Shown here piece by piece: positions 1 to 64,000 of a stretch of 64,000 bases of DNA. The stretch is from Parcubacteria group bacterium ADurb.Bin326 (GTDB lineage Bacteria; Patescibacteriota; Patescibacteriia; 2-01-FULL-39-33). The notes beneath the pieces were generated by a model that was not told where the DNA came from, did no database searches, and saw only the letters and a program-made list of their open reading frames with translations. The translations under genes were made by a program, and so were the position numbers. The stretch covers positions 3,818 through 67,817 of the forward strand of contig MWBE01000017.1 of assembly GCA_002068915.1 (NCBI GenBank), in the 5' to 3' direction. How positions within the stretch are numbered: position 1 is the stretch's first letter; every line of letters begins with the position of its first letter.

Positions 1-62
1 GCATGTACCTATACTTTAGAAAGAAAAAATGGATTTAAGAAAACCGGCACTAAGCCGGTTTT

Positions 63-1034
63 TTATATTCCTTTTAATATCTTCTTTAAATCATCAATGC
101 TTTGAACCGCAACTAGCTGCGACCTTAACTCCTTAGCATTGGCCCAGCCTTTAACATACCAGAGCAAGTGTTTGCGTAATTCGATAATTCCATGGGTGTC
201 TTTCGCTTCCTTGGCAAATTTAGCATGAAGCAAGGCCGCTTTTTTTATGTCTTTTGGTGTAAATTCTTTAAATTTCGCCTTTTTGAGAAATTCGCGACAT
301 TGCTTAAACAGCCAGGGACGACCATAAAGTCCACGCGCCAAACCAACGCCATGACAACCGGTTTGTTCTATCATTTTTTGCGCCTCTTCAGGAGAGTTAA
401 TTCCACCATTGCCCAAAAATATTCCTTTGGGGTTTTGTTTAAGAAAATACTCGCCGGCCAATTTAATCATTTTATAATCAATTTCAGCATTAAAAGGATT
501 TTCATAGGGCCTGCCGTGAATCATGATGGCGGCAATTGGTAATCCTTCCATGGCTCTGATGAAATCTAAGGCGGTTACGGCTCCTCCGTCTTTTTTTATT
601 GATGATCTTAATTTCACCGAGACGGGCAACTTAGTACCCTTCATGACTTCTTCTACAATTTGCCGACATTTTTTCAAATCGCGCATCAAAGTTACTCCGC
701 CGCCATGTCCCGCAACTTTTTTAGCTGGGCAACCAAAATTAATATCAATACCGTCAAATCCGGCAAGTTGAGCAATCTGCGCTGCTTTAGCAAATCGTTC
801 CGGATGCTTGCCAAACAACTGGATTACGATCGGACGCTCCGACTTATCAAATTTAAGCATCTCTAAAGTCTTTTTGGAATCATAAAACAAGCCGTCGGCA
901 GAAATCATTTCTGTATAAACGACATTAGCGCCGTAATAACGGCAAACCCTGCGAAAAGCGGAGTCGCTAATTCCAGCCATCGGCGCCAAAGCTAAAATCG
1001 GTTTTTTAAGTTTTAACCAAAAATTATTCTTCAT
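63..1034 (-). CDS. dusB: tRNA-dihydrouridine synthase (Dus family, FMN TIM barrel)
   Basis: 323-aa ORF. N-terminal LAPMAGISDSAFR motif and overall Dus-like sequence read from the ORF translation. Confidence 0.85.
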   Translation of the reverse strand: MKNNFWLKLKKPILALAPMAGISDSAFRRVCRYYGANVVYTEMISADGLFYDSKKTLEMLKFDKSERPIVIQLFGKHPERFAKAAQIAQLAGFDGIDINFGCPAKKVAGHGGGVTLMRDLKKCRQIVEEVMKGTKLPVSVKLRSSIKKDGGAVTALDFIRAMEGLPIAAIMIHGRPYENPFNAEIDYKMIKLAGEYFLKQNPKGIFLGNGGINSPEEAQKMIEQTGCHGVGLARGLYGRPWLFKQCREFLKKAKFKEFTPKDIKKAALLHAKFAKEAKDTHGIIELRKHLLWYVKGWANAKELRSQLVAVQSIDDLKKILKGI

Positions 1035-2877
1035 CTTCTTTCTCGGGGATATCCAAAAAATCTTCTATTTTCTTACGGATGGTTTCCGGCCTGATTTTAT
1101 TTTTCTTGTTATACTCAAGCTGTTTAGCGCGACGACGTTCAACCTCTCCCACTGCGCGTTTTATCGATCCGGTCAAATTATCGGCATACAAAATGACTTT
1201 ACCCGAAACATTTCTGGCGGCACGCCCCATAATTTGGATTAACGAGGTTTCGCTGCGCAAAAATCCTTCGCGATCAGCGTCAAGAATCGCAACAAAGGTA
1301 ACCTCCGGCAAATCAAGGCCTTCACGCAACAAATTAACACCGATTAAAACATCGAATTTGCCACGTCTAAAATCTAGCAAAATCTCATTGCGCGCAATCG
1401 TCTTGACGTCGCTATGCAAATAATTAGACTTGATGCCATGCTGAGCAAAAAAATTGTTCAGGTCTTCTGCCTGCTTCTTGGTTAAAGTATTGATAATGCT
1501 CCTCTCCCCCTTGTCAGTGATTTTTTTTGTCTCCTCAATAACGTCATCGATTTGGCTGCGATTGGTTTTGCGATCAAAAACCGGACGAACCTCGATTGGC
1601 GGGTCGACTAATCCTGTCGGACGAATTACTTGCTCAACCAACTGTTTAGAGTGCTTGATTTCAAAATCTCCCGGCGTGGCAGAAGTGAAAATCGTCTGAT
1701 TGATGCGCTCCAAAAACTCCTCAAATTTAAGCGGCCTATTGTCTAAGGCCGACGGCAAACGCCAACCGTACTGCGCCAAAGTTTCTTTGCGTGAGCGGTC
1801 ACCCTCATACATTCCTCTGACTTGAGGCACACCAATATGAGATTCATCCATAATCAACAAATAATCAGGCTTGCCATTTTTATCTTTAGGGAAATATGAC
1901 AGCAAGTTCTCCGGAGCTTCGCCAGGCAACTTGCCTGATAAGTGGCGCGAGTAATTCTCGATGCCATGGCAATAACCGATGGTTTTAAGCATTTCCAAAT
2001 CGTAACGCACGCGGCGTTCCAAACGCTCCGCCTCCAGATATAATTTCTTCTTACGGAAGTACGCTAGACGATCCTTAAGTTCCGCCTTGATATTTTTAAG
2101 AGCCTGATCGATTTCCGGCTGTTCGGAAATAAAATGCTTGGGCGGAAAAATTACGATCTCTGTCATTTCTTCCTTAATTTTTCTAGTCAATTGATCGACC
2201 AAGGATATCGCTGAGATAACTTGCTCATCAAATTCTATCCGATAAACTGCGGTCTCTGAGGCTGGCATGATTTCAAAAACCCCGCCGCGAACTCGGAAGG
2301 TTCCTCGCTTCAGCTCTCCGGTCGTGCGGACAAATTGTATTTTAATCAGTTGCTTAATCAAATCAGCGCGGACAATCGCCTGGCCGACGGTCAGATGAAT
2401 TGCCGCCTCCAGATAATTAATTGGCAAACCCAAACCATAAATGCAAGAAACTGAGGCAACGATGATCACATCCTTGCGTGACAACAAGGCGGTAGTAGCC
2501 TGATGACGCAAACGATCAATTTCGTCGTTAATCATCGCCTCTTTTTCGATGTAAGTATCGGAGTTAGGCAGGTACGCTTCCGGCTGATAATAATCATAGT
2601 AAGAAACAAAGTAGTTAACGCTGTTGTCAGGAAAGAAATTTTTATACTCGCGATAAAGTTGCGCCGCCAACGACTTGTTGGGAGCCATTACCAAAACCGG
2701 TTTATTGTATTGCTCAATTACATTAGCCATGGTAAAAGTCTTGCCGGAGCCGGTAATTCCCAAAAGCGTCTGGAAATCATCGCCACGCTGAAGTCCGGCG
2801 ACCAATTTCTTGATTGCCTCCGGCTGATCTCCCGATGGTTTGTACTTGGATTTTAAATTAAATAATTTCTTGCCCAT
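1024..2877 (-). CDS. uvrB: excinuclease ABC subunit B
   Basis: 617-aa ORF with Walker A GITGSGKT, the UvrB-typical YFVSYYDYYQPEAY segment and helicase motifs. Confidence 0.95.
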   Translation of the reverse strand: MGKKLFNLKSKYKPSGDQPEAIKKLVAGLQRGDDFQTLLGITGSGKTFTMANVIEQYNKPVLVMAPNKSLAAQLYREYKNFFPDNSVNYFVSYYDYYQPEAYLPNSDTYIEKEAMINDEIDRLRHQATTALLSRKDVIIVASVSCIYGLGLPINYLEAAIHLTVGQAIVRADLIKQLIKIQFVRTTGELKRGTFRVRGGVFEIMPASETAVYRIEFDEQVISAISLVDQLTRKIKEEMTEIVIFPPKHFISEQPEIDQALKNIKAELKDRLAYFRKKKLYLEAERLERRVRYDLEMLKTIGYCHGIENYSRHLSGKLPGEAPENLLSYFPKDKNGKPDYLLIMDESHIGVPQVRGMYEGDRSRKETLAQYGWRLPSALDNRPLKFEEFLERINQTIFTSATPGDFEIKHSKQLVEQVIRPTGLVDPPIEVRPVFDRKTNRSQIDDVIEETKKITDKGERSIINTLTKKQAEDLNNFFAQHGIKSNYLHSDVKTIARNEILLDFRRGKFDVLIGVNLLREGLDLPEVTFVAILDADREGFLRSETSLIQIMGRAARNVSGKVILYADNLTGSIKRAVGEVERRRAKQLEYNKKNKIRPETIRKKIEDFLDIPEKEDEE

Positions 2878-2944
2878 AACCCGATAACCGTCAATAATTC
2901 ACACGCTCGTGTGAATTATTGAATTTTGTCTTATTTTAAATAAA

Positions 2945-3097
2945 TTAACTTTTTTTGCTTTTGCCGGAAATTGACGGCAACTGATTGAGTTTACTCTTAT
3001 TGCGAAGCACCGTCAAGTCTTTGCCATAACGAAAAACCGAGGGCGTGCGATAGGCTGGATTGCCTGATTTGTTACCAATCTTGGAACGCGTTTTCAT
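2945..3097 (-). CDS. small basic hypothetical protein (50 aa; MKTRSKIGNKSGNPAYRTPSVFRYGKDLTVLRNKSKLNQLPSISGKSKKS)
   Basis: Hand-translated from the uvrB-dut intergenic region (ATG at 3097, TAA at 2945-2947). Lys/Arg-rich and same strand as both neighbours. Not in the ORF track because it is under 60 aa. No family recognised. Confidence 0.3.
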   Translation of the reverse strand: MKTRSKIGNKSGNPAYRTPSVFRYGKDLTVLRNKSKLNQLPSISGKSKKS

Positions 3098-3100
3098 AAA

Positions 3101-3520
3101 CTAATTCTTACCGCTAGAACCAAAACCACCCTCACCCCTAATGGACTCTGACAAGTCTTCAACTTCCTCAAAATTAACCGCGGGATAGGGTAATACGATA
3201 ATTTGACCCACTCTGTCTCCTACTTGATAATCATCAGATCCATTTTTACGAAATCTAAGCTTTAATTCTCCGCGATAACCTGAGTCTAAAACGCCGACGG
3301 AATTAGCCATCACCAGATCGGTATTGGAAACGCTGCTGCGCGGAAATATTAGCATTACATAGCCTTCAAGAATTTCAAAAGCTAACCCGGTTCCATATTC
3401 TATGTACTTATCCGTTTCGTTTTTGCTGACAGCGTAAACATCCATTCCGGCGTCGCCAGGCTTGGCATATTTAGGCGTAATTGCCTCTGACACTAATTTC
3501 TTAATTTTTACATTTAACAT
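3101..3520 (-). CDS. dut: dUTP diphosphatase
   Basis: 139-aa ORF with dUTPase motifs (AGMDVYA, RSS, GVLDSGYRGEL). Confidence 0.9.
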   Translation of the reverse strand: MLNVKIKKLVSEAITPKYAKPGDAGMDVYAVSKNETDKYIEYGTGLAFEILEGYVMLIFPRSSVSNTDLVMANSVGVLDSGYRGELKLRFRKNGSDDYQVGDRVGQIIVLPYPAVNFEEVEDLSESIRGEGGFGSSGKN

Positions 3521-3546
3521 AAATATTGGGAGTTTATTAATTTTTA

Positions 3547-3575
3547 TTGACTTTTTTACGTCTTTATGCTACAAT
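3547..3575 (+). promoter_or_regulatory. sigma70-like promoter TTGACT-N17-TACAAT upstream of the RRM-protein gene, followed by a ~100-nt structured leader
   Basis: Read directly: TTGACT at 3547-3552, 17-nt spacer, TACAAT at 3570-3575. A GCCGG...CCGGC hairpin lies in the leader. Confidence 0.4.
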
Positions 3576-3675
3576 GACAGTGTTCGTGGGTTAACTTTGC
3601 CGGATTTAATTGCCGGCGGTGAGTTTAGAAAGGTCTGACCAACGGATTTTATTAACAATTTTAATGATTATTGTC

Positions 3676-3945
3676 ATGAACAATAAGCTTTATGTCGGCG
3701 GCATTCCTTATAGCGCCTCCGATAACGACCTTCAGAATTTTTTCTCCAGTGCAGGTACCGTTGTGTCAGCCAAGATCATCATCGACAAACAGACTAACAG
3801 ATCCAAGGGATTCGGTTTCGTAGAAATGTCATCCCCTGAAGAAGCTCAGAATGCTATCGACACCCTGAACAATCAGGAAATGATGGGAAGAATGATCAAG
3901 GTTTCCGAGGCCAAGCCTATGGAAGACCGCCCGAAGAGATTCTAA
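3676..3945 (+). CDS. RRM-type RNA-binding protein (RNP1 KGFGFVEM, RNP2 LYVGGI)
   Basis: The ORF track starts it at 3610; the likely real start is the internal Met at 3676 (MNNKLYVGGIPY). Classic RNP-1 and RNP-2 motifs. Confidence 0.85.
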   Translation: MNNKLYVGGIPYSASDNDLQNFFSSAGTVVSAKIIIDKQTNRSKGFGFVEMSSPEEAQNAIDTLNNQEMMGRMIKVSEAKPMEDRPKRF

Positions 3946-3958
3946 AGACCTATTCGCT

Positions 3959-3986
3959 AAAATCCGGCTTAATGCCGGATTTTTTG
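3959..3986. terminator. bidirectional intrinsic terminator between the convergent RRM gene and the MBL ribonuclease gene
   Basis: Hairpin TCCGGC-ttaat-GCCGGA flanked by A-run and T-run. Confidence 0.5.
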
Positions 3987-4001
3987 TTTTGCTTTTTTAG
4001 A

Positions 4002-5366
4002 TTAAATCTCGTAAGTCTTATCTTTAATCGCTACTTCAGTATCAAGCTTAAGCTTCTGTTTGATTCCATCGGCTAACATTAATGAAGATTTTTCTTCCCC
4101 ATGGACTACAAATACCTTTTTCGGCTTGGGTCCGGCAATGGATTTAAGCCAGTGCAATAACTTGGGCTGATCGGCATGTGACGAATAAGAACCAATGGCA
4201 GTAACCTTGGCTTTAACAGTTACTTTTTCCTTATCTATAGTAACCTTTTTTGCTCCGTCGCGCAAAGCCCTGCCTAAAGTGCCTTCTGCCTGATAGCTAA
4301 TGATCAATAAGTGACTTTTAGGGTTGGGTAAATATAATTTTAAATGGTAAAGAATTCTGCCACCATTGCTCATGCCACTACCGGCCAAAATTACTTTGGG
4401 CGGACTGACTTTATTGATTCTCTTGGATTGATCCACACTACGAGTCATTTCCAATCCGTCAAATTTAAAAAGTTCATCCCCTTCCCTAATTCTAGCTTTA
4501 GCCTCAGCGTCAAAGATATTAGTATAACGTTTGTAAATCTCGACAGCCTCAATTGCCAACGGACTGTCTAAGAAAATCGGGATACGGGGAATCTGTCTAG
4601 TCTCATGCAAATAATTGAGTTCGTAAAGCACTTCCTGCGTCCTTTCCAGGGCAAATGTAGGAATCATCAAAACTCCGCCACGACCAATCGAATCAAGAAT
4701 CGCCTGGCGCAACATCGAAGTTCGAAGTTCGGCCGGCTCATGGATGCGCCCGCCATAAGTGGACTCTACTACCACAAAATTCGCGCCATCTATCATTTCG
4801 GTATTTCTAACTATCGGCGCCGGATAATTTCCTAAGTCCCCGGAAAAAACAATCTTCTTATTTTTAAACCCCTCTTTAATCCAAATCTCAATAATCGCCG
4901 ACCCAAGGATATGCCCGGCATCCCTGAAACGAACCGTAACATCGGATGACAGCCTCTGCTTCTTGCCATAATCAATACCCCAAAAATGATCCATCACTGA
5001 AATAACATCCTTGTCTTTGTAAAGTATTTCCTGCCCATGCTTCATCGCCTCCTCCTTAATGACTTTGGCCGCATCCAATAAAATTATTTCCGATAAGTCC
5101 CTGGTAGCCGGGGTGCAATATATTTTTCCGGCAAAACCGCTCATCGGTAGTAACGGCAACCTACCACAATGATCAACGTGGGCATGAGTCAAAAGGACAA
5201 AATCCAGTTCTTTAGGATTGAAATCAAAAGGCTTAAAATTCTTCTCGTGCGCGAAGTAAGATCCTTGAAACATGCCACAATCAACTAAAAATTTTGACTC
5301 CTTTGTTTCTACTAAGGCGCAAGATCCGGTCACTTCCCCGGCGGCGCCATAAAATGTTATTTTCAT
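4002..5366 (-). CDS. MBL-fold metallo-hydrolase, beta-CASP family ribonuclease (RNase J / CPSF-like)
   Basis: 454-aa ORF with the HAHVDHCG metallo-beta-lactamase motif; length and C-terminal region fit the beta-CASP RNA-specificity architecture. Confidence 0.75.
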   Translation of the reverse strand: MKITFYGAAGEVTGSCALVETKESKFLVDCGMFQGSYFAHEKNFKPFDFNPKELDFVLLTHAHVDHCGRLPLLPMSGFAGKIYCTPATRDLSEIILLDAAKVIKEEAMKHGQEILYKDKDVISVMDHFWGIDYGKKQRLSSDVTVRFRDAGHILGSAIIEIWIKEGFKNKKIVFSGDLGNYPAPIVRNTEMIDGANFVVVESTYGGRIHEPAELRTSMLRQAILDSIGRGGVLMIPTFALERTQEVLYELNYLHETRQIPRIPIFLDSPLAIEAVEIYKRYTNIFDAEAKARIREGDELFKFDGLEMTRSVDQSKRINKVSPPKVILAGSGMSNGGRILYHLKLYLPNPKSHLLIISYQAEGTLGRALRDGAKKVTIDKEKVTVKAKVTAIGSYSSHADQPKLLHWLKSIAGPKPKKVFVVHGEEKSSLMLADGIKQKLKLDTEVAIKDKTYEI

Positions 5367-5441
5367 GTTTTTTTCTTATAAGGTAATTATAACATTTTTG
5401 CGGGTTTTAAAAAATCCGCCTAACGACGGATTTTTTAAAAT

Positions 5442-7265
5442 TTATTCGACGGTTACCGACTTAGCCAAATTCCTCGGCTTATCGACATTATAACCGCGCC
5501 CAACACCGATATAATAAGCAAATATTTGCAATGGCACTACTGCCAATAAAGCCTCTAACATCTCAATCGTTTCCGGGACATAAATCACATCATCAGCCAA
5601 ATTGGAAAGAGTTGTGTTTCCTTCGGTTGCAATAGCCAAAACCTTACCGCTACGCGCCTTAATCTCTTCAATATTTGAAACCATTTTCTCATAAACAGCA
5701 TCACTTAAGGCCAAAGCTACGGTAGGAAAATTTTCATCAATCATAGCAATTGGACCATGTTTCATTTCTCCCGCCCCATAACCTTCGGCATGAACATAAG
5801 AAATCTCTTTAAGTTTTAGAGCCCCCTCAAAAGCAATCGGGAAAGTGTACTTGCGACCCATAAATAAGAAATCCTCAAAACGGGAATATTTATCGGCAAT
5901 CAATTTAATCTCTTCCTGCCGTGATAATATTGATTTTATTTTGTCCGGCAAGGCAATAATTTCTTGAACAACTTTTTTGTACATCTCCTCATTTATAGTT
6001 CCCCGAATCTTACCCAAATAAAGAGTAAACAAGGCAAAGAGCGTTACTTGAGACATAAAGGCCTTGGTGGAGGCAACGCCGATTTCCGGACCGATTTGAT
6101 TAAACATGACGGCGTCTGATTCTCTGGCAATAGTCGATCCGACTGTATTAACAATGGAAACCACTAAAGCGCCTTGGCGCTTGGCCTCGCGAATGGCAGC
6201 TAGAGTATCGGCCGTTTCTCCTGATTGAGTGATTGACATGATCATGGTTCCCGGCTCAATAATCGGACTGCGATAACGGAATTCGCTGGCATATTCAATT
6301 TCAACCGGAACCTTGGCTAATTCTTCAATCATATACTCACCCACCATTCCGGAATAAAGAGCGGTACCGCAAGAAGTTATAATGATCCTTTTAATGTCTT
6401 TAAGCTGATTGGCGACACTATCAAGTTCTGGCAGCTTAACTTCCAAAGAAACTTCATCCAAACGGCCACGAAGGGAATTTTTGATGACATTATCGCCTTC
6501 CACTATTTCCTTCATCATAAAGTGGTCATAGCCACCTTTTTGGGTTTGTTCCACGCTCCACTCTATTGTCTGCGGCTCGCGAGAAATTTCAGTCCCCTCC
6601 AGGTCAAATAACTGATAACTGCCGGCAGTTAGAATGGCCCATTCGCCATCATTGAGATAGATGACCCGCTTAGTATGTGGCACGATTGCCGAAGGATCTG
6701 AGGCTACAAAGTTTTCTCCCTCACCAATGCCCAACACTATTGGAGAACCCTTGCGCGCTACAAAGATTTTTTCAGGTTCATGGACGCTAGAGATAACCAA
6801 TCCATAAGTACCGCGAATTGCCTTGAGCGTCTTTAGCAATGCCTCGGAAAAACTAGAATCGGACTTGATATTTTCTTCAATTAAATGAGCCACTACTTCA
6901 GTGTCTGTGGCTGAGACAAATTTATGGCCCTTACTAATCAATTCCTCTTTAAGTTCATTATAATTTTCAATGATGCCATTATGGGCCAGCCAAATCTTTT
7001 GCTCACAATCGGAATGCGGATGCGAATTGACCTCCGAAGGAACTCCGTGAGTTGCCCAGCGGGTATGGGCCAAGCCGGTATTACCAGAAAAACCATCTCC
7101 CAGCTTAGTCTCTAAGTTCTTAACTTGTCCGACCGCCTTGGCGCAACCGGCACCAACGATATAAAGACCGGCACTATCGTAACCGCGATATTCTAAGGCT
7201 TTTAATCCATCGATTAACAAGGGGGCCGCCTGCCTTTTACCGACATAGCCGAAAATTCCACACAT
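5442..7265 (-). CDS. glmS: glutamine--fructose-6-phosphate aminotransferase (isomerising)
   Basis: 607-aa ORF. N-terminal MCGIFGY Ntn-amidotransferase start, two SIS domains, C-terminal ...KSVTVE. Confidence 0.95.
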   Translation of the reverse strand: MCGIFGYVGKRQAAPLLIDGLKALEYRGYDSAGLYIVGAGCAKAVGQVKNLETKLGDGFSGNTGLAHTRWATHGVPSEVNSHPHSDCEQKIWLAHNGIIENYNELKEELISKGHKFVSATDTEVVAHLIEENIKSDSSFSEALLKTLKAIRGTYGLVISSVHEPEKIFVARKGSPIVLGIGEGENFVASDPSAIVPHTKRVIYLNDGEWAILTAGSYQLFDLEGTEISREPQTIEWSVEQTQKGGYDHFMMKEIVEGDNVIKNSLRGRLDEVSLEVKLPELDSVANQLKDIKRIIITSCGTALYSGMVGEYMIEELAKVPVEIEYASEFRYRSPIIEPGTMIMSITQSGETADTLAAIREAKRQGALVVSIVNTVGSTIARESDAVMFNQIGPEIGVASTKAFMSQVTLFALFTLYLGKIRGTINEEMYKKVVQEIIALPDKIKSILSRQEEIKLIADKYSRFEDFLFMGRKYTFPIAFEGALKLKEISYVHAEGYGAGEMKHGPIAMIDENFPTVALALSDAVYEKMVSNIEEIKARSGKVLAIATEGNTTLSNLADDVIYVPETIEMLEALLAVVPLQIFAYYIGVGRGYNVDKPRNLAKSVTVE

Positions 7266-7413
7266 AAATTTTATTTTAATTAATTATTCTTACTAAAAAA
7301 ATCCCCGAAGGGAATCTTAAGGCCTTGCTTGTTATAATCCAAGCAAGGCTATTTCTGGTTATTGCCGGAAAATCTGGGCTTTCCGGCCTTCTTTTTGTCT
7401 ATGTATTTCATTT

Positions 7414-8295
7414 TTAAGAGATTACTTGCAAGGCGCCAGGCAAAACATCTATGACTATTTCCTTATCTAGTTTAATATAATCACCGTCTATCTGGCAAGT
7501 TTTAAGCTGTCGTCGGTGTTTTAGGGTTATTTTAAACTCTCTATTATCTAGGGCGAAAATGTGTTTAGGTGGATTGTCATAAAACAATACCCCCAAAGCT
7601 GCCTCGATCATGGAAAAAAAATTTTTGTTGGTTACGACATAAAGATTAAGCAAGCCGTCGCTGATACTGATATGCTTTTTAGCCTGAAAGCCATAAAAAT
7701 TAAAAGCATTAAACACTATCAAACTATTACCCCTAATCCAAAAAGTTCTGTTCTGAGTTTCAATTTTGAATTTTGTCCTCGTAATCCTAACTTTATTCCA
7801 AAACAATCTGATAGCATAACCCAAAAAGCCAAATTTATTCTTTAGCTCCTTCTCGGTGTTGATGATAATACTCGATACATAGCCCATCGAAAATCCTACT
7901 AAAAAATATTTTTCTTTATTAATCCTGCCAATATCTATGCTTGCGAGCTTCTCTTTCCCGATTAGTTTAACGGCCTCACTAATATTGAATGGAATTTTCA
8001 GGGTTGATGCCAAAACGTTGGCCGAACCAAAGGGAATTATTCCTAACGGGACGCTTAATTTAAATTGCATAATGGTCCTAGCGGCAACCTTGGCTGTGCC
8101 ATCACCGCCCCAAGCTATGACCAGTTCTGTTCCCGACCAATCATAACCCGCCACCAACTTTTCAAAATTGGAATCCAAAATAAGGAAGCTTGGTTCGATG
8201 CCAACCTCCCTAAGTTTAGCCTCTACTTCTGATTTCAAATCTCTTTTACTCAGAAGTCCGGCTGTCGGATTAAAGATGACAACTGCTTTTTTCAT
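7414..8295 (-). CDS. diacylglycerol kinase catalytic-domain family lipid kinase (YegS/DagK-like)
   Basis: 293-aa ORF with the GGDGT motif (IAWGGDGTAKVAA) and an N-terminal VIFNPTAG segment. Confidence 0.75.
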   Translation of the reverse strand: MKKAVVIFNPTAGLLSKRDLKSEVEAKLREVGIEPSFLILDSNFEKLVAGYDWSGTELVIAWGGDGTAKVAARTIMQFKLSVPLGIIPFGSANVLASTLKIPFNISEAVKLIGKEKLASIDIGRINKEKYFLVGFSMGYVSSIIINTEKELKNKFGFLGYAIRLFWNKVRITRTKFKIETQNRTFWIRGNSLIVFNAFNFYGFQAKKHISISDGLLNLYVVTNKNFFSMIEAALGVLFYDNPPKHIFALDNREFKITLKHRRQLKTCQIDGDYIKLDKEIVIDVLPGALQVIS

Positions 8296-8322
8296 GTCTA
8301 AATTATAACACTACGCAAAAAA

Positions 8323-9477
8323 TTAAAAAAGTTCTTTTAAATAATTAGCCATAGCATAACGTTCCGCTTCCCTTAGACAATTGGCTGATAATTCTCTAAC
8401 TGCCTGCTGATTGGCTATGATGAATTCTAAACGATGACGCAAATCATACCAATCTCCAGACTTGAATATCCAACCGGTTTTTCCATCTTTTACTATTTCG
8501 GGCAAGGCCCCGCTGTCCGAAGCCAAAACCGGTATTCCTTTGGCGTACGCCTCGATGACAACCATACCAAAACTCTCGGCAACCATGCTGGGATTTATTA
8601 AGACATCCGTCTCTGACCAAATCTTTTGTTCAAGCTCGTCTTGATTCAAATGTCCGTAGAAAACAACTCGGCCGAGATCCAAAGAAATCTTTTTAGACTC
8701 GGCAATTGCCTTCCCGTCTCCTGCAACTAAAAGCTTCCAATTTCCACCCAAGCCGGGAAGAGCCTTCAGCAGTCCAATTATGCCTTTATACTCCTCAATT
8801 TGCCCCACAAAAGCAAAAACAACTTCATCGTCTTTTTTATCTTTTTTAAGTTTTTTAATATTCACATTGAGCGGCAAGGGATTGCCTAATACGACTTTAG
8901 TAGAATTTTTAAAAAAACCTAGGCGGTCATAAGTGTCTCGAATGTGGAACGAAGGAAAAACAACTTTTGAAGGATTACCAAAAAGAGACTTGCAAAAAAA
9001 CAAATAGGCTTTTTCTAAAAAATTTAGAAGCTGTCCATCCCGATATAATCCTGAGGGATGGATTAATTGCATGTCGTGGATAATGTGGACATGCTTGATA
9101 TTCATTAGTTTAGCCAATAATGGCACACCATAACCCAGACCCTTTAAGTTATTTGAGATTATTAAATCCGGTTTCTCTTTTAGTAATAATTTAAAAATTT
9201 TCCAAGTTTGAATGTCGTTGGCCAAATCAATCACATGCCACAATAATCTTTTCCAGGCTGGCTGCCTATTGATATCTAAAAAATTGAAAATATTGAAGGG
9301 CTTAATTCTGAAAACATCGATTCCATCAATAATTTCATGCCGATCAGAGCGCCCCACAGACACAACAAAAATATCCTTCCCGGAGTTCTTGATAGCCCTA
9401 GCGATATTTTCTACGACCACCTCGGCTCCACCGCGATAGTCTGGCTTATAAATGCAATGGAATAATGCTACCTTCAT
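8323..9477 (-). CDS. glycosyltransferase family 4 (GT-B, group 1)
   Basis: 384-aa ORF with a C-terminal GT4 signature (E..AKGIPVLASDSGALPEIV). Confidence 0.8.
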   Translation of the reverse strand: MKVALFHCIYKPDYRGGAEVVVENIARAIKNSGKDIFVVSVGRSDRHEIIDGIDVFRIKPFNIFNFLDINRQPAWKRLLWHVIDLANDIQTWKIFKLLLKEKPDLIISNNLKGLGYGVPLLAKLMNIKHVHIIHDMQLIHPSGLYRDGQLLNFLEKAYLFFCKSLFGNPSKVVFPSFHIRDTYDRLGFFKNSTKVVLGNPLPLNVNIKKLKKDKKDDEVVFAFVGQIEEYKGIIGLLKALPGLGGNWKLLVAGDGKAIAESKKISLDLGRVVFYGHLNQDELEQKIWSETDVLINPSMVAESFGMVVIEAYAKGIPVLASDSGALPEIVKDGKTGWIFKSGDWYDLRHRLEFIIANQQAVRELSANCLREAERYAMANYLKELF

Positions 9478-9480
9478 AAT

Positions 9481-10626
9481 TTATAATTCTTCGTAAAGAG
9501 AAATTATCCGTTTTATTAATTCTGACCAATCATAAAGCGCGGCCGCGCGACCTCTTCCGGCTTGGCCGAAACTATGGCAAAGGTCTTCATCTGACAATAA
9601 TTGAATTAGTTTATCCGACAAATCTCGAGCGTCTTTTGGTCGAACAAGAAGGCCTGTCTGACCATCAGCCAAAGTGCTTCTTACCCCGGGCCAATCAGAA
9701 ACTACTGCCGGCAAACCACAGGCCTGGGCTTCGGCCACTACGATGCCAAAACTTTCCGTACTCTCAGTAGAAGGTAAGACAAAAATATCTGCCAAACGAT
9801 AATAATCAGGCAAGACATCGTTATTAACCCAGCCCACAAAGCTCACTTTACTCTCTAAATTTAGAGATTTCGCTAATTCCTTAAATTTCAACTTGAGATT
9901 ACCATCGCCCACAACAAGCAATTTAGCTTCTGGATGTTTATTAGAGACGGTCGCAAAAGATTCTAATAGAACTGGAACCCCCTTAAAAAAATGTTGATCA
10001 TCCAATCCGCCAACAAAAATTATTATCTTATCATGAACACTAAAATTGTTCACTACTAGTAAGTCTTCTTTTTTGTCGCTGGGACTAAAAAAATCCGCCT
10101 CGATTCCATTGGAAATTTCCAAAAACTTATCCGGTTGTTTTTCGAAAAAATCAGCCAGGTAGGAGCCCTTGCAATGATCAAATGACAATACCCCCACCCT
10201 ATCAGAGACATTAATCATCGCACCGAGAAACAGCTTGATGTGCAACCAAAAAAATATTTTCATTATCCCCTGTCCAATAGGATCCATTTCATAATGCAAT
10301 ACTAGTTTTTTTTGCGGATTAATTTTCTTAAATAACCAAATAATAAAATCGCTGCCAAAAAAAGGATAATAGAGATGGATAATGTCGAATCGCTTCAATT
10401 CTTTTAGAAGACCAAACATAAATCCCGCCTTGCCTAAAGGCAAGACTGTTTTAAGGTAATTAACCGGCAATTCTGAAACTTCTTTCTTTTGTCCATAATC
10501 AGGAGTAAAGGCTTCTGCCGTAACTCCGGATTTAATCAACCATTTGAGATGATAATAAGCGTTATTGCCTATTCCTCCGCCCATGGGCGGCCAAGCGCAA
10601 ACCACTATTGCAACTCTCTTTTCCAT
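9481..10626 (-). CDS. glycosyltransferase family 4
   Basis: 381-aa ORF with a GT4 C-terminal domain (STESFGIVVAEAQACGLPAVVSD). Confidence 0.8.
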   Translation of the reverse strand: MEKRVAIVVCAWPPMGGGIGNNAYYHLKWLIKSGVTAEAFTPDYGQKKEVSELPVNYLKTVLPLGKAGFMFGLLKELKRFDIIHLYYPFFGSDFIIWLFKKINPQKKLVLHYEMDPIGQGIMKIFFWLHIKLFLGAMINVSDRVGVLSFDHCKGSYLADFFEKQPDKFLEISNGIEADFFSPSDKKEDLLVVNNFSVHDKIIIFVGGLDDQHFFKGVPVLLESFATVSNKHPEAKLLVVGDGNLKLKFKELAKSLNLESKVSFVGWVNNDVLPDYYRLADIFVLPSTESTESFGIVVAEAQACGLPAVVSDWPGVRSTLADGQTGLLVRPKDARDLSDKLIQLLSDEDLCHSFGQAGRGRAAALYDWSELIKRIISLYEEL

Positions 10627-10697
10627 AATTTACTTTTTAATAAGAAAATGGTTATAATACTTAGGTAATTCTACAATTTTAAAGCCTTTTAGTCAAA

Positions 10698-11813
10698 ATG
10701 CCAAACTTAACCATCAAAATATCAAAAGAAGCTATCGCACACAACCTGCAGGCATTCAAAAAAGAAATTCCTGAAGCTTGCCTAATGGCTCCAGCTGTCA
10801 AGGCTAATGCTTATGGGCACGGTTTGATTGAGGTTGCTCGCCTAATGGAAAAATCTGGCGCCAACTGGCTATGCGTAACGTCGACGGATGAGGCGTTAAA
10901 ATTAAGATTGGCCGATATCGCCCTTCCTCTTTTAATAATCGGTCCAGTACTTCCGGAAAACGCTTCCGACGCAATTAAATCTAATAGTCGCATTTTTTTA
11001 TATTCGATAGAAGCAGCTAAAGCCCTAGACCAAGTCGCTAAAATAAAAAATCAAAAAGTTTATGTCCATCTAAAACTAGATACTGGCATGGGGCGCCAAG
11101 GCATACCTTGCGACCAAGTTTTGGAATTCCTTCAAGACTTATCCGGCTTAAATAATCTAATAATTGAAGGAGTGGCCACTCATTTCGCTACCGCTGACGA
11201 AGATAAGGATAACGGACATTTCCTGATGCAACTAGAAAAATTCAAAAAAACAGCAGAACAAGTCGAGGAAATTTTGGGACGCAAGCTTATCAAACATTGC
11301 GCCAATAGCGCGACCGCAATGCTTTACCCACAATGTCATATGGATATGTGTCGAATCGGCATCGCTGCTTATGGTTGCTATCCTAGCGATACCGTAAAAC
11401 AGCTTTGGGAAAAATCCCACTCACCACTAAAACCGGTAATGTCAGTATTCACAAAAGTAACTCAAATTAAGGAGCTTCCTGCTGACAGTTGTGTCAGCTA
11501 TGGCTGCACCTATCGCACAGAAAATAATGCTAAGCTTGCCACCATTCCCGTTGGCTATTTCGAAGGGTTACCGCGCTCGCTTTCTAATCAAGGATGCGTC
11601 TGGATCAAAAATAAAAAAGCTCCCATAGTGGGACGCGTTTGTATGGATATAACTGTTATAGATATCAGTGGGATAGACGACGTAAAAATTGGCGACGAGG
11701 TAGAAATTATTGGCAACAACATAAGCGCCGAAGACTTGGCTCAAGCAACACAAACCATTAATTATGAAATCTTAACCAATTGGAAAGAATCTCTACCTAG
11801 GCTTGTTTGTTAA
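10698..11813 (+). CDS. alr: alanine racemase (PLP-dependent)
   Basis: 371-aa ORF with the AVKANAYGHG PLP-lysine motif. Confidence 0.9.
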   Translation: MPNLTIKISKEAIAHNLQAFKKEIPEACLMAPAVKANAYGHGLIEVARLMEKSGANWLCVTSTDEALKLRLADIALPLLIIGPVLPENASDAIKSNSRIFLYSIEAAKALDQVAKIKNQKVYVHLKLDTGMGRQGIPCDQVLEFLQDLSGLNNLIIEGVATHFATADEDKDNGHFLMQLEKFKKTAEQVEEILGRKLIKHCANSATAMLYPQCHMDMCRIGIAAYGCYPSDTVKQLWEKSHSPLKPVMSVFTKVTQIKELPADSCVSYGCTYRTENNAKLATIPVGYFEGLPRSLSNQGCVWIKNKKAPIVGRVCMDITVIDISGIDDVKIGDEVEIIGNNISAEDLAQATQTINYEILTNWKESLPRLVC

Positions 11814-11816
11814 AAT

Positions 11817-12515
11817 TTAAAAAAACTTTTTTATCGATCTTAAGGGGTTGGCAAACATCAAGGACAAAAAATAAATAATCATGCCGATCCCTGACTGGGG
11901 CTGAGAAAAATTTTCAAACTTGCCTTGCCTTATCGCTTCAAAAACCGAGTCCACATCAAGACTAACACAATCAATTACGGCGTAACTACAATCCAAATAT
12001 TCTAACCGATGCAAATCCGCGGTCGCGATCAGCGGCTTTTTTATTTTCTTTGCCAAATCGGCAGTGGCAATATTAGGATTAACCTTTCTAGAATAGAACC
12101 AGCTATGCTCAATAGCATCAAATACTTCGGTATACTTTTTAACTAAACCCAAGCCAAGGGACTTAGTTTTATAATTAGGATGCGGAGCAATCACAAAGCA
12201 ATCCGGATGGCCTCGCTTGTAGGCAATTAAATTATTAATGTTTTTAATTCCTTCTGCCGACTGATCGCAATTAAGAATTAAACAGTGCCTACCCTTAATT
12301 TCCGCTTCGATGCCGGGAATTAGAAGTATTCCCCTTTCTTTAGCGTACTCACCATATTCTGGTTTGAACAAAAAAGTCTTATGGCCCGTAAGCGCTAGTA
12401 TTTTAAAATCCAAACGGACCACTTCATCAATCAAGTCATAAATTGAATACTTGATTATGCTTCCATCCTCAAAATCCTCCTTGGTATGTAAATGTAATGA
12501 TGCCTTGTATTTCAT
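11817..12515 (-). CDS. PHP domain-containing phosphoesterase
   Basis: 232-aa ORF with an N-terminal LHLHTKEDFEDGS (H-x-H ... D) PHP motif. Confidence 0.6.
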   Translation of the reverse strand: MKYKASLHLHTKEDFEDGSIIKYSIYDLIDEVVRLDFKILALTGHKTFLFKPEYGEYAKERGILLIPGIEAEIKGRHCLILNCDQSAEGIKNINNLIAYKRGHPDCFVIAPHPNYKTKSLGLGLVKKYTEVFDAIEHSWFYSRKVNPNIATADLAKKIKKPLIATADLHRLEYLDCSYAVIDCVSLDVDSVFEAIRQGKFENFSQPQSGIGMIIYFLSLMFANPLRSIKKFF

Positions 12516-12517
12516 AA

Positions 12518-13219
12518 TTATTTTTTCAAATATTTAATTCGCCAATCAGGCGGCAATTTTTCAATCGCGTAGCGCAACATAGTACGAGGCATTTTACTTT
12601 TATGCTCATCCAAAAAATCAGTCAAAATTTTAGTGCCACAATTTTTACCAACTTCTCGCAACATCCAGCCCGCTGCTTTATGGATTAAGTCGTGCCTGTC
12701 ATTTAAAAGGATTTCAGCCAGTCTTAGCGTATCCTTGCAATCCCCTCGCCTAATAAAATAAAAGGTGGAAATGATAGAAATACGACGCTGCCACAAATTA
12801 TCCGACTTAACTAAATCAAATAAAATCTTTCGGTCCTTATCAAAAAGCCAAGCGCCGACAATATTGGGAGCAGTCACATCAACCAAGTCCCAGTTATTAA
12901 TTTGCTTACTATGCTTAATATAAAAATCATAAATCTTACCCCTCTCTTCAGGTGATGTTTTATGATATTTGTAAGTCAAAATTAGCAACGCAGTTAAACG
13001 TTCCTCGTGATATTTACTGTGAAGCAGTTCCTGTATTTCCGGCAACGGCAATTCGACGTAGTGCTTAGCAATAAGTCTTTGTTGTGGCACCACTACACCG
13101 AGAAATTTATCTCCCGCACCATACTCGCCTTTGCCAGTCTTAAAAAACCGACTTAATATTTCGGCTTTTTCTGGATTAGCAACCGCTCTCAATTCTTTCT
13201 TGATATTGCTTACTGACAT
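12518..13219 (-). CDS. DNA alkylation repair protein (AlkD/AlkC-like HEAT-repeat glycosylase family)
   Basis: Matches the DNA_alkylation family start (RFFKTGKGEYGAGDKFLGVVVPQQR). The ORF track extends to 13249; the internal Met at 13219 (MSVSNIKKEL) avoids overlap with the next gene. Confidence 0.7.
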   Translation of the reverse strand: MSVSNIKKELRAVANPEKAEILSRFFKTGKGEYGAGDKFLGVVVPQQRLIAKHYVELPLPEIQELLHSKYHEERLTALLILTYKYHKTSPEERGKIYDFYIKHSKQINNWDLVDVTAPNIVGAWLFDKDRKILFDLVKSDNLWQRRISIISTFYFIRRGDCKDTLRLAEILLNDRHDLIHKAAGWMLREVGKNCGTKILTDFLDEHKSKMPRTMLRYAIEKLPPDWRIKYLKK

Positions 13220-13221
13220 AA

Positions 13222-13749
13222 TTAAATTTTTCGGCTGTCGTAAGCCCAATGCAGTAATGCTTGGCGCTGTTTGCGCGAGCAGGATAAGTCCTTGGGCGCA
13301 CAGCGGTGTTTGAGTTGCGCAATATGCCGCTTCATCATCTTCCAGCGCTTGATTTGTCGCCCGTCTTCTTCCGGCATCCGCCTACCCAGATAATACCGGC
13401 AATACCACTGAAACCAGCCGCGCGGATCTTCTGGTTTAATCCAACCATTTTTACGCCACACCGCTAATGACTGGCTAGCATCAACACCGAAATAGTTTAA
13501 TTTGGGACTATGGCCCGGGGTTTTCAAGGGGTGTAATTTTGCTTTTTTAAACCAAGCAACGGGAAACTCCTTACGACAATCGCGCAAATACCTGCCGCCA
13601 AATACCCCCAATTCCAACATCTCTTGAGGGGTTAGTTTCGGCTTGAATTCCGGATCAAAATCCTTACCCGTTGGCTCACTCAAATAATAACGATAACCGC
13701 GCTGCATTTTATCGTTAACAACTATCAGTTTTTTCTTTGCTAATGGCAT
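13222..13749 (-). CDS. hypothetical protein with a conserved-looking W/Y/R-rich motif (GWFQWYCRYYLGRR)
   Basis: 175-aa ORF. Composition is somewhat GC-shifted relative to its neighbours. No family confidently recognised. Confidence 0.45.
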   Translation of the reverse strand: MPLAKKKLIVVNDKMQRGYRYYLSEPTGKDFDPEFKPKLTPQEMLELGVFGGRYLRDCRKEFPVAWFKKAKLHPLKTPGHSPKLNYFGVDASQSLAVWRKNGWIKPEDPRGWFQWYCRYYLGRRMPEEDGRQIKRWKMMKRHIAQLKHRCAPKDLSCSRKQRQALLHWAYDSRKI

Positions 13750-13803
13750 ATGTTTATAGAATAATTATAACAAAAAACAATTAAATCTTAAATAAATTAA
13801 GCG

Positions 13804-13832
13804 TTGACAATTTATCAAATTTATACTAATCT
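13804..13832 (+). promoter_or_regulatory. candidate promoter (TTGACA ... TATACT/TAATCT, suboptimal spacing) for the GC-rich zinc-ribbon gene, followed by a strong SD AAGGAGG
   Basis: TTGACA at 13804-13809. Possible -10 hexamers at 13823-13828 or 13827-13832. AAGGAGG lies 8 nt before the ATG at 13887. Confidence 0.35.
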
Positions 13833-13886
13833 ATTTTAGATAGTCAGTTGTCCTTTCCATAAACATCAACTAAGGAGGATTGTGTC

Positions 13887-14366
13887 ATGAGAGCGACTCG
13901 AAACAACTCGGGTGAAGCCAAGGAAGTAAAAGAGGCCAGAAAGCGTCTACACCAGATGCGCGGTACTGGCTTTGTTCTGACCCCAGACGCCGCCAAGCTG
14001 ATTATGACGGCCGGAGGCCCGACCTTTAGAACAGTTAGTGGCGGCTATCGTTGCAACCAGACCGGAGAGAAGGTGGGGCGAGGCAGCACCGAGAACTACC
14101 GCCAACGAGTGTACGGACTGGCGGCTCCGCCCAAGCCGGTCGTAGTCCAAACGAACGCTTCGGCCAGCTCTTCTAGGAGAACGGTCCAATCGCACATTCC
14201 GGAAATTGACATCACCAGCCCTGACGTCTTTATACGTTGTCCAAACCCGCTCTGTGAAGTTGGGATCGGCTATGCCAATCTCATGCTCGAAGGTATCGGG
14301 GTCTGTCCGAGGTGCAACAAGCAGTTTCGAAAAATCCGACACCCGCAATCAGTGAAAAGGACGTAA
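13887..14366 (+). CDS. hypothetical GC-rich protein with a C-terminal Cys4 zinc ribbon (CPNPLC...CPRC)
   Basis: 159-aa ORF with SD AAGGAGG. Visibly higher GC than flanking genes. The in-frame sequence after the TAA stop (14367-14492) encodes a second CPHC...CQFC zinc ribbon. Confidence 0.55.
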   Translation: MRATRNNSGEAKEVKEARKRLHQMRGTGFVLTPDAAKLIMTAGGPTFRTVSGGYRCNQTGEKVGRGSTENYRQRVYGLAAPPKPVVVQTNASASSSRRTVQSHIPEIDITSPDVFIRCPNPLCEVGIGYANLMLEGIGVCPRCNKQFRKIRHPQSVKRT

Positions 14367-14520
14367 CCCAGTCCAACCGGAAACATCAACTGCCCGCACT
14401 GCTATGAACGAATCGCCCACATTGTTAATTTTTCTGATTTTTACTCGACGATTGAGTGTCAATTCTGCCACCGCAAGCTGATCGTCGAGTAGGATACACC
14501 CTGTCCTCCCGACTACACAT

Positions 14521-14562
14521 CCGCCGGCGCGCCACCTAGGCTCGCCGGCTTCTTTTTTTTAT
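14521..14562 (+). terminator. intrinsic terminator (GCCGGCG ... CGCCGGC + T9) ending the GC-rich cassette
   Basis: GC-rich inverted repeat followed by ttcttttttttt. Confidence 0.6.
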
Positions 14563-14582
14563 TAGATTCTTTAACATAAAAA

Positions 14583-14612
14583 CAAAAGAGCGATTACTAA
14601 TCGCTCTTTTGT
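14583..14612 (-). terminator. intrinsic terminator downstream of the tRNA-Asn 3-prime exon (minus strand)
   Basis: AGAGCGATTA-g-TAATCGCTCT hairpin followed by a U-run on the minus strand. Confidence 0.55.
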
Positions 14613-14670
14613 TAATTAAAAAATCACCAAAGCTCCGCGAACTGGATTCGAACCAGTAACCTACCGGTTA

Positions 14671-15218
14671 CACTTATCTCTGACTTTCATCAAAGGGTGG
14701 ACTATATCATTACCTTTTCCAGTCTATTGGATTAAGGTATCAGGCGCTTCGGCCCGCCTTTAACGGCGGAACTACTCCCCAAAGGGATAGTCTCTGAACC
14801 TTCCCCTGAAAGGGGCTTGGCTGCGGATTACCATATCCTTGCGGACTTAGGCTTCCCGCAATTCACCTGATTATCATTCCAAAATTTCTTTCGGAAGCTG
14901 CGTGGAGCCGGAATGTAATTCTCTATGACAATTAGCACATACTAACAAGCATTTATTAATCTCTTGAATGACTTTATCCCAAGATCTTGAAATCCTTTTG
15001 AGGAGACGCCAAAATCTTTTTTATTGCCATCCAAATGATGGAATTCTAATGCTTGCACGCATTTACTGTAGCCACAGATTTCACACTTGCCGCCTTTATA
15101 TTCCAAGGCCTTATCCCTTACGGCTTTACGCCTCTTGGACACTGCCTCAATCAAATATTTACGACGGTCGGCATATTTTCTATTATCTTTAGTCATAACT
15201 TTTGATAACAGACGGTTC
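14671..15218 (-). mobile_element. group I self-splicing intron (~548 nt) in the tRNA-Asn anticodon loop, carrying an HNH endonuclease ORF
   Basis: On the minus strand the classic core elements are read directly: P AATTGCGGGAAG (14852-14863), Q AATCCGCAGCC (14819-14829), R GTTCAGAGACTA (14788-14799), S GATATAGTCC (14699-14708). P3 ATCAGG/CCTGAT. Candidate IGS GCAGC pairs with exon GCUGU with a terminal U-G. Omega-G at 14671. Confidence 0.8.
14942..15196 (-). CDS. intron-encoded HNH-family homing endonuclease (CEICGY ... EFHHLDGNKKD)
   Basis: The ORF track shows 14942..15238, but its first 7 codons lie in the tRNA 5-prime exon. The likely start is the internal Met at 15196 (MTKDNRKY...). C-x2-C plus HH..N HNH motif. 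Confidence 0.55.
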   Translation of the reverse strand: MTKDNRKYADRRKYLIEAVSKRRKAVRDKALEYKGGKCEICGYSKCVQALEFHHLDGNKKDFGVSSKGFQDLGIKSFKRLINAC

Positions 15219-15338
15219 ACAGCCGGTTGCTCTACCATTGAGCTATCGCGGAACTCTAGTGATTTTTATGTACTTTAATGACGTTAAATATCTTAACAAA
15301 TTTTTCTGGCTAAGTCAAGCCAAATTTTCTGTGGAAAA

Positions 15339-16652
15339 TTAGTAATCTCTCAATTTCTCGATACCCTTAATCTTCTCAATTTTCTCCAGAGCCTTAGCCT
15401 CAATTTGACGGATGCGCTCGCGAGTGACATCGAATTCTTTGCCCACTTCTTCCAGGGTATGAGCTACGCCATCCTTCAAGCCAAAGCGCATCTCCAAGAC
15501 CTTCTGTTCGCGCGGCGTCAATTCGGAAATGACCTGCTTCACGTAATCTTTTAAAATTTGTAAGGCGGCGACACGATCCGGAGTGACTGTTTTCTGGTCT
15601 TCAATAAAATCCTCTAACACGCTGTCTTCGCTATCATCGCCAACTGGAGTGCCAAGTGAGATAGTCTCTTGAGAAATCTTGATAATATGATTAATTTTAT
15701 CTAACTCTTCTCCCATTTCAGCGGCAATTTCCTCCGGCATTGGTTCGCGTCCCAAATCTTGCACTAGACGACGCTCAACTTGCTGAAAACGATTGATGTT
15801 TTCCACCATGTGCACCGGAATGCGAATGGTACGAGATTGATCGGCAAGCGATCTGGTAATCGCCTGCCTAATCCACCAGGTAGCATAAGTAGAAAACTTA
15901 TACCCCTTATGATAATCAAACTTATCAACGGCGCGGAACAATCCAATATTGCCTTCCTGGATCAAATCAAGTAACGATAAGTTCTTACCAGTAAATCTCT
16001 TAGCAATGGAAACCACTAAACGCAAATTGGCTTTAATTAATTTTTGCTTTGCTTCAACATCTCCACGCTCAATTCTTTTAGCCAAAGAAATTTCTTCATC
16101 AGAATTAAGCAATGGCACCTTGCCAATCTCGCGCAAATACATTTGAATTGAGTCGGCAGAAATATCCCCCAGATCAATGCGGTCGCTTAAGGTAATTTTT
16201 GGGCTTTTTTTGCCAGGCTCTGCCGGCGCTACAGAATTGGAAGAAGCCATAAAATTACCACCCAACAGAGATGGCGGTTCAGCTATCCTGACACTGGCAA
16301 TATCCAGAGAATCCAAAAAATCTTCGTATTTTTCCAGATTTTCCTCAACTTCGGGAAACATCAAAGAAATCTCTTGCTCAGTAACAAAAGACCTGAGCTT
16401 TCCTTTTTTAAGAAGGGATTGGATCTCTTCTTCAGAAGGAATAATTATTTGCCTTGGCTCCGGCTTTTCCTTGTGCGATTTCTTAATAATTGCCTTCTTA
16501 ATCGGCTTAGCAACCCTCTTTACTGCCGGCTTTTTAGTCGCCTTAGGCTTAGGCTTAATTTTCGAGATGATTTTCTTAACTAACTTGGCAGATTTTTTTG
16601 GCGCAGTTTTCTTAGTCGACTTAGCGGCCGGCTTTTTATTATTTTTTTTCAT
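15339..16652 (-). CDS. rpoD: RNA polymerase sigma factor RpoD (sigma-70), Lys-rich N-terminus
   Basis: 437-aa ORF with regions 1.2/2/3/4 ([40 protein letters not shown]-terminal [24 protein letters not shown]). Confidence 0.95.
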
Positions 16653-16710
16653 CGTACCTTTTGAGAATTAAATTACGCCGGCAAGAGGCAGTGCCTTGTC
16701 GCCAGCTGGT

Positions 16711-18654
16711 TTAGAGCTCTGATTTTTGCCTAATCAATTCGCTCAAAGAGATAGAAATTTTTTCTAAGGCGATCTTGTCGCCAATTTTCTCCGCCTGCCT
16801 TAGTTCATTATTCAGACGGGAAATCATCGAGCTTAAATAATTGCTTTTAAGCAATTTAAGTATGGTTTCTATTTCATTTTTGGCTTCTCTGGCGTCTAAG
16901 GAGGCAAAATCCTTTTGTGCCAGAAGATACGACTGCTCCAAAAATTGTTCGGCCCCGTCGGAGACGGCTTGGGTTTTCAGCCAATCTGTAAAGGCTGAAA
17001 AAATATTTGTTTCCTCCCGTCCACGAGCGCCTAAGGCGAACAGTTCGTTATGCGTAGTATAAAATAAAATAAGACTTTTGTAAAGCTTTTGAGCCAACCC
17101 TTCGTTTAAATAGTCTGGCAGCAGTTCCTGACTCAATTTAGACAACAATTCAGGAAAACGCCAAATAATCGCTAAAATAGTTCTAAACTTCAATAAATCC
17201 GGGTCATTTATGGTTTTTTGAGGTTGCGCCGTTACTGCGGCCTCCTGGGGCCTTACAGGGGCCTTAAGACTGCCGACAACCCTTGAAACCAACTCTCGCA
17301 AAGCTTCTTCGCCCACCGCCAAACGATTGGCGATTTCCTTAATCCAGTAATTCTTCTCTATCGGATCATCTAATTGCGCAATCTTCTCACTGAGCAACTT
17401 GGCAACATTCTTTTTTATTTGCGGATCATTTAAATCTTGAGACGCTGAAAACATCCGCCAAAAATATTCCATTATCGGCAAGGCTTCGCTAATGGCCTGA
17501 CGCCAATCATCGGGATTGTTTTTGATGCACTCGTCAGGATCCTTGCCATTAGGAATTGAGATAATTTTCAAATTCAAATTTAAACTCAAGGCCGGATCAA
17601 TGAACTGCGACCGCTTACCATATCGATCCGTCCCCTCCACCAAACGCGAATCATTTTCCACGGATTTAATCAACTCCGAACCGCGCTCAGAAGCTTTTTG
17701 TCCGGCACTATCAGCGTCTAAGGCAAAATAAATATTATTGGTAAATCTTTTAAGTAACTGAATTTGCTCTCGCGTCAAAGCCGTACCGGATGAAGCCACA
17801 GTATTTTTAAATCCAAATTGATGGCAAGTAATAGCATCCATCTGTCCCTCAACCACTACTACGGTATCTAATTTGCGAATCTCGCTTTTAGCCCGGTACA
17901 GCCCAAAAACAATGGCGCTTTTATTATAAATATCCGTTTGCGGCGTGTTCACATATTTGGCCGGCTCTTCAGGATTGAGTGTCCTGCCAGTAAAACCGCA
18001 GGTTCTGCCGTTGTGATCAACTATCGGAAACATAACGCGATTACGGAAGCGGTCATAATAACCGTTGCCCCGATCTTTTTTGACGACAAAACCGGCAGCA
18101 AAGATCTCTTCTGCCTTAAACCCTCGCTTAATCAAAAAATCAAAAAGATTGCTCCAGTCATCAATAGCATAGCCCACATTAAAATCTTCAATCACCTCTT
18201 CACTGACGCCACGTCCAGCCAAATAACTCCTCGCCGACTCCGCTCGTGGCGATTCCAATAAGACCTTATGCCAGTAACGAGCGGTTAACTCGCACAAATC
18301 ATACAAACGATTTTTACGATCGTGAGCTTGCGGATTTTGCCGTGTCAAAATTACGCCGGCACGATCTGCCAGGATTTTCAGAGCTTCGGGAAAAGAAAGA
18401 TTTTCAATCTTCATCAAAAACTCGAAAATATCTCCGCCCGCCCCGCAACCAAAGCAATGCCAAGAACCCCGCTGAGGCGAAACCATCAATGAGGGTGTTT
18501 TTTCATTATGGAACGGACAAGCGGCTTTATAAGTGCCGGTGCCGGCCGGCTGCAACTTCAGGTAATCCCGAAGCAATTCATCCACATTAATCCGCACCTT
18601 GATTTCTTCTACTTCTTGTGAGGAGGACATATTTTTCTGCCAATATCTTAGCAT
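16711..18654 (-). CDS. dnaG: DNA primase
   Basis: 647-aa ORF with a zinc-binding CPFHNEKTPS...CFGCGAGG motif and TOPRIM EGQMD; directly upstream of rpoD. Confidence 0.95.
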   Translation of the reverse strand: MLRYWQKNMSSSQEVEEIKVRINVDELLRDYLKLQPAGTGTYKAACPFHNEKTPSLMVSPQRGSWHCFGCGAGGDIFEFLMKIENLSFPEALKILADRAGVILTRQNPQAHDRKNRLYDLCELTARYWHKVLLESPRAESARSYLAGRGVSEEVIEDFNVGYAIDDWSNLFDFLIKRGFKAEEIFAAGFVVKKDRGNGYYDRFRNRVMFPIVDHNGRTCGFTGRTLNPEEPAKYVNTPQTDIYNKSAIVFGLYRAKSEIRKLDTVVVVEGQMDAITCHQFGFKNTVASSGTALTREQIQLLKRFTNNIYFALDADSAGQKASERGSELIKSVENDSRLVEGTDRYGKRSQFIDPALSLNLNLKIISIPNGKDPDECIKNNPDDWRQAISEALPIMEYFWRMFSASQDLNDPQIKKNVAKLLSEKIAQLDDPIEKNYWIKEIANRLAVGEEALRELVSRVVGSLKAPVRPQEAAVTAQPQKTINDPDLLKFRTILAIIWRFPELLSKLSQELLPDYLNEGLAQKLYKSLILFYTTHNELFALGARGREETNIFSAFTDWLKTQAVSDGAEQFLEQSYLLAQKDFASLDAREAKNEIETILKLLKSNYLSSMISRLNNELRQAEKIGDKIALEKISISLSELIRQKSEL

Positions 18655-18680
18655 TTAAAGCCTAATTACGCCAGTTCAAC

Positions 18681-18712
18681 AAAAAAACGAGGCTTTAGGG
18701 CCTCGTTTTTCT
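18681..18712. terminator. intrinsic terminator (CGAGGC-tttagg-GCCTCG) between desulfoferrodoxin and dnaG
   Basis: Hairpin flanked by A7 and T5; serves the minus-strand dfx gene. Confidence 0.5.
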
Positions 18713-18719
18713 AAAAACT

Positions 18720-19106
18720 TTACTTTTTCCAAAGTCCGTGCAGATTGCAATATTCTCTAGCCACAACCTCTCCAGCTCCGGCCGGCAAATCAAATTCTGC
18801 TTCCGGCGCCTCGCCTGGTTGCAAGAATTTCTTATAACTAATGCCATCAACTAAAATTTCAATCCATTCAATATAATGGGCGTCTTCCATCGGGTGTGCC
18901 ACCTCGCCAACTTTGACTTTAACCTTATCGCCTTCCCTTTCTAGCACTGGAACGTGTTTTTCTGTGGCGCCATCAGTAGTATTCTCTTCTTGCAAAACCA
19001 TATCCTGACCGCAACAAACTAAAGTTCCACCGCCGGCGCGTGTTACTTCTACGATATTACCGCAAACGGCACATTTGTAAACTTCGTTAATTTTCTTGAC
19101 TGCCAT
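18720..19106 (-). CDS. dfx: desulfoferrodoxin (2Fe superoxide reductase)
   Basis: 128-aa ORF with N-terminal desulforedoxin Cys (CAVCGN...CCGQ) and SOR centre ligands (H..H...C..H). Confidence 0.85.
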
Positions 19107-19116
19107 ATGTTTGCAA

Positions 19117-19701
19117 TTAGTAATTTTCTGATTTCAATTGGTAAAAGGCTTGGGCATGATTACAAGACGGACATTCTTGTGGAGCTTCTTTGCCAAAATG
19201 AACATAGCCGCATTCGCGACAAACCCACCAGACTTCTTCTTCTTTCTTAAATACTGTGCCCGCCTCAACCTCTTTTAACAATTTCATGTATCTCTCCTCG
19301 TGATGCTCTTCGGCCACCGCGATAGCCCGTAAACGAGCGGCGATTTTTGGATAACCTTCTTGCTCGGCAGTAGCGGCAAACTCCGGATACATCGTCACAT
19401 GTTCATAATTTTCTCCGGCGATTGCAGCCTTTAAATTTTCTGCCGTCGTACCATAAACAGTCGGCACTTCAGCTTCTACTTTCAAAGCTGAAAGATCTTC
19501 ATCTGACAACTTTTTTAGTTCTTGAATTTCGCCAAACAATTTAGCTGCATGTTCACGCTCCTGGTCGGCGGTGGTCAAAAAAACTTCAGCAATCTGCTCA
19601 AAGCCTTCCTTTTTCGCTACTTTGGCATACATGGTATAACGATTTCTGGCTTGCGACTCCCCTACAAACGCCTTGGCCAAATTTTTAATTGTTTCTGACA
19701 T
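19117..19701 (-). CDS. rbr: rubrerythrin
   Basis: 194-aa ORF with a ferritin-like diiron domain (E..H motifs) and a C-terminal rubredoxin CxxC...CxxC (CRECGY...CPSCNH). Confidence 0.9.
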
Positions 19702-19753
19702 AATTTTCTAATTATTTTTCTTACCGCTATTTTAACCCATTTCCCATAAACTA

Positions 19754-21715
19754 TCAAATGGATGGCTTTATTGGCGGTTGAGGTGGCAATACCGGACCAG
19801 ATTGATCAATTTCTCGAGTCGAATTTACTGTTTGATTTAAATCATGCGAAACAAATCCCTCATCTCCAACCAATTTCTTAGCTTGCTCGTACCATTCTAA
19901 TTTATATTCCTCTTCAGTAATACCCTCTGGGTTTACAGTCTCCTGTTGAGGTTTTCTCAATTTACCGTCAAAGCCGGTTATGTCTTGAGAGAGGATGTCA
20001 GAAAGACTAGCTGGCTTAATTTTAAGAGCCTCTTCTTTGACAACGGGTTCGTCCAGCATTACCATTTTGGCCGGCTTAACATCAGCGTCTTTATTGCGCT
20101 TCTCGGCTTTTATTTGTTTAAAGCAATCATCGCAATAAACCGGCTTGCTCGGATCGGGATCAAAGCCAATTTTAAATTCCTGACCGCAAGCCGAACATTT
20201 AGCATCAAACTTGGGTTTGTCTTTTTCTTCTTTTTTCTTGTCTTTTTTATCCGACTTGCCGGGCGCTACAGTCGATTGATTTTTGGCCAATCTTCCCTTA
20301 CCCAAATCAGATAAGCTAATAGTCGGCCCACCTTTTAGAGTTTGTCGCGGAATTATTTCTCCTGCCCCTAAATCACGGCCGGCAATAGGAGTTCTCTCCG
20401 AACTTACATTGATCCTTGAACCTACATCAACCGCGCTCCAACGGTTAATCTTATCCTCAACAACGGCCCGAGGATTAGCGCAACGCTCACGCGAAACAGC
20501 AATAACCTTATCTCTATTGTTGGTACGATAATTATCAAAAAGCGGTGGCAAAGTGGCAGCCGAAAAAGGATCGGAAGAAACTCCGTCAATCATTAATTTT
20601 AAATAAATAGCAAAGGCCGGCAGATTAACTAAATCCTCTTCAGTAAAAAATGGAGTAAACTCTCGTACCAACCCTTCAGCATCAGCCGCCCCGACACGAA
20701 AACAAACAATTGTTCCGACGTTACCAAAAACGGCAGCAGAAACCACTTCCGGCAACTGCTCAATGTATTGATGCGCTACTATCAAATTAAGTCTGTACTT
20801 TCTGGCTTCTGATAAAATGTTAGCAAAACTTTCGGTAGCAAAATTCTGAAATTCATCGACATAAAGATAAAAGTCGTTGCGTTCATGCTCGGGAATATCG
20901 ACGCGGCTCATGGCTGACAAATATAATTTAGTCACAATCATCGAGCCAAGCAATTGCATAGTATCTTCTCCGATACGTCCCTTAGACAAATTGAGAATGA
21001 GGATTTTTTTCTTGTCCATTATTTCTCTCAGATCGATAGTTGACTTGACTTGTCCGACGATATTTCTGATCAGAAAGTTAGACAAGAATTGTCCGACTTT
21101 ATTCTGGATCGGAGAGATAACCTCCTGCAAAGTTTTTTCGTTCCACTTATCGTACTCGTTAACCCAAAAAGATCGCACTACCGGATCCTTGATTTTTGCC
21201 ACCACCTTGTCTCGATAATCCTTCTCTACCAAAATTCTCATAATGCCAAGAAGGGTTGAGCCTTGGTAATCAAGCAATGACAAAATAGCGTTGCGCAAAA
21301 TGTATTCCAAGCGAGGCCCCCAGGAATCAGCCCACAACTTTTTAAAAACGGAAATCAAGCCGGAGGCGATGAAGCTTTTAGAATTTTCATCAACAGCTTC
21401 AAGAACGTTGAAGGCGATCGGAAATTCCGTATCAGCCGGATTGATATAAACCACATCATTAATGCGATGAGGAGGAATAAAATCCAAAATCTTATCAGCA
21501 GTATCGCCGTGCGGATCAATATAACAACACCCCTCGCCGTTTAAGATATCGGAAATAATAAGGTTTTCTAGCAAGGTAGTTTTTCCCATGCCGGTCTTAC
21601 CGATGATATACATGTGGCGTCGACGATCATCGCGCTTGATGCCAAAACTACGCTTGGCATTGCGATAGTTAGTCTCGCCAAAAATAGTGATGTCGTTGTT
21701 ATTTGGTCCTGTCAT
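19754..21715 (-). CDS. type IV secretion coupling-protein-like ATPase (VirD4/TraD/TrwB family) with a C-terminal Lys-rich tail and CxxC-CxxC zinc ribbon
   Basis: 653-aa ORF with Walker A YIIGKTGMGKTT, Walker B YLYVDEFQNF and an AHQ motif typical of T4CP/FtsK-HerA ATPases. C-terminal CSACGQ...YCDDC. Confidence 0.6.
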   Translation of the reverse strand: MTGPNNNDITIFGETNYRNAKRSFGIKRDDRRRHMYIIGKTGMGKTTLLENLIISDILNGEGCCYIDPHGDTADKILDFIPPHRINDVVYINPADTEFPIAFNVLEAVDENSKSFIASGLISVFKKLWADSWGPRLEYILRNAILSLLDYQGSTLLGIMRILVEKDYRDKVVAKIKDPVVRSFWVNEYDKWNEKTLQEVISPIQNKVGQFLSNFLIRNIVGQVKSTIDLREIMDKKKILILNLSKGRIGEDTMQLLGSMIVTKLYLSAMSRVDIPEHERNDFYLYVDEFQNFATESFANILSEARKYRLNLIVAHQYIEQLPEVVSAAVFGNVGTIVCFRVGAADAEGLVREFTPFFTEEDLVNLPAFAIYLKLMIDGVSSDPFSAATLPPLFDNYRTNNRDKVIAVSRERCANPRAVVEDKINRWSAVDVGSRINVSSERTPIAGRDLGAGEIIPRQTLKGGPTISLSDLGKGRLAKNQSTVAPGKSDKKDKKKEEKDKPKFDAKCSACGQEFKIGFDPDPSKPVYCDDCFKQIKAEKRNKDADVKPAKMVMLDEPVVKEEALKIKPASLSDILSQDITGFDGKLRKPQQETVNPEGITEEEYKLEWYEQAKKLVGDEGFVSHDLNQTVNSTREIDQSGPVLPPQPPIKPSI

Positions 21716-21724
21716 AATTTTTTA

Positions 21725-23434
21725 TTAAACGAAGGGAAGATTGGGAGGTGGCGCACCTTTATGAGTTGGTGGCTGTTGATCGTAACTGTCCACATTAGGA
21801 ATTGGCGGCTGAACCACAACACTTTCAGTGGCAGACCTAGGATTGCCAGAAATTATTCTGGCTCCCTCAAATCCAGCAGAGGGAATATTGGGTTGTACAT
21901 TTTGGTTGCCAGCAACCGGCTCTTGTCCAAAAACCGACTGGCCCGGAAAAATTGGTTGAACCGGAACAGTCCTAATTACTTCCCGTTCCTCCTTGGGAGC
22001 TGCCGGAGCTGCTCTTTGGTCGTAGGGCAACCTGGTTGGCGGCGGAGCTTTCTTACTGCCAATCTTACTTACTTCGGCAGCCTTGACCGAGATAACCGGG
22101 AAGTGCCAAACGGACGCTAGTTCTTCTGGAGACATCCATAAAATATCACCGGTTTTTTCTCCATAGAAATTGCTTCTTTTACAAAAATATCGCAAAATAC
22201 TGTTTTGTCTTTTTTCAACCCTTTTATCAACAAAAATATAGTCGGCCGCGGTCTTGCTAATCTTGCCTGGCTTAAATCCGTTAGCGTCAGAAGTATTAAA
22301 TTGCTGAATTGCTCCGATTACTCCGACAACTCCCCTGCCTTTAGCAAAAATTTCTTTGCGACCCAAATAAATCATCCTGAATTTTACTTTGAAATTCTGC
22401 TTGGAAATCTTATTTTCTACTCTTTCTAAAACACTGCGTTCTCCAGGAGTAATCTTAAACATTCTCCACTCGTCTTCTTTCTTTTTTTCAGTTGTTCCAG
22501 TCAACGAAATTCCAGTCAACTGTTCCATTATTCCGCCAACAAAACCCATGCCGGAATCAACCGGTTTAGTTACCAAAGAAGTCGGATCAAACTTAGAGGC
22601 AGCCGGATCCTTGTATTCCTTGCCAATTAATTGAGCCACTATCTTTTTTGCCGGCTCACCCCAGCCCGGAGGTTGTGGAGTAATGACTAACTGAATCCAA
22701 ATTTGCTCTCCAGGATTAAGTCGGCTTAAAATTTCCAAAACTCCGGCCATGGGGTCAATGAAGTTACCGGAAAGCGAGTGTTCAAATTCCGGATAGGTAC
22801 GAATCGGATAGGGGTAAGGTTTAACAAAAACAAATTCACAGCCCCAGAGCTTATAAACCTTATTGGGAAACTTTAATTTTGAAAAAGGAATCGGCTTTCC
22901 TTCCGAATCAATATCGTCAGAATCAAACTCCGTGTAATCAGTCACCTCGGTTATTTCCGCTTCGGGATACTGGGAATAAACCGCCGCCTCAACTAAATCC
23001 CTAAAATGACTAGGCACTCTAACCAAAAAACGTATATGCCCCTCTAAGCTGACTATCTCAAAAGAAAAACTTTCCGTAGTCTTTCCGTCCCAATACTTAT
23101 CTATCAAATTGGGTCCGGAATAGGCGCCGGCTAAAGCGGCAAAAATATTCTCTACAGCTTTCGGTGTCTGCTCGTTATTTTTGGGTATATCTATCGCCAA
23201 AAGATTGAATTTCCACTTACCGGCAAACTTGCCCTGGCGACCATCAAGCCAAATATCGTAAAGGCCTTTGGTAAAAATTATTATAAACAAAATCCAACCA
23301 CCACCAAAAAATATCTGCAAACTAATGTCAACAGGATTTTGATTGGCAAAAACCATGAAAGAATAATACAATTCTTCCCAATTAAAATTGCCTAGGGCGC
23401 TATTTATTATATATCCTATCAAATCGCCTTCCAT
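21725..23434 (-). CDS. hypothetical membrane protein (single N-terminal TM, Pro/Gln-rich C-terminus), adjacent to the VirD4-like ATPase
   Basis: 569-aa ORF with a hydrophobic segment near residues 40-65 and a low-complexity proline-rich tail. No family recognised. Confidence 0.4.
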   Translation of the reverse strand: MEGDLIGYIINSALGNFNWEELYYSFMVFANQNPVDISLQIFFGGGWILFIIIFTKGLYDIWLDGRQGKFAGKWKFNLLAIDIPKNNEQTPKAVENIFAALAGAYSGPNLIDKYWDGKTTESFSFEIVSLEGHIRFLVRVPSHFRDLVEAAVYSQYPEAEITEVTDYTEFDSDDIDSEGKPIPFSKLKFPNKVYKLWGCEFVFVKPYPYPIRTYPEFEHSLSGNFIDPMAGVLEILSRLNPGEQIWIQLVITPQPPGWGEPAKKIVAQLIGKEYKDPAASKFDPTSLVTKPVDSGMGFVGGIMEQLTGISLTGTTEKKKEDEWRMFKITPGERSVLERVENKISKQNFKVKFRMIYLGRKEIFAKGRGVVGVIGAIQQFNTSDANGFKPGKISKTAADYIFVDKRVEKRQNSILRYFCKRSNFYGEKTGDILWMSPEELASVWHFPVISVKAAEVSKIGSKKAPPPTRLPYDQRAAPAAPKEEREVIRTVPVQPIFPGQSVFGQEPVAGNQNVQPNIPSAGFEGARIISGNPRSATESVVVQPPIPNVDSYDQQPPTHKGAPPPNLPFV

Positions 23435-23490
23435 TGCTTTAAAAAGTTATCAACATAGCTATATTATAACACATTTTATTATTGCAAACA

Positions 23491-23540
23491 AAATAAATCA
23501 CCTGCCACAAATTTAGTAAGCAGGTGATTTATTTTTTATT
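23491..23540 (-). terminator. 15-bp perfect inverted repeat hairpin (AAATAAATCACCTGC ... GCAGGTGATTTATTT) downstream of the HTH-protein gene
   Basis: Read directly; followed by a U-rich tract on the minus strand. Confidence 0.5.
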
Positions 23541-23559
23541 GTCGATTGTTTTAAAACTT

Positions 23560-24762
23560 TTAGATATTATCAGCTTGAGCTGCCTGATCTATTGCTTCTT
23601 CCATAACAGCCTCTGTTATAGAATTTTCGTTGATAGCGTACTTGCCTTTTTCGTTTTTCTTAACCTTCTTGTGATTCATAAGAGACAAGTATACGGTCGA
23701 GCGCTTAACATTTCTACGCTCTAAAACCTTTTCAATAATCTCGTCTTTGGTTAATGGTCCGTTTTCTCTGATTATCTCCTCGATTACATCGGCCACATTT
23801 CCCGGCTTATAGCCCCACTCCTTCAAAGCATAAATGCCGCGTCCCACCAAAACATACTTTTCGTCAAGTATTAATTCATTATGTACTGTCGGAGCGTAAG
23901 CAACTTTGCCATCAAAAGCATTACCATTAATTGAATCGGCGATTTCTGTAAAATGCATCGGGCGACCTGATTTTTTAAGGGTAAGATAAATCTTATCATT
24001 AATTTTCTTAGGCTTAACGATGCCCCAAGAGATTAATCCCCAATTATTGAAGATATCTTGGCGAATCTTTCTAGAAGCGCGCAAATAGCTTTCAAGAATT
24101 TTATTGACGTCAGTCTCGTCAGCTTCCAACATGGTAGTCAAGAAAAGGATTTTCTCTTTATTGTCATTAAAGAATGCGGATGACTTAAATTGTGAAAGCA
24201 ACTGATCAAGGCTAATGGGATCGCCGTTTTGTTCGATGACGTTAACCATTTCGGTTATAACCTTCTTAAGGAAATCAACATCGGAAACACCTAATCTCCA
24301 AAGGTTGTTAAACTCCTTGTCCTGATTGATCTTATTGATATTGTCGGTAAAGATATGTTCAGCCAAAAACAGCAAAGAATTTTCGCTTTCTGAATGGGCA
24401 TTAAGATAGTTGAGCACATTCTCCAAAAAGAAAGACTCTTCCATCACTCCGCCATATTGCTCTAAAAGTTGGACAACCAAAGTTTCAGCCTCTCTAATCT
24501 CTTCCTTCGATTCTCTTAATTCTTTGAGCTTCTTGATGGAAAGATTTTCTATTTGCCTGACGCGTTCTCTGGTAATGCCATATTTCTGGCCTATTTCCTC
24601 TAGGGTATACCTCTTGTCAACGCCTAAACCAAATCTTTTGGTGATAATATCCTTTTCTTTTTCAGAAAGATTATCAAAAAGATAGCCCAGGGTGTCAACC
24701 GGATTAAAGGATGACAAACCATCTTTAAATTTGTTTTTTCTTACTTGATCCAAGATAGACAT
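23560..24762 (-). CDS. DNA-binding protein with an N-terminal sigma-70 region-4-like HTH (no recognisable sigma region 2)
   Basis: 400-aa ORF. Residues ~35-85 (DIITKRFGLGVDKRYTLEEIGQKYGITRERVRQIENLSIKKLK) resemble region 4.2 of sigma factors; the remaining ~300 aa are not sigma-like. Confidence 0.5.
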   Translation of the reverse strand: MSILDQVRKNKFKDGLSSFNPVDTLGYLFDNLSEKEKDIITKRFGLGVDKRYTLEEIGQKYGITRERVRQIENLSIKKLKELRESKEEIREAETLVVQLLEQYGGVMEESFFLENVLNYLNAHSESENSLLFLAEHIFTDNINKINQDKEFNNLWRLGVSDVDFLKKVITEMVNVIEQNGDPISLDQLLSQFKSSAFFNDNKEKILFLTTMLEADETDVNKILESYLRASRKIRQDIFNNWGLISWGIVKPKKINDKIYLTLKKSGRPMHFTEIADSINGNAFDGKVAYAPTVHNELILDEKYVLVGRGIYALKEWGYKPGNVADVIEEIIRENGPLTKDEIIEKVLERRNVKRSTVYLSLMNHKKVKKNEKGKYAINENSITEAVMEEAIDQAAQADNI

Positions 24763-24990
24763 AAGCTTATTTTAAAGCCTAAAACGCAAAACAGTGAAAT
24801 TCTTTTGACATTTTTTTGGCTAAAATTAAATACTTTTTATTGAAATATGATTAATATGACTTAATTATATCAAAAAAAATCCTTTTTGTCAATGGCAACA
24901 CCTAGAACCAATATATTTCACTGTTTTAACAATAAAAAAACAAGTCCAAGCAAAGGCCTGAACCCGTTGCTTATATTTTTTTACTTTCAA

Positions 24991-26082
24991 CTAAAACGCT
25001 CCCCTTTTAATGTACTTTCTAATGTCGTCCATCAATTTCAGATAAAATTCAATATTATTAAGGGTTGCCAGTCGCATACCCAAGGGCTCACCGGTCTTAA
25101 ATAAATGATGTAAATAAGCCTTAGAATACTTCTTCAAATTAGAGTTATTAATCGAAGAAAAATCATTCTTATACTTGGCGTTGGTTATATTGATCGTTTC
25201 ATAGAATCCCTTGCCGAATCCCGACTTAACCTGCAAATAAAGTCGGCCATGTCGGGCCTCCCTGGTAGGAATAACGCAATCAAACATATCTACTCCCCGT
25301 TTAACGGCTTCCACAATGTTTTCCGGAGTGCCGACTCCCATTAAGTACCTTGGCTTGTTATCCGGCATTTGAGGGGCTAAATAATCCAAGACTTGATACA
25401 TTTCTTGATTAGTCTCCCCTACTGCCAACCCGCCCACAGCGTATCCATCAAAATCAAGCTCGGCCAGATCTTTTAGTGATTTTAATCTTAAATCCTCAAA
25501 AATTCCACCTTGTACAATTGCAAACCTTAATTGCTTGCTATTGCTAAATTCTTTAAGTTTAATTACGCGCTTGGCTTCCTTGCCCCACTTAGTCGTCATC
25601 GATACGGCTTCAGCAACTTCTTTGTGGCTAGCAGTTGATGGCGGACAAACATCCAATATCATAGCAATGTCTGATCCGATTGTTTTCTGTATTTCTAAAA
25701 CCTTCTTAGGCGTCAGTAAGTGCTTAGAGCCATCGAGATGAGATCTAAATTCTACGCCTTGTGGCAAAATCTTTCTTATCTTAGATAGAGAAAAAACCTG
25801 GAATCCTCCGGAGTCAGTCAAAATCGCCCCACGCCAATCCATAAACTTATGAAGGCCTCCGGCCTTTTTCATGACCTCCATGCCCGGAGTTAGATATAAA
25901 TGATAGGTATTAGAAAGGATTATGGGCGACTTTAATTCCCTAATCTCGTCAGTGGTTAAGTTTTTTACTGCTGCCTTGGTGGCAATCGGCATGAAAAATG
26001 GGGTTTTCAAAGTTCCGTGCGCGGTTTTTAGAATACCCAGCCTGGCCTGAGATTTTTTAGATTTTTTTATCAGCTTAAACAT
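24991..26082 (-). CDS. tgt: queuine tRNA-ribosyltransferase (tRNA-guanine transglycosylase)
   Basis: 363-aa ORF with Tgt motifs (TPFFMPIATKAAVK, LTDSGGFQVFSL). Confidence 0.9.
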   Translation of the reverse strand: MFKLIKKSKKSQARLGILKTAHGTLKTPFFMPIATKAAVKNLTTDEIRELKSPIILSNTYHLYLTPGMEVMKKAGGLHKFMDWRGAILTDSGGFQVFSLSKIRKILPQGVEFRSHLDGSKHLLTPKKVLEIQKTIGSDIAMILDVCPPSTASHKEVAEAVSMTTKWGKEAKRVIKLKEFSNSKQLRFAIVQGGIFEDLRLKSLKDLAELDFDGYAVGGLAVGETNQEMYQVLDYLAPQMPDNKPRYLMGVGTPENIVEAVKRGVDMFDCVIPTREARHGRLYLQVKSGFGKGFYETINITNAKYKNDFSSINNSNLKKYSKAYLHHLFKTGEPLGMRLATLNNIEFYLKLMDDIRKYIKRGAF

Positions 26083-26092
26083 CTATATCTGA

Positions 26093-28090
26093 TTATTCCA
26101 CAATTCCGCTCACCTTTCCCAAAATCGGATCATCAAAGGCGGTGGTTATCGCTTTTACTGTTTTGGAAATATCGGCCCCGGTTTCGATGTCTTTACCCGA
26201 CAAACGCACCTCGGGTATAAGCACTAACACTCTGCCACTATCCGATTCTTTAGGCGTAATACTAATATTAAAGTTTAAATAAGCTCCGTCAGCCCTCTTA
26301 GACAGGCGAGAGATGGTCCAAGATAATTTTCTGGTTTTAGAATTATAGACGACATCTCCGGTGTCATGGTCTTCTTTATTGTCCCAACTGACACCCGCCG
26401 GCAAAGTGGCGCTTACTTCAATATTGGAAATATCATGAATGTTGTTGCCTAATTTCAAAGAAACATTATAAGAAGATGCTTGCCCCACCTGAGGCTTGAT
26501 TGGTCCCGCGCCCAAAGCAATATTATCCTCGTTATAGTACCTCGCCCCCGCCTCCAAACTTAAATCAGAATTAACGGAGTTAGTGATTGTTTTTCCAGAG
26601 ACAGACGACTCGTTGCCGGCAGCAGTTGTCTTGGCTTCTAAGTAACTTTCTACGCTTAACTTTCCTATGTCCTCTCCCCTCAGAGAATCATAATCTCTGA
26701 CACGGATCTGCCAAGAAATTGACCCTTCTTCGCCCGGCCTTAAACTTAACAATTGCGATACTTGCTTTCCTGTCCAAATTAACGAATTGCCGGATTTCTT
26801 ACCTAACGCAGAATCTTTGAGGCTATCCCAATCTAAAATATCAGAATCAAGATGAGCAGTAAGTTCGATGTTTTTTAAATCTTCGTGTCCGGTATTTTTA
26901 AATGAAGCGGTATAAATTAACAATTCTCCAAAACCTACCGGCTGGTCTTCTCCAGAACCATTAATAACTAAAGTTAGTTTCAATTGATCTTTGACGACAT
27001 TGGTTATGGCCGATTGTTCAGCCTGTAAAATCCAATCACTTGATTTTTTAAGATTAACCTTAAACCTTATCTCCTGGTTGCCGGATTCAGAAATACCGGA
27101 AAAATTACCGCTTATTGTAATTTTTTTGTCGGTGGAAGTGCTCCCCTCAGTCGAAGTGGCAAGATCATTTATCTCCCAAGTTCCATTAGAACCCGATTTG
27201 GCTTGCAAACTAGAGGAGGAAAAAACAAATCCTTGCGGATAATCAGCGACCACTTCAATGTTTTCTAAAGTTTCTAAGCCCACATTTCTTAAAGTGACAA
27301 CATATTCCCCATTCTGATTTGATAATAACTTGTCAGGACCGGAAACATTAAGGCTAATAACTGAGACATTAACGCCTAAATCTAGAGAAACTTTTTGCTG
27401 AAACTCTGAATTAATATTCTCCGGCTTGAAGCTCAAAATGCCTGAGAGATTATGAACCGAGCCAAGTGAAGCTACTATTTTTGCCGTAAGCTCAATCTTG
27501 ACTGTCTCGCCTACTCGCAAAACTCCCATGCTCCACGCATTTTTCTTCTCACCGGAAGCCTCCGGAGTTGATGAGACATATTGAAAGTCGTCAGGATACT
27601 TCAAATCAATATTGAGGTCGTAAAGATTAACTTTTTCGTTATTGGTAATTATTATGGTGTAAACCGATTCTTGTCCCGAAACAACAGACAAAGGAGGATC
27701 AATTTTAAAAATCACACGATCATTAGTAAAAGAATCCCCCGAGAGATTAGAAAAGACCAAAAATCCTATTAGTGAAGCAAAAAAGACGACCGCAAAAAAA
27801 GCAGTGGCCCAATAAAGCAGTTTTTGCCACAAAGGCATCTCTGAGTGCTCTAATTTGGTCATGTCTGGTATTTCTCCATCAGTATCAGTATAAACTTCGG
27901 CTAATTCATGCTGTATCTCTTTCGATCGAGACCCAATCTTTTTAAAAGAAGAAATAAAAGACTTTTTGCCACTCTTATTTTTCATCACTTGAGCTAGACC
28001 GTCCTGCATTGTAGAAATATTTTCCCTTAATTCGTCAATTGGCGGTTCGCTTATCTCATTTGAAGTTGGTAAAATAGTTTTTTTGGGCAT
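26093..28090 (-). CDS. membrane-anchored surface protein with repeated beta-rich (DUF11/CARDB-like) domains
   Basis: 665-aa ORF with one TM near residue 90 and a long extracytoplasmic Ser/Thr/Asn-rich region with repeated motifs. Assignment is loose. Confidence 0.35.
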   Translation of the reverse strand: MPKKTILPTSNEISEPPIDELRENISTMQDGLAQVMKNKSGKKSFISSFKKIGSRSKEIQHELAEVYTDTDGEIPDMTKLEHSEMPLWQKLLYWATAFFAVVFFASLIGFLVFSNLSGDSFTNDRVIFKIDPPLSVVSGQESVYTIIITNNEKVNLYDLNIDLKYPDDFQYVSSTPEASGEKKNAWSMGVLRVGETVKIELTAKIVASLGSVHNLSGILSFKPENINSEFQQKVSLDLGVNVSVISLNVSGPDKLLSNQNGEYVVTLRNVGLETLENIEVVADYPQGFVFSSSSLQAKSGSNGTWEINDLATSTEGSTSTDKKITISGNFSGISESGNQEIRFKVNLKKSSDWILQAEQSAITNVVKDQLKLTLVINGSGEDQPVGFGELLIYTASFKNTGHEDLKNIELTAHLDSDILDWDSLKDSALGKKSGNSLIWTGKQVSQLLSLRPGEEGSISWQIRVRDYDSLRGEDIGKLSVESYLEAKTTAAGNESSVSGKTITNSVNSDLSLEAGARYYNEDNIALGAGPIKPQVGQASSYNVSLKLGNNIHDISNIEVSATLPAGVSWDNKEDHDTGDVVYNSKTRKLSWTISRLSKRADGAYLNFNISITPKESDSGRVLVLIPEVRLSGKDIETGADISKTVKAITTAFDDPILGKVSGIVE

Positions 28091-28101
28091 AATCCTATTA
28101 T

Positions 28102-31071
28102 TTATTTCAACAAGAAACTAACACCGAAATATTTATCCGAATCGGCTTGAGTAGAAAATACGGCCTTATTGTCATAAAATTCAACATCTTCCGGATAGTT
28201 TATTGCGGGACTAAAGTTCTGCGGATAAACTACCTCAGAAGTTATTTGATCGCGACTGCGACCCGATTGTTTTTGAAGCAAGACGCCATAGCTGGCAACC
28301 TCCGAAGAAAACATGGAGGCGACAGAGTTTACAAGGCCTTTGGGGCTATCTGATCTTCTGACTTTAAACGGTAGCTTATAAACCAGAAGCATCTTCTGCG
28401 TTTCTCCCGGACCGACTACTGACCAGTTAGAAAACACTGTTTTACCATTCTCCTGATAAATCTTAGTTCCTGTTTTTTCATCCTGAATTCCAAAATCCTC
28501 GTTTATTATTTCTTTCTTGTATTCCAGATCTTCTTCAAGTTTTTTGAAATCACCCGCGCCAAAAGGCTTGAATCCCGAAACAGAAATTAACTCGCTACCC
28601 AACGGAACATAGACACGGATATAGGAATTATTAGCTTGATTGGTAAAAAAATCATCAGTTGGTCCAAAATGACTACGCTCAATCAATACATGATCAATTA
28701 TTGATCCGTCTGACTGAATTTCGGCTCGATGCCAAATCTCTTGCCTGATAACGTTATCTGTTTTGCCTCCTCCCAAGTTAGTAGTGATCACGCTCAGATA
28801 ATCATTGTTTGATCCTTGGTCCTTCAATTGTCCAGCGTAACCGTTATCCAAAACAAACTGCTGTAATTGCTGATCAGCAAAATACATCACCACATCTTTT
28901 TCTCTTAAGCCATTGCCAATCGCCTCTGACAATGGCAAGACGCTTTCCGGCTCCACCGTCAAAAGCTTTTCCATTATCTTGGGAGCGAGTTCCGCCAAAA
29001 TCTTTTTTGGTTTAGTCTTGTCTTTGGCTTCCAGCTCTATGCTTTTCTGTAATTCATATTCATAATTTTCAATACTGATAGTCTTGCCATAATTTTCTAA
29101 TTTGATTGGTCCGGTAACTTTTAACAATTCCGTCAGCCAATCTGAATTGATAGCAAAAACTCCATCAACCGTAGGTCCGCCGGACTTCTCATAAAACCAT
29201 TTAATATTGGCTGCTGAGGTTGGAAAATCAGGCCACCAGTTTGAATCTTGGAATTCCCAACGACTGGCAACTAAAGACAAAGCCTTGGGCGGGGCAAGGC
29301 GTTCATTGAATCCTGCCCTGACATCATAAGTGCCGCCTTCGGGCAAAGTTATTTTTTCAATCTTTCCATTTTTAAAATCAACTAAAGCAAAACTACCCAT
29401 AAAGCCTCCGGTGGCCCGCATTTCGTTATCGTTTTGAAAGACGAACAGATAACGCTTAAGTTCTCTTTCGCCCAAAACTTTGACGGCGAATTCGGAAGCA
29501 TTCCTCATTTCTTTCATGCTCTCGATAGCCAAAGGCAGACTTTCCTTCAACTTAACAAAACGCTCACGACTATCATCAGGAATGTGGCTGGATGAAACCT
29601 TTTCTGCGTTTTCCTGCGCCAAAATCATTTCCTCAAGCGCCGAGTCCAATTCCAATTTAAAATTGTTTATCTTACTCGAAAGCGATAAATTTGACTCCCT
29701 ATCAGAAAGAATTTTGATCCCCTTAATTAAATACTCGCCAGCCGAAGAAAGTCGCTCCCCCATTTCAATGATATTTTTGCCTGACTTGAAAGTATTTTGA
29801 GCCGGAGCCACTTCCGCCAAAACCGTCACAAAAGACTTAATATCTTCCAATTGATCTTTAGCTGAATTAAAATTCTTATTGGCCTTGGCTAGATTGGCGC
29901 TTGCTTCATCCAAACTAAACGCCTTGAGATCGTCTCCGGCTTGGGACATACTCCTGACGGCTTGTTCAGCCTCGCCCAAAACTTTACCCTTGATTGCGCC
30001 AACTTGATCCACATAAGACATCGCCTTGACTGAAAAAACCAGGGCGAGCATTATCCCTAAGGAAATTGACGCGATAGTCTTCATTTTAACGTTGGGTTTT
30101 TTGAACTCGAAATTACTGAAGAAATCAAGATTGGGCAACCAATCATGCTTGGGCCAAGGGGCTGACGGTTTTTGAATATTAAGCACTACTCCTCGCCTGG
30201 TAAAATTATTCTCCAAGTATTTTTCTCTGACTTCCTTGATGCTGGGCTTGCTATTTCCTTGTTCGACGCCCTGCTTGCCTAATTTGTTTAAGGACTGATT
30301 CTCGGATAACAAATCAGAAATAGTCGGCTCATAGGTTGCGGTTGTGGCTGTAAATTTTTGCCTGAATTTCTCCAAAGAGACGTCGTCTTCTTTCTTATCA
30401 ACAACATCGATTTGGGGCTTACTATCAAGCCAAACCGTCTCATCCTTGACAAAGGGCTTGGATAAATACCATTTAGCCAAAAGAAATGAAACTCTTGCCA
30501 GCTGATAAAGTTTAACTGTTTGTCGCCACAAAAAAACAAGAAAATTAATAAAAAATATCTGTTCCAGTAATTCCTTGTTTTGTTTAGAGATAAGTTGATG
30601 CGGCAATTCCCGATTTATCGCGGGACCGGTAGAAAATAAATCTTCAAAATAATTTTTGACTCTCTTTAGGGCGATAACGATTTCGCTCTTATCAAGCTCC
30701 CAAAAAGAAAAAAATCCTATTTTTTCCAGCCATTCCCCTGCCGGCAACTGCGCATAGGATATTTCTTTGACTCTGGGAGCGACAAATTCTTTTTCCGGAT
30801 GCTTAGACTTAGAAAGATCAAGCAAAAATGGAGAGTGGTACACATCTAGCGGATGGTCAGCGATGCTGATTTTAAAAGTCTTTTTATCTTTTTGGTCTCC
30901 AATCAATTCCAAGGGTTCTGCCTTATTTTCTAAAGAGTTATCAAACAAAACATCGGCCGCGTCACGGCCTAACTTAGACTTTTTTAGAGTTGTGGCAGAC
31001 TTTTGAACGGCGTTTTTTTTCTTTGTCGTCGCCTTCGGTTTGCCAACAGATGTTTTTCTCTTAATTGCCAC
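28102..31071 (-). CDS. DUF4012 domain-containing membrane protein (cell-envelope associated)
   Basis: 989-aa ORF with a Lys-rich N-terminus, one TM, and a segment YLFVFQNDNEMRATGGFMGSFALVDFKNGKI that resembles the DUF4012 core. Confidence 0.5.
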   Translation of the reverse strand: MAIKRKTSVGKPKATTKKKNAVQKSATTLKKSKLGRDAADVLFDNSLENKAEPLELIGDQKDKKTFKISIADHPLDVYHSPFLLDLSKSKHPEKEFVAPRVKEISYAQLPAGEWLEKIGFFSFWELDKSEIVIALKRVKNYFEDLFSTGPAINRELPHQLISKQNKELLEQIFFINFLVFLWRQTVKLYQLARVSFLLAKWYLSKPFVKDETVWLDSKPQIDVVDKKEDDVSLEKFRQKFTATTATYEPTISDLLSENQSLNKLGKQGVEQGNSKPSIKEVREKYLENNFTRRGVVLNIQKPSAPWPKHDWLPNLDFFSNFEFKKPNVKMKTIASISLGIMLALVFSVKAMSYVDQVGAIKGKVLGEAEQAVRSMSQAGDDLKAFSLDEASANLAKANKNFNSAKDQLEDIKSFVTVLAEVAPAQNTFKSGKNIIEMGERLSSAGEYLIKGIKILSDRESNLSLSSKINNFKLELDSALEEMILAQENAEKVSSSHIPDDSRERFVKLKESLPLAIESMKEMRNASEFAVKVLGERELKRYLFVFQNDNEMRATGGFMGSFALVDFKNGKIEKITLPEGGTYDVRAGFNERLAPPKALSLVASRWEFQDSNWWPDFPTSAANIKWFYEKSGGPTVDGVFAINSDWLTELLKVTGPIKLENYGKTISIENYEYELQKSIELEAKDKTKPKKILAELAPKIMEKLLTVEPESVLPLSEAIGNGLREKDVVMYFADQQLQQFVLDNGYAGQLKDQGSNNDYLSVITTNLGGGKTDNVIRQEIWHRAEIQSDGSIIDHVLIERSHFGPTDDFFTNQANNSYIRVYVPLGSELISVSGFKPFGAGDFKKLEEDLEYKKEIINEDFGIQDEKTGTKIYQENGKTVFSNWSVVGPGETQKMLLVYKLPFKVRRSDSPKGLVNSVASMFSSEVASYGVLLQKQSGRSRDQITSEVVYPQNFSPAINYPEDVEFYDNKAVFSTQADSDKYFGVSFLLK

Positions 31072-31161
31072 CTTCTGAATTGTTTTAGTTAAAAATATTA
31101 TAACACAAATCCCGCCTGATAAACAAGCGGGACTGTGGATAAGTATTGCTTTAATAAAGAA

Positions 31162-32307
31162 TCATTTTTCCTGATAAATTTTACTGATCTCCTGTGCCAT
31201 CTTTTTCCAAGAATACCGCTTAAGATTGTGATCTCCGGCGGTAATTTTTTGTTGACGTAAATTATCATCCGAAAGCATCAGCTCAATTTTTTCTGCCATC
31301 TCGCCAATGTTTTCCGGGTCAAAATAAATTGCGCTATCACCAAGAACTTCCGGCAAACAAGATCGATCAGAACTCACAACCGGCAAGCCGTAAGACTGCG
31401 CCTCCAATGGAGGCAGCCCGAAGCCTTCAATCAATGAAGGAAAAACATAGAGCTTGGCTTGTCGATAAAGAACAGCCAACTCGCTGTCATTAAGATAACC
31501 GGTAAGAATTACTTTTTCTTTGAACTCTTCGGGAAATGGGCCGGTCGCCTGAGCCATTTCTTCTATCTTTTTCTGCAATTCATTATAGAAGTGATTTATC
31601 TTTCCCACCAAAACTAATTTCAAAGAAGGATTGTTGACGGCAACAATAGCGAAAGCCTCCAATAGCTTTTCTAAATTCTTATGTGGATAAGCTGATCCTA
31701 CATAAAGTAAAAAATCTCCGGGTAACTTTAGACGAGTTAAGACACTTGCAGTATCAGCCCCAGAAACTTCCGGCAGGTCAACGCCTTCGTAAACTGTTTG
31801 AATCTTATCTGAGGTAACCTTAAGTAGATGAGCAATATCTTGTTTGGTAAAGTCGGAGACAGCAATGATTTTTTTAGCCCGACGCGCCGAGCTAGCAACT
31901 ACCAAATCATAAAAAAACAATTTCGTCTTATAAAGCATCGGGTTAAGCGTGGTAGCGCGATGGCTCGGATAATGCGAGATAATCAAGTCATGAATTGTAA
32001 CCACAAACTTGCCACGAAACAACAGTGGCACGTTGAAATGAGTGAAATGCACCAAATCAAGACGATATTTGGCTAGCAAGAAAGGAAAAATTAATTGTTC
32101 ACCCAAACTATAGGCGCGAAAGTCGGCTTTAACTTTCTTAAAATTAGGATTTTGGGGTTGATAATCGTTTATTCCATTGCCATCCAAAAAAACAAAATAC
32201 TCATTGGTAGTATCAATTAACTCCAATTCTTTAAGTAATTGTTCGGTATAGCGACCAATGCCGCCGTGTCTGGTGCCAAAAAGCCGCGCATCAATGCCTA
32301 TTCGCAT
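31162..32307 (-). CDS. glycosyltransferase family 4
   Basis: 381-aa ORF with an N-terminal GIDARLF...GGIGRYT and a C-terminal GT4 E..G.P motif. Confidence 0.8.
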   Translation of the reverse strand: MRIGIDARLFGTRHGGIGRYTEQLLKELELIDTTNEYFVFLDGNGINDYQPQNPNFKKVKADFRAYSLGEQLIFPFLLAKYRLDLVHFTHFNVPLLFRGKFVVTIHDLIISHYPSHRATTLNPMLYKTKLFFYDLVVASSARRAKKIIAVSDFTKQDIAHLLKVTSDKIQTVYEGVDLPEVSGADTASVLTRLKLPGDFLLYVGSAYPHKNLEKLLEAFAIVAVNNPSLKLVLVGKINHFYNELQKKIEEMAQATGPFPEEFKEKVILTGYLNDSELAVLYRQAKLYVFPSLIEGFGLPPLEAQSYGLPVVSSDRSCLPEVLGDSAIYFDPENIGEMAEKIELMLSDDNLRQQKITAGDHNLKRYSWKKMAQEISKIYQEK

Positions 32308-32428
32308 ATATCTTAACTTTTTACTTTATTTAAATTAATCATAGCATAAAATCAATAAAGATATCTAATTTCCCAATTTATTTTATCTAATTTTAGATGT
32401 TTTATTCGATTGTGGGCTGTTTTTACTA

Positions 32429-32457
32429 TTTACAAATATTAAAATGTATGCTATAAT
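32429..32457 (+). promoter_or_regulatory. near-consensus sigma70 promoter TTTACA-N17-TATAAT
   Basis: TTTACA at 32429-32434, exact 17-nt spacer, TATAAT at 32452-32457. A GC-rich transcript region starts immediately downstream. Confidence 0.6.
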
Positions 32458-32562
32458 TAAATAATTGGTCGAGTTGACCAAGATTGGTGAAAATGGCTGT
32501 CCGACCTCGGCTTGGGTCGGCAGCAGGAATAGACCTCTGACCAGAGGCAAGAAGGAGAAAGC

Positions 32563-32758
32563 CATGAAAGAGCAAAGTCGCATGCCGGCACGCCGTCGCA
32601 GCACCGGCGAAAACGTGAGAAAACAAGAGCACCGGCCACACATGATTTTCGCCAGCTATGGTGACGGGGAACGCCCCATAATCATCCGCGAAGGCGACCG
32701 GCCGCAGCCCCGCGTTACCCGCGTCTCCGGCTCCGTTGATCCCGCCAAGGCCACCTAA
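32563..32758 (+). CDS. candidate small Arg-rich protein (64 aa, MKEQSRMPARRRSTGENVRK...), which may instead be part of a structured ncRNA
   Basis: [17 protein letters not shown]. Lies in a short GC-rich island between the promoter at 32429 and the terminator at 32830. The ORF track's longer 32465 start would sit at the transcription start and is unlikely. Confidence 0.3.
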
Positions 32759-32829
32759 CCCCGCAACACCGAGCAGCGTCTCGCCACCGCGGCGTAGATC
32801 TGCCTCCCCGCACTTTTTTTCACCTTCAC

Positions 32830-32867
32830 CCCCACCGCTTGAGAAACGGTGGGGCCATTTTTTTATT
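32830..32867 (+). terminator. intrinsic terminator (CCCCACCG-cttgagaaa-CGGTGGGG + T7)
   Basis: Read directly; preceded by a CCCCGCACTTTTTTT motif. Confidence 0.65.
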
Positions 32868-33975
32868 TCAAAGTTTCAAATATTTGCAATACTTTCTGCG
32901 CCGTATCTTTCCAATCAAACAACTTAACCCGCTCCAATCCCCTTCTGATAAATTCTTGCCTTAGACTTTCATTACTAAGTAGCAATTCCATTGCTCGTCT
33001 GATCTGAGTAATATCATAAGGATCTACCAATAAACCAGCATCAGCCAATACTTCCCCTTGCGAAGAATTAGCTCCCGCGATAACCGGCGTGCCGCAAGCC
33101 ATTGCTTCAACAATTGGCAAACCAAACCCTTCGTAAAAAGAAGGATAAACCAAAATTTGTGCCAAAGAATATAATGCTGGCTTATCTGTTTCATCGATAT
33201 AACCAATTAATTTAATTCTCTGATCTTGCGCCGCCAGCACCTTAACTCTATTATTCTTCCAGCCACTAGCTCCGGCAATCACTAATGACGCCTTAGTATC
33301 TATTTTGACAAAAGCCTTAATAACACTAATCAAATTTTTGCGTGGCTCTAAAGACCCGAGGGACAGAATAAAATTATCCGGCAAACCATATTTTTTCTTG
33401 ACCTTATCTAGCTCTGTTGCGTCATTAATCGGCTGATAAGCTCGACCGACTCCCAGTAAACAAACATGAATCTTTTCCGAATTAACCCGCGCCAAATCAA
33501 TCAAATCCTTTTTAGTATTTTCCGAATCAGCGACAATGGCGGCGGCTCTTTCTAATATCTTATTTCTAAGTATCAGTTTGTGCCACAACCGTTGCTTAAA
33601 AGTAAAAAACTCCGAATAAATCAAAAAAGACAAATCATGGACGGCTACAACATGCCCGCACTCAGACGAAAGAGAAGCGAAGTGAAGATTGGGAGAAAAG
33701 AAAACATCGCATCCGCCAATCAACTTATCTAACTTAGGCCAACCTAAAAAATTGAGAGATAGATTAAAAAGCTTATTGGGATAACGAAAACCACGCCAAG
33801 AGACATTGGGATAATCAAAATCTGGCAACTTTACGGATTTGGAGGAGTTATAAAACAAGACATATTCGTTTTGCCGATCTAATTCAAATAATGCCTTCAA
33901 TAAATTGAAGGCATACCAAGAAACCCCGGAATATTGCTCGTCCATCAAACAACGAGCATCGATGCCAATTTTCAT
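32863..33975 (-). CDS. glycosyltransferase family 4
   Basis: 370-aa ORF with a GT4 C-terminal domain (YEGFGLPIVEAMACGTPVIAG). Confidence 0.8.
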   Translation of the reverse strand: MKIGIDARCLMDEQYSGVSWYAFNLLKALFELDRQNEYVLFYNSSKSVKLPDFDYPNVSWRGFRYPNKLFNLSLNFLGWPKLDKLIGGCDVFFSPNLHFASLSSECGHVVAVHDLSFLIYSEFFTFKQRLWHKLILRNKILERAAAIVADSENTKKDLIDLARVNSEKIHVCLLGVGRAYQPINDATELDKVKKKYGLPDNFILSLGSLEPRKNLISVIKAFVKIDTKASLVIAGASGWKNNRVKVLAAQDQRIKLIGYIDETDKPALYSLAQILVYPSFYEGFGLPIVEAMACGTPVIAGANSSQGEVLADAGLLVDPYDITQIRRAMELLLSNESLRQEFIRRGLERVKLFDWKDTAQKVLQIFETLK

Positions 33976-35063
33976 GACTGGATTGATTGACTAATATAGT
34001 CTTGAATCTTACGCTTAAAATTGTCTACGCTAAATTGCTCCGCATGAGCGCGAATTGCCAAAGGGTTATAAATATCCTTAAAACGAACCACCCTATCAGC
34101 CAATTCTTCCCAAATCTGCTCATCAAAAAACTCTCCCGTCACTCCGTCTATAATGGTTTCTGTGGCTCCGCCCTTGCGATAAGCAATAACGGGACGGCCG
34201 GAGGCCATGGCCTCGACAGCCGTAATTCCGAAATCTTCTTCTTGCGGATTAATATAGGCAATACAATCACGATAAAGTTCGGCTCTTTTCTCATCGCTGA
34301 CTTTCTCTAGAAATTCAACATTTTTCTTCGCCATCTTCTTGAGGCGCTTCAATTCCGGACCGACTCCAAAAACTTTAAGAGGAATCTCCAGTCTCGAAAA
34401 AGCTTTCACCACTAAATCAATTTTTTTGTAAGGCACTAACCTGCCGCCCGCCAGATAATATTTTTTCAGCTGGTTCGAGATACTAAACTTATCCAAGTCA
34501 ACAGGAGGATGAATTACTATACTATCGCGTCCGTAATATTTCTTGATACGCTCAGCAACGGTCTGAGAATTAGCAATGAAATGATCAACGCGATTGGCGG
34601 CCAGACAGTCCCAAGTTCGCAATTTATTCAAAGTCAAAGGCAAGGTTTTTTTGACCAGCTTGTGTACTTTTAATTCTCTGAGATAGTTATGGCTGTCATT
34701 CCAAAGATAACGCGTCGGTGTGTGACAATAACAGATGTGCAATGTTCCCGGCTTAGTAATAACCCCCTTAGCAAAAGAAGAGGCAGAAGAAATTACCAGA
34801 TCATAATCCATCAAGTTTTGATGTTCGGTAGCGGCTGGCATTAGTGATAACCACCACTGATATCGACTAACCCCCAGAGGAAAGCGCTGCAAAAAGGAAG
34901 TCCTAATATCTTTGTCGGCGAAATGTTTGTTGGTATTTTTTCTATCCAAAACCAAAGTAAAAATAGGCGCTTGCGGATAAATCTCGTTAAGCGCTTTGAG
35001 TACTTGCTCAGCTCCCCCGTCCTGAACCAGGTGATCGTGAATTAAAGCTATTTTGGGCGGCAT
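33972..35063 (-). CDS. glycosyltransferase family 4
   Basis: 363-aa ORF with a GT4 C-terminal domain (EDFGITAVEAMASGRPVIAY). Confidence 0.8.
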   Translation of the reverse strand: MPPKIALIHDHLVQDGGAEQVLKALNEIYPQAPIFTLVLDRKNTNKHFADKDIRTSFLQRFPLGVSRYQWWLSLMPAATEHQNLMDYDLVISSASSFAKGVITKPGTLHICYCHTPTRYLWNDSHNYLRELKVHKLVKKTLPLTLNKLRTWDCLAANRVDHFIANSQTVAERIKKYYGRDSIVIHPPVDLDKFSISNQLKKYYLAGGRLVPYKKIDLVVKAFSRLEIPLKVFGVGPELKRLKKMAKKNVEFLEKVSDEKRAELYRDCIAYINPQEEDFGITAVEAMASGRPVIAYRKGGATETIIDGVTGEFFDEQIWEELADRVVRFKDIYNPLAIRAHAEQFSVDNFKRKIQDYISQSIQS

Positions 35064-35120
35064 AATAATGCCATTATTTTAAATGATTTAAATAATTTAA
35101 GCAACACCTTAATAATAAAA

Positions 35121-36128
35121 TTAAATTGAATTCTTATAATATCCCCTATTATTTTCTGGCAACATCTGAGCAATTTGCGTCATTAGCCAATCAGTATTGT
35201 TAAGCTCGCTATTATTCTCATCAAAAGTAACAGCCTCTCCCACCTTCAATATTTTTCCTCGTCCAGATTCTTCAAAAAAAGAGGTTGGCAATATTGGCAA
35301 CTGCTTGCCGGTTAACTTTTCATATTGTGAAGCGACCAATTCCAGTCCTCTATAAGCCTGCTTCATCTCTGGTTTCTCTTGGGTAAGTGACTGGGGTTGC
35401 AGCCACAACCCTTCGGGAAACAAACACATTGCGTCTCCGCGAGACAATACCGCAACTGATTGCCTGACAAAATCCGTATCGACCCGCAGTCCGCCACGAT
35501 CTTCTTGCGCGCTTATTTCTTGAAAAACTTTCTTGCCCACGATACCCTGCCTTTCTTTGGCGGCGTACTTTTCTTCTTTGGATAGATTAGACAAACTTTC
35601 TTGGACAGGAATAGCCTTGATAGCTTTCAAAAAACTTCTAGCAAAAAATGAATTTTTCCACCAAATACTTTTGCCAATGATTGGATGCGGATTAAAATCC
35701 TTAAATGTTTTCAGAAGCGCCTGAACATCGCCATTACCAAAATGATTACAAACAACAACAAAGGGGCCTGACTCTGGAATATTCTCCTTATTCCTTAATT
35801 CAAATCTTACGCTTCCGGACCAAAGATCCAAAAATAAATTAGAAACCAAAGACTTTTCTTTTTTTAAATAATCCGGCAAATAACGGCTTTGATAATCAGA
35901 AATCTTCCGGCTTAATGATTCACCATTTGAGAAATCGGTTGATGGCCCTTGTTTTATTGAATCAATTTTTTTCCTAGTTGCCTCAATCTGTTCGACAACA
36001 TCTTCTGGACTATCAGATTCCAATACTTCCGAAGACTCAATTTGATCTGACTGGTAAGATTCTGTTCCGGATGCGTCCTCTGGACTGATTGGGAACCTTT
36101 CATTACCTTGATTTTTTTCTCCTATCAT
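35121..36128 (-). CDS. lysophospholipid acyltransferase (PlsC/LPLAT family) with an acidic N-terminal extension
   Basis: 335-aa ORF with the H-x4-D motif (VVCNHFGNGDV) and a downstream FPEG motif. Confidence 0.6.
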   Translation of the reverse strand: MIGEKNQGNERFPISPEDASGTESYQSDQIESSEVLESDSPEDVVEQIEATRKKIDSIKQGPSTDFSNGESLSRKISDYQSRYLPDYLKKEKSLVSNLFLDLWSGSVRFELRNKENIPESGPFVVVCNHFGNGDVQALLKTFKDFNPHPIIGKSIWWKNSFFARSFLKAIKAIPVQESLSNLSKEEKYAAKERQGIVGKKVFQEISAQEDRGGLRVDTDFVRQSVAVLSRGDAMCLFPEGLWLQPQSLTQEKPEMKQAYRGLELVASQYEKLTGKQLPILPTSFFEESGRGKILKVGEAVTFDENNSELNNTDWLMTQIAQMLPENNRGYYKNSI

Positions 36129-36215
36129 AGATTTATTTTATTGTTCTTATGATACAATAAATAAAAAGGCATTACAATTTAATCAAATCAGATAAGGATG
36201 ACTCCCCCCGCTTGC

Positions 36216-36244
36216 AAAAACAAAAAAACTATGTTAGAATATCT
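36216..36244 (+). promoter_or_regulatory. promoter TTGCAA-N17-TAGAAT upstream of tRNA-Lys
   Basis: Read directly; 17-nt spacer. Confidence 0.4.
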
Positions 36245-36256
36245 AGCGTAAATTAA

Positions 36257-36329
36257 GCGCCTATAGCTCAGTCGGTAGAGCAACAGCCTTTTAAGCTGAT
36301 GGTCCCAGGTTCGAGTCCTGGTGGGCGCA
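36257..36329 (+). tRNA. tRNA-Lys (anticodon UUU)
   Basis: GCGCCTA-TA-GCTC-AGTCGGTA-GAGC-A-ACAGC-CTTTTAA-GCTGA-TGGTC-CCAGG-TTCGAGT-CCTGG-TGGGCGC-A. Canonical cloverleaf, anticodon loop CUUUUAA. Confidence 0.9.
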
Positions 36330-36495
36330 TAAATGAAAAATCCGCTTATGGGCGAATTTTTATGTTGGCCCAATGAATTGTCTATATCATTGACAAAAAT
36401 AGATAATTATGATACTTTAATTTGTTACTAATAAAAATTAGAGCCCCCAGCTGCAAGGGTTATTGTAGTAAACGGCACATTGAAAGGTTAGAAAA

Positions 36496-38058
36496 ATGAA
36501 CATAAGTAGTTTTGTCAAAGAACTGGCAAAGATACTGCCGAAGAATCTACTCAGTATGCAAACGGATGACAGGAGGGCCGTGGCAAGTCGAGTAATATTC
36601 TCCGGAGACTGGGAGAAGCAAGAACAGACAACTCTACTCAGTAACGACCCTGTTGTTATTGATGGGCTGTATGAGAAAAAGAGTCTTCGTTTGTGTGGCC
36701 ACTTCGGGAGAAAAAGAGAGACAACCGAAATTCTCAATTTCATATCCGCTCTCCTCTTCGAGTCCAAGCAGATGATTTTTGGCCCGCTAGACTTCAAGGC
36801 TAAGGTGACGGTTTGGTGGAAAAAAGTAGAAGACTTCTTTCAAGAGACTGACATGGCAGATTTATCCGCCATTAACGTCAAAGCAGTCTTCTACTCCGAA
36901 GATCCTACTAGGCCGAGGTTCGGCCTAACCCAAAAAGAGCACCGTTTTGAAGCCCAGCTCAGCCGTTTGCCGCTTGGAATGAAAAAACTCGTAGTCACTG
37001 CCCAAGGAGATTATGCCCCCATACTTCAGAAGAAGGCTGAGGGCAGTGTGACTATAAGTTTATCGCCGGCTGACACTGAGAGATTGTTGAAGGCCTCTGG
37101 CGGGATGTCACGAAGACTGCTTGAAGCGGCACTGAAGCCGCAAAAAAAGCGAGTCTGCCGGTTCAATTCGGAAAGCGGCATGATGGAAGAGGGCTGGATT
37201 GAAGAAATCACCCTCCTTATATCAGCCTCGAGGCTTCCCTACTACGAAGGGGTCTTGAGACGCAAGCTACCGGTCAATTCCCAGGTCGGCAACAAAAGAA
37301 GCAGCATTGCCAGGATCACCAGAATCTTCTGGCGCACCAGTACTGCGCTGTCGGCAATGAAAGAGCTGATTGGCCAACTTGATTGTTTGGAAACAACAAC
37401 AGTCTTCGACCGGCCAATAATAACTTTGGCCGGGGCCAAAGCCTTCCTCGACCAACTAATGGCGGCAATTGAAGAGACTTGCATCTCCGGTCGCATGTTT
37501 TACGGAGTCGCCAACCGACAACTTAGGCTCTTTGCCCTAAAGCAAGCGGAGGAGCAGTTTGGCAAAGACGTAGTAACCAAACGAGAAGACATGGAAGAGC
37601 GCCAATACGTAGAATTCCTCGAAGAACTGGGGTTTATCAAAGGAGTTCAAGCAGAAGAAGGCTCTCTCGATTTCAATTTTAAAGAGAAAAACCTCTTCTT
37701 GTTTCTGCTACAGTCCTACCGAGCTAATCCCGAAAAGCTTGTCGCCCGATACCGGGAACTCTACGTCAACAAGCCACCAAAGACCCTTATTTGGGGTGAA
37801 GCCGTTCTCGACGCCTCCAAGCTGAAGAGACTACAATTGCCGTCTCAGGCGAAAGTCAGCGGTCTAAGCCTCAGAAAGATTCCAGGAACAGGAGAATCGG
37901 AAGAGTTGATTGTTCAGAATGAATTGCCCTTTAAGGAAAACGATTTTTCCTTTTGGGCAAGAATTCCAATCGAGTCTGAAGGCACCCCGCTCCTGGAACT
38001 GCAGAACTACGCTTGCGAAGCCCTGGGAATCACTGTTGCGAATGCGACTGGCGCCTGA
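36496..38058 (+). CDS. hypothetical protein (520 aa), compositionally distinct from neighbours, immediately downstream of tRNA-Lys
   Basis: Long ORF with moderately elevated GC and no recognised motifs. Candidate promoter TTGACA (36390-36395) with a weak -10. Own terminator downstream. Confidence 0.5.
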   Translation: MNISSFVKELAKILPKNLLSMQTDDRRAVASRVIFSGDWEKQEQTTLLSNDPVVIDGLYEKKSLRLCGHFGRKRETTEILNFISALLFESKQMIFGPLDFKAKVTVWWKKVEDFFQETDMADLSAINVKAVFYSEDPTRPRFGLTQKEHRFEAQLSRLPLGMKKLVVTAQGDYAPILQKKAEGSVTISLSPADTERLLKASGGMSRRLLEAALKPQKKRVCRFNSESGMMEEGWIEEITLLISASRLPYYEGVLRRKLPVNSQVGNKRSSIARITRIFWRTSTALSAMKELIGQLDCLETTTVFDRPIITLAGAKAFLDQLMAAIEETCISGRMFYGVANRQLRLFALKQAEEQFGKDVVTKREDMEERQYVEFLEELGFIKGVQAEEGSLDFNFKEKNLFLFLLQSYRANPEKLVARYRELYVNKPPKTLIWGEAVLDASKLKRLQLPSQAKVSGLSLRKIPGTGESEELIVQNELPFKENDFSFWARIPIESEGTPLLELQNYACEALGITVANATGA

Positions 38059-38083
38059 TTCCTGGCCCACCTTTCCCGCCCAG

Positions 38084-38117
38084 GGGACAACGTTTCGAAC
38101 ACGTTGTCCCTTTTTTT
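38084..38117 (+). terminator. intrinsic terminator (GGGACAACGT-ttcgaac-ACGTTGTCCC + T7)
   Basis: Perfect 10-bp stem followed by a T-run. Confidence 0.7.
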
Positions 38118-38206
38118 ATTGTATAAAATGTTGATAATCTGTTCACAACCGACGGTTTGCCAGAATCGCTACAATCAAGTAAAATACAAGCGTTAAACAA
38201 ACCCTC

Positions 38207-39592
38207 ATGTCAGAGAGCTTTTCCTCCAACAATTTAAAAAAATTGCCACCGCAAAACATCGAAGCCGAGCAATCATTGCTGGGCGCTATTCTGATTGATA
38301 AAGATGCTATCATCAAAATTGCCGACATGATTACTGGCGATGATTTCTATCAAAATGCGCATGGCATTATTTATAACACCATCATTGAACTATTTGAGAA
38401 AAAAGAAGCGATTGACATCTTGTCATTAACTAGCAAATTAGAAGAGCGCGGACAATTAGATTTGATTGGCGGCAGATCTTACCTGGTAACTCTGACCAAT
38501 CAAACGCCATCAGCCGCTCATGTCGCCTCCTACGCTCAGATTATCCAAAAGAAAGCCACTCTCAGACGCCTAATTACCGCGGCCAATAATATTCTAGAAC
38601 TCGGCTATCAAGAAGAGAAGGAAGTTGATGAGGTGCTGGACAAATCAGAGCAATCAGTTTTTGCGGTCTCACAAAAATTTCTCAAAGAAAAATTTACCCC
38701 CATCAAAGAAATTTTAACTGGGGCCTTTGACCGCATCGATGAACTGCATCGTGAAAAAGGAAAATTAAGAGGATTGCCCACTGGATTCTCTGAGTTGGAC
38801 AATCTTTTGGGCGGTTTCCAAAAATCCGATTTGATTATTCTGGCTGCTCGCCCGTCTGTAGGAAAAACTTCTTTCGCGCTGGATATTGCTCGACACGCCG
38901 CAGTCAGATACAAAAAACATATCGGCATATTCTCGCTGGAAATGAGCAAAGACCAGCTGGTTGATCGCTTGATTTCCGCTGAGGCCGGAGTCGACATGTG
39001 GAAAATGCGCACCGGGCGCTTGTCTGAGGCTAGCGAAGACTTCCCGCGCATCGGACACGCTATGAGCGAATTGTCTGAAAGCTCGATTTTCATCGACGAC
39101 TTTGCCAATACCAATATTATGGAACTGCGCACCAAAGCGCGTCGCCTGCAAATGGAGCACGGATTGGACATGATTGTTCTTGATTACCTGCAATTAATGG
39201 AGGGAACATCCGGCAAAGGAGCTTCCAGCGATAATCGCGTCCAAGAAATCGCTCAAATTTCTCGCGCCCTCAAAGGCATTGCCCGCGAACTAAACGTACC
39301 GGTCCTGGCCTTATCTCAATTGGCTCGTGCCGTAGAATTGAACAAGCCAGCCATTCCAAAACTTTCTCATTTGCGCGAATCAGGATCAATTGAACAAGAC
39401 GCCGACGTAGTAATGTTTATTTATCGCAAATCAGCCGACAGAAATTATGACATTAACTCTCTGACAGAAGAAGAAAAGCACGCCGCCGAAATTCACATCG
39501 CCAAACATAGAAATGGACCGACCGGCATGGTCAATCTATATTTTGACGGTAATACGGTAAGCTTCAAAAATTTAGACAAAAGCTATAATTAA
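38207..39592 (+). CDS. dnaB: replicative DNA helicase
   Basis: 461-aa ORF with an N-terminal QNIEAEQSLLGAIL, Walker A ARPSVGKT and RecA-like fold motifs. Confidence 0.95.
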   Translation: MSESFSSNNLKKLPPQNIEAEQSLLGAILIDKDAIIKIADMITGDDFYQNAHGIIYNTIIELFEKKEAIDILSLTSKLEERGQLDLIGGRSYLVTLTNQTPSAAHVASYAQIIQKKATLRRLITAANNILELGYQEEKEVDEVLDKSEQSVFAVSQKFLKEKFTPIKEILTGAFDRIDELHREKGKLRGLPTGFSELDNLLGGFQKSDLIILAARPSVGKTSFALDIARHAAVRYKKHIGIFSLEMSKDQLVDRLISAEAGVDMWKMRTGRLSEASEDFPRIGHAMSELSESSIFIDDFANTNIMELRTKARRLQMEHGLDMIVLDYLQLMEGTSGKGASSDNRVQEIAQISRALKGIARELNVPVLALSQLARAVELNKPAIPKLSHLRESGSIEQDADVVMFIYRKSADRNYDINSLTEEEKHAAEIHIAKHRNGPTGMVNLYFDGNTVSFKNLDKSYN

Positions 39593-39604
39593 TAATCATA
39601 AGAT

Positions 39605-39898
39605 ATGTTTAACAAAATTAAAGCCATTCAAGAATTAAAAACTCAAGCCAATCAGATCAAAAAAGTTTTAGCTGAAGAAAAAATCGAGGGGTCGGGAAAT
39701 TGGGGCAAGATCAAAATCACTATGGACGGCAACCAAGAAGTTTTATCAGTAGAGATTGCCGACGAAATTATTGGCGATAAATCTAAGCTTGAATCAGGAA
39801 TCAAAGAAGCGGTCAATGACACCATCAAAAAAGCACAGCGAGTCATGGCGCAGAAAATGTCACAAATGGGAGGTATTGATTTGCCGGGACTAAAATAA
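39605..39898 (+). CDS. ybaB: nucleoid-associated protein YbaB/EbfC family
   Basis: 97-aa ORF in a typical size and position after a replication gene; coiled-coil-like YbaB pattern. Confidence 0.8.
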   Translation: MFNKIKAIQELKTQANQIKKVLAEEKIEGSGNWGKIKITMDGNQEVLSVEIADEIIGDKSKLESGIKEAVNDTIKKAQRVMAQKMSQMGGIDLPGLK

Positions 39899-39948
39899 AC
39901 TCAACAAAAAATACTCCGCCAAAAGCGGAGTATTTTTTGTTGGAAAAA

Positions 39949-40728
39949 TTAACAATTACTAACCTCTATATATTCGTTATTGAGTATTTTTTTAAATTTA
40001 TCTAAGGCCTCCTGCTCATCCCTGACTTGCACGAAAGGGACTTCTTTGGCTATTTCCCAATCATTACCGCCTTCAAAGCACTTGTCGCCAAAAAATAAAA
40101 CCTCCCTGTTATTAACCCTGAAATACTCTTTGATCTTCAACAAGCCAAAACCTTTATCCATGCCCTTATAAGTAAAATCAATTGATGTCGTCCCTCCGAC
40201 GCGCACCTCAAAATCCGAAACCAACCGAGGATTTTTTGCCTTCATATAGTCCACAAAAACCTTGCGCTTATCACCGCTAGGATCGTATGAGGCTTTCAAT
40301 TCATAAGGAGCGCTTCTGCCCAAAATAGAGAAGGTTATCTGGCTATCGCGCAATTCTATCTGATCATCGGTAAAAGGAACTAGGTTAAATCTGTTGATGC
40401 AACTAATAATGGAATTAAGAATTATATTTTGATCGTCAGTACGCATCTTATTCTCATAAACCATCTCGTATTTGCCGTTTGAAAAAATCCAAAATTGATT
40501 GCCAGAAGTTGGAAATAAATAAAGTATCGTCTTGGTATCCTTAATCAAAGAAGTTATCTGATCCTGAATCAAACTCAACTTTCCGCCAGTGATTATCACA
40601 AAAGAATAATTTTTTGCCATTGACTCTATGGCTGAAATCATCTCCGGCTCGGCCGGCTGACGCGATTTAGCCAGAGTGCCATCCATGTCGCAAACTATTA
40701 TTCTGCTATTTTGCGCTACTGAAATCAT
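39949..40728 (-). CDS. HAD-superfamily (IIB-like) hydrolase
   Basis: 259-aa ORF with an N-terminal DMDGTLA motif (HAD motif I). Confidence 0.6.
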   Translation of the reverse strand: MISVAQNSRIIVCDMDGTLAKSRQPAEPEMISAIESMAKNYSFVIITGGKLSLIQDQITSLIKDTKTILYLFPTSGNQFWIFSNGKYEMVYENKMRTDDQNIILNSIISCINRFNLVPFTDDQIELRDSQITFSILGRSAPYELKASYDPSGDKRKVFVDYMKAKNPRLVSDFEVRVGGTTSIDFTYKGMDKGFGLLKIKEYFRVNNREVLFFGDKCFEGGNDWEIAKEVPFVQVRDEQEALDKFKKILNNEYIEVSNC

Positions 40729-40736
40729 AATCTTTC

Positions 40737-42029
40737 CTATTTATCTTGCCATGCCTCATCTTGACGCACCAATAATTCCTTAGCTTTTTCCGGTTCAGCC
40801 AAAGCTATCTTGGAGACACGCTCCATGCGCATACCCTGTGATCCTTTAACTAAGACTAAATCTCCCGGCCTTAATTTTTTAGCCAAAAATTCCCCCGCCT
40901 CCAAGCTATTATCAAATTCCCACACACTATCTAAATCAAATCCGCGCTTAACTGCGGTCTGAGCGATTATCTTAGCCCTATCTCCTACCGTTATCAAAAA
41001 ATTAACCCCTCCCTGAGCAATCTCTTCTCCAACCAATTGATGTCCCTCTTCTTCGAAATCACCCAACTCCAACATATCTCCTATGACCGCATATTTGACT
41101 CCGCGAGAATTTATTTTGGCCAAAGTTCTAACGGCAGCAACAGTGGCTTCCGGACTGGCGTTATAAGTATCATCGATAATGCGACTGCCATTAACTCCGG
41201 CAATCAAATGCAAGCGACCCTTAGGCGGAGTGAAGCCTTTCAAAGCCTGAGAAATTTCTATCAAATTCATTTCAAAAACAATGCCAACAGCCGCTCCGGC
41301 CAGCGCCGCATAAATTTGATGATCAGCCAACGCTCCGGGAAGCAATACTGGCACCACCTTGCCGTCATAAGATATTTTAAAGCTCAGCCCGGTCGGCTCA
41401 CCCGAATCGTCAAAAGAAAAATCCGACTCCAGCGCCCTAAGCATCGCCTCCTGACCGAAACCATAGGTCAAAAACCTTCCCTTAACAGAATCTTTCATGG
41501 CGCAAACATGTTCATTGTCGCAATTGAGTATGCCCCAGCCATTTTTATTAAGTCGAGAAACCAAAAGCGATTTTTCTTTGGCTATCCTGTCTATAGTCTT
41601 AAAAAATTCTAAATGTACCGGGCCGATATTAGTAACTACTCCGACATCGCAAGGAGCTAAATCCGTCAAATATTTCATGTCTCCCGGATGATCTACCCCC
41701 ATCTCCAAAACTAAGATCTCAGGATAATCCTTATCAACTAAAACAATTAATTTGATGGCGCGCCAAAATATCTTAAGCCAGGCAATAAGAGACTTTCCGC
41801 CAGAAGGCATGCCGATAATGGTTAAGGGCAGACCGATCTCGTTATTATAATTTTTGATGTTTTTGCGGGTTTTGAATCTGAATTGCAAAACGGAAAAAAT
41901 AGCCTCTTTAGCCGAAGATTTTCCTACGGATCCGGTAATCCCCACAATCCTAGGTTGATATTTCCGCAGAACCATCCTGGCCAAAATAAACAAGATCTTT
42001 TGTAAATATTTGTATAAAATTAGTTTCAT
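40737..42029 (-). CDS. murF: Mur ligase, probably UDP-MurNAc-tripeptide--D-Ala-D-Ala ligase MurF (MurE not excluded)
   Basis: 430-aa ORF with a Mur ligase P-loop (ITGSVGKSSAKE); sits after ftsI in the dcw cluster. Confidence 0.6.
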   Translation of the reverse strand: MKLILYKYLQKILFILARMVLRKYQPRIVGITGSVGKSSAKEAIFSVLQFRFKTRKNIKNYNNEIGLPLTIIGMPSGGKSLIAWLKIFWRAIKLIVLVDKDYPEILVLEMGVDHPGDMKYLTDLAPCDVGVVTNIGPVHLEFFKTIDRIAKEKSLLVSRLNKNGWGILNCDNEHVCAMKDSVKGRFLTYGFGQEAMLRALESDFSFDDSGEPTGLSFKISYDGKVVPVLLPGALADHQIYAALAGAAVGIVFEMNLIEISQALKGFTPPKGRLHLIAGVNGSRIIDDTYNASPEATVAAVRTLAKINSRGVKYAVIGDMLELGDFEEEGHQLVGEEIAQGGVNFLITVGDRAKIIAQTAVKRGFDLDSVWEFDNSLEAGEFLAKKLRPGDLVLVKGSQGMRMERVSKIALAEPEKAKELLVRQDEAWQDK

Positions 42030-42034
42030 AATCT

Positions 42035-43909
42035 TTATTTGTCGTGAGCTACATTATAATACTGCAGGGCAAATTTGGCAACCTCCTTAAAAACCGGCAC
42101 GGCTACCGTTTCTCCCAATTTACCCTCAAGCGGCTCGTCGATTCTTACAAGTATTGCCACCTTAGGATCGGCAAATGGGGCAAAACCGACAAACGAACCA
42201 ACAATTTCATCTTCCTTATATCCACCTTTGTCATCATGTATCTGCGCTGTTCCCGTCTTTCCCCCCACTCTCCAACCGGATAACTGAGCGCTTTTAACGT
42301 GTCCATTCTCAACTACGCTAACCAACATTCCTTTCATAGTTACCGATGTTTTGGCGGACACGACTTGGCGAACCTCTTGAGGCTTGACTACTTCCACGTC
42401 ATCGCCACGAATTATTTGAGAAACAATGTAAGGCTTCATTAACTTGCCTCCATTGATTATGGCGGAGAATGCCGTTATCATCTGAATCGGGGTTACGCTG
42501 ATTCCTTGGCCAAAAGTTACTGTGGCCGTATTTATTTCCCCTTTCAAATCAAGATTAGAGATGTTTCCGGGCATTTCTTTGCTCATCTCTATTCCGGTAA
42601 GCTGACCGAAACCAAATCGCCTGACATATTCAGAAAAGGTCTTAGTGCCAATCTGTCTCATGGCATGAATCACTCCGGTGTTTAGAGAAAACTCTAAAAC
42701 ATTAGTCATCGTCTGTAGTCCGTAAGTTTTATTCTCAAAATTTCTTATTTGATATTTTCCATAATCAACTACGCCAGTATCAACATAGGTACTATCCGGG
42801 GAAACCTTACCTTCATTAATTGCCGCCGCCATGGTAATCGACTTAAAGATAGACCCCGGCTCCCAAGCATCAAAGATCGCCTTATTATTAAAAACTGAAA
42901 TATTGCTGACTTTGGAATAATTTTCCGGATCATAATCAGGAAAACTACACATTGCCAGAATGGCTCCGGTTTTGGGATCCATGACAATAATTGTACCGCT
43001 CTTAGCCTTATGAGTGTCGATGGATTTTTTCAGTGACTGACAGGCGACATATTGTATGGAGCGATTAATGGTCAAAACTAAATCAGCTCCGTCAACCTTT
43101 TCTTTAATTTGGCTTTTGCCTAAAGCAATGACATTGCCCCAAGCATCGCGTTCTGATTTTATTTGCCCATTTTCTCCAGAAAGCACATCTTCAAAATAAC
43201 CCTCTAAACCATAACTGCCCCGTCGATCGTTATCAACAAATCCCCAAAAACCGAAAATTTGACCTCCCAGTCCTTTTTCCGGATAATAGCGATAATCTTG
43301 ATCCTGGAAGCCGATGCCTTTTAATTTTAGCTCTTTAATTTTATTAACCTGATCTTCTGGTATTTTTTGCCTGATAGGATAATAGCCTTTTGACTTATCA
43401 GAGAGAGCTTCAATCCAGGTATTTATTAATTCCTCGCGCTTAAATTCTAGAAAGTCATCTCTTCTGATTTCAGCCACCTCAGCTGCCAGCCGCTGATCGC
43501 TGGAAGAAGCCAGGTCTGCCAAAAAATTTTTTTCTTCCGCTTTGAGATCAAACTCCGGCGAAAAACCTATAATCTCAAAAATCTGGTGGGCCGTACTGCT
43601 AGCATCCTCAACCTCCCTAGGTGAAGCATAAAGGGAGGGCATCGGCCTATTAGTCACTAGAGGATAAAGTACTTTTTCTCCGCCGGTATCATCAAGACAA
43701 TAAATAGATCCTCTTTCGGGAAAAAGGCTTTTATATAATTCATGCTGATCCGCGGCTAGAGCCGCATAAAATCCGCCCTTAAGCACTTGCAAATCAAAAA
43801 GCCTGATAGTCACAATTAAAGCCGAAATCAAAAAAACAATCGATAGAAAATCGATTCTTTTTTTATTTGACAAAGCGTTCTTGTTTTTTGACAATAGGCG
43901 CCAACTCAT
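42035..43909 (-). CDS. ftsI: peptidoglycan D,D-transpeptidase (class B PBP, FtsI/PBP2-like)
   Basis: 624-aa ORF with an N-terminal TM, SxxK (SIFKSIT), SxN and KTGT (GGKTGTAQ) motifs. Confidence 0.85.
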   Translation of the reverse strand: MSWRLLSKNKNALSNKKRIDFLSIVFLISALIVTIRLFDLQVLKGGFYAALAADQHELYKSLFPERGSIYCLDDTGGEKVLYPLVTNRPMPSLYASPREVEDASSTAHQIFEIIGFSPEFDLKAEEKNFLADLASSSDQRLAAEVAEIRRDDFLEFKREELINTWIEALSDKSKGYYPIRQKIPEDQVNKIKELKLKGIGFQDQDYRYYPEKGLGGQIFGFWGFVDNDRRGSYGLEGYFEDVLSGENGQIKSERDAWGNVIALGKSQIKEKVDGADLVLTINRSIQYVACQSLKKSIDTHKAKSGTIIVMDPKTGAILAMCSFPDYDPENYSKVSNISVFNNKAIFDAWEPGSIFKSITMAAAINEGKVSPDSTYVDTGVVDYGKYQIRNFENKTYGLQTMTNVLEFSLNTGVIHAMRQIGTKTFSEYVRRFGFGQLTGIEMSKEMPGNISNLDLKGEINTATVTFGQGISVTPIQMITAFSAIINGGKLMKPYIVSQIIRGDDVEVVKPQEVRQVVSAKTSVTMKGMLVSVVENGHVKSAQLSGWRVGGKTGTAQIHDDKGGYKEDEIVGSFVGFAPFADPKVAILVRIDEPLEGKLGETVAVPVFKEVAKFALQYYNVAHDK

Positions 43910-43920
43910 ATTTATTGCGA

Positions 43921-44289
43921 TTATCTCAAGGCTACAGCCGATTCGCCCAAAGTCAGGCTTTCGATCTCAGTCGTAGGTATTAATTTCAGATTTTCCGCTT
44001 CTTTTTTGACATTATCCATCGATTGCAAAGAAACATAATCTAAATTCAATTTCCTATTATCTTCTGCCAACTGTTGCAATTCCTTCTCTAAAGCCTTAAT
44101 TTGGTAGCCTTTGGTAGCCGTAAGATTGGTCTGGGTGAGATAAAAAAATCCTGAAGTCAATACGGCGACACCCATAAGAGAGACGACGACTTTTTTGTTT
44201 AGAAATAAATTAATCTTATTCAATCCGGAAATTGACGTCAGTTCAGGAAAATGATGATTGCATTTTTCTCTCTTCCAAAATTTACACAT
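43921..44289 (-). CDS. ftsL: cell division protein FtsL-like (single TM plus coiled coil)
   Basis: 122-aa ORF. Position between rsmH and ftsI, with a TM followed by a coiled-coil region. Confidence 0.5.
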   Translation of the reverse strand: MCKFWKREKCNHHFPELTSISGLNKINLFLNKKVVVSLMGVAVLTSGFFYLTQTNLTATKGYQIKALEKELQQLAEDNRKLNLDYVSLQSMDNVKKEAENLKLIPTTEIESLTLGESAVALR

Positions 44290-44319
44290 AGTGACAAGCT
44301 TTATTTTATTTGATATGTT

Positions 44320-45216
44320 TTAAATTTTTTCCACTACTCGCAGCTTTGCGCTACGCGATCTGGGATTTTTGACTACTTCCGCCTCTGATGGTTCAATTGG
44401 TTTTTTAGTTAAGATTTTAATTCTTGCCGTATCTCCCTTTGCCAATTCTTTAAAAATATTTTTGACGATCCGATCTTCTCCTGAGTGAAAAGTGATTACA
44501 GCAAGCCGAGCGCCTGCAGATAAGGTATCAATAGCTTTAGGTAGAACGGAATTAATGTTGCCATACTCGTCGTTGACCGCTATTCTTAAGGCTTGAAAAA
44601 CTCTGGTGGCCGGATGGCGCTTGGACGGCTTGGCAAATCTGCGGCGGTAAATCGCAGATACCAGCTCCGCCAAATCTGAGGCAGTTCTTATGGGTTGACC
44701 GTTTTTTCTGGACTCTACTATTTTTTTCGCTATTGCTCCGGCGAGAGGTTCCTCGCCGTACTCAATTAAAATATCTTTTATTTCTTTTTCACTTAGAGAC
44801 TCTAATAGTTCGTAAGCCTTGGGTAAGTCGCTGGAGGCATCAAACCTTAAATCAAGCTCTCCTCCGGAAAATCCGAATCCTCTATCATCTGAAGCCAATT
44901 GATCGGATGACAACCCCAGATCAAGCAGAATGCCGTCGATGCGATCGATTCCGTGTCGTTCCGAAACCCGTTTGACTATATCTTTCAAGTTACGATAATT
45001 GTCATTTACCAGTATCAAGTTGCTGTTATGACTATCTTGGACTACACGACGATCCCAATCGATTCCTATCACTTTACCATCGGGTTTAACCAGCTCCAAA
45101 ATGGCCAAACTGTGTCCGCCGCCCCCGAAAGTGCAATCAATGAAATTCTGAGATGGACGCGGATCAAGGAAGCGAAGGACTTCCTTGAGCATGACCGGCT
45201 CATGGATTGTGATCAT
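44320..45216 (-). CDS. rsmH: 16S rRNA (cytosine1402-N4)-methyltransferase
   Basis: 298-aa ORF with MraW motifs (DCTFGGGGHS, LDLGLSSDQL). Confidence 0.9.
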   Translation of the reverse strand: MITIHEPVMLKEVLRFLDPRPSQNFIDCTFGGGGHSLAILELVKPDGKVIGIDWDRRVVQDSHNSNLILVNDNYRNLKDIVKRVSERHGIDRIDGILLDLGLSSDQLASDDRGFGFSGGELDLRFDASSDLPKAYELLESLSEKEIKDILIEYGEEPLAGAIAKKIVESRKNGQPIRTASDLAELVSAIYRRRFAKPSKRHPATRVFQALRIAVNDEYGNINSVLPKAIDTLSAGARLAVITFHSGEDRIVKNIFKELAKGDTARIKILTKKPIEPSEAEVVKNPRSRSAKLRVVEKI

Positions 45217-45242
45217 TTGTTTATCTTATGAAAAAGTGCTCT

Positions 45243-45671
45243 CTAAACTCCCAGTTCATTAAGGTTCTCAGCTATATCGTTGGAATTCTTCTCCATCTCT
45301 TTTTGATATTTCAACCAAGCTTCTTGATCCCAAATTTCTAGTCTAGTATATAGTCCGGCCACTACAACATCTTTCTTCAGTCCGGCGAAGCTACGCAAAT
45401 ATTCCGGCAAAATAACTCTCCCTTGTTTATCGAATTCAATTTCCATCGCTCCGGCCAGCATTAAGCGGGAAAAGGCTCTAGTGTTAGCCTTGGCAACCGG
45501 CAAAGCAGCCAACTTCTCAGCCATCTTATCCCATTCTTTTTTGGGATAGACGAATAAGCAGTTGTCCAATCCTTTGGTGACGACCGCTTTCTTAAGTTCT
45601 GCTCGGAATTTTGCCGGTAAGGCTACTCTTCCTTTAGCGTCCATGCTGTGATTGTATTGGCCGACAAACAT
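45243..45671 (-). CDS. mraZ: transcriptional regulator MraZ
   Basis: 142-aa ORF with two DXXXR-like MraZ repeats (MDAKGRVALP, FDKQGRVILP). Confidence 0.9.
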   Translation of the reverse strand: MFVGQYNHSMDAKGRVALPAKFRAELKKAVVTKGLDNCLFVYPKKEWDKMAEKLAALPVAKANTRAFSRLMLAGAMEIEFDKQGRVILPEYLRSFAGLKKDVVVAGLYTRLEIWDQEAWLKYQKEMEKNSNDIAENLNELGV

Positions 45672-45745
45672 AATTTTTTCAGTCGAAGACCGAAAGATTT
45701 TTAACTTTTATTATAAAAATTCTCTCAAAATCTTTTTGGGAAATT

Positions 45746-45810
45746 CACCACTTTTCCCCACTCTTCACCACTTTAACTTAATTATACACCACTATCGCCC
45801 ACTGGGCAAC
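45746..45810 (-). promoter_or_regulatory. mraZ promoter with putative MraZ operator: five direct repeats of (A)GTGG(T/G)G at ~10-bp phasing, overlapping a TATAAT -10
   Basis: On the plus strand the repeats read CACCACT/CCCCACT at 45746, 45756, 45766, 45787 and 45797. TATAAT (minus strand) at 45781-45786. E. coli MraZ binds phased TGGGN-type direct repeats in its own promoter. Confidence 0.45.
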
Positions 45811-45835
45811 ACCTTAGACGCTATTTTTATCAAAC

Positions 45836-45862
45836 AAAAAACCCCGATTTTTCGGGTTTTTT
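45836..45862. terminator. intrinsic terminator (AACCCCGA-ttt-TCGGGTT with flanking A/T runs) after tsaB
   Basis: Read directly. Confidence 0.5.
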
Positions 45863-45892
45863 ATAATAACAGTGGATAAGTGGTGGATAATT

Positions 45893-46297
45893 TTAACTCG
45901 ACATCGTGATATTTGGTTCTCTGTCGTAATAAGGCATAACCAATTTACCGGGCTTAGCCGATTTTTGAAGCTTCAAAACCTTGGCAACCAAATCATTATT
46001 GCCATCAAATTGATCTTTTCTCAATCCGACAACTGGAATTTTAAATCCATAAGAAAGAGCGTTGGCCACGGCCACGCCAATACGTACTGAAGTAAATCCT
46101 CCCGGGCCAGTAACCACTCCAACTCCTTTTAACTTGCCACCAGCCTTGTTGTCCTTAATTAAAACGTCGATAGCGGGCAAAAGTTTTTCTGATTGGCTGA
46201 ATTTACCCTTAATTTTCTTAAGCTTAAACTGCTCCTGCTTCTCTGCCAAAATTAATTCCATCTGATCGGCCAGGCAAGTATTGATAATAAGCATCAT
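45893..46297 (-). CDS. tsaB: tRNA threonylcarbamoyladenosine biosynthesis protein TsaB (YeaZ), short form
   Basis: 134-aa ORF with a GPGGFTSVRIGVAVANALS motif. Confidence 0.7.
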   Translation of the reverse strand: MMLIINTCLADQMELILAEKQEQFKLKKIKGKFSQSEKLLPAIDVLIKDNKAGGKLKGVGVVTGPGGFTSVRIGVAVANALSYGFKIPVVGLRKDQFDGNNDLVAKVLKLQKSAKPGKLVMPYYDREPNITMSS

Positions 46298-46301
46298 AAA
46301 T

Positions 46302-47681
46302 TTAATAAATTATAACCGACGTTCCCAAGTCGACAAAATCATAGACAACTTTAGCTTCGCTATTTCTCATGTTGACACAACCGTGACTCATCGGATGGCC
46401 GAAGTTATTATGCCAATAAGCGCCGTGAATGGTATAAGGTCCGCTAAAAGAAGCAACCCAGGGTACATTGGGTAAGTCATAATTATTGGGATTGTTCGGT
46501 CCGTAATACCAACTCATACGCACCAAGGGCCTTTTCTTATAAATCTTAAAACTTCCTGTCGGGGTCGGAGTTTTAGACAAACCGGAAGAAATCAGAAACG
46601 AACCAAGCTTTCTGCCATCTTGCCAATAATATAGAGTCTGTTTAGAAAGATCAACTTCAACAAATTTATACTTCTGGCTTTTAAGCTCTGTTTGATAAAC
46701 TCTCTGGGGCACGGTAGCTATCTCTTGCTTGCCATCCCCGTCAAAATCTCCTACTGCAACTTCCACTCCTCGATTAAAACCATTATTATAAGCGACGAAT
46801 TGCGATATCTGCCAACCGTCACCACTATAGATATAAACCTTGCCGTCGCCATTGAAAGACTTTGTCAGCACTAGCTCGTCTTTGCCGTCTCCATTGACGT
46901 CACCGGCGGCCAAATTTAGTCCCCCAATATAATCCTTGTCAAAAAAGAATTGCGATTTAAGTTCTGAGCGATTATTGAAAATCAAAACCTTGCCGGGATT
47001 GCCATAGCCTCCGGCAACAGCAATTTCCTTGTTGCCGTCACCATCAAAATCTCCTGCTACCGCCTCGACGCCGTTCTTATTGAAATCTTTTAAAGCAACT
47101 TCTTTAATCAAATGTCCGTCATTTCCAAAAATTCTAAACTTGGGATCTTGGCCAAATCCAGAAAATCCGATGATTTCCGACTTTCCGTCGTTACCCAAAT
47201 CTTTGGCAAATACTTTGATTCCGCTACGTTGCTTGCTATCAAAACCAAAAAAACTAAGTTTATAGCCGGAACTGTCAAAGCCCCTGATATGCGGTCCGCC
47301 ATTATAACTGGCTCCCACGATTATTTCATCGCCTCCCTGGCCGTCTAAATTGCCAGCTGAGACTTCCATACCGCCCCTGAATTTATCAAAGGCGAAAAAA
47401 TCATGGATCTTTTTTCCTTCAACATTCCAAATTTCTCCCCTGGGAGAATCAAGCGCTGAAACAATCAAATCCTTTTTGCCGTCAGCATCAAAATCTCCGG
47501 CCGCCAAGGATAACGCTCCTTCATAACCGGAATCGAAAACAAAAAAAGATTTTTTTAATTTGCCGTCAGCAGAAAAAAACTTGGCTTCGGGCCCAAGCGA
47601 CTGAGCTGAAGCAAAAAGTGGCAATAACAACAACCCCAAAACTCCGGCAATTTTCCAGCTGGCTTTAATTTTTTTAGACAC
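46302..47681 (-). CDS. secreted L,D-transpeptidase (YkuD domain) fused to FG-GAP/VCBS-like repeats
   Basis: 459-aa ORF with a signal peptide, repeated GDFDGDGK.E Ca-binding-like FG-GAP motifs, and a C-terminal catalytic HGCVNM. Confidence 0.75.
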   Translation of the reverse strand: MSKKIKASWKIAGVLGLLLLPLFASAQSLGPEAKFFSADGKLKKSFFVFDSGYEGALSLAAGDFDADGKKDLIVSALDSPRGEIWNVEGKKIHDFFAFDKFRGGMEVSAGNLDGQGGDEIIVGASYNGGPHIRGFDSSGYKLSFFGFDSKQRSGIKVFAKDLGNDGKSEIIGFSGFGQDPKFRIFGNDGHLIKEVALKDFNKNGVEAVAGDFDGDGNKEIAVAGGYGNPGKVLIFNNRSELKSQFFFDKDYIGGLNLAAGDVNGDGKDELVLTKSFNGDGKVYIYSGDGWQISQFVAYNNGFNRGVEVAVGDFDGDGKQEIATVPQRVYQTELKSQKYKFVEVDLSKQTLYYWQDGRKLGSFLISSGLSKTPTPTGSFKIYKKRPLVRMSWYYGPNNPNNYDLPNVPWVASFSGPYTIHGAYWHNNFGHPMSHGCVNMRNSEAKVVYDFVDLGTSVIIY

Positions 47682-47685
47682 AAAC

Positions 47686-48285
47686 TTACTTATCTTTGAA
47701 ACGATTGATCAAAATAAGATTTTTATTCTCCAATAAATCAAAAATGAAACGGTCGGTCATGCCACGACGATAAAGGAAATCTTGCTTGGACATCACGGCA
47801 TAATTAACTGATCTACCCAGCTCCTTTTCAAAATTAGCAACTAACTTAGACAGCTTCTGTTTATTGACGGTGCCAACTAACAAAAGATCGGCGGGAGCTT
47901 CTTCGCGCCCGACAAACACGCCGGAAAGCAAAAAAAGATTAACCTCGCCCATCTTCTCGACTTTATCGATAAGCGCTTGCTCCATAATGACATGGGACTT
48001 GATAAACAACGACCTCAATTCTTCAATAAAAACAAATTGGGAATTAAGACGATAATACTTTTTATTATCCTTGGCTTCCGTTTCTTCTTCTTGCGCAATT
48101 TCAGGATGATCACAACTATTTAAGATGCCGATATTTTCAAGGTTTTCCAATTCCCTCCTAACCGAATTCAAATGAATATCCAAATTCCTAGCCAATTCCC
48201 TGACAAAATAATATTTCTCCGGATTATTTAAAAATAGTCTAAGCAGTAAGACTCTGGTTTTAGAACCGAAAAGTTGGTCGAGCAT
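47686..48285 (-). CDS. winged-helix transcriptional regulator (ArsR-like N-terminus) with a C-terminal nucleotidyltransferase-like region
   Basis: 199-aa ORF with an N-terminal KTRVLLLRLF...YFVRELAR wHTH pattern. C-terminal assignment is tentative. Confidence 0.4.
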   Translation of the reverse strand: MLDQLFGSKTRVLLLRLFLNNPEKYYFVRELARNLDIHLNSVRRELENLENIGILNSCDHPEIAQEEETEAKDNKKYYRLNSQFVFIEELRSLFIKSHVIMEQALIDKVEKMGEVNLFLLSGVFVGREEAPADLLLVGTVNKQKLSKLVANFEKELGRSVNYAVMSKQDFLYRRGMTDRFIFDLLENKNLILINRFKDK

Positions 48286-48360
48286 AATTTTATTTTTAAA
48301 AGCGCTTGCTACATCAATGGCTTAATTGTATAATATTAGTGCTATAGTGTAAAGCTATCA

Positions 48361-50517
48361 ATGGATAAAAAACAGATAAAAATAGCCAAATTGGCTATCG
48401 AGGCCGACGGCAACATCATCGGTGAGTCTTTCGTTGCCAAGCCCGAAAAAGATCTGGCCTCTAAATTAGGGGTTCTTTTTGGCGTTATCGAAATGTACAA
48501 CGTCGATGATAATTTCTCCCATAAGCTTTTGGAAGCGGTTAGCGATCTAAAAACAGAGTTTTATTTGCCGCCTTACGGCACTCAATCCACTCCGGAAAAA
48601 CGTTTCGAAGAATCTTTGGCTCGAGCCAATCGCCGACTGTTTTCCGCTTTTAGTGAATCCATTGAACCTATTGATCTCAGAAACATTAATGTCACGATAG
48701 GGCTATCTAGAAAAAACGAGGTTTACTTGTCACAAATCGGACACGGCAAGGCCTTCTTGTTTCATCGCAAGAAAAACTGGGAGATGCTGGTTTTGGATAT
48801 TTTGTCAGATGAAGATCGTCCGGCGGAAAAACCTAACCCCGAAAAACTTTTTTCCAGCGTCTTGTCGGGAGCAGTTGGGGAAAACGACGGACTACTTGTT
48901 TGCAACGAGGAGTTTCTCGGTTATTTTTCACAAAACGAATTAGCCCGAACCATAGACGAACACGCTCCTGATGGAGCACTCAAATACTTAGGCGATCAAA
49001 TCAGAGAAAAAGTAGCTAAGGCCAATTTTTATGCCATCGCTATCAAGCCGGAACAGAAAGAAAAATTATTAGCGGAAGATATTTCCCAATCCAAGCCGAT
49101 AACTTCAAAATCCGGAGGCACCCAAACTTCCATCAATAAGCTACTCAACACTCAAGCCGAGACAGAAAAATATCTCGCGCCTTCGATGATGCCTAATTGG
49201 CAGAAAGCCTTAATTATTAGTGGTAGCTGGCTTAAAAAGGCCGGCTCAGTGGCTCTTGCCAAAACTGGCGTGGCTGCAGTTGCTGTCGCTAATTTGGCTA
49301 AAGAAAAACTAAATAAGCCTAAAGCCAATAAAGAAATTAAACGGGTTCAAGGAACTGAGGTTGTCCGCACCCCCAAAACCGAAGTTGCCTCTAATGACAA
49401 CAATCGAGAAGAAGAACTAAATTATAATGACCTTCCGACTAAAAATACCGACGAACGATTTGAGGCCAATGAAAATATTTCCTCCGATTTTAAGGTAACC
49501 GAAGAAGTTGAAAATATTCCGAAGCTTAATGAAAAAATCACTCCCCCCGCCACTCTAACCAAGCCAGCCAAGACTTCTTCCGGAAAAATCTCAAATCTGA
49601 TCAATGGCTGGATTAATGATCAAATAGTTAAATTCTTATCTTTGAAATTATCCCAAAGAGTAGTACTTGCTTTGGCCTTGGCATTACTTTTCCTTTTTAG
49701 CCAAAGCATTGTTTGGATTGGCAGAGCCGAAGAATCCTCTTCGACTAGAATTTCTTCCAACAACAAAGCAGCTCAAGAAATCCAAAGACTCGTCGATAAC
49801 GCTGAGGCGCAAAATATCTTCAACGACGAAGTGGGAGCCATGGCCAGCATTAAAAAAGCCAGGGAAACATTGGAAGAAATACCGGATCGCTGGGGCAATA
49901 AAGATTTGCGTCGTCAACTTATAGAAAAGATAGATTCTACTTATCGTCGATTGCAAAAAATAACCGTCTTGGACTCCCCCAAAGAATTAATCAACTTGGG
50001 TGAAGGAAGCTACGTGGGATTAGCTAGAACCACAAGAGTGCTCTGGTGCTTCAACAATTCCAACAAGGAGTTAATAAGTATTGAGGAGTCCGGTGCGGTC
50101 AAGCGTTTCCCTTCACAAATGCCGGAGGTCAGTAAATTGTCCGCCATCGATGATCGCTACCTCGCTATCCTAACTCAAGATAACTCCTTCTACCGCTACG
50201 AAGTTCCCAAAGACGAGGCAGTTAAAACCAAGCCGGGCAAAGATTATTTTACCGTCAAATATCCCACTCCCTCGCCCCTACTAGACCCTCCGCTTACCGC
50301 TTCATCAACGATTCGCAACATTTCTAGTGGTGAATATCACTATATTTTAGACAAAGACAATGGCAGGATTGTGATTTTGGACAAAAACGGAGCCATCAAA
50401 AAACAATACTACTCAGAAAAAATAAAATTGGCCGACTCTTTAATCGCCAATACTAAGGGCAAAAAACTCTGGTTCTTATCCGACGATTCAATTTATGAGA
50501 TAGACACCGAAATTTAA
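48361..50517 (+). CDS. hypothetical membrane-associated protein (718 aa; central TM)
   Basis: Long ORF with one clear hydrophobic helix (VVLALALALLFLF). No family recognised. Confidence 0.4.
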   Translation: MDKKQIKIAKLAIEADGNIIGESFVAKPEKDLASKLGVLFGVIEMYNVDDNFSHKLLEAVSDLKTEFYLPPYGTQSTPEKRFEESLARANRRLFSAFSESIEPIDLRNINVTIGLSRKNEVYLSQIGHGKAFLFHRKKNWEMLVLDILSDEDRPAEKPNPEKLFSSVLSGAVGENDGLLVCNEEFLGYFSQNELARTIDEHAPDGALKYLGDQIREKVAKANFYAIAIKPEQKEKLLAEDISQSKPITSKSGGTQTSINKLLNTQAETEKYLAPSMMPNWQKALIISGSWLKKAGSVALAKTGVAAVAVANLAKEKLNKPKANKEIKRVQGTEVVRTPKTEVASNDNNREEELNYNDLPTKNTDERFEANENISSDFKVTEEVENIPKLNEKITPPATLTKPAKTSSGKISNLINGWINDQIVKFLSLKLSQRVVLALALALLFLFSQSIVWIGRAEESSSTRISSNNKAAQEIQRLVDNAEAQNIFNDEVGAMASIKKARETLEEIPDRWGNKDLRRQLIEKIDSTYRRLQKITVLDSPKELINLGEGSYVGLARTTRVLWCFNNSNKELISIEESGAVKRFPSQMPEVSKLSAIDDRYLAILTQDNSFYRYEVPKDEAVKTKPGKDYFTVKYPTPSPLLDPPLTASSTIRNISSGEYHYILDKDNGRIVILDKNGAIKKQYYSEKIKLADSLIANTKGKKLWFLSDDSIYEIDTEI

Positions 50518-50552
50518 TAGACCAACCCTGACCAAATATAATTACGGCCAAT

Positions 50553-50588
50553 AAAAAAAGCCCGCTTGATGCGGGACTTTTTTTATTT
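50553..50588. terminator. bidirectional intrinsic terminator (GCCCGC-ttgat-GCGGGAC + T9, preceded by A8)
   Basis: Sits between the convergent 718-aa gene and rplL. Confidence 0.6.
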
Positions 50589-50594
50589 TGTCTC

Positions 50595-50993
50595 TTATTT
50601 AAGAGTAACGGTAGCGCCAGCTTCTTCCAATTCTTTCTTAATCTTTTCGGCTTCTTCCTTCTTAGCACCTTCTTTGACCATCTTAGGAGCTCCATCAACC
50701 AAATCCTTAGCTTCTTTCAAGCCCAAGGCAGTGATAGTGCGGACAACTTTGATGACATTGATCTTCTGATCGCCAGCGGCGGTAAGTTCAACATCGAAAG
50801 AATCCTTCTCCTCAGCGGCAGCAGCTCCGGCTCCACCGGCAGCCATCATGACTGGGGCAGCAGCAGAAACACCAAACTTCTCTTCTAAAACTTTGACCAA
50901 CTCAGCCAAATCAATGACTGACAATTTGTCGATTTGTTCTACCAAAGATTTGAATTTCTCCGGTACCATAACCTCTTTTTGTTCTTCTGACAT
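50595..50993 (-). CDS. rplL: 50S ribosomal protein L7/L12
   Basis: 132-aa ORF with an Ala-rich hinge and the C-terminal domain ([11 protein letters not shown]...ATVTLK). Confidence 0.95.
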
Positions 50994-51017
50994 ATTTTTT
51001 TCCTTTTAGTTAATAAT

Positions 51018-51521
51018 TTAGGCGGTAGAGCCTTCTTTGCTCTCCTTGATCGCGTTGATTACGCGAGCCAAGCCGGACATCGGATTGGAGATACAACCGA
51101 CAACCTTGGCCAGCAACTCCTTTCTAGAAGGAATTTTGGATAACTCGGTAACACGACCGGCGTCGATGAATTTGCCTTCCAGCACTCCTCCGACGAACTT
51201 CACTTTGTCGTTTTCCTTGGCAAACGAAGCTAAGATTCTAGCTGGAGCAACTTCATCCTCATAAGAGAATAAAGTGGCGACCTCGCCCTGCAGCTCGGCT
51301 GCAGCAGCATCTTCAAACCCTTTTTCTGAGAGAACTTTCTTTAGCAAGGTTTTCTTAGCCACCAAATAATCGATGCCTTCCTTGCGACAGTTGTCTCTAA
51401 GTTTGTTGATGTCCTTAACTTCTATGCCGGAAAAGTTGAACATGACAGCGGACTTCATTTGGCCAACTTTGTCGGACAAAGTTCCCAAAATGGCAGTCTT
51501 CTGCGCTTTTGTTTTTGGCAT
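51018..51521 (-). CDS. rplJ: 50S ribosomal protein L10
   Basis: 167-aa ORF immediately upstream of rplL, with an L10 N-terminal domain. Confidence 0.95.
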   Translation of the reverse strand: MPKTKAQKTAILGTLSDKVGQMKSAVMFNFSGIEVKDINKLRDNCRKEGIDYLVAKKTLLKKVLSEKGFEDAAAAELQGEVATLFSYEDEVAPARILASFAKENDKVKFVGGVLEGKFIDAGRVTELSKIPSRKELLAKVVGCISNPMSGLARVINAIKESKEGSTA

Positions 51522-51690
51522 AGCTTGATTGTTAATTTTCTAAACTAACTTCCGTTATACAAAAAAACTGCGTTTCCGCAGATCTTAAAATGGCTAAAAA
51601 GCCGTTTCTCGGCAGGTCTTATCGGGGTTTTTCTCCCCAGCCCACTGTCTACGAAAGTTATGCTCTAATTATAGCAGAAAGCTAAAAAAA
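51522..51690 (-). promoter_or_regulatory. rplJ promoter (TTGACT-N16-TATAAT) and ~150-nt structured leader containing a terminator-like hairpin (CTGCG-gaaa-CGCAG + U7): candidate L10-leader attenuator
   Basis: Read on the minus strand. L10-leader autoregulation by attenuation is established in Firmicutes; assignment here is by position and structure only. Confidence 0.4.
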
Positions 51691-51787
51691 GTCAAATGAT
51701 TGATGGTTGAGGCTGTAAAAATGGGACTGATTTTAATTAAAATTATCTAAATCTAAATAAAATATAATAAATTATATCGCACATCTC

Positions 51788-51816
51788 TTGACAAAATATC
51801 TAATGTGTGCTATAAT
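51788..51816 (+). promoter_or_regulatory. exact consensus sigma70 promoter TTGACA-N17-TATAAT driving a ~170-nt GC-rich structured leader
   Basis: TTGACA at 51788-51793, 17-nt spacer, TATAAT at 51811-51816. Confidence 0.65.
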
Positions 51817-51988
51817 TATATATTGTAATTGAAACAATTCAGTTGCAACGGTCCTTAACAACTAGGGAACGAAAGCGGGTACGGCTCTCAGATAGCTGTG
51901 CTCGCAGGATCTATAGGAAGCGACTTCGGCGGCAGTGGAGCTGCTTTGAAGTCGTAAGAATGGCACAACCCAAGAAGGAGAACTTGCC

Positions 51989-53491
51989 ATGAAGAAACTT
52001 AGTGTTGTATTGATGATGGTTTTTGTGGTTTTCGGCTGCCTGGTGCTTACCGGCTGTAACAAGCCTGGCGACAACAACGGCGAGAACCCGCCGGCCGTGG
52101 TCAACCCTGAAGGCGAAACGCCCGAGGGCGAAGACGGGCCGACGATCCGCCCGGTTGTGGAAGGTGAACCTGAGACCCCTGCGGTCGAGGGTGAACCGGA
52201 AGTGCCTGCCGAGGGCGAGCCCGAAGTGCCGACGGAACAGTCCGGCAGTATCGTTATCACCGGAGTCCTTTTCAAGGGACTGCCGGCAACCAAGGCGCTG
52301 AGCGCGGACGAGAACGGACTGACAGCTGAAGAGCTGAGTCAGGCGTTCCTCGAAATCGCTGCGGCGACCGATGGACTGGAGTTGGTGCTTGACGGTGACG
52401 GCGAGAATGATTACAAACGCTCCTGCACTGTGCAGAGCGACGGGTCATTCTTCTTGCGCCTGGCAAGTGTTCTGCCCGGCGATTACAAGCTGGAGCTGAA
52501 CACCATGTCCAGCACCACCGGCATCAACGGCTGGGGCAAATCCGAAGTCGATGTGAAAATCGAAGCCGGCAAGGTCACCCAGGTGACCGTCGCCCTCGAG
52601 CGGATGGAAACGTTCGCAATCCTCGGATACTTCAGCGATGAACTCGCGGAAGATGAGGATTGGGGTTCGTTTGAAGCCTTCCTAGTCGACACCGCGGGAA
52701 ACAATTATACCGCGGTCCTCGCCAAAAACGATGCCGACGAATGGGTGATCAACGGGTACAACCTGCCTGTCTCGGCCATCATTGGGGCCTTGAAGATCAC
52801 GGGCGACGACATCGAAACCATGATGTTCGCCGTCGACACGACGAGCACGGCTTTCGAGAACGGCTACTCGTTATTCGACGTGATCGACAACGAAGCCATG
52901 CTCGCCCTCGTATCCGACACTGGAGACCTTGAAGTCACCGTCCCCCCGATTGATCTGGGTGAAGGTGAAGACGAAGAGGGCGAAGTTGAGAGTGAGGACG
53001 AAACCGAAGGCGAAGGCGAAACTGAAGGCGAAGGAGAAGTTGAAGATGATAACTCCCTTCCCCTGGTCGCCGGCAAAGCGACGGTCGGGCTGATCATCGA
53101 AACCGATGGCTCAGTGACGATGCTCGCCGACGCCAACGAGGGCTTCAGCCTGCCCCTGTCCTTCTACGGCCTCCCCGCTTCGATTGCCTCGCTCGGCGTC
53201 GAGGTTTACTACCTGGATGACGCCCACGACCCCGACGGTGCTTGGGAAGATCGCCAAGTCGTGGCTTGCTCCGGACTGCCGTTCGAGGCAACCGTGAACA
53301 TCTTCGATTCCCCGGTCTGGCGTTTCCAAGTGGTTGCCAACTCCGTGGACATGTGGGCCGGAAACTATGCCAACTCCGTGAAGTTCCATGTCGTGGTCAA
53401 GTACCGCGATGCTGAGAATTGGACAACACTGAGTCAGTCCGATGACGGCAGTGGCAACATGGCGTACCAGGTCGATACCCGGACGCTGTAA
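51989..53491 (+). CDS. GC-rich acidic lipoprotein (500 aa; lipobox LVLTGC; Glu/Pro-rich linker repeats; Asp/Glu-rich segments)
   Basis: [19 protein letters not shown]. Signal peptide plus Cys lipobox. Composition strongly GC-rich compared with neighbours. No catalytic motif recognised. Confidence 0.55.
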   Translation: MKKLSVVLMMVFVVFGCLVLTGCNKPGDNNGENPPAVVNPEGETPEGEDGPTIRPVVEGEPETPAVEGEPEVPAEGEPEVPTEQSGSIVITGVLFKGLPATKALSADENGLTAEELSQAFLEIAAATDGLELVLDGDGENDYKRSCTVQSDGSFFLRLASVLPGDYKLELNTMSSTTGINGWGKSEVDVKIEAGKVTQVTVALERMETFAILGYFSDELAEDEDWGSFEAFLVDTAGNNYTAVLAKNDADEWVINGYNLPVSAIIGALKITGDDIETMMFAVDTTSTAFENGYSLFDVIDNEAMLALVSDTGDLEVTVPPIDLGEGEDEEGEVESEDETEGEGETEGEGEVEDDNSLPLVAGKATVGLIIETDGSVTMLADANEGFSLPLSFYGLPASIASLGVEVYYLDDAHDPDGAWEDRQVVACSGLPFEATVNIFDSPVWRFQVVANSVDMWAGNYANSVKFHVVVKYRDAENWTTLSQSDDGSGNMAYQVDTRTL

Positions 53492-53520
53492 ACGCCACCC
53501 CCCTACCCCGCACTTTTACT

Positions 53521-53558
53521 CCCCCCAGCTACTGAAAGCAGCTGGGGGTCTTTTTTTT
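53521..53558 (+). terminator. intrinsic terminator (CCCCAGCT-actgaaagc-AGCTGGGG + T8), preceded by a CCCCGCACTTTT motif
   Basis: Read directly. Confidence 0.7.
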
Positions 53559-53638
53559 CTTCATTTTTATAGCTATAATCAGGGGTCGACTTTTAGAGTA
53601 AAAAATGGTAAGCTATAAACATTATAACTATAAGAATT

Positions 53639-54892
53639 ATGGAAAAATACGTTATCGAAGGCGGTCATAAGCTGCACGGAGAAATTCCGGTTTATGGCGC
53701 TAAAAATGAGGCACTCAAAATTATTGCCGCCTCTGTCTTACTTGAAGGCAAGTGCACCATCAAAAACATTCCCGAAATTGAAGATATTAATCGCTTGGTA
53801 GAAATACTGGAAGACTTGGGCGCCAAAGTCGAAAGAAACGGCCACGAGATAACCATTGATCCGCAATCAATTAATAAAACTAAGCCGTCAGATGATTTAG
53901 TTCATAAGTTGCGTTCATCAGTAATGTTGGCCGGACCTTTGTTAGCGCATTACGGCAAAGTGACTATGGCACATCCGGGCGGTTGTGTTATTGGACAGCG
54001 ACCAATTGATATGTTCCTGTCAGGATTTAAAGCCATGGGCGCTAAAGTTGAAGAAAATGATCACGAGTACACTTTGCAAGCCAAAAAATTGCACGGTGCC
54101 AAAATTGTCATGCCTTGGGTAATGGTAACGGCTACCGAATCGCTGATGATGACTGCGTGTCTGGCTGAAGGCACTACGACAATTATCAACGCTGCCATGG
54201 AGCCGGAAATTCCTGCTTTGGCCGACTTCCTTAATTCTTGTGGCGCCAAAATTTCCGGAGCCGGTACCCCGATCATCACTATCGAAGGCGTCGAAAAATT
54301 ATCCGGTGGCGAATGTACAATTATTCCTGACCGCATCGAAGCCGGAACTTTCGCTATCATGGGACTAATAACCGGAAGTGAAATAACTGTTACCGGTTGC
54401 GAACCGAAACATTTAGAAACTGTTTTAGAAACTTTGCGTCGCGCCAACGCAAAACTTGAGGTTGGCGATAATTGGATCAAAACTAAGCCCTCAAAATTAA
54501 AAGCAGTTGAGTTGCGCACTCACGAATATCCGGGATTTCCTACCGACTTGCAATCCCCTTTTACTATCTTAATGACTCAAGCCGAGGGCATGTCGCTGAT
54601 TCATGAAGCTATTTATGAAGGGCGACTTTTCTACACTGACAAACTCAACGCTATGGGCGCCAAGATCATCATGTGCGATCCGCATCGAGTAATTGTCAGC
54701 GGTCCCACTCCTCTTATCGCCAAAAAACTAGAATCGCCTGATTTACGAGCTGGTATGGGGTTGGTATTGGCGGGACTTGTAGCCGAAGGAAAAACTGTCA
54801 TTGACAATATTTACCAAATCGAACGTGGCTACGAAAACCCAATCGCGCGCTTGCAGGCGCTAGGGGCTAAAATAGAAAAAATTAAAGAATAA
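53639..54892 (+). CDS. murA: UDP-N-acetylglucosamine 1-carboxyvinyltransferase
   Basis: 417-aa ORF with EPT-family motifs and the active-site region (MAHPGGCVIGQRPID). Confidence 0.95.
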   Translation: MEKYVIEGGHKLHGEIPVYGAKNEALKIIAASVLLEGKCTIKNIPEIEDINRLVEILEDLGAKVERNGHEITIDPQSINKTKPSDDLVHKLRSSVMLAGPLLAHYGKVTMAHPGGCVIGQRPIDMFLSGFKAMGAKVEENDHEYTLQAKKLHGAKIVMPWVMVTATESLMMTACLAEGTTTIINAAMEPEIPALADFLNSCGAKISGAGTPIITIEGVEKLSGGECTIIPDRIEAGTFAIMGLITGSEITVTGCEPKHLETVLETLRRANAKLEVGDNWIKTKPSKLKAVELRTHEYPGFPTDLQSPFTILMTQAEGMSLIHEAIYEGRLFYTDKLNAMGAKIIMCDPHRVIVSGPTPLIAKKLESPDLRAGMGLVLAGLVAEGKTVIDNIYQIERGYENPIARLQALGAKIEKIKE

Positions 54893-54894
54893 AT

Positions 54895-56208
54895 ATGAAC
54901 TTAATTTTCAGAAGGTTTGTTTATATTTTCTTCATTATAATTTTCCTTTTGGCTGCTCCGGCCGCGGTGCTCTACACCATGGGTTACCGCTATAATTTTT
55001 CTGCTGGCCGAGTACAAAAAACCGGACTGATGAAAATAACCTCCGTTCCCAAAGACGCGGATATCTATCTTAACGGAATCAAATACGAAAAATCACAAAC
55101 TCCAGCTAAGATCGAATACTTATTGCCTGGCGATTACGAAATTAAAATCTCCAAAGACGGCTATCATGATTGGCAAAAAAAATTAGCCGTCTATGAAAAC
55201 GGCACTACTTTTGCCGAAAAAATAATTCTTTGGAAAAAAAACCAACCGGAAAAAATCGAGGCTACGACTACAGCTTGGTCCGCCTCAGACGATGGCAACA
55301 AGGTTGCCTTAGGTCAGGACAATATTGTTAAAATCTTAAATATCAGTAGCGGACTATTAGGAGAGACTGAGGGTGGAGACATAACTAAGTCAGCTGAATT
55401 ACCCGAGGGTACAAGAATAAACAAAATCTCTTTTTCTCCCAACAGCAAAAAAATCTTAATTGACTCGACGGTATCCGGCAAAAAGCAGTACTGGCTTCAT
55501 GCTCTTGATTGGCAAAAACCACTGCAACTGCCAACAACCTTTTCGGGATTTAAGTTTAATCAAAAAGATAGCGAGCTTTACGGCTTCAATACTTCGGGAA
55601 TATTTTTGATTGACTCCGCAAGACTGGCAACTAAACAACTCCTACGCGCCAATGATATCAAAGACATTCTGCCTGATTCTGATTTAATCTATTTGGTTAA
55701 TGGTAAAACCTTGGACATTTTTGAAACCACGAAAAACAATCGAACTAACATCGAAGAACTTTCCTGCACTGATTGTCGATTGGAAAAAATAGTTTCTTCA
55801 AAGCTTTTTACCTTTGATGATGCCTACAAAAAGATGAGTATCATTGACCTGGCCAGAAAGAAAAAAACCACGTCTTTTGAAGCTAAAGGTATTGACGTCT
55901 TAAATGATAATTCAGTAATGTTTTACGGCGACTGGGAAATTTTCGTCTATGACTTTGACAAAGAATCTCCTGAGTTAATCACCAGAATGGGAGAAGCGGT
56001 GCTGGCTGCTTGCTGGCATCCTAAAGCTCGCCACCTATTCTTTTCTACTAAAGACAAGATCAAGGTGATTGAATTAGATAATCGAGAGTTGCGCAATATT
56101 ATCGATATTTCTGAGGGTAAAAATCATTCCTCCCTGCGTTTTGACAGAATTGGCAATATCCTCTACTCTAACAGCGATAACGGAATAGAAAAATTAAAAC
56201 TGCAATAA
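54895..56208 (+). CDS. PEGA domain-containing membrane-anchored protein with a C-terminal beta-propeller-like region
   Basis: 437-aa ORF with an N-terminal TM and a PEGA motif (PKDADIYLNG...LLPGDYEIKISKDGY). Confidence 0.55.
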   Translation: MNLIFRRFVYIFFIIIFLLAAPAAVLYTMGYRYNFSAGRVQKTGLMKITSVPKDADIYLNGIKYEKSQTPAKIEYLLPGDYEIKISKDGYHDWQKKLAVYENGTTFAEKIILWKKNQPEKIEATTTAWSASDDGNKVALGQDNIVKILNISSGLLGETEGGDITKSAELPEGTRINKISFSPNSKKILIDSTVSGKKQYWLHALDWQKPLQLPTTFSGFKFNQKDSELYGFNTSGIFLIDSARLATKQLLRANDIKDILPDSDLIYLVNGKTLDIFETTKNNRTNIEELSCTDCRLEKIVSSKLFTFDDAYKKMSIIDLARKKKTTSFEAKGIDVLNDNSVMFYGDWEIFVYDFDKESPELITRMGEAVLAACWHPKARHLFFSTKDKIKVIELDNRELRNIIDISEGKNHSSLRFDRIGNILYSNSDNGIEKLKLQ

Positions 56209-56222
56209 TTAAATTAGACATA

Positions 56223-56250
56223 AAAAACGGAGCAAACGCTCCGTTTTTTT
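56223..56250. terminator. bidirectional intrinsic terminator (AACGGAGC-aaac-GCTCCGTT with flanking A/T runs)
   Basis: Sits between the convergent PEGA gene and the HIT gene. Confidence 0.6.
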
Positions 56251-56659
56251 ATTTAATCAAGTTTTTTATTTTTTCAAGAATCGCTTCCGCCTCTCCCTCG
56301 CCATAAGGCCGGCCGTGCCAAAGCTCCCGTCCGTCACCTTCAAAACGAGGAACGATATGCCAATGAAAATGTCCCACTTCCTGCCCGGCAATCTTGCCAT
56401 TGTTTAAATTAAGATTGAAGGCCTTAGACTCTACGCCAGAAATTACTGCCGGAGCTATTTTTTTAATTCTCGCTATCAGTGTTTGTGCCTCGACTTCGGG
56501 CAACTCGAGCAAATCGGCGTAATGGCGCTTAGGAATAACTAGCGTGTGCCCCGGATTAACCGGCGAGATATCCAAAAAAGCCAAAACATCATCATCTTCG
56601 TAAACTTTATGGCAAGGAATTTCTCCTTTGACAATCTTGCAAAAAATACAATCTTCCAT
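56249..56659 (-). CDS. HIT-family nucleotide hydrolase (histidine triad)
   Basis: 136-aa ORF with the HFHWHIVPR triad. Confidence 0.85.
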   Translation of the reverse strand: MEDCIFCKIVKGEIPCHKVYEDDDVLAFLDISPVNPGHTLVIPKRHYADLLELPEVEAQTLIARIKKIAPAVISGVESKAFNLNLNNGKIAGQEVGHFHWHIVPRFEGDGRELWHGRPYGEGEAEAILEKIKNLIK

Positions 56660-56669
56660 ATTTTTTTAT

Positions 56670-58463
56670 TTATTTGATAGTGCGACTGGCACAATTATTG
56701 TTATTGATTGTTTCTTGAAATCTCTTGGCGGAAACAGCCTCTAAAGCTAATATTACTTCTAGGTCATCATCGATGCAAGGATAGCTGTCGAGCTTAGAAA
56801 TATCTTTCCAAATAGCTTCTGCTTTGGCCCAATCGCGATCACTGACATTTACTTTAAGTAACGGCCCAGAATAGAAACTGATCGTGAATAATAAAGACAA
56901 GGTAATCACGGCCAATTGTGATTTTTTAACAACCACAAAATCATAAATCGGCTCGGCCAAGATAAAAATAAAAAAGACTGAAGAAAAAAACGTTAATCGA
57001 CGCGCAAGGGAGTGCTCCCCCGAAAGCAATGTCCAAGAAAAAACATAGGTTGCAGTCAAAGAAAAAAACATCAAGCAAATTGCCAAACGAACAGCGTCAT
57101 TTTTTTTCCAACACTGCCAGCAAGCCAAAAGAGAAACAAGAATAAAAATAATTGCAAATAGTATGTCGAGAATTTCAAGCAGGTTGGCATCAACGAAAGA
57201 AAAACGCGACAGCGAATTGAAATACAACAGACTTCCGGCAGACCAAGCGCTTCTTATCTTGCCTAAGAAAAAATCAAAACGGTTGCCGTCAAGCAATTCC
57301 AAACCAAACATAAACAAAGCAATGGCGCCGGCCGCAATAATTCCCAGCCAGCGATTTTTTCGTAGCGCCAAAGTCAAAAAACTCAAAGCAAGCAATGCCA
57401 AAAAAGACAGAGAATAATTAAAATAAGACAAAGCCGTAAATCCTCCGGCCAGCAATAATATTTTTTTCTCTCCGTTTTTAAGATAGTTCAGCCAAAGCGG
57501 AATTACCGCGAGAACAACCAGAACCCCGTATGAAGCCGGCAAACCTTGAGCGCCATAGTACTGCAACAAATAAAGACCATTGCCGATTAAAGCTGGGATA
57601 AGCGCCTTGTTCCTGTCAGAAAAAAGCAACAAGCCAACAAGATAAGATAGTAAAGTAAAACTCAGGGACCAAAATATCGGCAAGGCAAACTTATTAATCT
57701 GAAAGACTCCGACTCCGGTGAGTTGAGACGAAAAAGCCTCAATCGACCACTGAAGGCCGTAAGAAATTTTGGCTCGATCAACTAGGGCTTGTGGGATCTT
57801 TATTGGCCCAAGATTAACGGTCCACAAATCCTTAGTTAATAAAGTTGGCTGATAATCTAATCCTTGCAATAATCTATTTTCCGACCCTAAATGACGGAAT
57901 CTATCGCCGCCAAAGCCGTTTTGATAAACCAATAGATAACTATGGATAAAAAATGACAACGCGATTATCGACCAAAGAATCTTCTTGGGACTTATCTTTT
58001 GTACAATCGACCAGAGGACGAATAGAAAACCAAACAAGGCCGAGACAACAAACCACCAGGGTAAAGCCTCCCAAGGAGAAAACATTTTTTCTCCTTTAGC
58101 CATGAGTACTGACGAAATTACTCCGGAAATCACAACTAAATAAAAAATTACCCAAACGACCTTAGGCCAATCATTGAGATCGACTGTAGTAATTTTTTGT
58201 TCGCTTTCCGGAAGTGGCGCCTTAATCCACTTATTAACTCCCCAAAAAATAAGCGCCGTCAAAATCAGCGATAGCCACATCAACCAAAAATCATATTTAA
58301 ACCATGAGGTAAAAAGTCCCCCTATTAATCCGAAAGAAATCAAAGATAGAATAATTCCGTAAAAAAAAGATTCGCCCCGACTAAAAGGAAAAATCTTGGC
58401 AACAATTTTTGCGGCCAAGCTCCCCACCAAAACAATAGAAATTATGAATGCCAAAAATGCCAT
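56670..58463 (-). CDS. polytopic integral membrane protein (>=12 predicted TM helices), possibly a GT-C-type glycosyltransferase or polymerase
   Basis: 597-aa ORF, hydrophobic throughout. Functional guess is by analogy only. Confidence 0.35.
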   Translation of the reverse strand: MAFLAFIISIVLVGSLAAKIVAKIFPFSRGESFFYGIILSLISFGLIGGLFTSWFKYDFWLMWLSLILTALIFWGVNKWIKAPLPESEQKITTVDLNDWPKVVWVIFYLVVISGVISSVLMAKGEKMFSPWEALPWWFVVSALFGFLFVLWSIVQKISPKKILWSIIALSFFIHSYLLVYQNGFGGDRFRHLGSENRLLQGLDYQPTLLTKDLWTVNLGPIKIPQALVDRAKISYGLQWSIEAFSSQLTGVGVFQINKFALPIFWSLSFTLLSYLVGLLLFSDRNKALIPALIGNGLYLLQYYGAQGLPASYGVLVVLAVIPLWLNYLKNGEKKILLLAGGFTALSYFNYSLSFLALLALSFLTLALRKNRWLGIIAAGAIALFMFGLELLDGNRFDFFLGKIRSAWSAGSLLYFNSLSRFSFVDANLLEILDILFAIIFILVSLLACWQCWKKNDAVRLAICLMFFSLTATYVFSWTLLSGEHSLARRLTFFSSVFFIFILAEPIYDFVVVKKSQLAVITLSLLFTISFYSGPLLKVNVSDRDWAKAEAIWKDISKLDSYPCIDDDLEVILALEAVSAKRFQETINNNNCASRTIK

Positions 58464-58465
58464 AC

Positions 58466-59398
58466 CTAGATCTTAAAAAGATTTTTCGAATTGCCAGTAG
58501 TCACTCTGGCTACTTCTTCATAATCTACTCCCTTGAGGGACGCGACCTTCTGCGCAACAAACTCAACATATTGAGGCAAACAACGCTGGCCTCGATGCGG
58601 CTCGGGAGAAAGAAAGGGTGCATCGGTTTCCACTAAAATTTTCTCTAGCGGCAAGGTTCTAACAATTTCCTGAAGCGCTTCCGCTTTCTTCTTGAAAGTC
58701 ACAATACCGGTTATTCCGATGTACAATCCAAGCTTGGAAAATTCTTGCGCCTGTGCCAAATTACCACCAAAACAATGCACCACGCCCCTTATTTTCCTGC
58801 CTGCAGCAATTTCTTCTTTTATTAATTGCAACAAATCGCCGTAAGCTCCGAAATTAACATCGGAACTATCGGTACCGACCAACAAGCCATGCGAGTCATC
58901 ATTTTTTACAGCCGAATCTTTGGCGTCACGGCAATGAAAAATTAACGGCAAACCAAGTTCTTCCGCCAAAGCAATAAAACCACGCAAAGCTTCTTTTTGT
59001 TTGGCAATGAGTTCGGGAATTTTTTCGTCGGGAAACTTATCAAAATAGTAATAATCCAAGCCAACCTCGCCAATCGCCACAACTTTATCAGAAGACCGCG
59101 CTAACTGACGATATTTTTCTTGATCAAAATCTTCTTGACGACTTTTGAAAGTATAGGGCTTGCCATCCATCATGACAGTATCCTCGGCTTCATCAATTAA
59201 ATCAATCGGATGCAGGCCGACAGCCGCATACACTCCCCGCTCATACTTATCAGCATATTCGATAGCGCGACGTGAACTGGAATCCTGAGAGCCGACCACG
59301 ACCATAGCGTAATTATCGCGCAAAAAATCCTTGATAACCTCGTCAGCATCGTCTTTGTAGGAAATAAAATTAATATGGCAATGAGAATCGACTAACAT
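58466..59398 (-). CDS. tatD: TatD-family metal-dependent hydrolase
   Basis: Carries the LVDSHCHINF motif. The ORF track extends to 59461; the internal Met at ~59398 just before VDSHCH is the more likely start. Confidence 0.8.
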   Translation of the reverse strand: MLVDSHCHINFISYKDDADEVIKDFLRDNYAMVVVGSQDSSSRRAIEYADKYERGVYAAVGLHPIDLIDEAEDTVMMDGKPYTFKSRQEDFDQEKYRQLARSSDKVVAIGEVGLDYYYFDKFPDEKIPELIAKQKEALRGFIALAEELGLPLIFHCRDAKDSAVKNDDSHGLLVGTDSSDVNFGAYGDLLQLIKEEIAAGRKIRGVVHCFGGNLAQAQEFSKLGLYIGITGIVTFKKKAEALQEIVRTLPLEKILVETDAPFLSPEPHRGQRCLPQYVEFVAQKVASLKGVDYEEVARVTTGNSKNLFKI

Positions 59399-59919
59399 TA
59401 AAAAATAGAAATTATTTTTCTTAAAGCTTCGGGAAGCAAGGCAATCAAACGCCAAGACCAAGATACTAAGAAATGCGCTACCGAAGATGAGGCGATATTG
59501 TTTTGAACGAAGCTAATATCCGGCGCAAGCTTGGAGATTGCATAAACCAAAAGTCCAGCCGTCAAAACTCCTTCTATTAATCCCAAAATCAAACCCCCGA
59601 GACGATTGAAGGTTTTAGCAAAAGGCAAAAAAGAAAGCACGTCAAATCCCTTGCTCAAAAAATGAAAAATCAAAACCACCAACCTATTGATAATAAAAAA
59701 GACCAGAATGAAAGCAAGAATTTTAGCTAACGACTCACGCCCCATCAAAATCGGCGTCAACCAGTCAGCGACCGGCATGAAATATCGCCCGGCAACCCAG
59801 GTCCCTATAACTAAACCAATCAAAGCCCCGATACTACGAATCAGGCCCAGACCAAAACCAATGGCGACAAAAGAAAATACAATCAAAATTAAAATGACAT
59901 CGACAAGCGTAAAAGTCAT
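59398..59919 (-). CDS. cvpA: CvpA-family membrane protein
   Basis: 173-aa ORF with a 4-TM small membrane protein pattern typical of CvpA. Confidence 0.55.
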   Translation of the reverse strand: MTFTLVDVILILIVFSFVAIGFGLGLIRSIGALIGLVIGTWVAGRYFMPVADWLTPILMGRESLAKILAFILVFFIINRLVVLIFHFLSKGFDVLSFLPFAKTFNRLGGLILGLIEGVLTAGLLVYAISKLAPDISFVQNNIASSSVAHFLVSWSWRLIALLPEALRKIISIF

Positions 59920-59928
59920 ATTTTAAAA

Positions 59929-61431
59929 TTATTGAATTCTGGGAAAAAGCGGTTCGTTTTTGTTAGTCTTGCTTTCGGGTTCAAGTAATCCCCAAACTTT
60001 TAGGGTAACAAAATCTTTCTGGCGAAAATCGTCTTGACCCAAGGCGCGCAAAATCTTTTCTGAGGTCTCCGGCATGATTGGCCAGAGCGCCACGCCAAGA
60101 TGACGCAACAATTCCAATAAATTATAAATCACTCCGGCTAAACGCTTGACATCGGTTTTGGCAAGTTCCCACGGTTTATTTTTCTCCACATAGCCGTCAC
60201 CTAATTGATTAAGTTTTTTGACGGCTTCAATTGCTTGATCAACCTGAAAACCCTCTAAGGAATCCTCGTATTCCGACCAAATTTTTTCTACCTCATTTTT
60301 CAATTCGCTATCGCGCGCCGGCACCACGCCTTCAAAATATTTTTCGGCCATGGACGTGACGCGACTAGCAAAATTACCGATACCATTGGCAAGATCAGAA
60401 TTATATTGGATAGCAAATTGCGCCGCTTTAATATCGCCGTCCTGTCCAAATGGAAATTGCGACAAGAGCAGGTATCTTGTAGCGTCAGCTCCAAATTCTT
60501 TGATCAGATTAAATGGATCAATAACATTGCCGAGTGACTTGCCCATCTTCTGTCCGTCAACAGTGAAAAAACCATGGACATACAGATTCTTGGGTGTCAG
60601 CAAACCAGCAGCGATAAGCATTGCCGGCCAATAGATGCAGTGGAATTTCAAGATATCTTTGCCGAGTATGTGAACGTCCGCCGGCCAGAATTTTTCTAAC
60701 TTGGTAATATCATCAGAGCCATAGCCCAAAGCGTTAATATAGTTGGTCAAAGCATCAACCCAGACATAGGCGACTTGCGACTCGTCCCAAGGCAAAGGAA
60801 TACCCCATTTGACTGAGGAACGAGAAATGGAAAAATCTCCAATGTCTTGTTTGAATAGTCCCAAAACTTCATTCTTTTTGCTTTCCGGCAAAATTCTAAT
60901 TTCATCAACATCAATCATTCGCTTCACTTCAGGCAAATATTTCTTGAGATTAAAAAAGTAATTTTTCTCACTGATCATCTGAGGCTTGACGCGATGAATC
61001 GGACACTCGCCATTTACCAAATCGCGTTCCGTCAAAAAGGCTTCGCAACCTTGGCAGTATAATCCTTCATATTCTCCCTCATAAACCGCATCATTTTCCT
61101 TCAGTTTCTCAATGAATTTAATTACGCCGGCTTTGTGGCGATCGGAAGTCGTGCGGATGAAATCGTCATTACTGATATCTAACTCATCCCAACATTCCAT
61201 GAACTTAGCAGCCATCTCATCACAAAACTCTTGCGGTGTTTTCCCAGCCTTTTCCGCGGTTTCAGCCATCTTAGCGCCGTGTTCGTCAGAACCGGTTAAA
61301 AACATCACCTCATCACCCTTCAAACGATGATAGCGAGCCAAGACATCGGCTGCCAAAGTCGGATAAGCGGAACCGATATGCGGCTCACCGTTGATATAGT
61401 AAATTGGCGTTGTTACGTAAAATTTTGACAT
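59929..61431 (-). CDS. metG: methionine--tRNA ligase
   Basis: 500-aa ORF with an N-terminal HIGS-type motif (PHIGSAYP), a KMSKS-like motif (KMGKS) and a zinc knuckle CQGCE...CPIH. Confidence 0.95.
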   Translation of the reverse strand: MSKFYVTTPIYYINGEPHIGSAYPTLAADVLARYHRLKGDEVMFLTGSDEHGAKMAETAEKAGKTPQEFCDEMAAKFMECWDELDISNDDFIRTTSDRHKAGVIKFIEKLKENDAVYEGEYEGLYCQGCEAFLTERDLVNGECPIHRVKPQMISEKNYFFNLKKYLPEVKRMIDVDEIRILPESKKNEVLGLFKQDIGDFSISRSSVKWGIPLPWDESQVAYVWVDALTNYINALGYGSDDITKLEKFWPADVHILGKDILKFHCIYWPAMLIAAGLLTPKNLYVHGFFTVDGQKMGKSLGNVIDPFNLIKEFGADATRYLLLSQFPFGQDGDIKAAQFAIQYNSDLANGIGNFASRVTSMAEKYFEGVVPARDSELKNEVEKIWSEYEDSLEGFQVDQAIEAVKKLNQLGDGYVEKNKPWELAKTDVKRLAGVIYNLLELLRHLGVALWPIMPETSEKILRALGQDDFRQKDFVTLKVWGLLEPESKTNKNEPLFPRIQ

Positions 61432-61432
61432 A

Positions 61433-62119
61433 TTATTTTCCTTCGACTACCACTACAAATTCCCCTTTGGTGGTATCTGATTTTAATTTTTCTAAAATTT
61501 GTTTAATGTTGCCACGATAGATAGTTTCGAATTTTTTCGTCAATTCGCGGCCAATGACGATTCGTCTATTATTATTTGCCCCCAAGGGCATCATCTCTGA
61601 CATTTTTTCCAAAGTCTTCATGATTCGATGAGTTGATTCATAAAACACGGCGGTTTCCTCGCTATCAATAATACGCTTAAGCATAGTCTCCTTGCCTTTT
61701 TTGTGTGGCAAAAAACCCAAAAATAAAAATTTGTCAGTTGGCAAACCGGAGACGGACAAAATAGCAATAATGGCCGACGGCCCGGGAATCGGAATAATCT
61801 CACAATCATTCCCAAATTTTTTGACTGCCGCCTCCACCAACAAATTACCCGGATCAGAAATACCGGGAGTGCCGGCATCGGTGATAATTGCCAACTCCTC
61901 TATCTCAACTAATTTATCCAACAAAAAATCAACCTTGCCAGCTGAGCTGTGCTGATGATAAGAAATGGTTTTTGTCTTTATGCCATAATAAGACAGCAAC
62001 TTCTGCGACACGCGAGTATCTTCGCAGGCAATCAAAGACACGGACTTTAAAATCTCTAAAGCCCGCAAAGTAATGTCTCCTAAATTGCCCAGTGGCGTCG
62101 CCACAACATATAGTTTCAT
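61433..62119 (-). CDS. rsmI: 16S rRNA (cytidine1402-2'-O)-methyltransferase
   Basis: Carries the VVATPLGNLGDITLRALEIL tetrapyrrole-methylase-like start. The ORF track starts at 62236, but the Met at 62119 (MKLYVV) removes the overlap with the upstream gene. Confidence 0.85.
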   Translation of the reverse strand: MKLYVVATPLGNLGDITLRALEILKSVSLIACEDTRVSQKLLSYYGIKTKTISYHQHSSAGKVDFLLDKLVEIEELAIITDAGTPGISDPGNLLVEAAVKKFGNDCEIIPIPGPSAIIAILSVSGLPTDKFLFLGFLPHKKGKETMLKRIIDSEETAVFYESTHRIMKTLEKMSEMMPLGANNNRRIVIGRELTKKFETIYRGNIKQILEKLKSDTTKGEFVVVVEGK

Positions 62120-62150
62120 AGCCAAATTATACCATTTTGGGCCAAAAAAA

Positions 62151-63395
62151 TCAAACTGACGAAGTGGCGACGCTTTCTCCGGCACGATAGCCGGTACTCC
62201 AACAAATCTGCAAATTATATCCACCAGTCGGACCATCTAAGTCCAAAATCTCTCCAGCTAAATAAAGGTTATTGATCAACTTAGACTTCATTGTCTTAGG
62301 GTCAATCTCGCTTAGCTTGACTCCGCCAGAGGTAACCATGGCTTGATCAAACCCTGCTGTTCTAGCAACTTCCAAATCAAATCCTTTCAGTAACTCAATT
62401 AACTTTTTTCGCTCTTCCCTACTTACTGAATTAACTTGCTTTGCGGGATTAATTCCTGACAGCTTCAAAATTAGCGCAGACAATTTGGGCGATAATAATT
62501 TGCCCAAATAATTCTTAAATGCCTTATTATTGTCAGCCCTAAAATCAGCCAGCACCTTCTCCTCTAACTCCGATCGACTATGGTCCGGATAAAAATCAAT
62601 CCTTAACAGCATTTTTTGAGGCAACAGTCGGCCAATTTCCCGACTTAAATTCAAAGACAAAGGACCGCTCAATCCATTTGAGGTAAAAATCATTTCTCCT
62701 CTAGCTGTAATGATTTTTTCATTGTCCTTAAGCAAGGCAACCTCTACATTTTTCAGACTTAACCCCTCTAACTCTCTAACGATTTTATTTTTGACAATAA
62801 TTGGTGCCAGCGCCGGTAGCGGACTTACTATTTCATGCCCCAACTTTTTCAGCCACGCGTAACCATCACCAGCAGATCCGCTCGCTGGATACGACTTGCC
62901 ACCGACACATATGATATATTTGTCTGCCAAAATCTCTTCGCCGTTTGTCAAGATGATCTTTTCTATCTTCTTGTTTTTAACAATTAATTCTTTTACCGCT
63001 GAATTAAGTCTTACTTCAACACCGGAATCAACTAAATATCTTTTTAAACACTTCAAAATATCATTGGCGCTATTACTGACGGGAAAAACTCTGCCATTTT
63101 GCTCTGTTTTAATCTTAACTCCCCTAGCCTGAAAAAAATCAATAACTTCACTGACACCTAATCCGCTTAATGCGGAAAATAGGAATTTTCCATTTTTGCC
63201 ATAAATATCAACCAAACTCTTGGATTCTATAGCTTGATTGGTAATGTTGCACCTGCCACCTCCGGTCATCAGTAATTTAATTCCTAACTTATTATTCTTT
63301 TCTAATAAAACAACACTGGCGCGCAGTTCGCCCGCTCTTCCGGCAGCCATCATGCCTGCCGGCCCGCCACCGATTACTGCAATATCATATTTCAT
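62151..63395 (-). CDS. FAD-dependent oxidoreductase, HI0933/aminoacetone-oxidase-like family
   Basis: 414-aa ORF with an N-terminal dinucleotide-binding GGGPAG and the family motif GGGRCNITN. Confidence 0.8.
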   Translation of the reverse strand: MKYDIAVIGGGPAGMMAAGRAGELRASVVLLEKNNKLGIKLLMTGGGRCNITNQAIESKSLVDIYGKNGKFLFSALSGLGVSEVIDFFQARGVKIKTEQNGRVFPVSNSANDILKCLKRYLVDSGVEVRLNSAVKELIVKNKKIEKIILTNGEEILADKYIICVGGKSYPASGSAGDGYAWLKKLGHEIVSPLPALAPIIVKNKIVRELEGLSLKNVEVALLKDNEKIITARGEMIFTSNGLSGPLSLNLSREIGRLLPQKMLLRIDFYPDHSRSELEEKVLADFRADNNKAFKNYLGKLLSPKLSALILKLSGINPAKQVNSVSREERKKLIELLKGFDLEVARTAGFDQAMVTSGGVKLSEIDPKTMKSKLINNLYLAGEILDLDGPTGGYNLQICWSTGYRAGESVATSSV

Positions 63396-63398
63396 AAT

Positions 63399-64000
63399 TT
63401 ATAGAGGACTTTTAATATTTCTAAGAGCCGGGTTGGTGACATGGGTATAAATCTGTGTCGTCCGGATATTGGCATGACCCAGTAATTCCTGCACATAACG
63501 CACGTCGGTGCCATTTTCCAGTAAATGCGTAGCAAATGAGTGGCGCAAGGCGTGAAGAGAAACAACCCTATTAATCCCCGCTTCTCTAGCCGCTTTAGCA
63601 ACAATTTTTTGAACACTGGCCTCACTTAAGTGCTTGCCCCGAGGATTAGTAAACAAAAAATCATCCGGTAATTTAAGTTTCTGTTGCCTACTCAAAATAT
63701 CCTTCAATGATTCTGGCAAAACTGTATAACGATCCTTCTTGCCCTTACCTTGATAGACACGCAAAACCATCTGATTCAAATCAATATCCTTCATTCTTAA
63801 CCGCACCACTTCCCCTACTCGCAAACCCGATCCATATAATAAGCCCACAATGCAATGATGTTTGGGACTCTTAAGGCAAGCTAATATTTTAATAATCTCG
63901 TCCTTGGACAGAACTTCCGGCAAATGTTTCTCTTTTTTGGCGCGAGGAATAGTGGCAAAAAACCGACGATGCATTATCTTTTCAAAATAAAGCTTCATAG
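63399..64000 (-). CDS. tyrosine recombinase XerC/XerD family, C-terminal catalytic domain (N-terminus beyond the window edge)
   Basis: Carries the R..HSFATHLLENGTDVRYVQELLGHANIRTTQIYTHV catalytic RHRH/Y region; truncated by the end of the window. Confidence 0.75.
   Translation of the reverse strand, partial: MKLYFEKIMHRRFFATIPRAKKEKHLPEVLSKDEIIKILACLKSPKHHCIVGLLYGSGLRVGEVVRLRMKDIDLNQMVLRVYQGKGKKDRYTVLPESLKDILSRQQKLKLPDDFLFTNPRGKHLSEASVQKIVAKAAREAGINRVVSLHALRHSFATHLLENGTDVRYVQELLGHANIRTTQIYTHVTNPALRNIKSPL

Follow-up and report, generated by a model that had tools for sequence, protein, structure and literature searches.

The spacer between the tRNA-Lys(UUU) gene and dnaB in Parcubacteria group bacterium ADurb.Bin326 contains a lineage-specific segment of 1.75 kb with a single gene. 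This gene was probably gained alone, as a self-contained cassette, and encodes a member of a rare protein family of CPR bacteria and DPANN archaea. The locus lies in a 64,000-nt stretch of DNA, here called the window and analysed over its whole length, for which a sequence-only reading had proposed that a compositionally distinct gene of no recognised family is inserted downstream of tRNA-Lys. Empty sites in relatives support this proposal. CPR genomes, small and poor in mobile elements, are believed to evolve chiefly by loss. The locus stands as a cleanly bracketed, probable gain, filled in two strains and empty in a sister species and in an outgroup.

The genes from tRNA-Lys to ybaB are on the plus strand. 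The tRNA-Lys(UUU) gene (36257-36329), identified by ARAGORN and Rfam (73 bits), is native; it is found in all relatives, with the same sequence in strain L001. A native terminator hairpin with a T5 run follows (36336-36361, plus strand) and aligns with the hairpins of the relatives L102 and L104. The insert covers positions ~36364-38112 and has its own promoter-like sites, Shine-Dalgarno (SD) sequence and terminator. Candidate promoter elements from a consensus scan lie at 36378-36418 (TTGTCT-18-GATAAT, and TTGACA at 36390-36395), and an SD-like GAAAGG (36482-36487) lies 5' of the open reading frame. The coding sequence (36496-38058, plus strand) begins 166 nt after the 3' end of the tRNA, just past tRNA-Lys as the earlier reading had it, and specifies a soluble protein of 520 aa (59 kDa, pI 8.8), a divergent member of an unannotated family of ~500-aa proteins. 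Its intrinsic terminator (38082-38117) has the perfect 10-bp stem already noticed by eye, GGGACAACGT/ACGTTGTCCC at 38084-38093/38101-38110, joined by a loop of 7 nt and followed by a T7 run (-17.9 kcal/mol, z -4.4). Downstream, a native dnaB promoter-like sequence (TTGCCA-17-TAAAAT, 38157-38185) is kept in L102 and L104 and is untouched by the insertion. It precedes dnaB (38207-39592), the native downstream neighbour identified by Pfam, and ybaB (39605-39898); the DnaB of the window matches that of Parcubacteria bacterium ADurb.Bin326 at 100% identity. The gene had also been described as a plus-strand ORF amid minus-strand neighbours; its strand is correct, but its isolation is not, as tRNA-Lys, dnaB and ybaB are also on the plus strand.

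Two functional links to the neighbours were considered and rejected. The tRNA-Lys hairpin is weakened by one mismatch in the window strain (-6.6 kcal/mol vs -13.0 in L102, -15.2 in L104 and -15.8 in strain L001). Read-through from the tRNA promoter is nevertheless not a general feature, because the weakened terminator is restricted to the window strain and L001 carries the insert together with an intact hairpin. A link to dnaB, such as a helicase-loader role, is dismissed because the strong terminator and the conserved dnaB promoter lie between both genes and no other family member is found near dnaB.

Judged from allelic differences and homologues, the ORF encodes a genuine protein and evolves under purifying selection. 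An allele 98.5% identical occurs in the same context in eight metagenomic contigs (L001-L008). The window and the L001/L002 allele differ by 14 synonymous and 9 non-synonymous substitutions, giving a pN/pS of 0.19 with a significant synonymous excess (binomial p 9e-5). That the frame is open by chance or belongs to a pseudogene in decay, as could be thought of an ORF with neither annotation nor a curated family, has a negligible probability and is already refuted, not only by this substitution pattern, but also by full-length homologues with E-values down to 1e-41, by a confident AF2 model and by an SD, a start codon and a terminator that are all present. In the alignment, the N-terminus of the family falls on this start codon. 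Synonymous divergence between the alleles (pS) is 0.040 for the 520-aa gene, close to the 0.045 of dnaB, and thus the two genes have co-diverged.

The compositional signal of the ORF is real and modest. Its GC content exceeds that of both flanks, as first observed (0.488 vs 0.395 in the acyltransferase gene and 0.443 in dnaB), with a z of only ~1.6. In more detail, GC and GC3 are 0.488 and 0.543, compared with averages of 0.423 and 0.430 in the 45 large ORFs of the window, corresponding to z-scores of 1.6 and 1.7. Two window ORFs (13887-14366 and 51989-53491) show a stronger deviation. In codon-usage distance the gene ranks 4th of 44, and the native plus-strand dnaB is nearly as deviant, so that part of the codon signal is a plus-strand effect. 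Relative to its own genome the gene has a GC offset of +0.071, the largest positive value among 11 family loci; high GC is thus not a property of the family.

Decisive evidence comes from close relatives (L102 and L104/L105), recovered by a DnaB protein search and contig inspection; a scan of GTDB with DnaB gave only relatives with at most 66% identity and poor synteny. The sister species L102 has a DnaB 96% identical at the amino acid level and shows 85-89% nucleotide identity to the window. The outgroup L104/L105 (DnaB 92% identical) is 77-79% identical in nucleotides both to the window and to L102, and together these values yield ((window, L102), L104) as the topology. Gene order is common to all of them over >20 kb, and in L102, L104 and L105 it reads TGT-CLIPPER-DUF4012-GT4-GT4-GT4-tRNA-Lys-dnaB-ybaB-Mur ligase-PBP, without the ORF. 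The orthologous tRNA-Lys genes (L102 9806-9879; L104 9817-9889) are followed by their own terminator and then, ~120 nt on, by the dnaB start codon. Breakpoints in blastn alignments place window position 36361 at L102 position 9911 and window position 38111 at L102 position 9907. Homology therefore extends through the tRNA terminator to 36361 and is back at 38111, which defines the insert at ~36364-38112. An empty tRNA-Lys/dnaB junction, the configuration expected in relatives if the gene was inserted, is hence present in both lineages; the gene is not conserved across relatives, as a native gene would be, and the insertion reading survives. No family member or remnant is found in the L102, L104 and L105 loci.

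With this topology and the empty L102 and L104 sites, a single gain is a more parsimonious account than a pair of losses that were both precise and identical, and the gene would thus have been gained once in the ADurb.Bin326 lineage, after its split from the sister species. This polarity rests on two relatives. The converse, that the gene is ancestral at this place and that the L102 and L104 lineages each lost it on their own and with precision, is rather improbable. Direct repeats flanking the insert (TTTTTAT and ATGTTG) could mediate precise deletion, CPR genomes are under reductive pressure, and from one strain to the other the gene has diverged in step with dnaB, all of which would suit an ancestral gene. 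However, loss requires two deletions with the same end points, since the empty sites of L102 and L104 are mutually collinear, and their loci retain no relic. In addition, the GC of the gene is 7 points above that of the genome, tRNA-Lys also directly adjoins dnaB in the more distant L015 and L025, and none of 80 other Patescibacteria has a family member within 10 kb of its dnaB. Weighing against a gain are the modest compositional signal, the nearest homologue besides the strain allele, which as a potential donor is only ~30% identical, and the 7-nt repeat at the flanks, which might in principle allow precise deletion to recur.

The junctions bear on how the cassette arrived. At the left junction (36357-36367), where homology to the empty site stops, TTTTTAT (36357-36363) overlaps ATGTTG (36362-36367); at the right junction (38113-38133), where homology restarts, TTTTTAT lies at 38113-38119 and ATGTTG at 38128-38133. 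This T-run/ATGTTG microrepeat has a single counterpart in the empty sites, T6-A(A/T)...(A/G)TGTTG. As a target-site duplication, the 7-nt TTTTTAT found at each end is equivocal, being also the T-run of a terminator. The insertion point is 32 nt past tRNA-Lys and beyond its terminator hairpin, which is not integration into the tRNA 3' end. The insert has a single ORF and no integrase; the ORF has no Pfam, NCBIfam or PHROG match, and its flanks encode an acyltransferase and DnaB. The 22 nt at the 3' end of the tRNA do not recur in the 64-kb window at up to three mismatches, and a repeat search likewise gives no second copy. The initial impression that neither an integrase nor a direct repeat is visible is thus confirmed by Pfam, NCBIfam and PHROG and by the 64-kb search with the tRNA 3' end, and the att site proposed as a partial tRNA-Lys 3' repeat does not occur anywhere in the window within this mismatch limit. 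Regarding the suggestion that the 3' end of the tRNA is a typical integration site, proximity holds, whereas a tRNA-targeted islet does not, given the 32-nt distance and the absence of an att repeat. By sequence, the insertion appears not to be the work of a tRNA-targeting integrase, and the segment is best described as an integrase-less, one-gene cassette.

Comparison with known systems is in line with this description. The insert resembles tRNA genomic islands moved by tyrosine integrases in its same-strand tRNA neighbour, its presence/absence pattern, its deviating GC and a cargo of unassigned function, and an empty site is found in close relatives (L102, L104 and L105), as for such islands. 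It differs in having neither integrase nor tRNA-derived att repeat, in its position 32 nt beyond the tRNA after the terminator, and in its size of one gene and 1.75 kb. That it is what remains of an integrase island at the tRNA-Lys 3' end, its integrase and att site lost later, is very improbable. The adjoining same-strand tRNA, the presence/absence polymorphism and the GC offset would be explained, but not the lack of an integrase and of any tRNA 3' repeat in 64 kb (at up to three mismatches), nor an insertion 32 nt past the tRNA and downstream of its terminator. Moreover, at the right junction the original spacer follows exactly, so that no space is left for degraded island DNA, and two other single-gene indels nearby are not beside a tRNA end. 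The insert also differs from IS elements, transposons and MITEs; no transposase is detected with Pfam, and a repeat search finds no terminal inverted repeats at 36364/38112. Morons, described for lambdoid prophages, are autonomous promoter-gene-terminator units located between two genes. The insert is alike as a self-contained unit of odd composition in an intergenic spacer, with its neighbours' signals intact, but it is not in a prophage and has no phage genes nearby, and its family is absent from IMG/VR, INPHARED and BFVD.

A plausible route is that the cassette, equipped with promoter-like sites, an SD and a strong terminator, entered the spacer between the tRNA-Lys terminator and the dnaB promoter, a slot that would be one of the few neutral intergenic sites in a compact genome. 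The step itself may have been an illegitimate recombination of the microhomology type or an event leaving a short target duplication; the presence at the junctions of only T-run/ATGTTG microrepeats, in single copy in the empty site, points to the former. Two more window-specific single-gene segments are found at most 6 kb away, one with the acyltransferase gene (35083-36210) and one with a PMM/HAD gene (39939-40735), and each adjoins a hairpin and T-run. This suggests gene-by-gene turnover in a few neutral intergenic slots of the compact genome. A likely single-gene gain without a recombinase, together with two more single-gene indels within 6 kb, provides a concrete example of how CPR genomes may acquire genes.

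The protein has no sequence match in Pfam, NCBIfam, PHROG, PADLOC or the PDB, in agreement with the first inspection, which had recognised no motif in its 520 residues. It is not an orphan, though its family is rare. Word-indexed searches, with the single sequence or the family profile, found only the 98% strain variant; the family was revealed by an exhaustive HMMER scan of 1.84 billion cluster representatives, of which 46 match at E<=1e-3. Almost all of them measure 490-550 aa and can be aligned along the entire protein, with 22-31% identity. Against the 45 other representatives, phmmer E-values range from 1e-41 to 1e-4, mostly over residues ~60-513. The window protein is a divergent member of this rare, unannotated family of soluble four-domain proteins of ~500 aa, and its score against the family HMM (424 bits) is the lowest among the members found.

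Conservation was read from a family alignment of 43 sequences. Only the L400 column is invariant throughout, and Q503, identical in all 42 sequences that cover its column, is the only invariant polar residue. Near-invariant positions are W108, D193, A314, L375, G379, P412 and G511; the S190-x-x-D193 motif at a helix start resembles a capping box. Conservation is only partial for H149 (70% of members) and C507 (74%), which are replaced in the other 25-30%. The window protein retains nine of the ten signature residues (P36, W108, D193, A314, L375, G379, L400, P412, Q503 and G511), with P36 changed to S. Its other departures are G255R, K256R, D287A, E321L, Y329C, H399N, N469E and P495E, about nine in all. 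Over the 43 members, no Pfam, NCBIfam or PADLOC family matches more than one member. The single-member matches are attributable to chance (e.g. LigT_PEase at 6.5e-4, Sigma70_r3 at 8.5e-4 and Cas9 at 5.8e-4), and those to PADLOC comprise six different single-member matches (E 6e-4 to 0.03). The family profile yields nothing significant against PDB sequences (best E 0.13), and self-comparison with HHalign gives no internal repeats.

The AF2 model, computed with the family alignment as input, is confident (pLDDT 89.2, pTM 0.87) and predicts three alpha/beta regions and a helical region (~311-421). Foldseek retrieves nothing at E<=0.001 for this model in the PDB and BFVD (best BFVD match: E 1.5e-3, TM 0.08), so that the structure comparison suggested at the outset shows no housekeeping fold among PDB and BFVD structures. 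The predicted fold thus appears to have no structural relative in these two collections, and the statement applies to them only. For structural and functional studies of how ultra-small symbionts engage in inter-domain exchange, a rare, uncurated family that has a confident model without a PDB or BFVD relative and is present in an archaeal DPANN contig is a reasonable though not exceptional choice; interest is tempered by the many hypothetical families of this kind.

As to function, conserved polar residues are few, with Q503 alone invariant and H149 and C507 often replaced. This favours, tentatively, a non-enzymatic accessory protein for binding or scaffolding rather than a conserved enzyme. 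Catalysis by one domain of papain-like type (UCH/Josephin), or a role as a cytoplasmic enzyme of a surface-glycan pathway, is improbable. Family proteins often neighbour surface-glycan pathway genes, as the latter role would have it, while a papain-like hydrolase is disfavoured by the lack of any invariant Cys or His, C507 (74%) lying inside helix 498-509 and H149 being kept in 70%. The comparison with papain-fold deubiquitinases (Josephin, UCH and viral tegument-like DUBs) leads to the same view, as the family has no conserved catalytic Cys/His/Asp set, three quarters of the 520-aa protein are unmatched and there is no Foldseek support. Less likely than an accessory role is that of a stand-alone conflict gene, acting in phage defence or in host/symbiont interaction. 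Such a gene could well be rare, patchy and monocistronic, cross domains and change contexts, evolve fast (25-30% identity between members) and show, in several hosts, a GC that mismatches the flanks in both directions; the apparently recent gain in the window would also fit. It is disfavoured by the lack of a family-level PADLOC match among the 43 members and of a recognisable effector domain, TM segment or signal peptide, and by neighbours that are not defence genes. Neither a signal peptide nor a TM segment is evident in the window protein.

Family members are single, mostly stand-alone (monocistronic) genes, and their neighbours vary by locus. Glycan-biosynthesis genes lie near the member in L092, L093/L094 and L098, as in the window. 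Elsewhere the neighbours are an HTH/LysE/LD-carboxypeptidase group (L090), GTPase, PPIase and SHMT genes (L099) or transporters (L097). Proximity to glycan genes is probably uninformative, such genes being so frequent in CPR genomes. A conserved operon was considered and rejected, as L089 and L093, two closely related loci, are the only ones with neighbours in common.

Hosts of the family belong to the CPR bacteria and to at least one lineage of DPANN archaea. Bacterial hosts are indicated by ribosomal protein L7/L12 on L090 and by sigma-70 on L093. On contig L101, the member P0019 (MCK4808031.1) lies between Cbf5/Trm112 and S13/S4/S11, downstream of S4e, L32e, L19e, L18, L30, L15, SecY and L34e. 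This ribosomal-protein cluster is unmistakably archaeal; therefore, the family spans CPR bacteria and DPANN archaea. P0019 and two cluster mates are labelled Aenigmarchaeota by NCBI. Across hosts, the GC of the gene minus that of its flanks ranges from -0.08 to +0.07, the archaeal value being biased by ribosomal-protein flanks; these offsets fit repeated transfer. No confirmed member is found in IMG/VR by a sub-alignment scan, and tblastn gives no match in INPHARED and PLSDB.

CPR and DPANN are two radiations of ultra-small episymbionts. A further reading, speculative and rather unlikely, is that the proteins form an undescribed multi-domain fold family that moves horizontally between both groups, with a function tied to their shared episymbiont lifestyle. 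If true, the window would hold a datable single-gene acquisition of which both states, filled and empty, are preserved. Hypothetical protein families specific to lineages of CPR bacteria and DPANN archaea have been described (Meheust et al. 2019, cited in PMC8204110; Castelle et al. 2021, PMC8204110). The present family is alike in being unannotated and, within the sampling, confined to symbiotic prokaryotes of ultra-small size; it differs in being shared across two domains and in its rarity, as its 46 clusters do not make a core family that defines a lineage. According to Castelle et al. 2021 (PMC8204110), the unknown-function families of DPANN that were detected in bacteria are only few. Members of the family come from groundwater passed through 0.1-um filters and from similar metagenomes, and at least one locus is among the matches listed by a sub-alignment scan of JGI metagenomes.

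The gene for a PlsC-type acyltransferase (35121–36128, minus strand), situated 5′ of tRNA-Lys, is likewise confined to the window lineage. It belongs to a lineage-specific segment (35083–36210) in place of which the sister species (L102) and the outgroup (L104) have only ∼53 nt. The left junction of this segment comes after a GGCAT-AATA-ATGCC hairpin and a T-rich run, and the GC content of the acyltransferase gene (0.395) is host-typical. On the same sequence comparison, a gene for a PMM/HAD-like protein (39949–40728, minus strand) constitutes a third single-gene, lineage-specific segment (39939–40735), which lies between the ybaB terminator and a Mur-ligase gene and is missing in both L102 and L104. 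Its left junction (T6-GTTGG) is similar to that of ORF520, the 520-aa coding sequence inserted between tRNA-Lys and dnaB (T5-AT-GTTGG). This likeness may be due to chance or may hint at a shared insertion mechanism.

Unrelated genes separate tRNA-Lys(UUU) from dnaB over 5 kb in a more distant relative (L012, 4725–10001; 66% DnaB identity). Their products are three proteins of 163, 811 and 206 aa, of which the 811-aa one is surface-like, and a DnaQ-like exonuclease. Genes may turn over recurrently in the interval between tRNA-Lys and dnaB. The archaeal member of the ORF520 family, in an Aenigmarchaeota MAG (L101, JAGLUQ010000003.1; 10001–11557), is located within a conserved ribosomal-protein/SecY/Cbf5 gene cluster and, because its GC content is 0.08 lower than that of its flanks, looks like an insertion there too.

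The terminator hairpin of tRNA-Lys (36336–36361) has a stem mismatch in the window strain only, with a stability of −6.6 kcal/mol; the values are −13 to −15.8 kcal/mol in the sister species, the outgroup and L001, a metagenomic contig of the strain with the 98.5%-identical ORF520 allele. Read-through transcription past the weakened hairpin into the inserted gene is conceivable. Six of the eight contigs of that strain (L002–L007) start at one and the same base inside the tRNA-Lys gene (window 36274–36275). This shared break most likely corresponds to a branch in the assembly graph, arising from tRNA sequence in common with other members of the community, and not to structural variation.

The top compositional outlier of the window is a 500-aa ORF (51989–53491, plus strand), divergent from the gene of ribosomal protein L10 (51018–51521), with a GC content of 0.583 and a GC3 of 0.713, z ∼4, and a codon-usage distance of 0.63. 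A Pfam search with its product gave no match, and comparison with the ORF520 family revealed no relationship. As a candidate for foreign DNA, this ORF is stronger than ORF520. Finally, a full-length group I catalytic intron (14678–14954, minus strand; RF00028, 101 bits) occurs in this window devoid of rRNA, in a 1.6-kb gap between ORFs. Its 5′ end is overlapped by a 98-aa ORF (14942–15238) carrying an HNH-like C..C...HH motif, and the intron is adjoined by a high-GC region (13887–14366; GC 0.554).

Follow-up and report, generated by a model that had tools for sequence, protein, structure and literature searches.

Little is known about how ultra-small bacteria of the candidate phyla radiation appear to hosts and phages, and nearly all of their surface proteins are unannotated orphans. 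In the 64,000-nt stretch of DNA analyzed here (the window), a GC-rich lipoprotein gene lies between rplJ and murA, raising the question of what kind of unit occupies this position, why its composition departs from that of its surroundings and what it might do. The answer that we favor, and regard as reasonably probable, is that a cell-surface lipoprotein is expressed here from an autonomous, monocistronic cassette, which occupies the variable slot that separates the rplJL operon from murA in one sub-clade of Candidatus Buchananbacteria.

The unit is self-contained, with its own promoter, leader, ORF and terminator (Table 1). The first-pass annotation had described an exact consensus promoter with TTGACA and TATAAT boxes, a structured leader of ~170 nt with nested hairpins, a Shine-Dalgarno (SD) sequence, a 500-aa ORF with a signal peptide and lipobox, a Pro/Glu-rich spacer followed by acidic repeats, and a GC-rich terminator, and each of these elements was recovered, the promoter with the full consensus score and a TG preceding the −10 box and the SD as an AAGGAG-type site. 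The window contains a single copy of the 38-nt promoter string, with 0 expected, and a scan of viral contigs gave 0 matches to it. At the 3' end, the C-rich motif is kept in L001, L002, L087 and L088 despite their differing C-terminal domains.

Table 1. Features of the lipoprotein unit, its borders and further GC-rich units, in window positions.
Feature	Position	Strand	Remarks
Left boundary: rplJ promoter (TTGACT-N16-TATAAT) and L10-leader-like element	51553..51695	-	Kept in cassette-bearing and cassette-free genomes
Degenerate copy (ATCTAAATCTAAAT) of palindrome ATCTA-N3-4-TAGAT	51745..51758	+	29 nt 5' of −35; candidate protein-binding site
Sigma-70-type promoter TTGACA-N17-TATAAT	51788..51816	+	Consensus score 12/12; TGTG-c extended −10 (TRTGn)
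Predicted 166-nt 5' UTR, five hairpins	51823..51988	+	Predicted transcription start; folding
5'-terminal stem-loop, 11 bp	51823..51848	+	Begins at predicted +1; MFE structure
Long hairpin CGACTTCGGCGGCAG...CTGC..GAAGTCG	51920..51955	+	MFE structure
Helix AUGGCA/UGCCAU	51960..51990	+	Encloses SD, pairs with start codon bases 1-2; MFE structure
Ribosome-binding site AAGAAGGAGAA (AAGGAG)	51972..51982	+	GGAG end 8 nt before ATG
Lipoprotein ORF, 500 aa	51989..53491	+	GC3 0.71
Signal peptide and lipobox (MKK-hydrophobic-LTG-Cys23)	51989..52057	+	PROSITE PS51257-type rule; Cys17 possible alternative
Pro/Glu-rich spacer, aa 24-84	52058..52240	+	Three EGEPE(T/V)PA units (aa 58-83), translation
Conserved family module (N module), aa 85-322	52241..52954	+	One helix and two beta-sandwich domains, modelled
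Acidic Gly/Glu/Asp linker, aa 323-354	52955..53050	+	18-nt tandem repeat 52999-53038
Exchangeable C-terminal domain (C module), aa 355-500	53051..53488	+	Common only to P0001 and P0003
C-rich 3' UTR, ends in CCGCACTTT	53495..53516	+	Two copies in window; other at second cassette
Intrinsic terminator, 9-bp GC-rich stem and U8	53522..53558	+	Holds strain-level recombination breakpoint
Right boundary: conserved murA upstream region	53563..53638	+	Homology with empty-site L007 resumes
64-aa basic protein of second cassette	32564-32758
Zn-ribbon ORFs, GC-rich unit	13887-14490

The contrast in composition and codon choice with the neighboring genes, also part of the first-pass annotation, is pronounced. 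The cassette has a GC content of 0.56-0.61 compared with a window mean of 0.419 ± 0.042, and in composition its ORF deviates more strongly than any other in the window, with a GC3 of 0.714 compared with 0.425 ± 0.050 in the 44 other ORFs (about +5.8 sd), a GC1 of 0.636 compared with 0.486, and a preference for C/G-ending codons. Boundaries this sharp would fit an assembly or binning chimera, in which an AT-rich contig received a GC-rich fragment of another organism. However, the same junctions are present in the independent ENA assembly L006, which carries an identical unit, and in four related genomes that come from different samples, and the AT-rich promoter and flanks are continuous with conserved neighbors. 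We consider the chimera refuted and its probability close to nil.

Sequence searches indicate that the family is confined to a few Buchananbacteria; at a single fixed position between rplJ and murA, their genomes carry exchanged or rearranged versions of it or lack it altogether. An exhaustive search of 1.84 billion representatives identified seven clusters of this orphan family, all with a lipobox, and no homolog outside the small Buchananbacteria family was found in collections of 5.8 billion and 1.8 billion proteins, nor did tblastn against phages and plasmids return any. Two profile searches of proteins matched at least three and two proteins, respectively, with one new fragment, P0009, among the matches listed; a metagenome scan with the N-module profile gave no contig other than that of L090, which was already known; and a literature search found nothing on the lipoprotein family. 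The family gene lies directly 5' of murA in five of six loci, i.e., in all those with the downstream flank on the contig, including the relatives L001, L087, L088 and L089. A comparison of the rplJ-murA interval in relatives, which the first-pass annotation had proposed, bore out a presence/absence pattern: L007, the closest species representative, has an empty spacer of 418 bp, and the indel relative to L007 runs exactly from promoter to terminator. In two other relatives, the slot holds unrelated, self-expressed cargo: a DEAH helicase-like ORF in L008, with weak PADLOC matches to generic helicase models, and two unknown ORFs in L009, one with a homolog in L010. The idea that the lipoprotein is a general murA-upstream gene was rejected; more distant Buchananbacteria carry pyrG-rplI-peptidase at this position.

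These observations bear on the suggestion in the first-pass annotation that the gene was horizontally acquired. A one-off recent acquisition from an unrelated GC-rich donor, e.g., a host organism, would make the cassette foreign DNA and could account for the GC3 of 0.71 vs 0.43, for a shift to C/G-ending codons unlike the ribosomal-protein bias and for the absence of the gene in L007. However, the searches for homologs outside the family were negative; the slot is identical across genomes with MurA identities of just 63-87%; promoter, SD and flanks look native and are common to relatives; the alleles have anciently diverged (33-50% aa), yet all lie at the rplJ-murA locus; and parts of the unit recombine. 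In this one-off form, the suggestion did not hold, and we deem an external donor highly unlikely.

Alternatively, the GC richness could have arisen in place, either by selection for C-ending codons under very high expression or by GC-biased gene conversion at a recombination hotspot. Consistent with this alternative, GC3 is also raised in rplJ and rplL (0.50-0.55), which share the preference for AAC, ATC and TTC; recombination breakpoints lie within and beside the lipoprotein gene; and cassette GC3 is independent of host GC3, e.g., 0.73 vs 0.30 in L088. On the other hand, ribosomal-protein genes favor GCT, ACT, GTT and TTG, whereas the lipoprotein gene favors GCC/GCG, ACC/ACG, GTC/GTG and CTG, and codon adaptation alone was judged insufficient as a cause of the GC3 because these four-fold codon families differ from those in rplJ and rplL. 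Moreover, purine-ending codons are shifted as well in L087 and L088 (GAG > GAA), and while the family gene has a similarly high GC content in four genomes, the L089 and L090 members are not GC-rich. Finally, a GC3 shift of +0.3 to +0.4 far exceeds known effects of gene conversion. An origin of the GC richness in place is unlikely, although of the alternatives considered here it is the one we take most seriously.

Comparisons of alleles show that the N and C modules, as well as the types of promoter and leader, have been reassorted among genomes, with sharp recombination breakpoints. First, the window and L087 share 87% identity in MurA and 37% in the N module, whereas the window and L001 share 75% and 73%, respectively. 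Second, the promoter of the window is nearly identical to that of L088, and its C module resembles only those of P0001 and P0003. Third, compared with L002, nucleotide identity changes from 72-78% in the N module to 98-100% at about aa 350-375, with the higher identity holding from about aa 375 onward. Fourth, compared with L006, there are zero SNPs over the cassette and then SNP blocks from the terminator onward, the first SNPs being at 53529 and 53535. The dN/dS ratio relative to the L002 and L001 alleles is 0.12-0.19; therefore, the gene is real and constrained, and these alignments show an ORF that is evidently under purifying selection. Overall dN/dS is low, and diversifying selection is suggested only by allele replacement. 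A diversity-generating retroelement or a set of silent cassettes was rejected because the ORF is not repeated internally or nearby; when the window was searched with the cassette by BLASTN (word size 7), the only match was the cassette itself, and there is no reverse transcriptase among the neighboring genes.

The lipoprotein is modular and comprises a lipid anchor, a Pro/Glu spacer, two beta-sandwich domains, an acidic spacer and an exchangeable distal domain. Under the lipoprotein rule used (a positive n-region, a charge-free hydrophobic core and a lipobox [LVI..][ASTG..][GAS]-Cys whose Cys falls within residues 15-35), it qualifies with MKK, LSVVLMMVFVVFGCLVL and LTG-C23, as does every other family member. 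The spacer unit is repeated four times in P0002, and after maturation the net charge is approximately −76. AF2 on the whole protein gave a pLDDT of 33 with a 3-sequence alignment, and a usable model was obtained for the N module only; in this model, the N module forms tandem beta-sandwiches with adhesins and pilins as the best structural matches, supporting the adhesin-like surface lipoprotein envisaged in the first-pass annotation. Family members other than P0001 and P0003 have unrelated C-terminal modules, and a Bact_surface_Ig-like domain is present in P0004 alone, within its own C module. No Pfam or NCBIfam family reached its curated cut-off (best NOMO_6th, 12.5 bits vs a cut-off of 27), searches of PDB sequences gave no significant match to either the N module or the C domain, the lipoprotein matched no defense-protein model in PADLOC, and the window's proteins had no PADLOC or PHROG matches. 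The Gram-positive adhesins and pilins with CnaB or transthyretin-like beta-sandwiches differ from the lipoprotein, which has a lipobox anchor rather than an LPXTG sortase signal and no Pfam domain at threshold.

The leader is strongly structured. Folded through position 52000, it has a minimum free energy of −64.8 kcal/mol compared with −45.1 ± 4.0 kcal/mol for shuffled sequences (z = −4.94), and 0/200 shuffles fold as well. Both hairpins named in the first-pass annotation are part of the MFE structure, in which CGACTTC (51921-51927) pairs with GAAGTCG (51948-51954) and GCAG/CTGC is nested within. From reading the sequence, the AUGGCA/UGCCAU helix contains an upstream ORF of 10 codons with its ATG at 51960 and its TGA overlapping the main ATG. 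The six family leaders are 134-166 nt long, and each contains AAGGAG and a comparable 5'-terminal hairpin; such a hairpin is also present in the second cassette of the window.

The first-pass annotation further raised the possibility that the leader is a regulatory RNA. A specific cis-regulatory element, i.e., a riboswitch or a protein-binding RNA, could open the start-codon helix to switch translation, and the strong structure as well as the predicted pairing of the start codon and enclosure of the SD agree with such a function. Moreover, a leader core of 110 nt is conserved in L001, L087, L088 and L089; 94% of its cells are paired and it shows some covariation, which leaves room for a specific regulatory role. 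However, the three pairs with double changes come from only four sequences and are weak evidence, with 17/500 shuffles reaching that number. A covariance model built from these four leaders (R1; 110 positions, 27 pairs) scored 76-121 bits on the relatives and 16 bits on L090 and did not match the window leader (2.6 bits with filters off). Likewise, no Rfam family matched the plus strand of 51817-51988 at the gathering cut-off or at E up to 10, and the leader motif had 0 matches in a metagenome scan. That the window leader is unlike the leader of its relatives argues against a specific riboswitch; the leaders are non-homologous and have only their architecture in common, which fits a generic stabilizer or tuning of translation. 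The structural part of the proposal thus stands, while the specific regulatory RNA is weakened and, in our estimate, decidedly unlikely.

The leaders of E. coli ompA and of S-layer genes are long and have a stem-loop at the extreme 5' end and another near the ribosome-binding site. The window leader resembles them in this hairpin layout preceding a presumably abundant envelope protein; however, there is no sequence similarity, and the window leader also pairs with the start codon. By analogy, its 5' hairpins may serve mainly to guard the transcript and to adjust initiation, and not to sense a ligand.

Altogether, these findings fit a model whereby the autonomous lipoprotein cassette would be transcribed strongly and constitutively. 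The lipoprotein would be exported via Sec and lipidated at Cys23, the disordered acidic spacers would hold it off the membrane, and the variable distal domain would be shown to hosts, phages or other cells. Frequency-dependent selection, together with homologous recombination via the conserved flanks, could keep many divergent alleles circulating, and the GC-rich composition may mark the cassette as belonging to this circulating accessory pool and not to the resident chromosome.

In Borrelia OspC/Vsp and Mycoplasma Vlp/Vsa, variable surface lipoproteins of host-dependent bacteria, conserved expression and export signals are combined with highly divergent mature parts and acidic or repetitive spacers. 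The cassette resembles these systems in encoding a lipobox protein whose alleles are exchanged between strains by recombination, as described for Borrelia lipoprotein loci (PMC11389397). However, it has no sequence or demonstrated fold relationship to them, and while they are multigene families or plasmid-borne, the cassette is a single chromosomal locus; self-BLAST found no phase-variation repeats or silent cassettes. The cassette also resembles phage morons, as defined in PMC3594210, which cites lambda bor as a lipoprotein. Like lambda bor and HK97 gene 15, it consists of one gene that brings its own promoter and terminator and lies between two unrelated genes, with a GC content unlike that of its neighbors and patchy presence in relatives, and morons often encode surface lipoproteins. 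In contrast to morons, it lies between the core chromosomal genes rplJ and murA and not in a prophage, its neighbors include no phage genes, PHROG and phage tblastn searches were negative, and its slot has been taken repeatedly, by an entire family of alleles as well as by other cargo.

The locus, with its clear expression signals and defined modules, is a candidate for a major strain-variable surface antigen of Buchananbacteria, and rplJ-murA provides a fixed, easily amplified address usable for population typing. It also shows that, in a lineage not yet cultivated, alleles are replaced and homologous recombination takes place. That a GC3 of 0.7 is kept in genomes with a GC3 down to 0.30 poses a puzzle about how accessory genes move among reduced genomes.

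A broader and very doubtful idea is that the lipoprotein unit is one of a class of GC-rich self-expressing cassettes that circulate in Patescibacteria as a separate gene pool, with a shared control frame and unrelated cargo. Such cassettes would be the chromosomal equivalent of phage morons and would have either a regulator or a mechanism of insertion and exchange dedicated to them, and that mechanism or biased gene conversion would hold their GC content high against host AT pressure. Control motifs of the lipoprotein cassette recur in at least one further GC-rich unit of the window: the second cassette has an AUGGC...GCCAUG arrangement at 32493-32566, as at the lipoprotein start, and the only other exact copy of AAGAAGGAGAA in the window (32549-32559). 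Perfect copies of ATCTA-N3-4-TAGAT number three in the window compared with 0.09 expected; they are present at two further GC-rich units in the window as well as 5' of the family lipoprotein gene in L001 and L088. In L008, a near-identical promoter is inverted and precedes a different gene. The proposed frame of the class consists of ATCTA-N3-4-TAGAT, a TRTG-type promoter, a 5'-terminal hairpin, a AAGAAGGAGAA-type SD and C-rich CCGCACTTT with a terminator, and the proposed cargo comprises the lipoprotein, the 64-aa basic protein, the Zn-ribbon ORFs and the L008 helicase.

The unit between rplJ and murA (51788-53558) is most likely a recombining, strain-variable surface lipoprotein cassette, inferred to be highly expressed, that represents a new orphan family in Buchananbacteria. 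The first-pass annotation had described a GC-rich lipoprotein gene with its own promoter, structured leader and terminator; this anatomy holds, and its interpretation of the unit is supported in part. First, TTGACA-N17-TATAAT at 51788-51816 matches the consensus at 12 of 12 positions, with a TG-extended -10, and the 38-nt promoter string is single-copy within the window. Second, the 500-aa ORF (51989-53491) starts with MKK, a hydrophobic core and LTG-Cys23, satisfying a PROSITE-type lipobox rule, and contains the described repeats, i.e., three EGEPE(T/V)PA units plus an 18-nt tandem repeat within a Gly/Glu/Asp tract; the mature lipoprotein has a net charge of ~-76. Third, a 9-bp GC stem followed by U8 forms the terminator (53522-53558). 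The dN/dS of the ORF is 0.12 against L002, the locus with the P0001 allele, and 0.19 against the related locus L001; thus, the gene is real and constrained.

The exact lipoprotein is encoded on contig JAKJDR010000001.1 of GCA_022705865.1 and, independently, on an ENA contig, and MurA relatives place the window in Candidatus Buchananbacteria, within Patescibacteria. Two homologs emerged from a word-indexed search across 5.8 billion proteins, and seven (P0002-P0008) from exhaustive HMMER searching of 1.84 billion cluster representatives. In every full-length member, a signal peptide with lipobox is followed by a Pro/acidic spacer and then by a conserved module of ~240 aa (N module; window aa 85-322), beyond which the C-terminal modules are unrelated. 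The lipoprotein has no significant match in Pfam, NCBIfam, PHROG, PADLOC, PDB sequences, phages or plasmids, and the unit lies outside every curated protein or RNA family checked.

In five of six loci (the window, L001, L087, L088 and L089), the family gene is co-directional with murA and lies directly upstream of it; in the sixth, L090, the contig ends within the family gene. rplJ lies upstream wherever the contig extends far enough. In L007, the closest species representative (MurA 88%), the rplJ-murA interval is just 418 bp, and in the alignment homology to the window breaks off at ~51765 and restarts at ~53563, so that the indel is exactly the promoter-to-terminator unit. The unit is present in some relatives and absent from others, and its foreign composition stands. 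Other relatives carry different genes in this slot, all on the opposite strand. In L008 (4401-6918, -), the slot has a 739-aa DEAH-helicase-like (DEAD/Helicase_C) ORF that is driven from an inverted, near-identical copy of the window promoter and preceded by an ATCTA-N3-4-TAGAT palindrome; at the end of this unit, GCACTTTCGC is followed by a hairpin and then a T-run. L009 has two unknown ORFs (5432-6816, -), one of which, judged by eye, has a homolog in L010 (~6520-6821, -), while the second (238 aa) appears by eye to be receiver-domain-like; the L009 and L010 homologs belong to another small orphan family with the motif HKVFYSRPD...TILP.DYH.RW.IS. In more distant Buchananbacteria, murA is preceded by pyrG-rplI-peptidase and the lipoprotein gene is absent there. 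A phage moron is defined as carrying a promoter and a terminator of its own, deviating in GC and being variably present (PMC3594210), and the lipoprotein unit fits this anatomical definition. However, it is chromosomal and lies outside a prophage.

The claimed GC richness is borne out (GC 0.56-0.61 versus 0.419 +/- 0.042 in the window), and GC3 of the ORF is 0.714 versus 0.425 +/- 0.050. The codon shift is general, toward C/G-ending codons (C3 0.43 versus 0.20 in bulk); it parallels the rplJ/rplL bias only in part and correlates with the shift of other GC-rich window units (r = 0.69). Amino-acid content or ordinary codon adaptation was judged an inadequate explanation; the composition may reflect a separate gene pool, or may result from biased gene conversion or from mRNA-level selection. 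Median GC3 spans 0.14-0.59 across Buchananbacteria loci. The whole L007 locus (88% MurA identity) has a GC of 0.27, and its median GC3 is 0.14 versus 0.42 in the window; this small clade has therefore seen very wide divergence in base composition.

Cassette composition and identity to the window in loci carrying the family gene
Locus	Cassette GC3	Background GC3	MurA identity	N-module identity
Window	0.71	0.42 (median ORF)		
L001	0.63	0.39 (median ORF)	75%	73%
L087	0.69	0.51 (murA)	87%	37%
L088	0.73	0.30 (median ORF)	63%	33%
L089	0.44	0.39 (median ORF)		
L090	0.52	none; contig ends in gene		

Segments of the cassette locus give conflicting relationships. The promoter is near-identical between the window and L088, and a different promoter type is common to L001 and L087; the window C module is found only in P0001 and P0003; and identity in the 3' UTR and terminator is 80-86% across all four GC-rich alleles. 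Against L002, DNA identity in the N module is 72-78% with saturated synonymous sites, versus 98-100% from ~aa 375 through the 3' flank. The window and L006, the independent ENA assembly, are two strains of the same species. They do not differ across 49179-53528, and SNP-dense blocks start within the terminator and extend across murA, with 36 of 42 SNPs there at third codon positions. Successive blocks across 49174-57813 have 0 SNPs in 4.3 kb, 44 in murA, 1 in 1.5 kb and 110 in 1.5 kb. This block pattern indicates that homologous recombination is frequent in this population. Borrelia and Mycoplasma have recombining variable surface lipoproteins, and the evolutionary behaviour of the unit is similar.

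The leader, from the predicted start at ~51823 to the ATG at 51989, folds at -64.8 kcal/mol versus -45.1 +/- 4.0 for dinucleotide shuffles (z = -4.94; none of 200 as stable). The claimed nested hairpins are recovered among five predicted ones, and the last helix is predicted to pair with bases 1-2 of the start codon. The leaders of all six family genes are 134-166 nt, with a 5'-terminal hairpin at the start and AAGGAG at the end. Those of L001, L087, L088 and L089 have a common core of three helices and 27 pairs (94% of cells paired; three pairs with double changes), which clearly outscores slid controls, a weak test with four sequences only. Its covariance model scores 76-121 bits on these four, 16 on L090 and 2.6 on the window; thus, the window leader has the same architecture with a different sequence, favouring a generic role over a specific riboswitch. 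The suggested regulatory RNA is accordingly weakened: the leader is strongly folded and may be regulatory, with low probability, but a specific riboswitch is disfavoured. We suggest that it would protect the mRNA and tune initiation. The ompA and S-layer mRNAs have a similar leader design.

Features of the lipoprotein leader and further autonomous units in the window
Feature	Position	Strand	Remark
5'-terminal stem-loop	51823-51848	+	predicted fold
CGACTTC/GAAGTCG hairpin of the first-pass annotation	51920-51955	+	predicted fold
Last leader helix	51960-51965 with 51985-51990	+	predicted; encloses ribosome-binding-site string
Ribosome-binding-site string	51972-51982	+	inside final leader helix
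Second GC-rich autonomous unit	32385-32870	+	between two minus-strand glycosyltransferase-like genes
Third GC-rich unit	13805-14560	+	TTGACA -35 hexamer
Further unit	36391-38120	+	TTGACA promoter directly after tRNA-Lys (36257-36329)

A second unit repeats the cassette design: palindrome ATCTAATTTTAGAT, a TTTACA-N17-TGcTATAAT promoter, a hairpin at the 5' terminus, the ribosome-binding-site string in identical form, an AUGGC...GCCAUG helix, a GC-rich ORF for a basic 64-aa orphan (32564-32758), and CCTCCCCGCACTTTT before the terminator. In the window, two shared strings and CCGCACTTT each occur only at these two cassettes; the first two exceed chance, and the weight of CCGCACTTT comes from its position because two copies of it alone arose in 10 of 100 shuffles. 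Two further autonomous plus-strand units have some of these traits. The third unit has palindrome ATCTATTTTAGAT (13829-13841) between promoter and SD. Its 159-aa orphan ORF (13887-14366; GC3 0.61) is followed by a short, Zn-ribbon-like ORF rich in Cys, and the unit closes with a C-rich tract and a strong terminator (14523-14560). The unit after tRNA-Lys, which may be another accessory unit, has a 520-aa orphan ORF (GC3 0.54) matching nothing in Pfam, NCBIfam, PHROG or PADLOC; CCCACCTTTCCCGCCC and a terminator come after it. ATCTA-N3-4-TAGAT is present in three copies in the window versus 0.09 expected; across 1 Mb of related loci, the L001 cassette, the L088 cassette and one other site are its only occurrences. 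A less probable, more novel reading places the lipoprotein unit in a class of self-expressing, GC-rich cassettes that share a control frame.

Upstream of rplJ, 51553-51672 (-) has a sub-threshold Rfam L10 leader match (20.9 bits; gathering score 44) that is conserved in L001 and L007 and, therefore, is probably a divergent L10 leader. Within 14640-15252, a group I intron (14678-14954, -; Rfam 101 bits) seemingly interrupts a tRNA gene, with the T-arm and acceptor 3' half at ~14640-14677, after the intron, and a weak tRNA match at 15143-15252; the DNA immediately upstream of the intron core encodes an HNH-like endonuclease motif (CANCHRELH).
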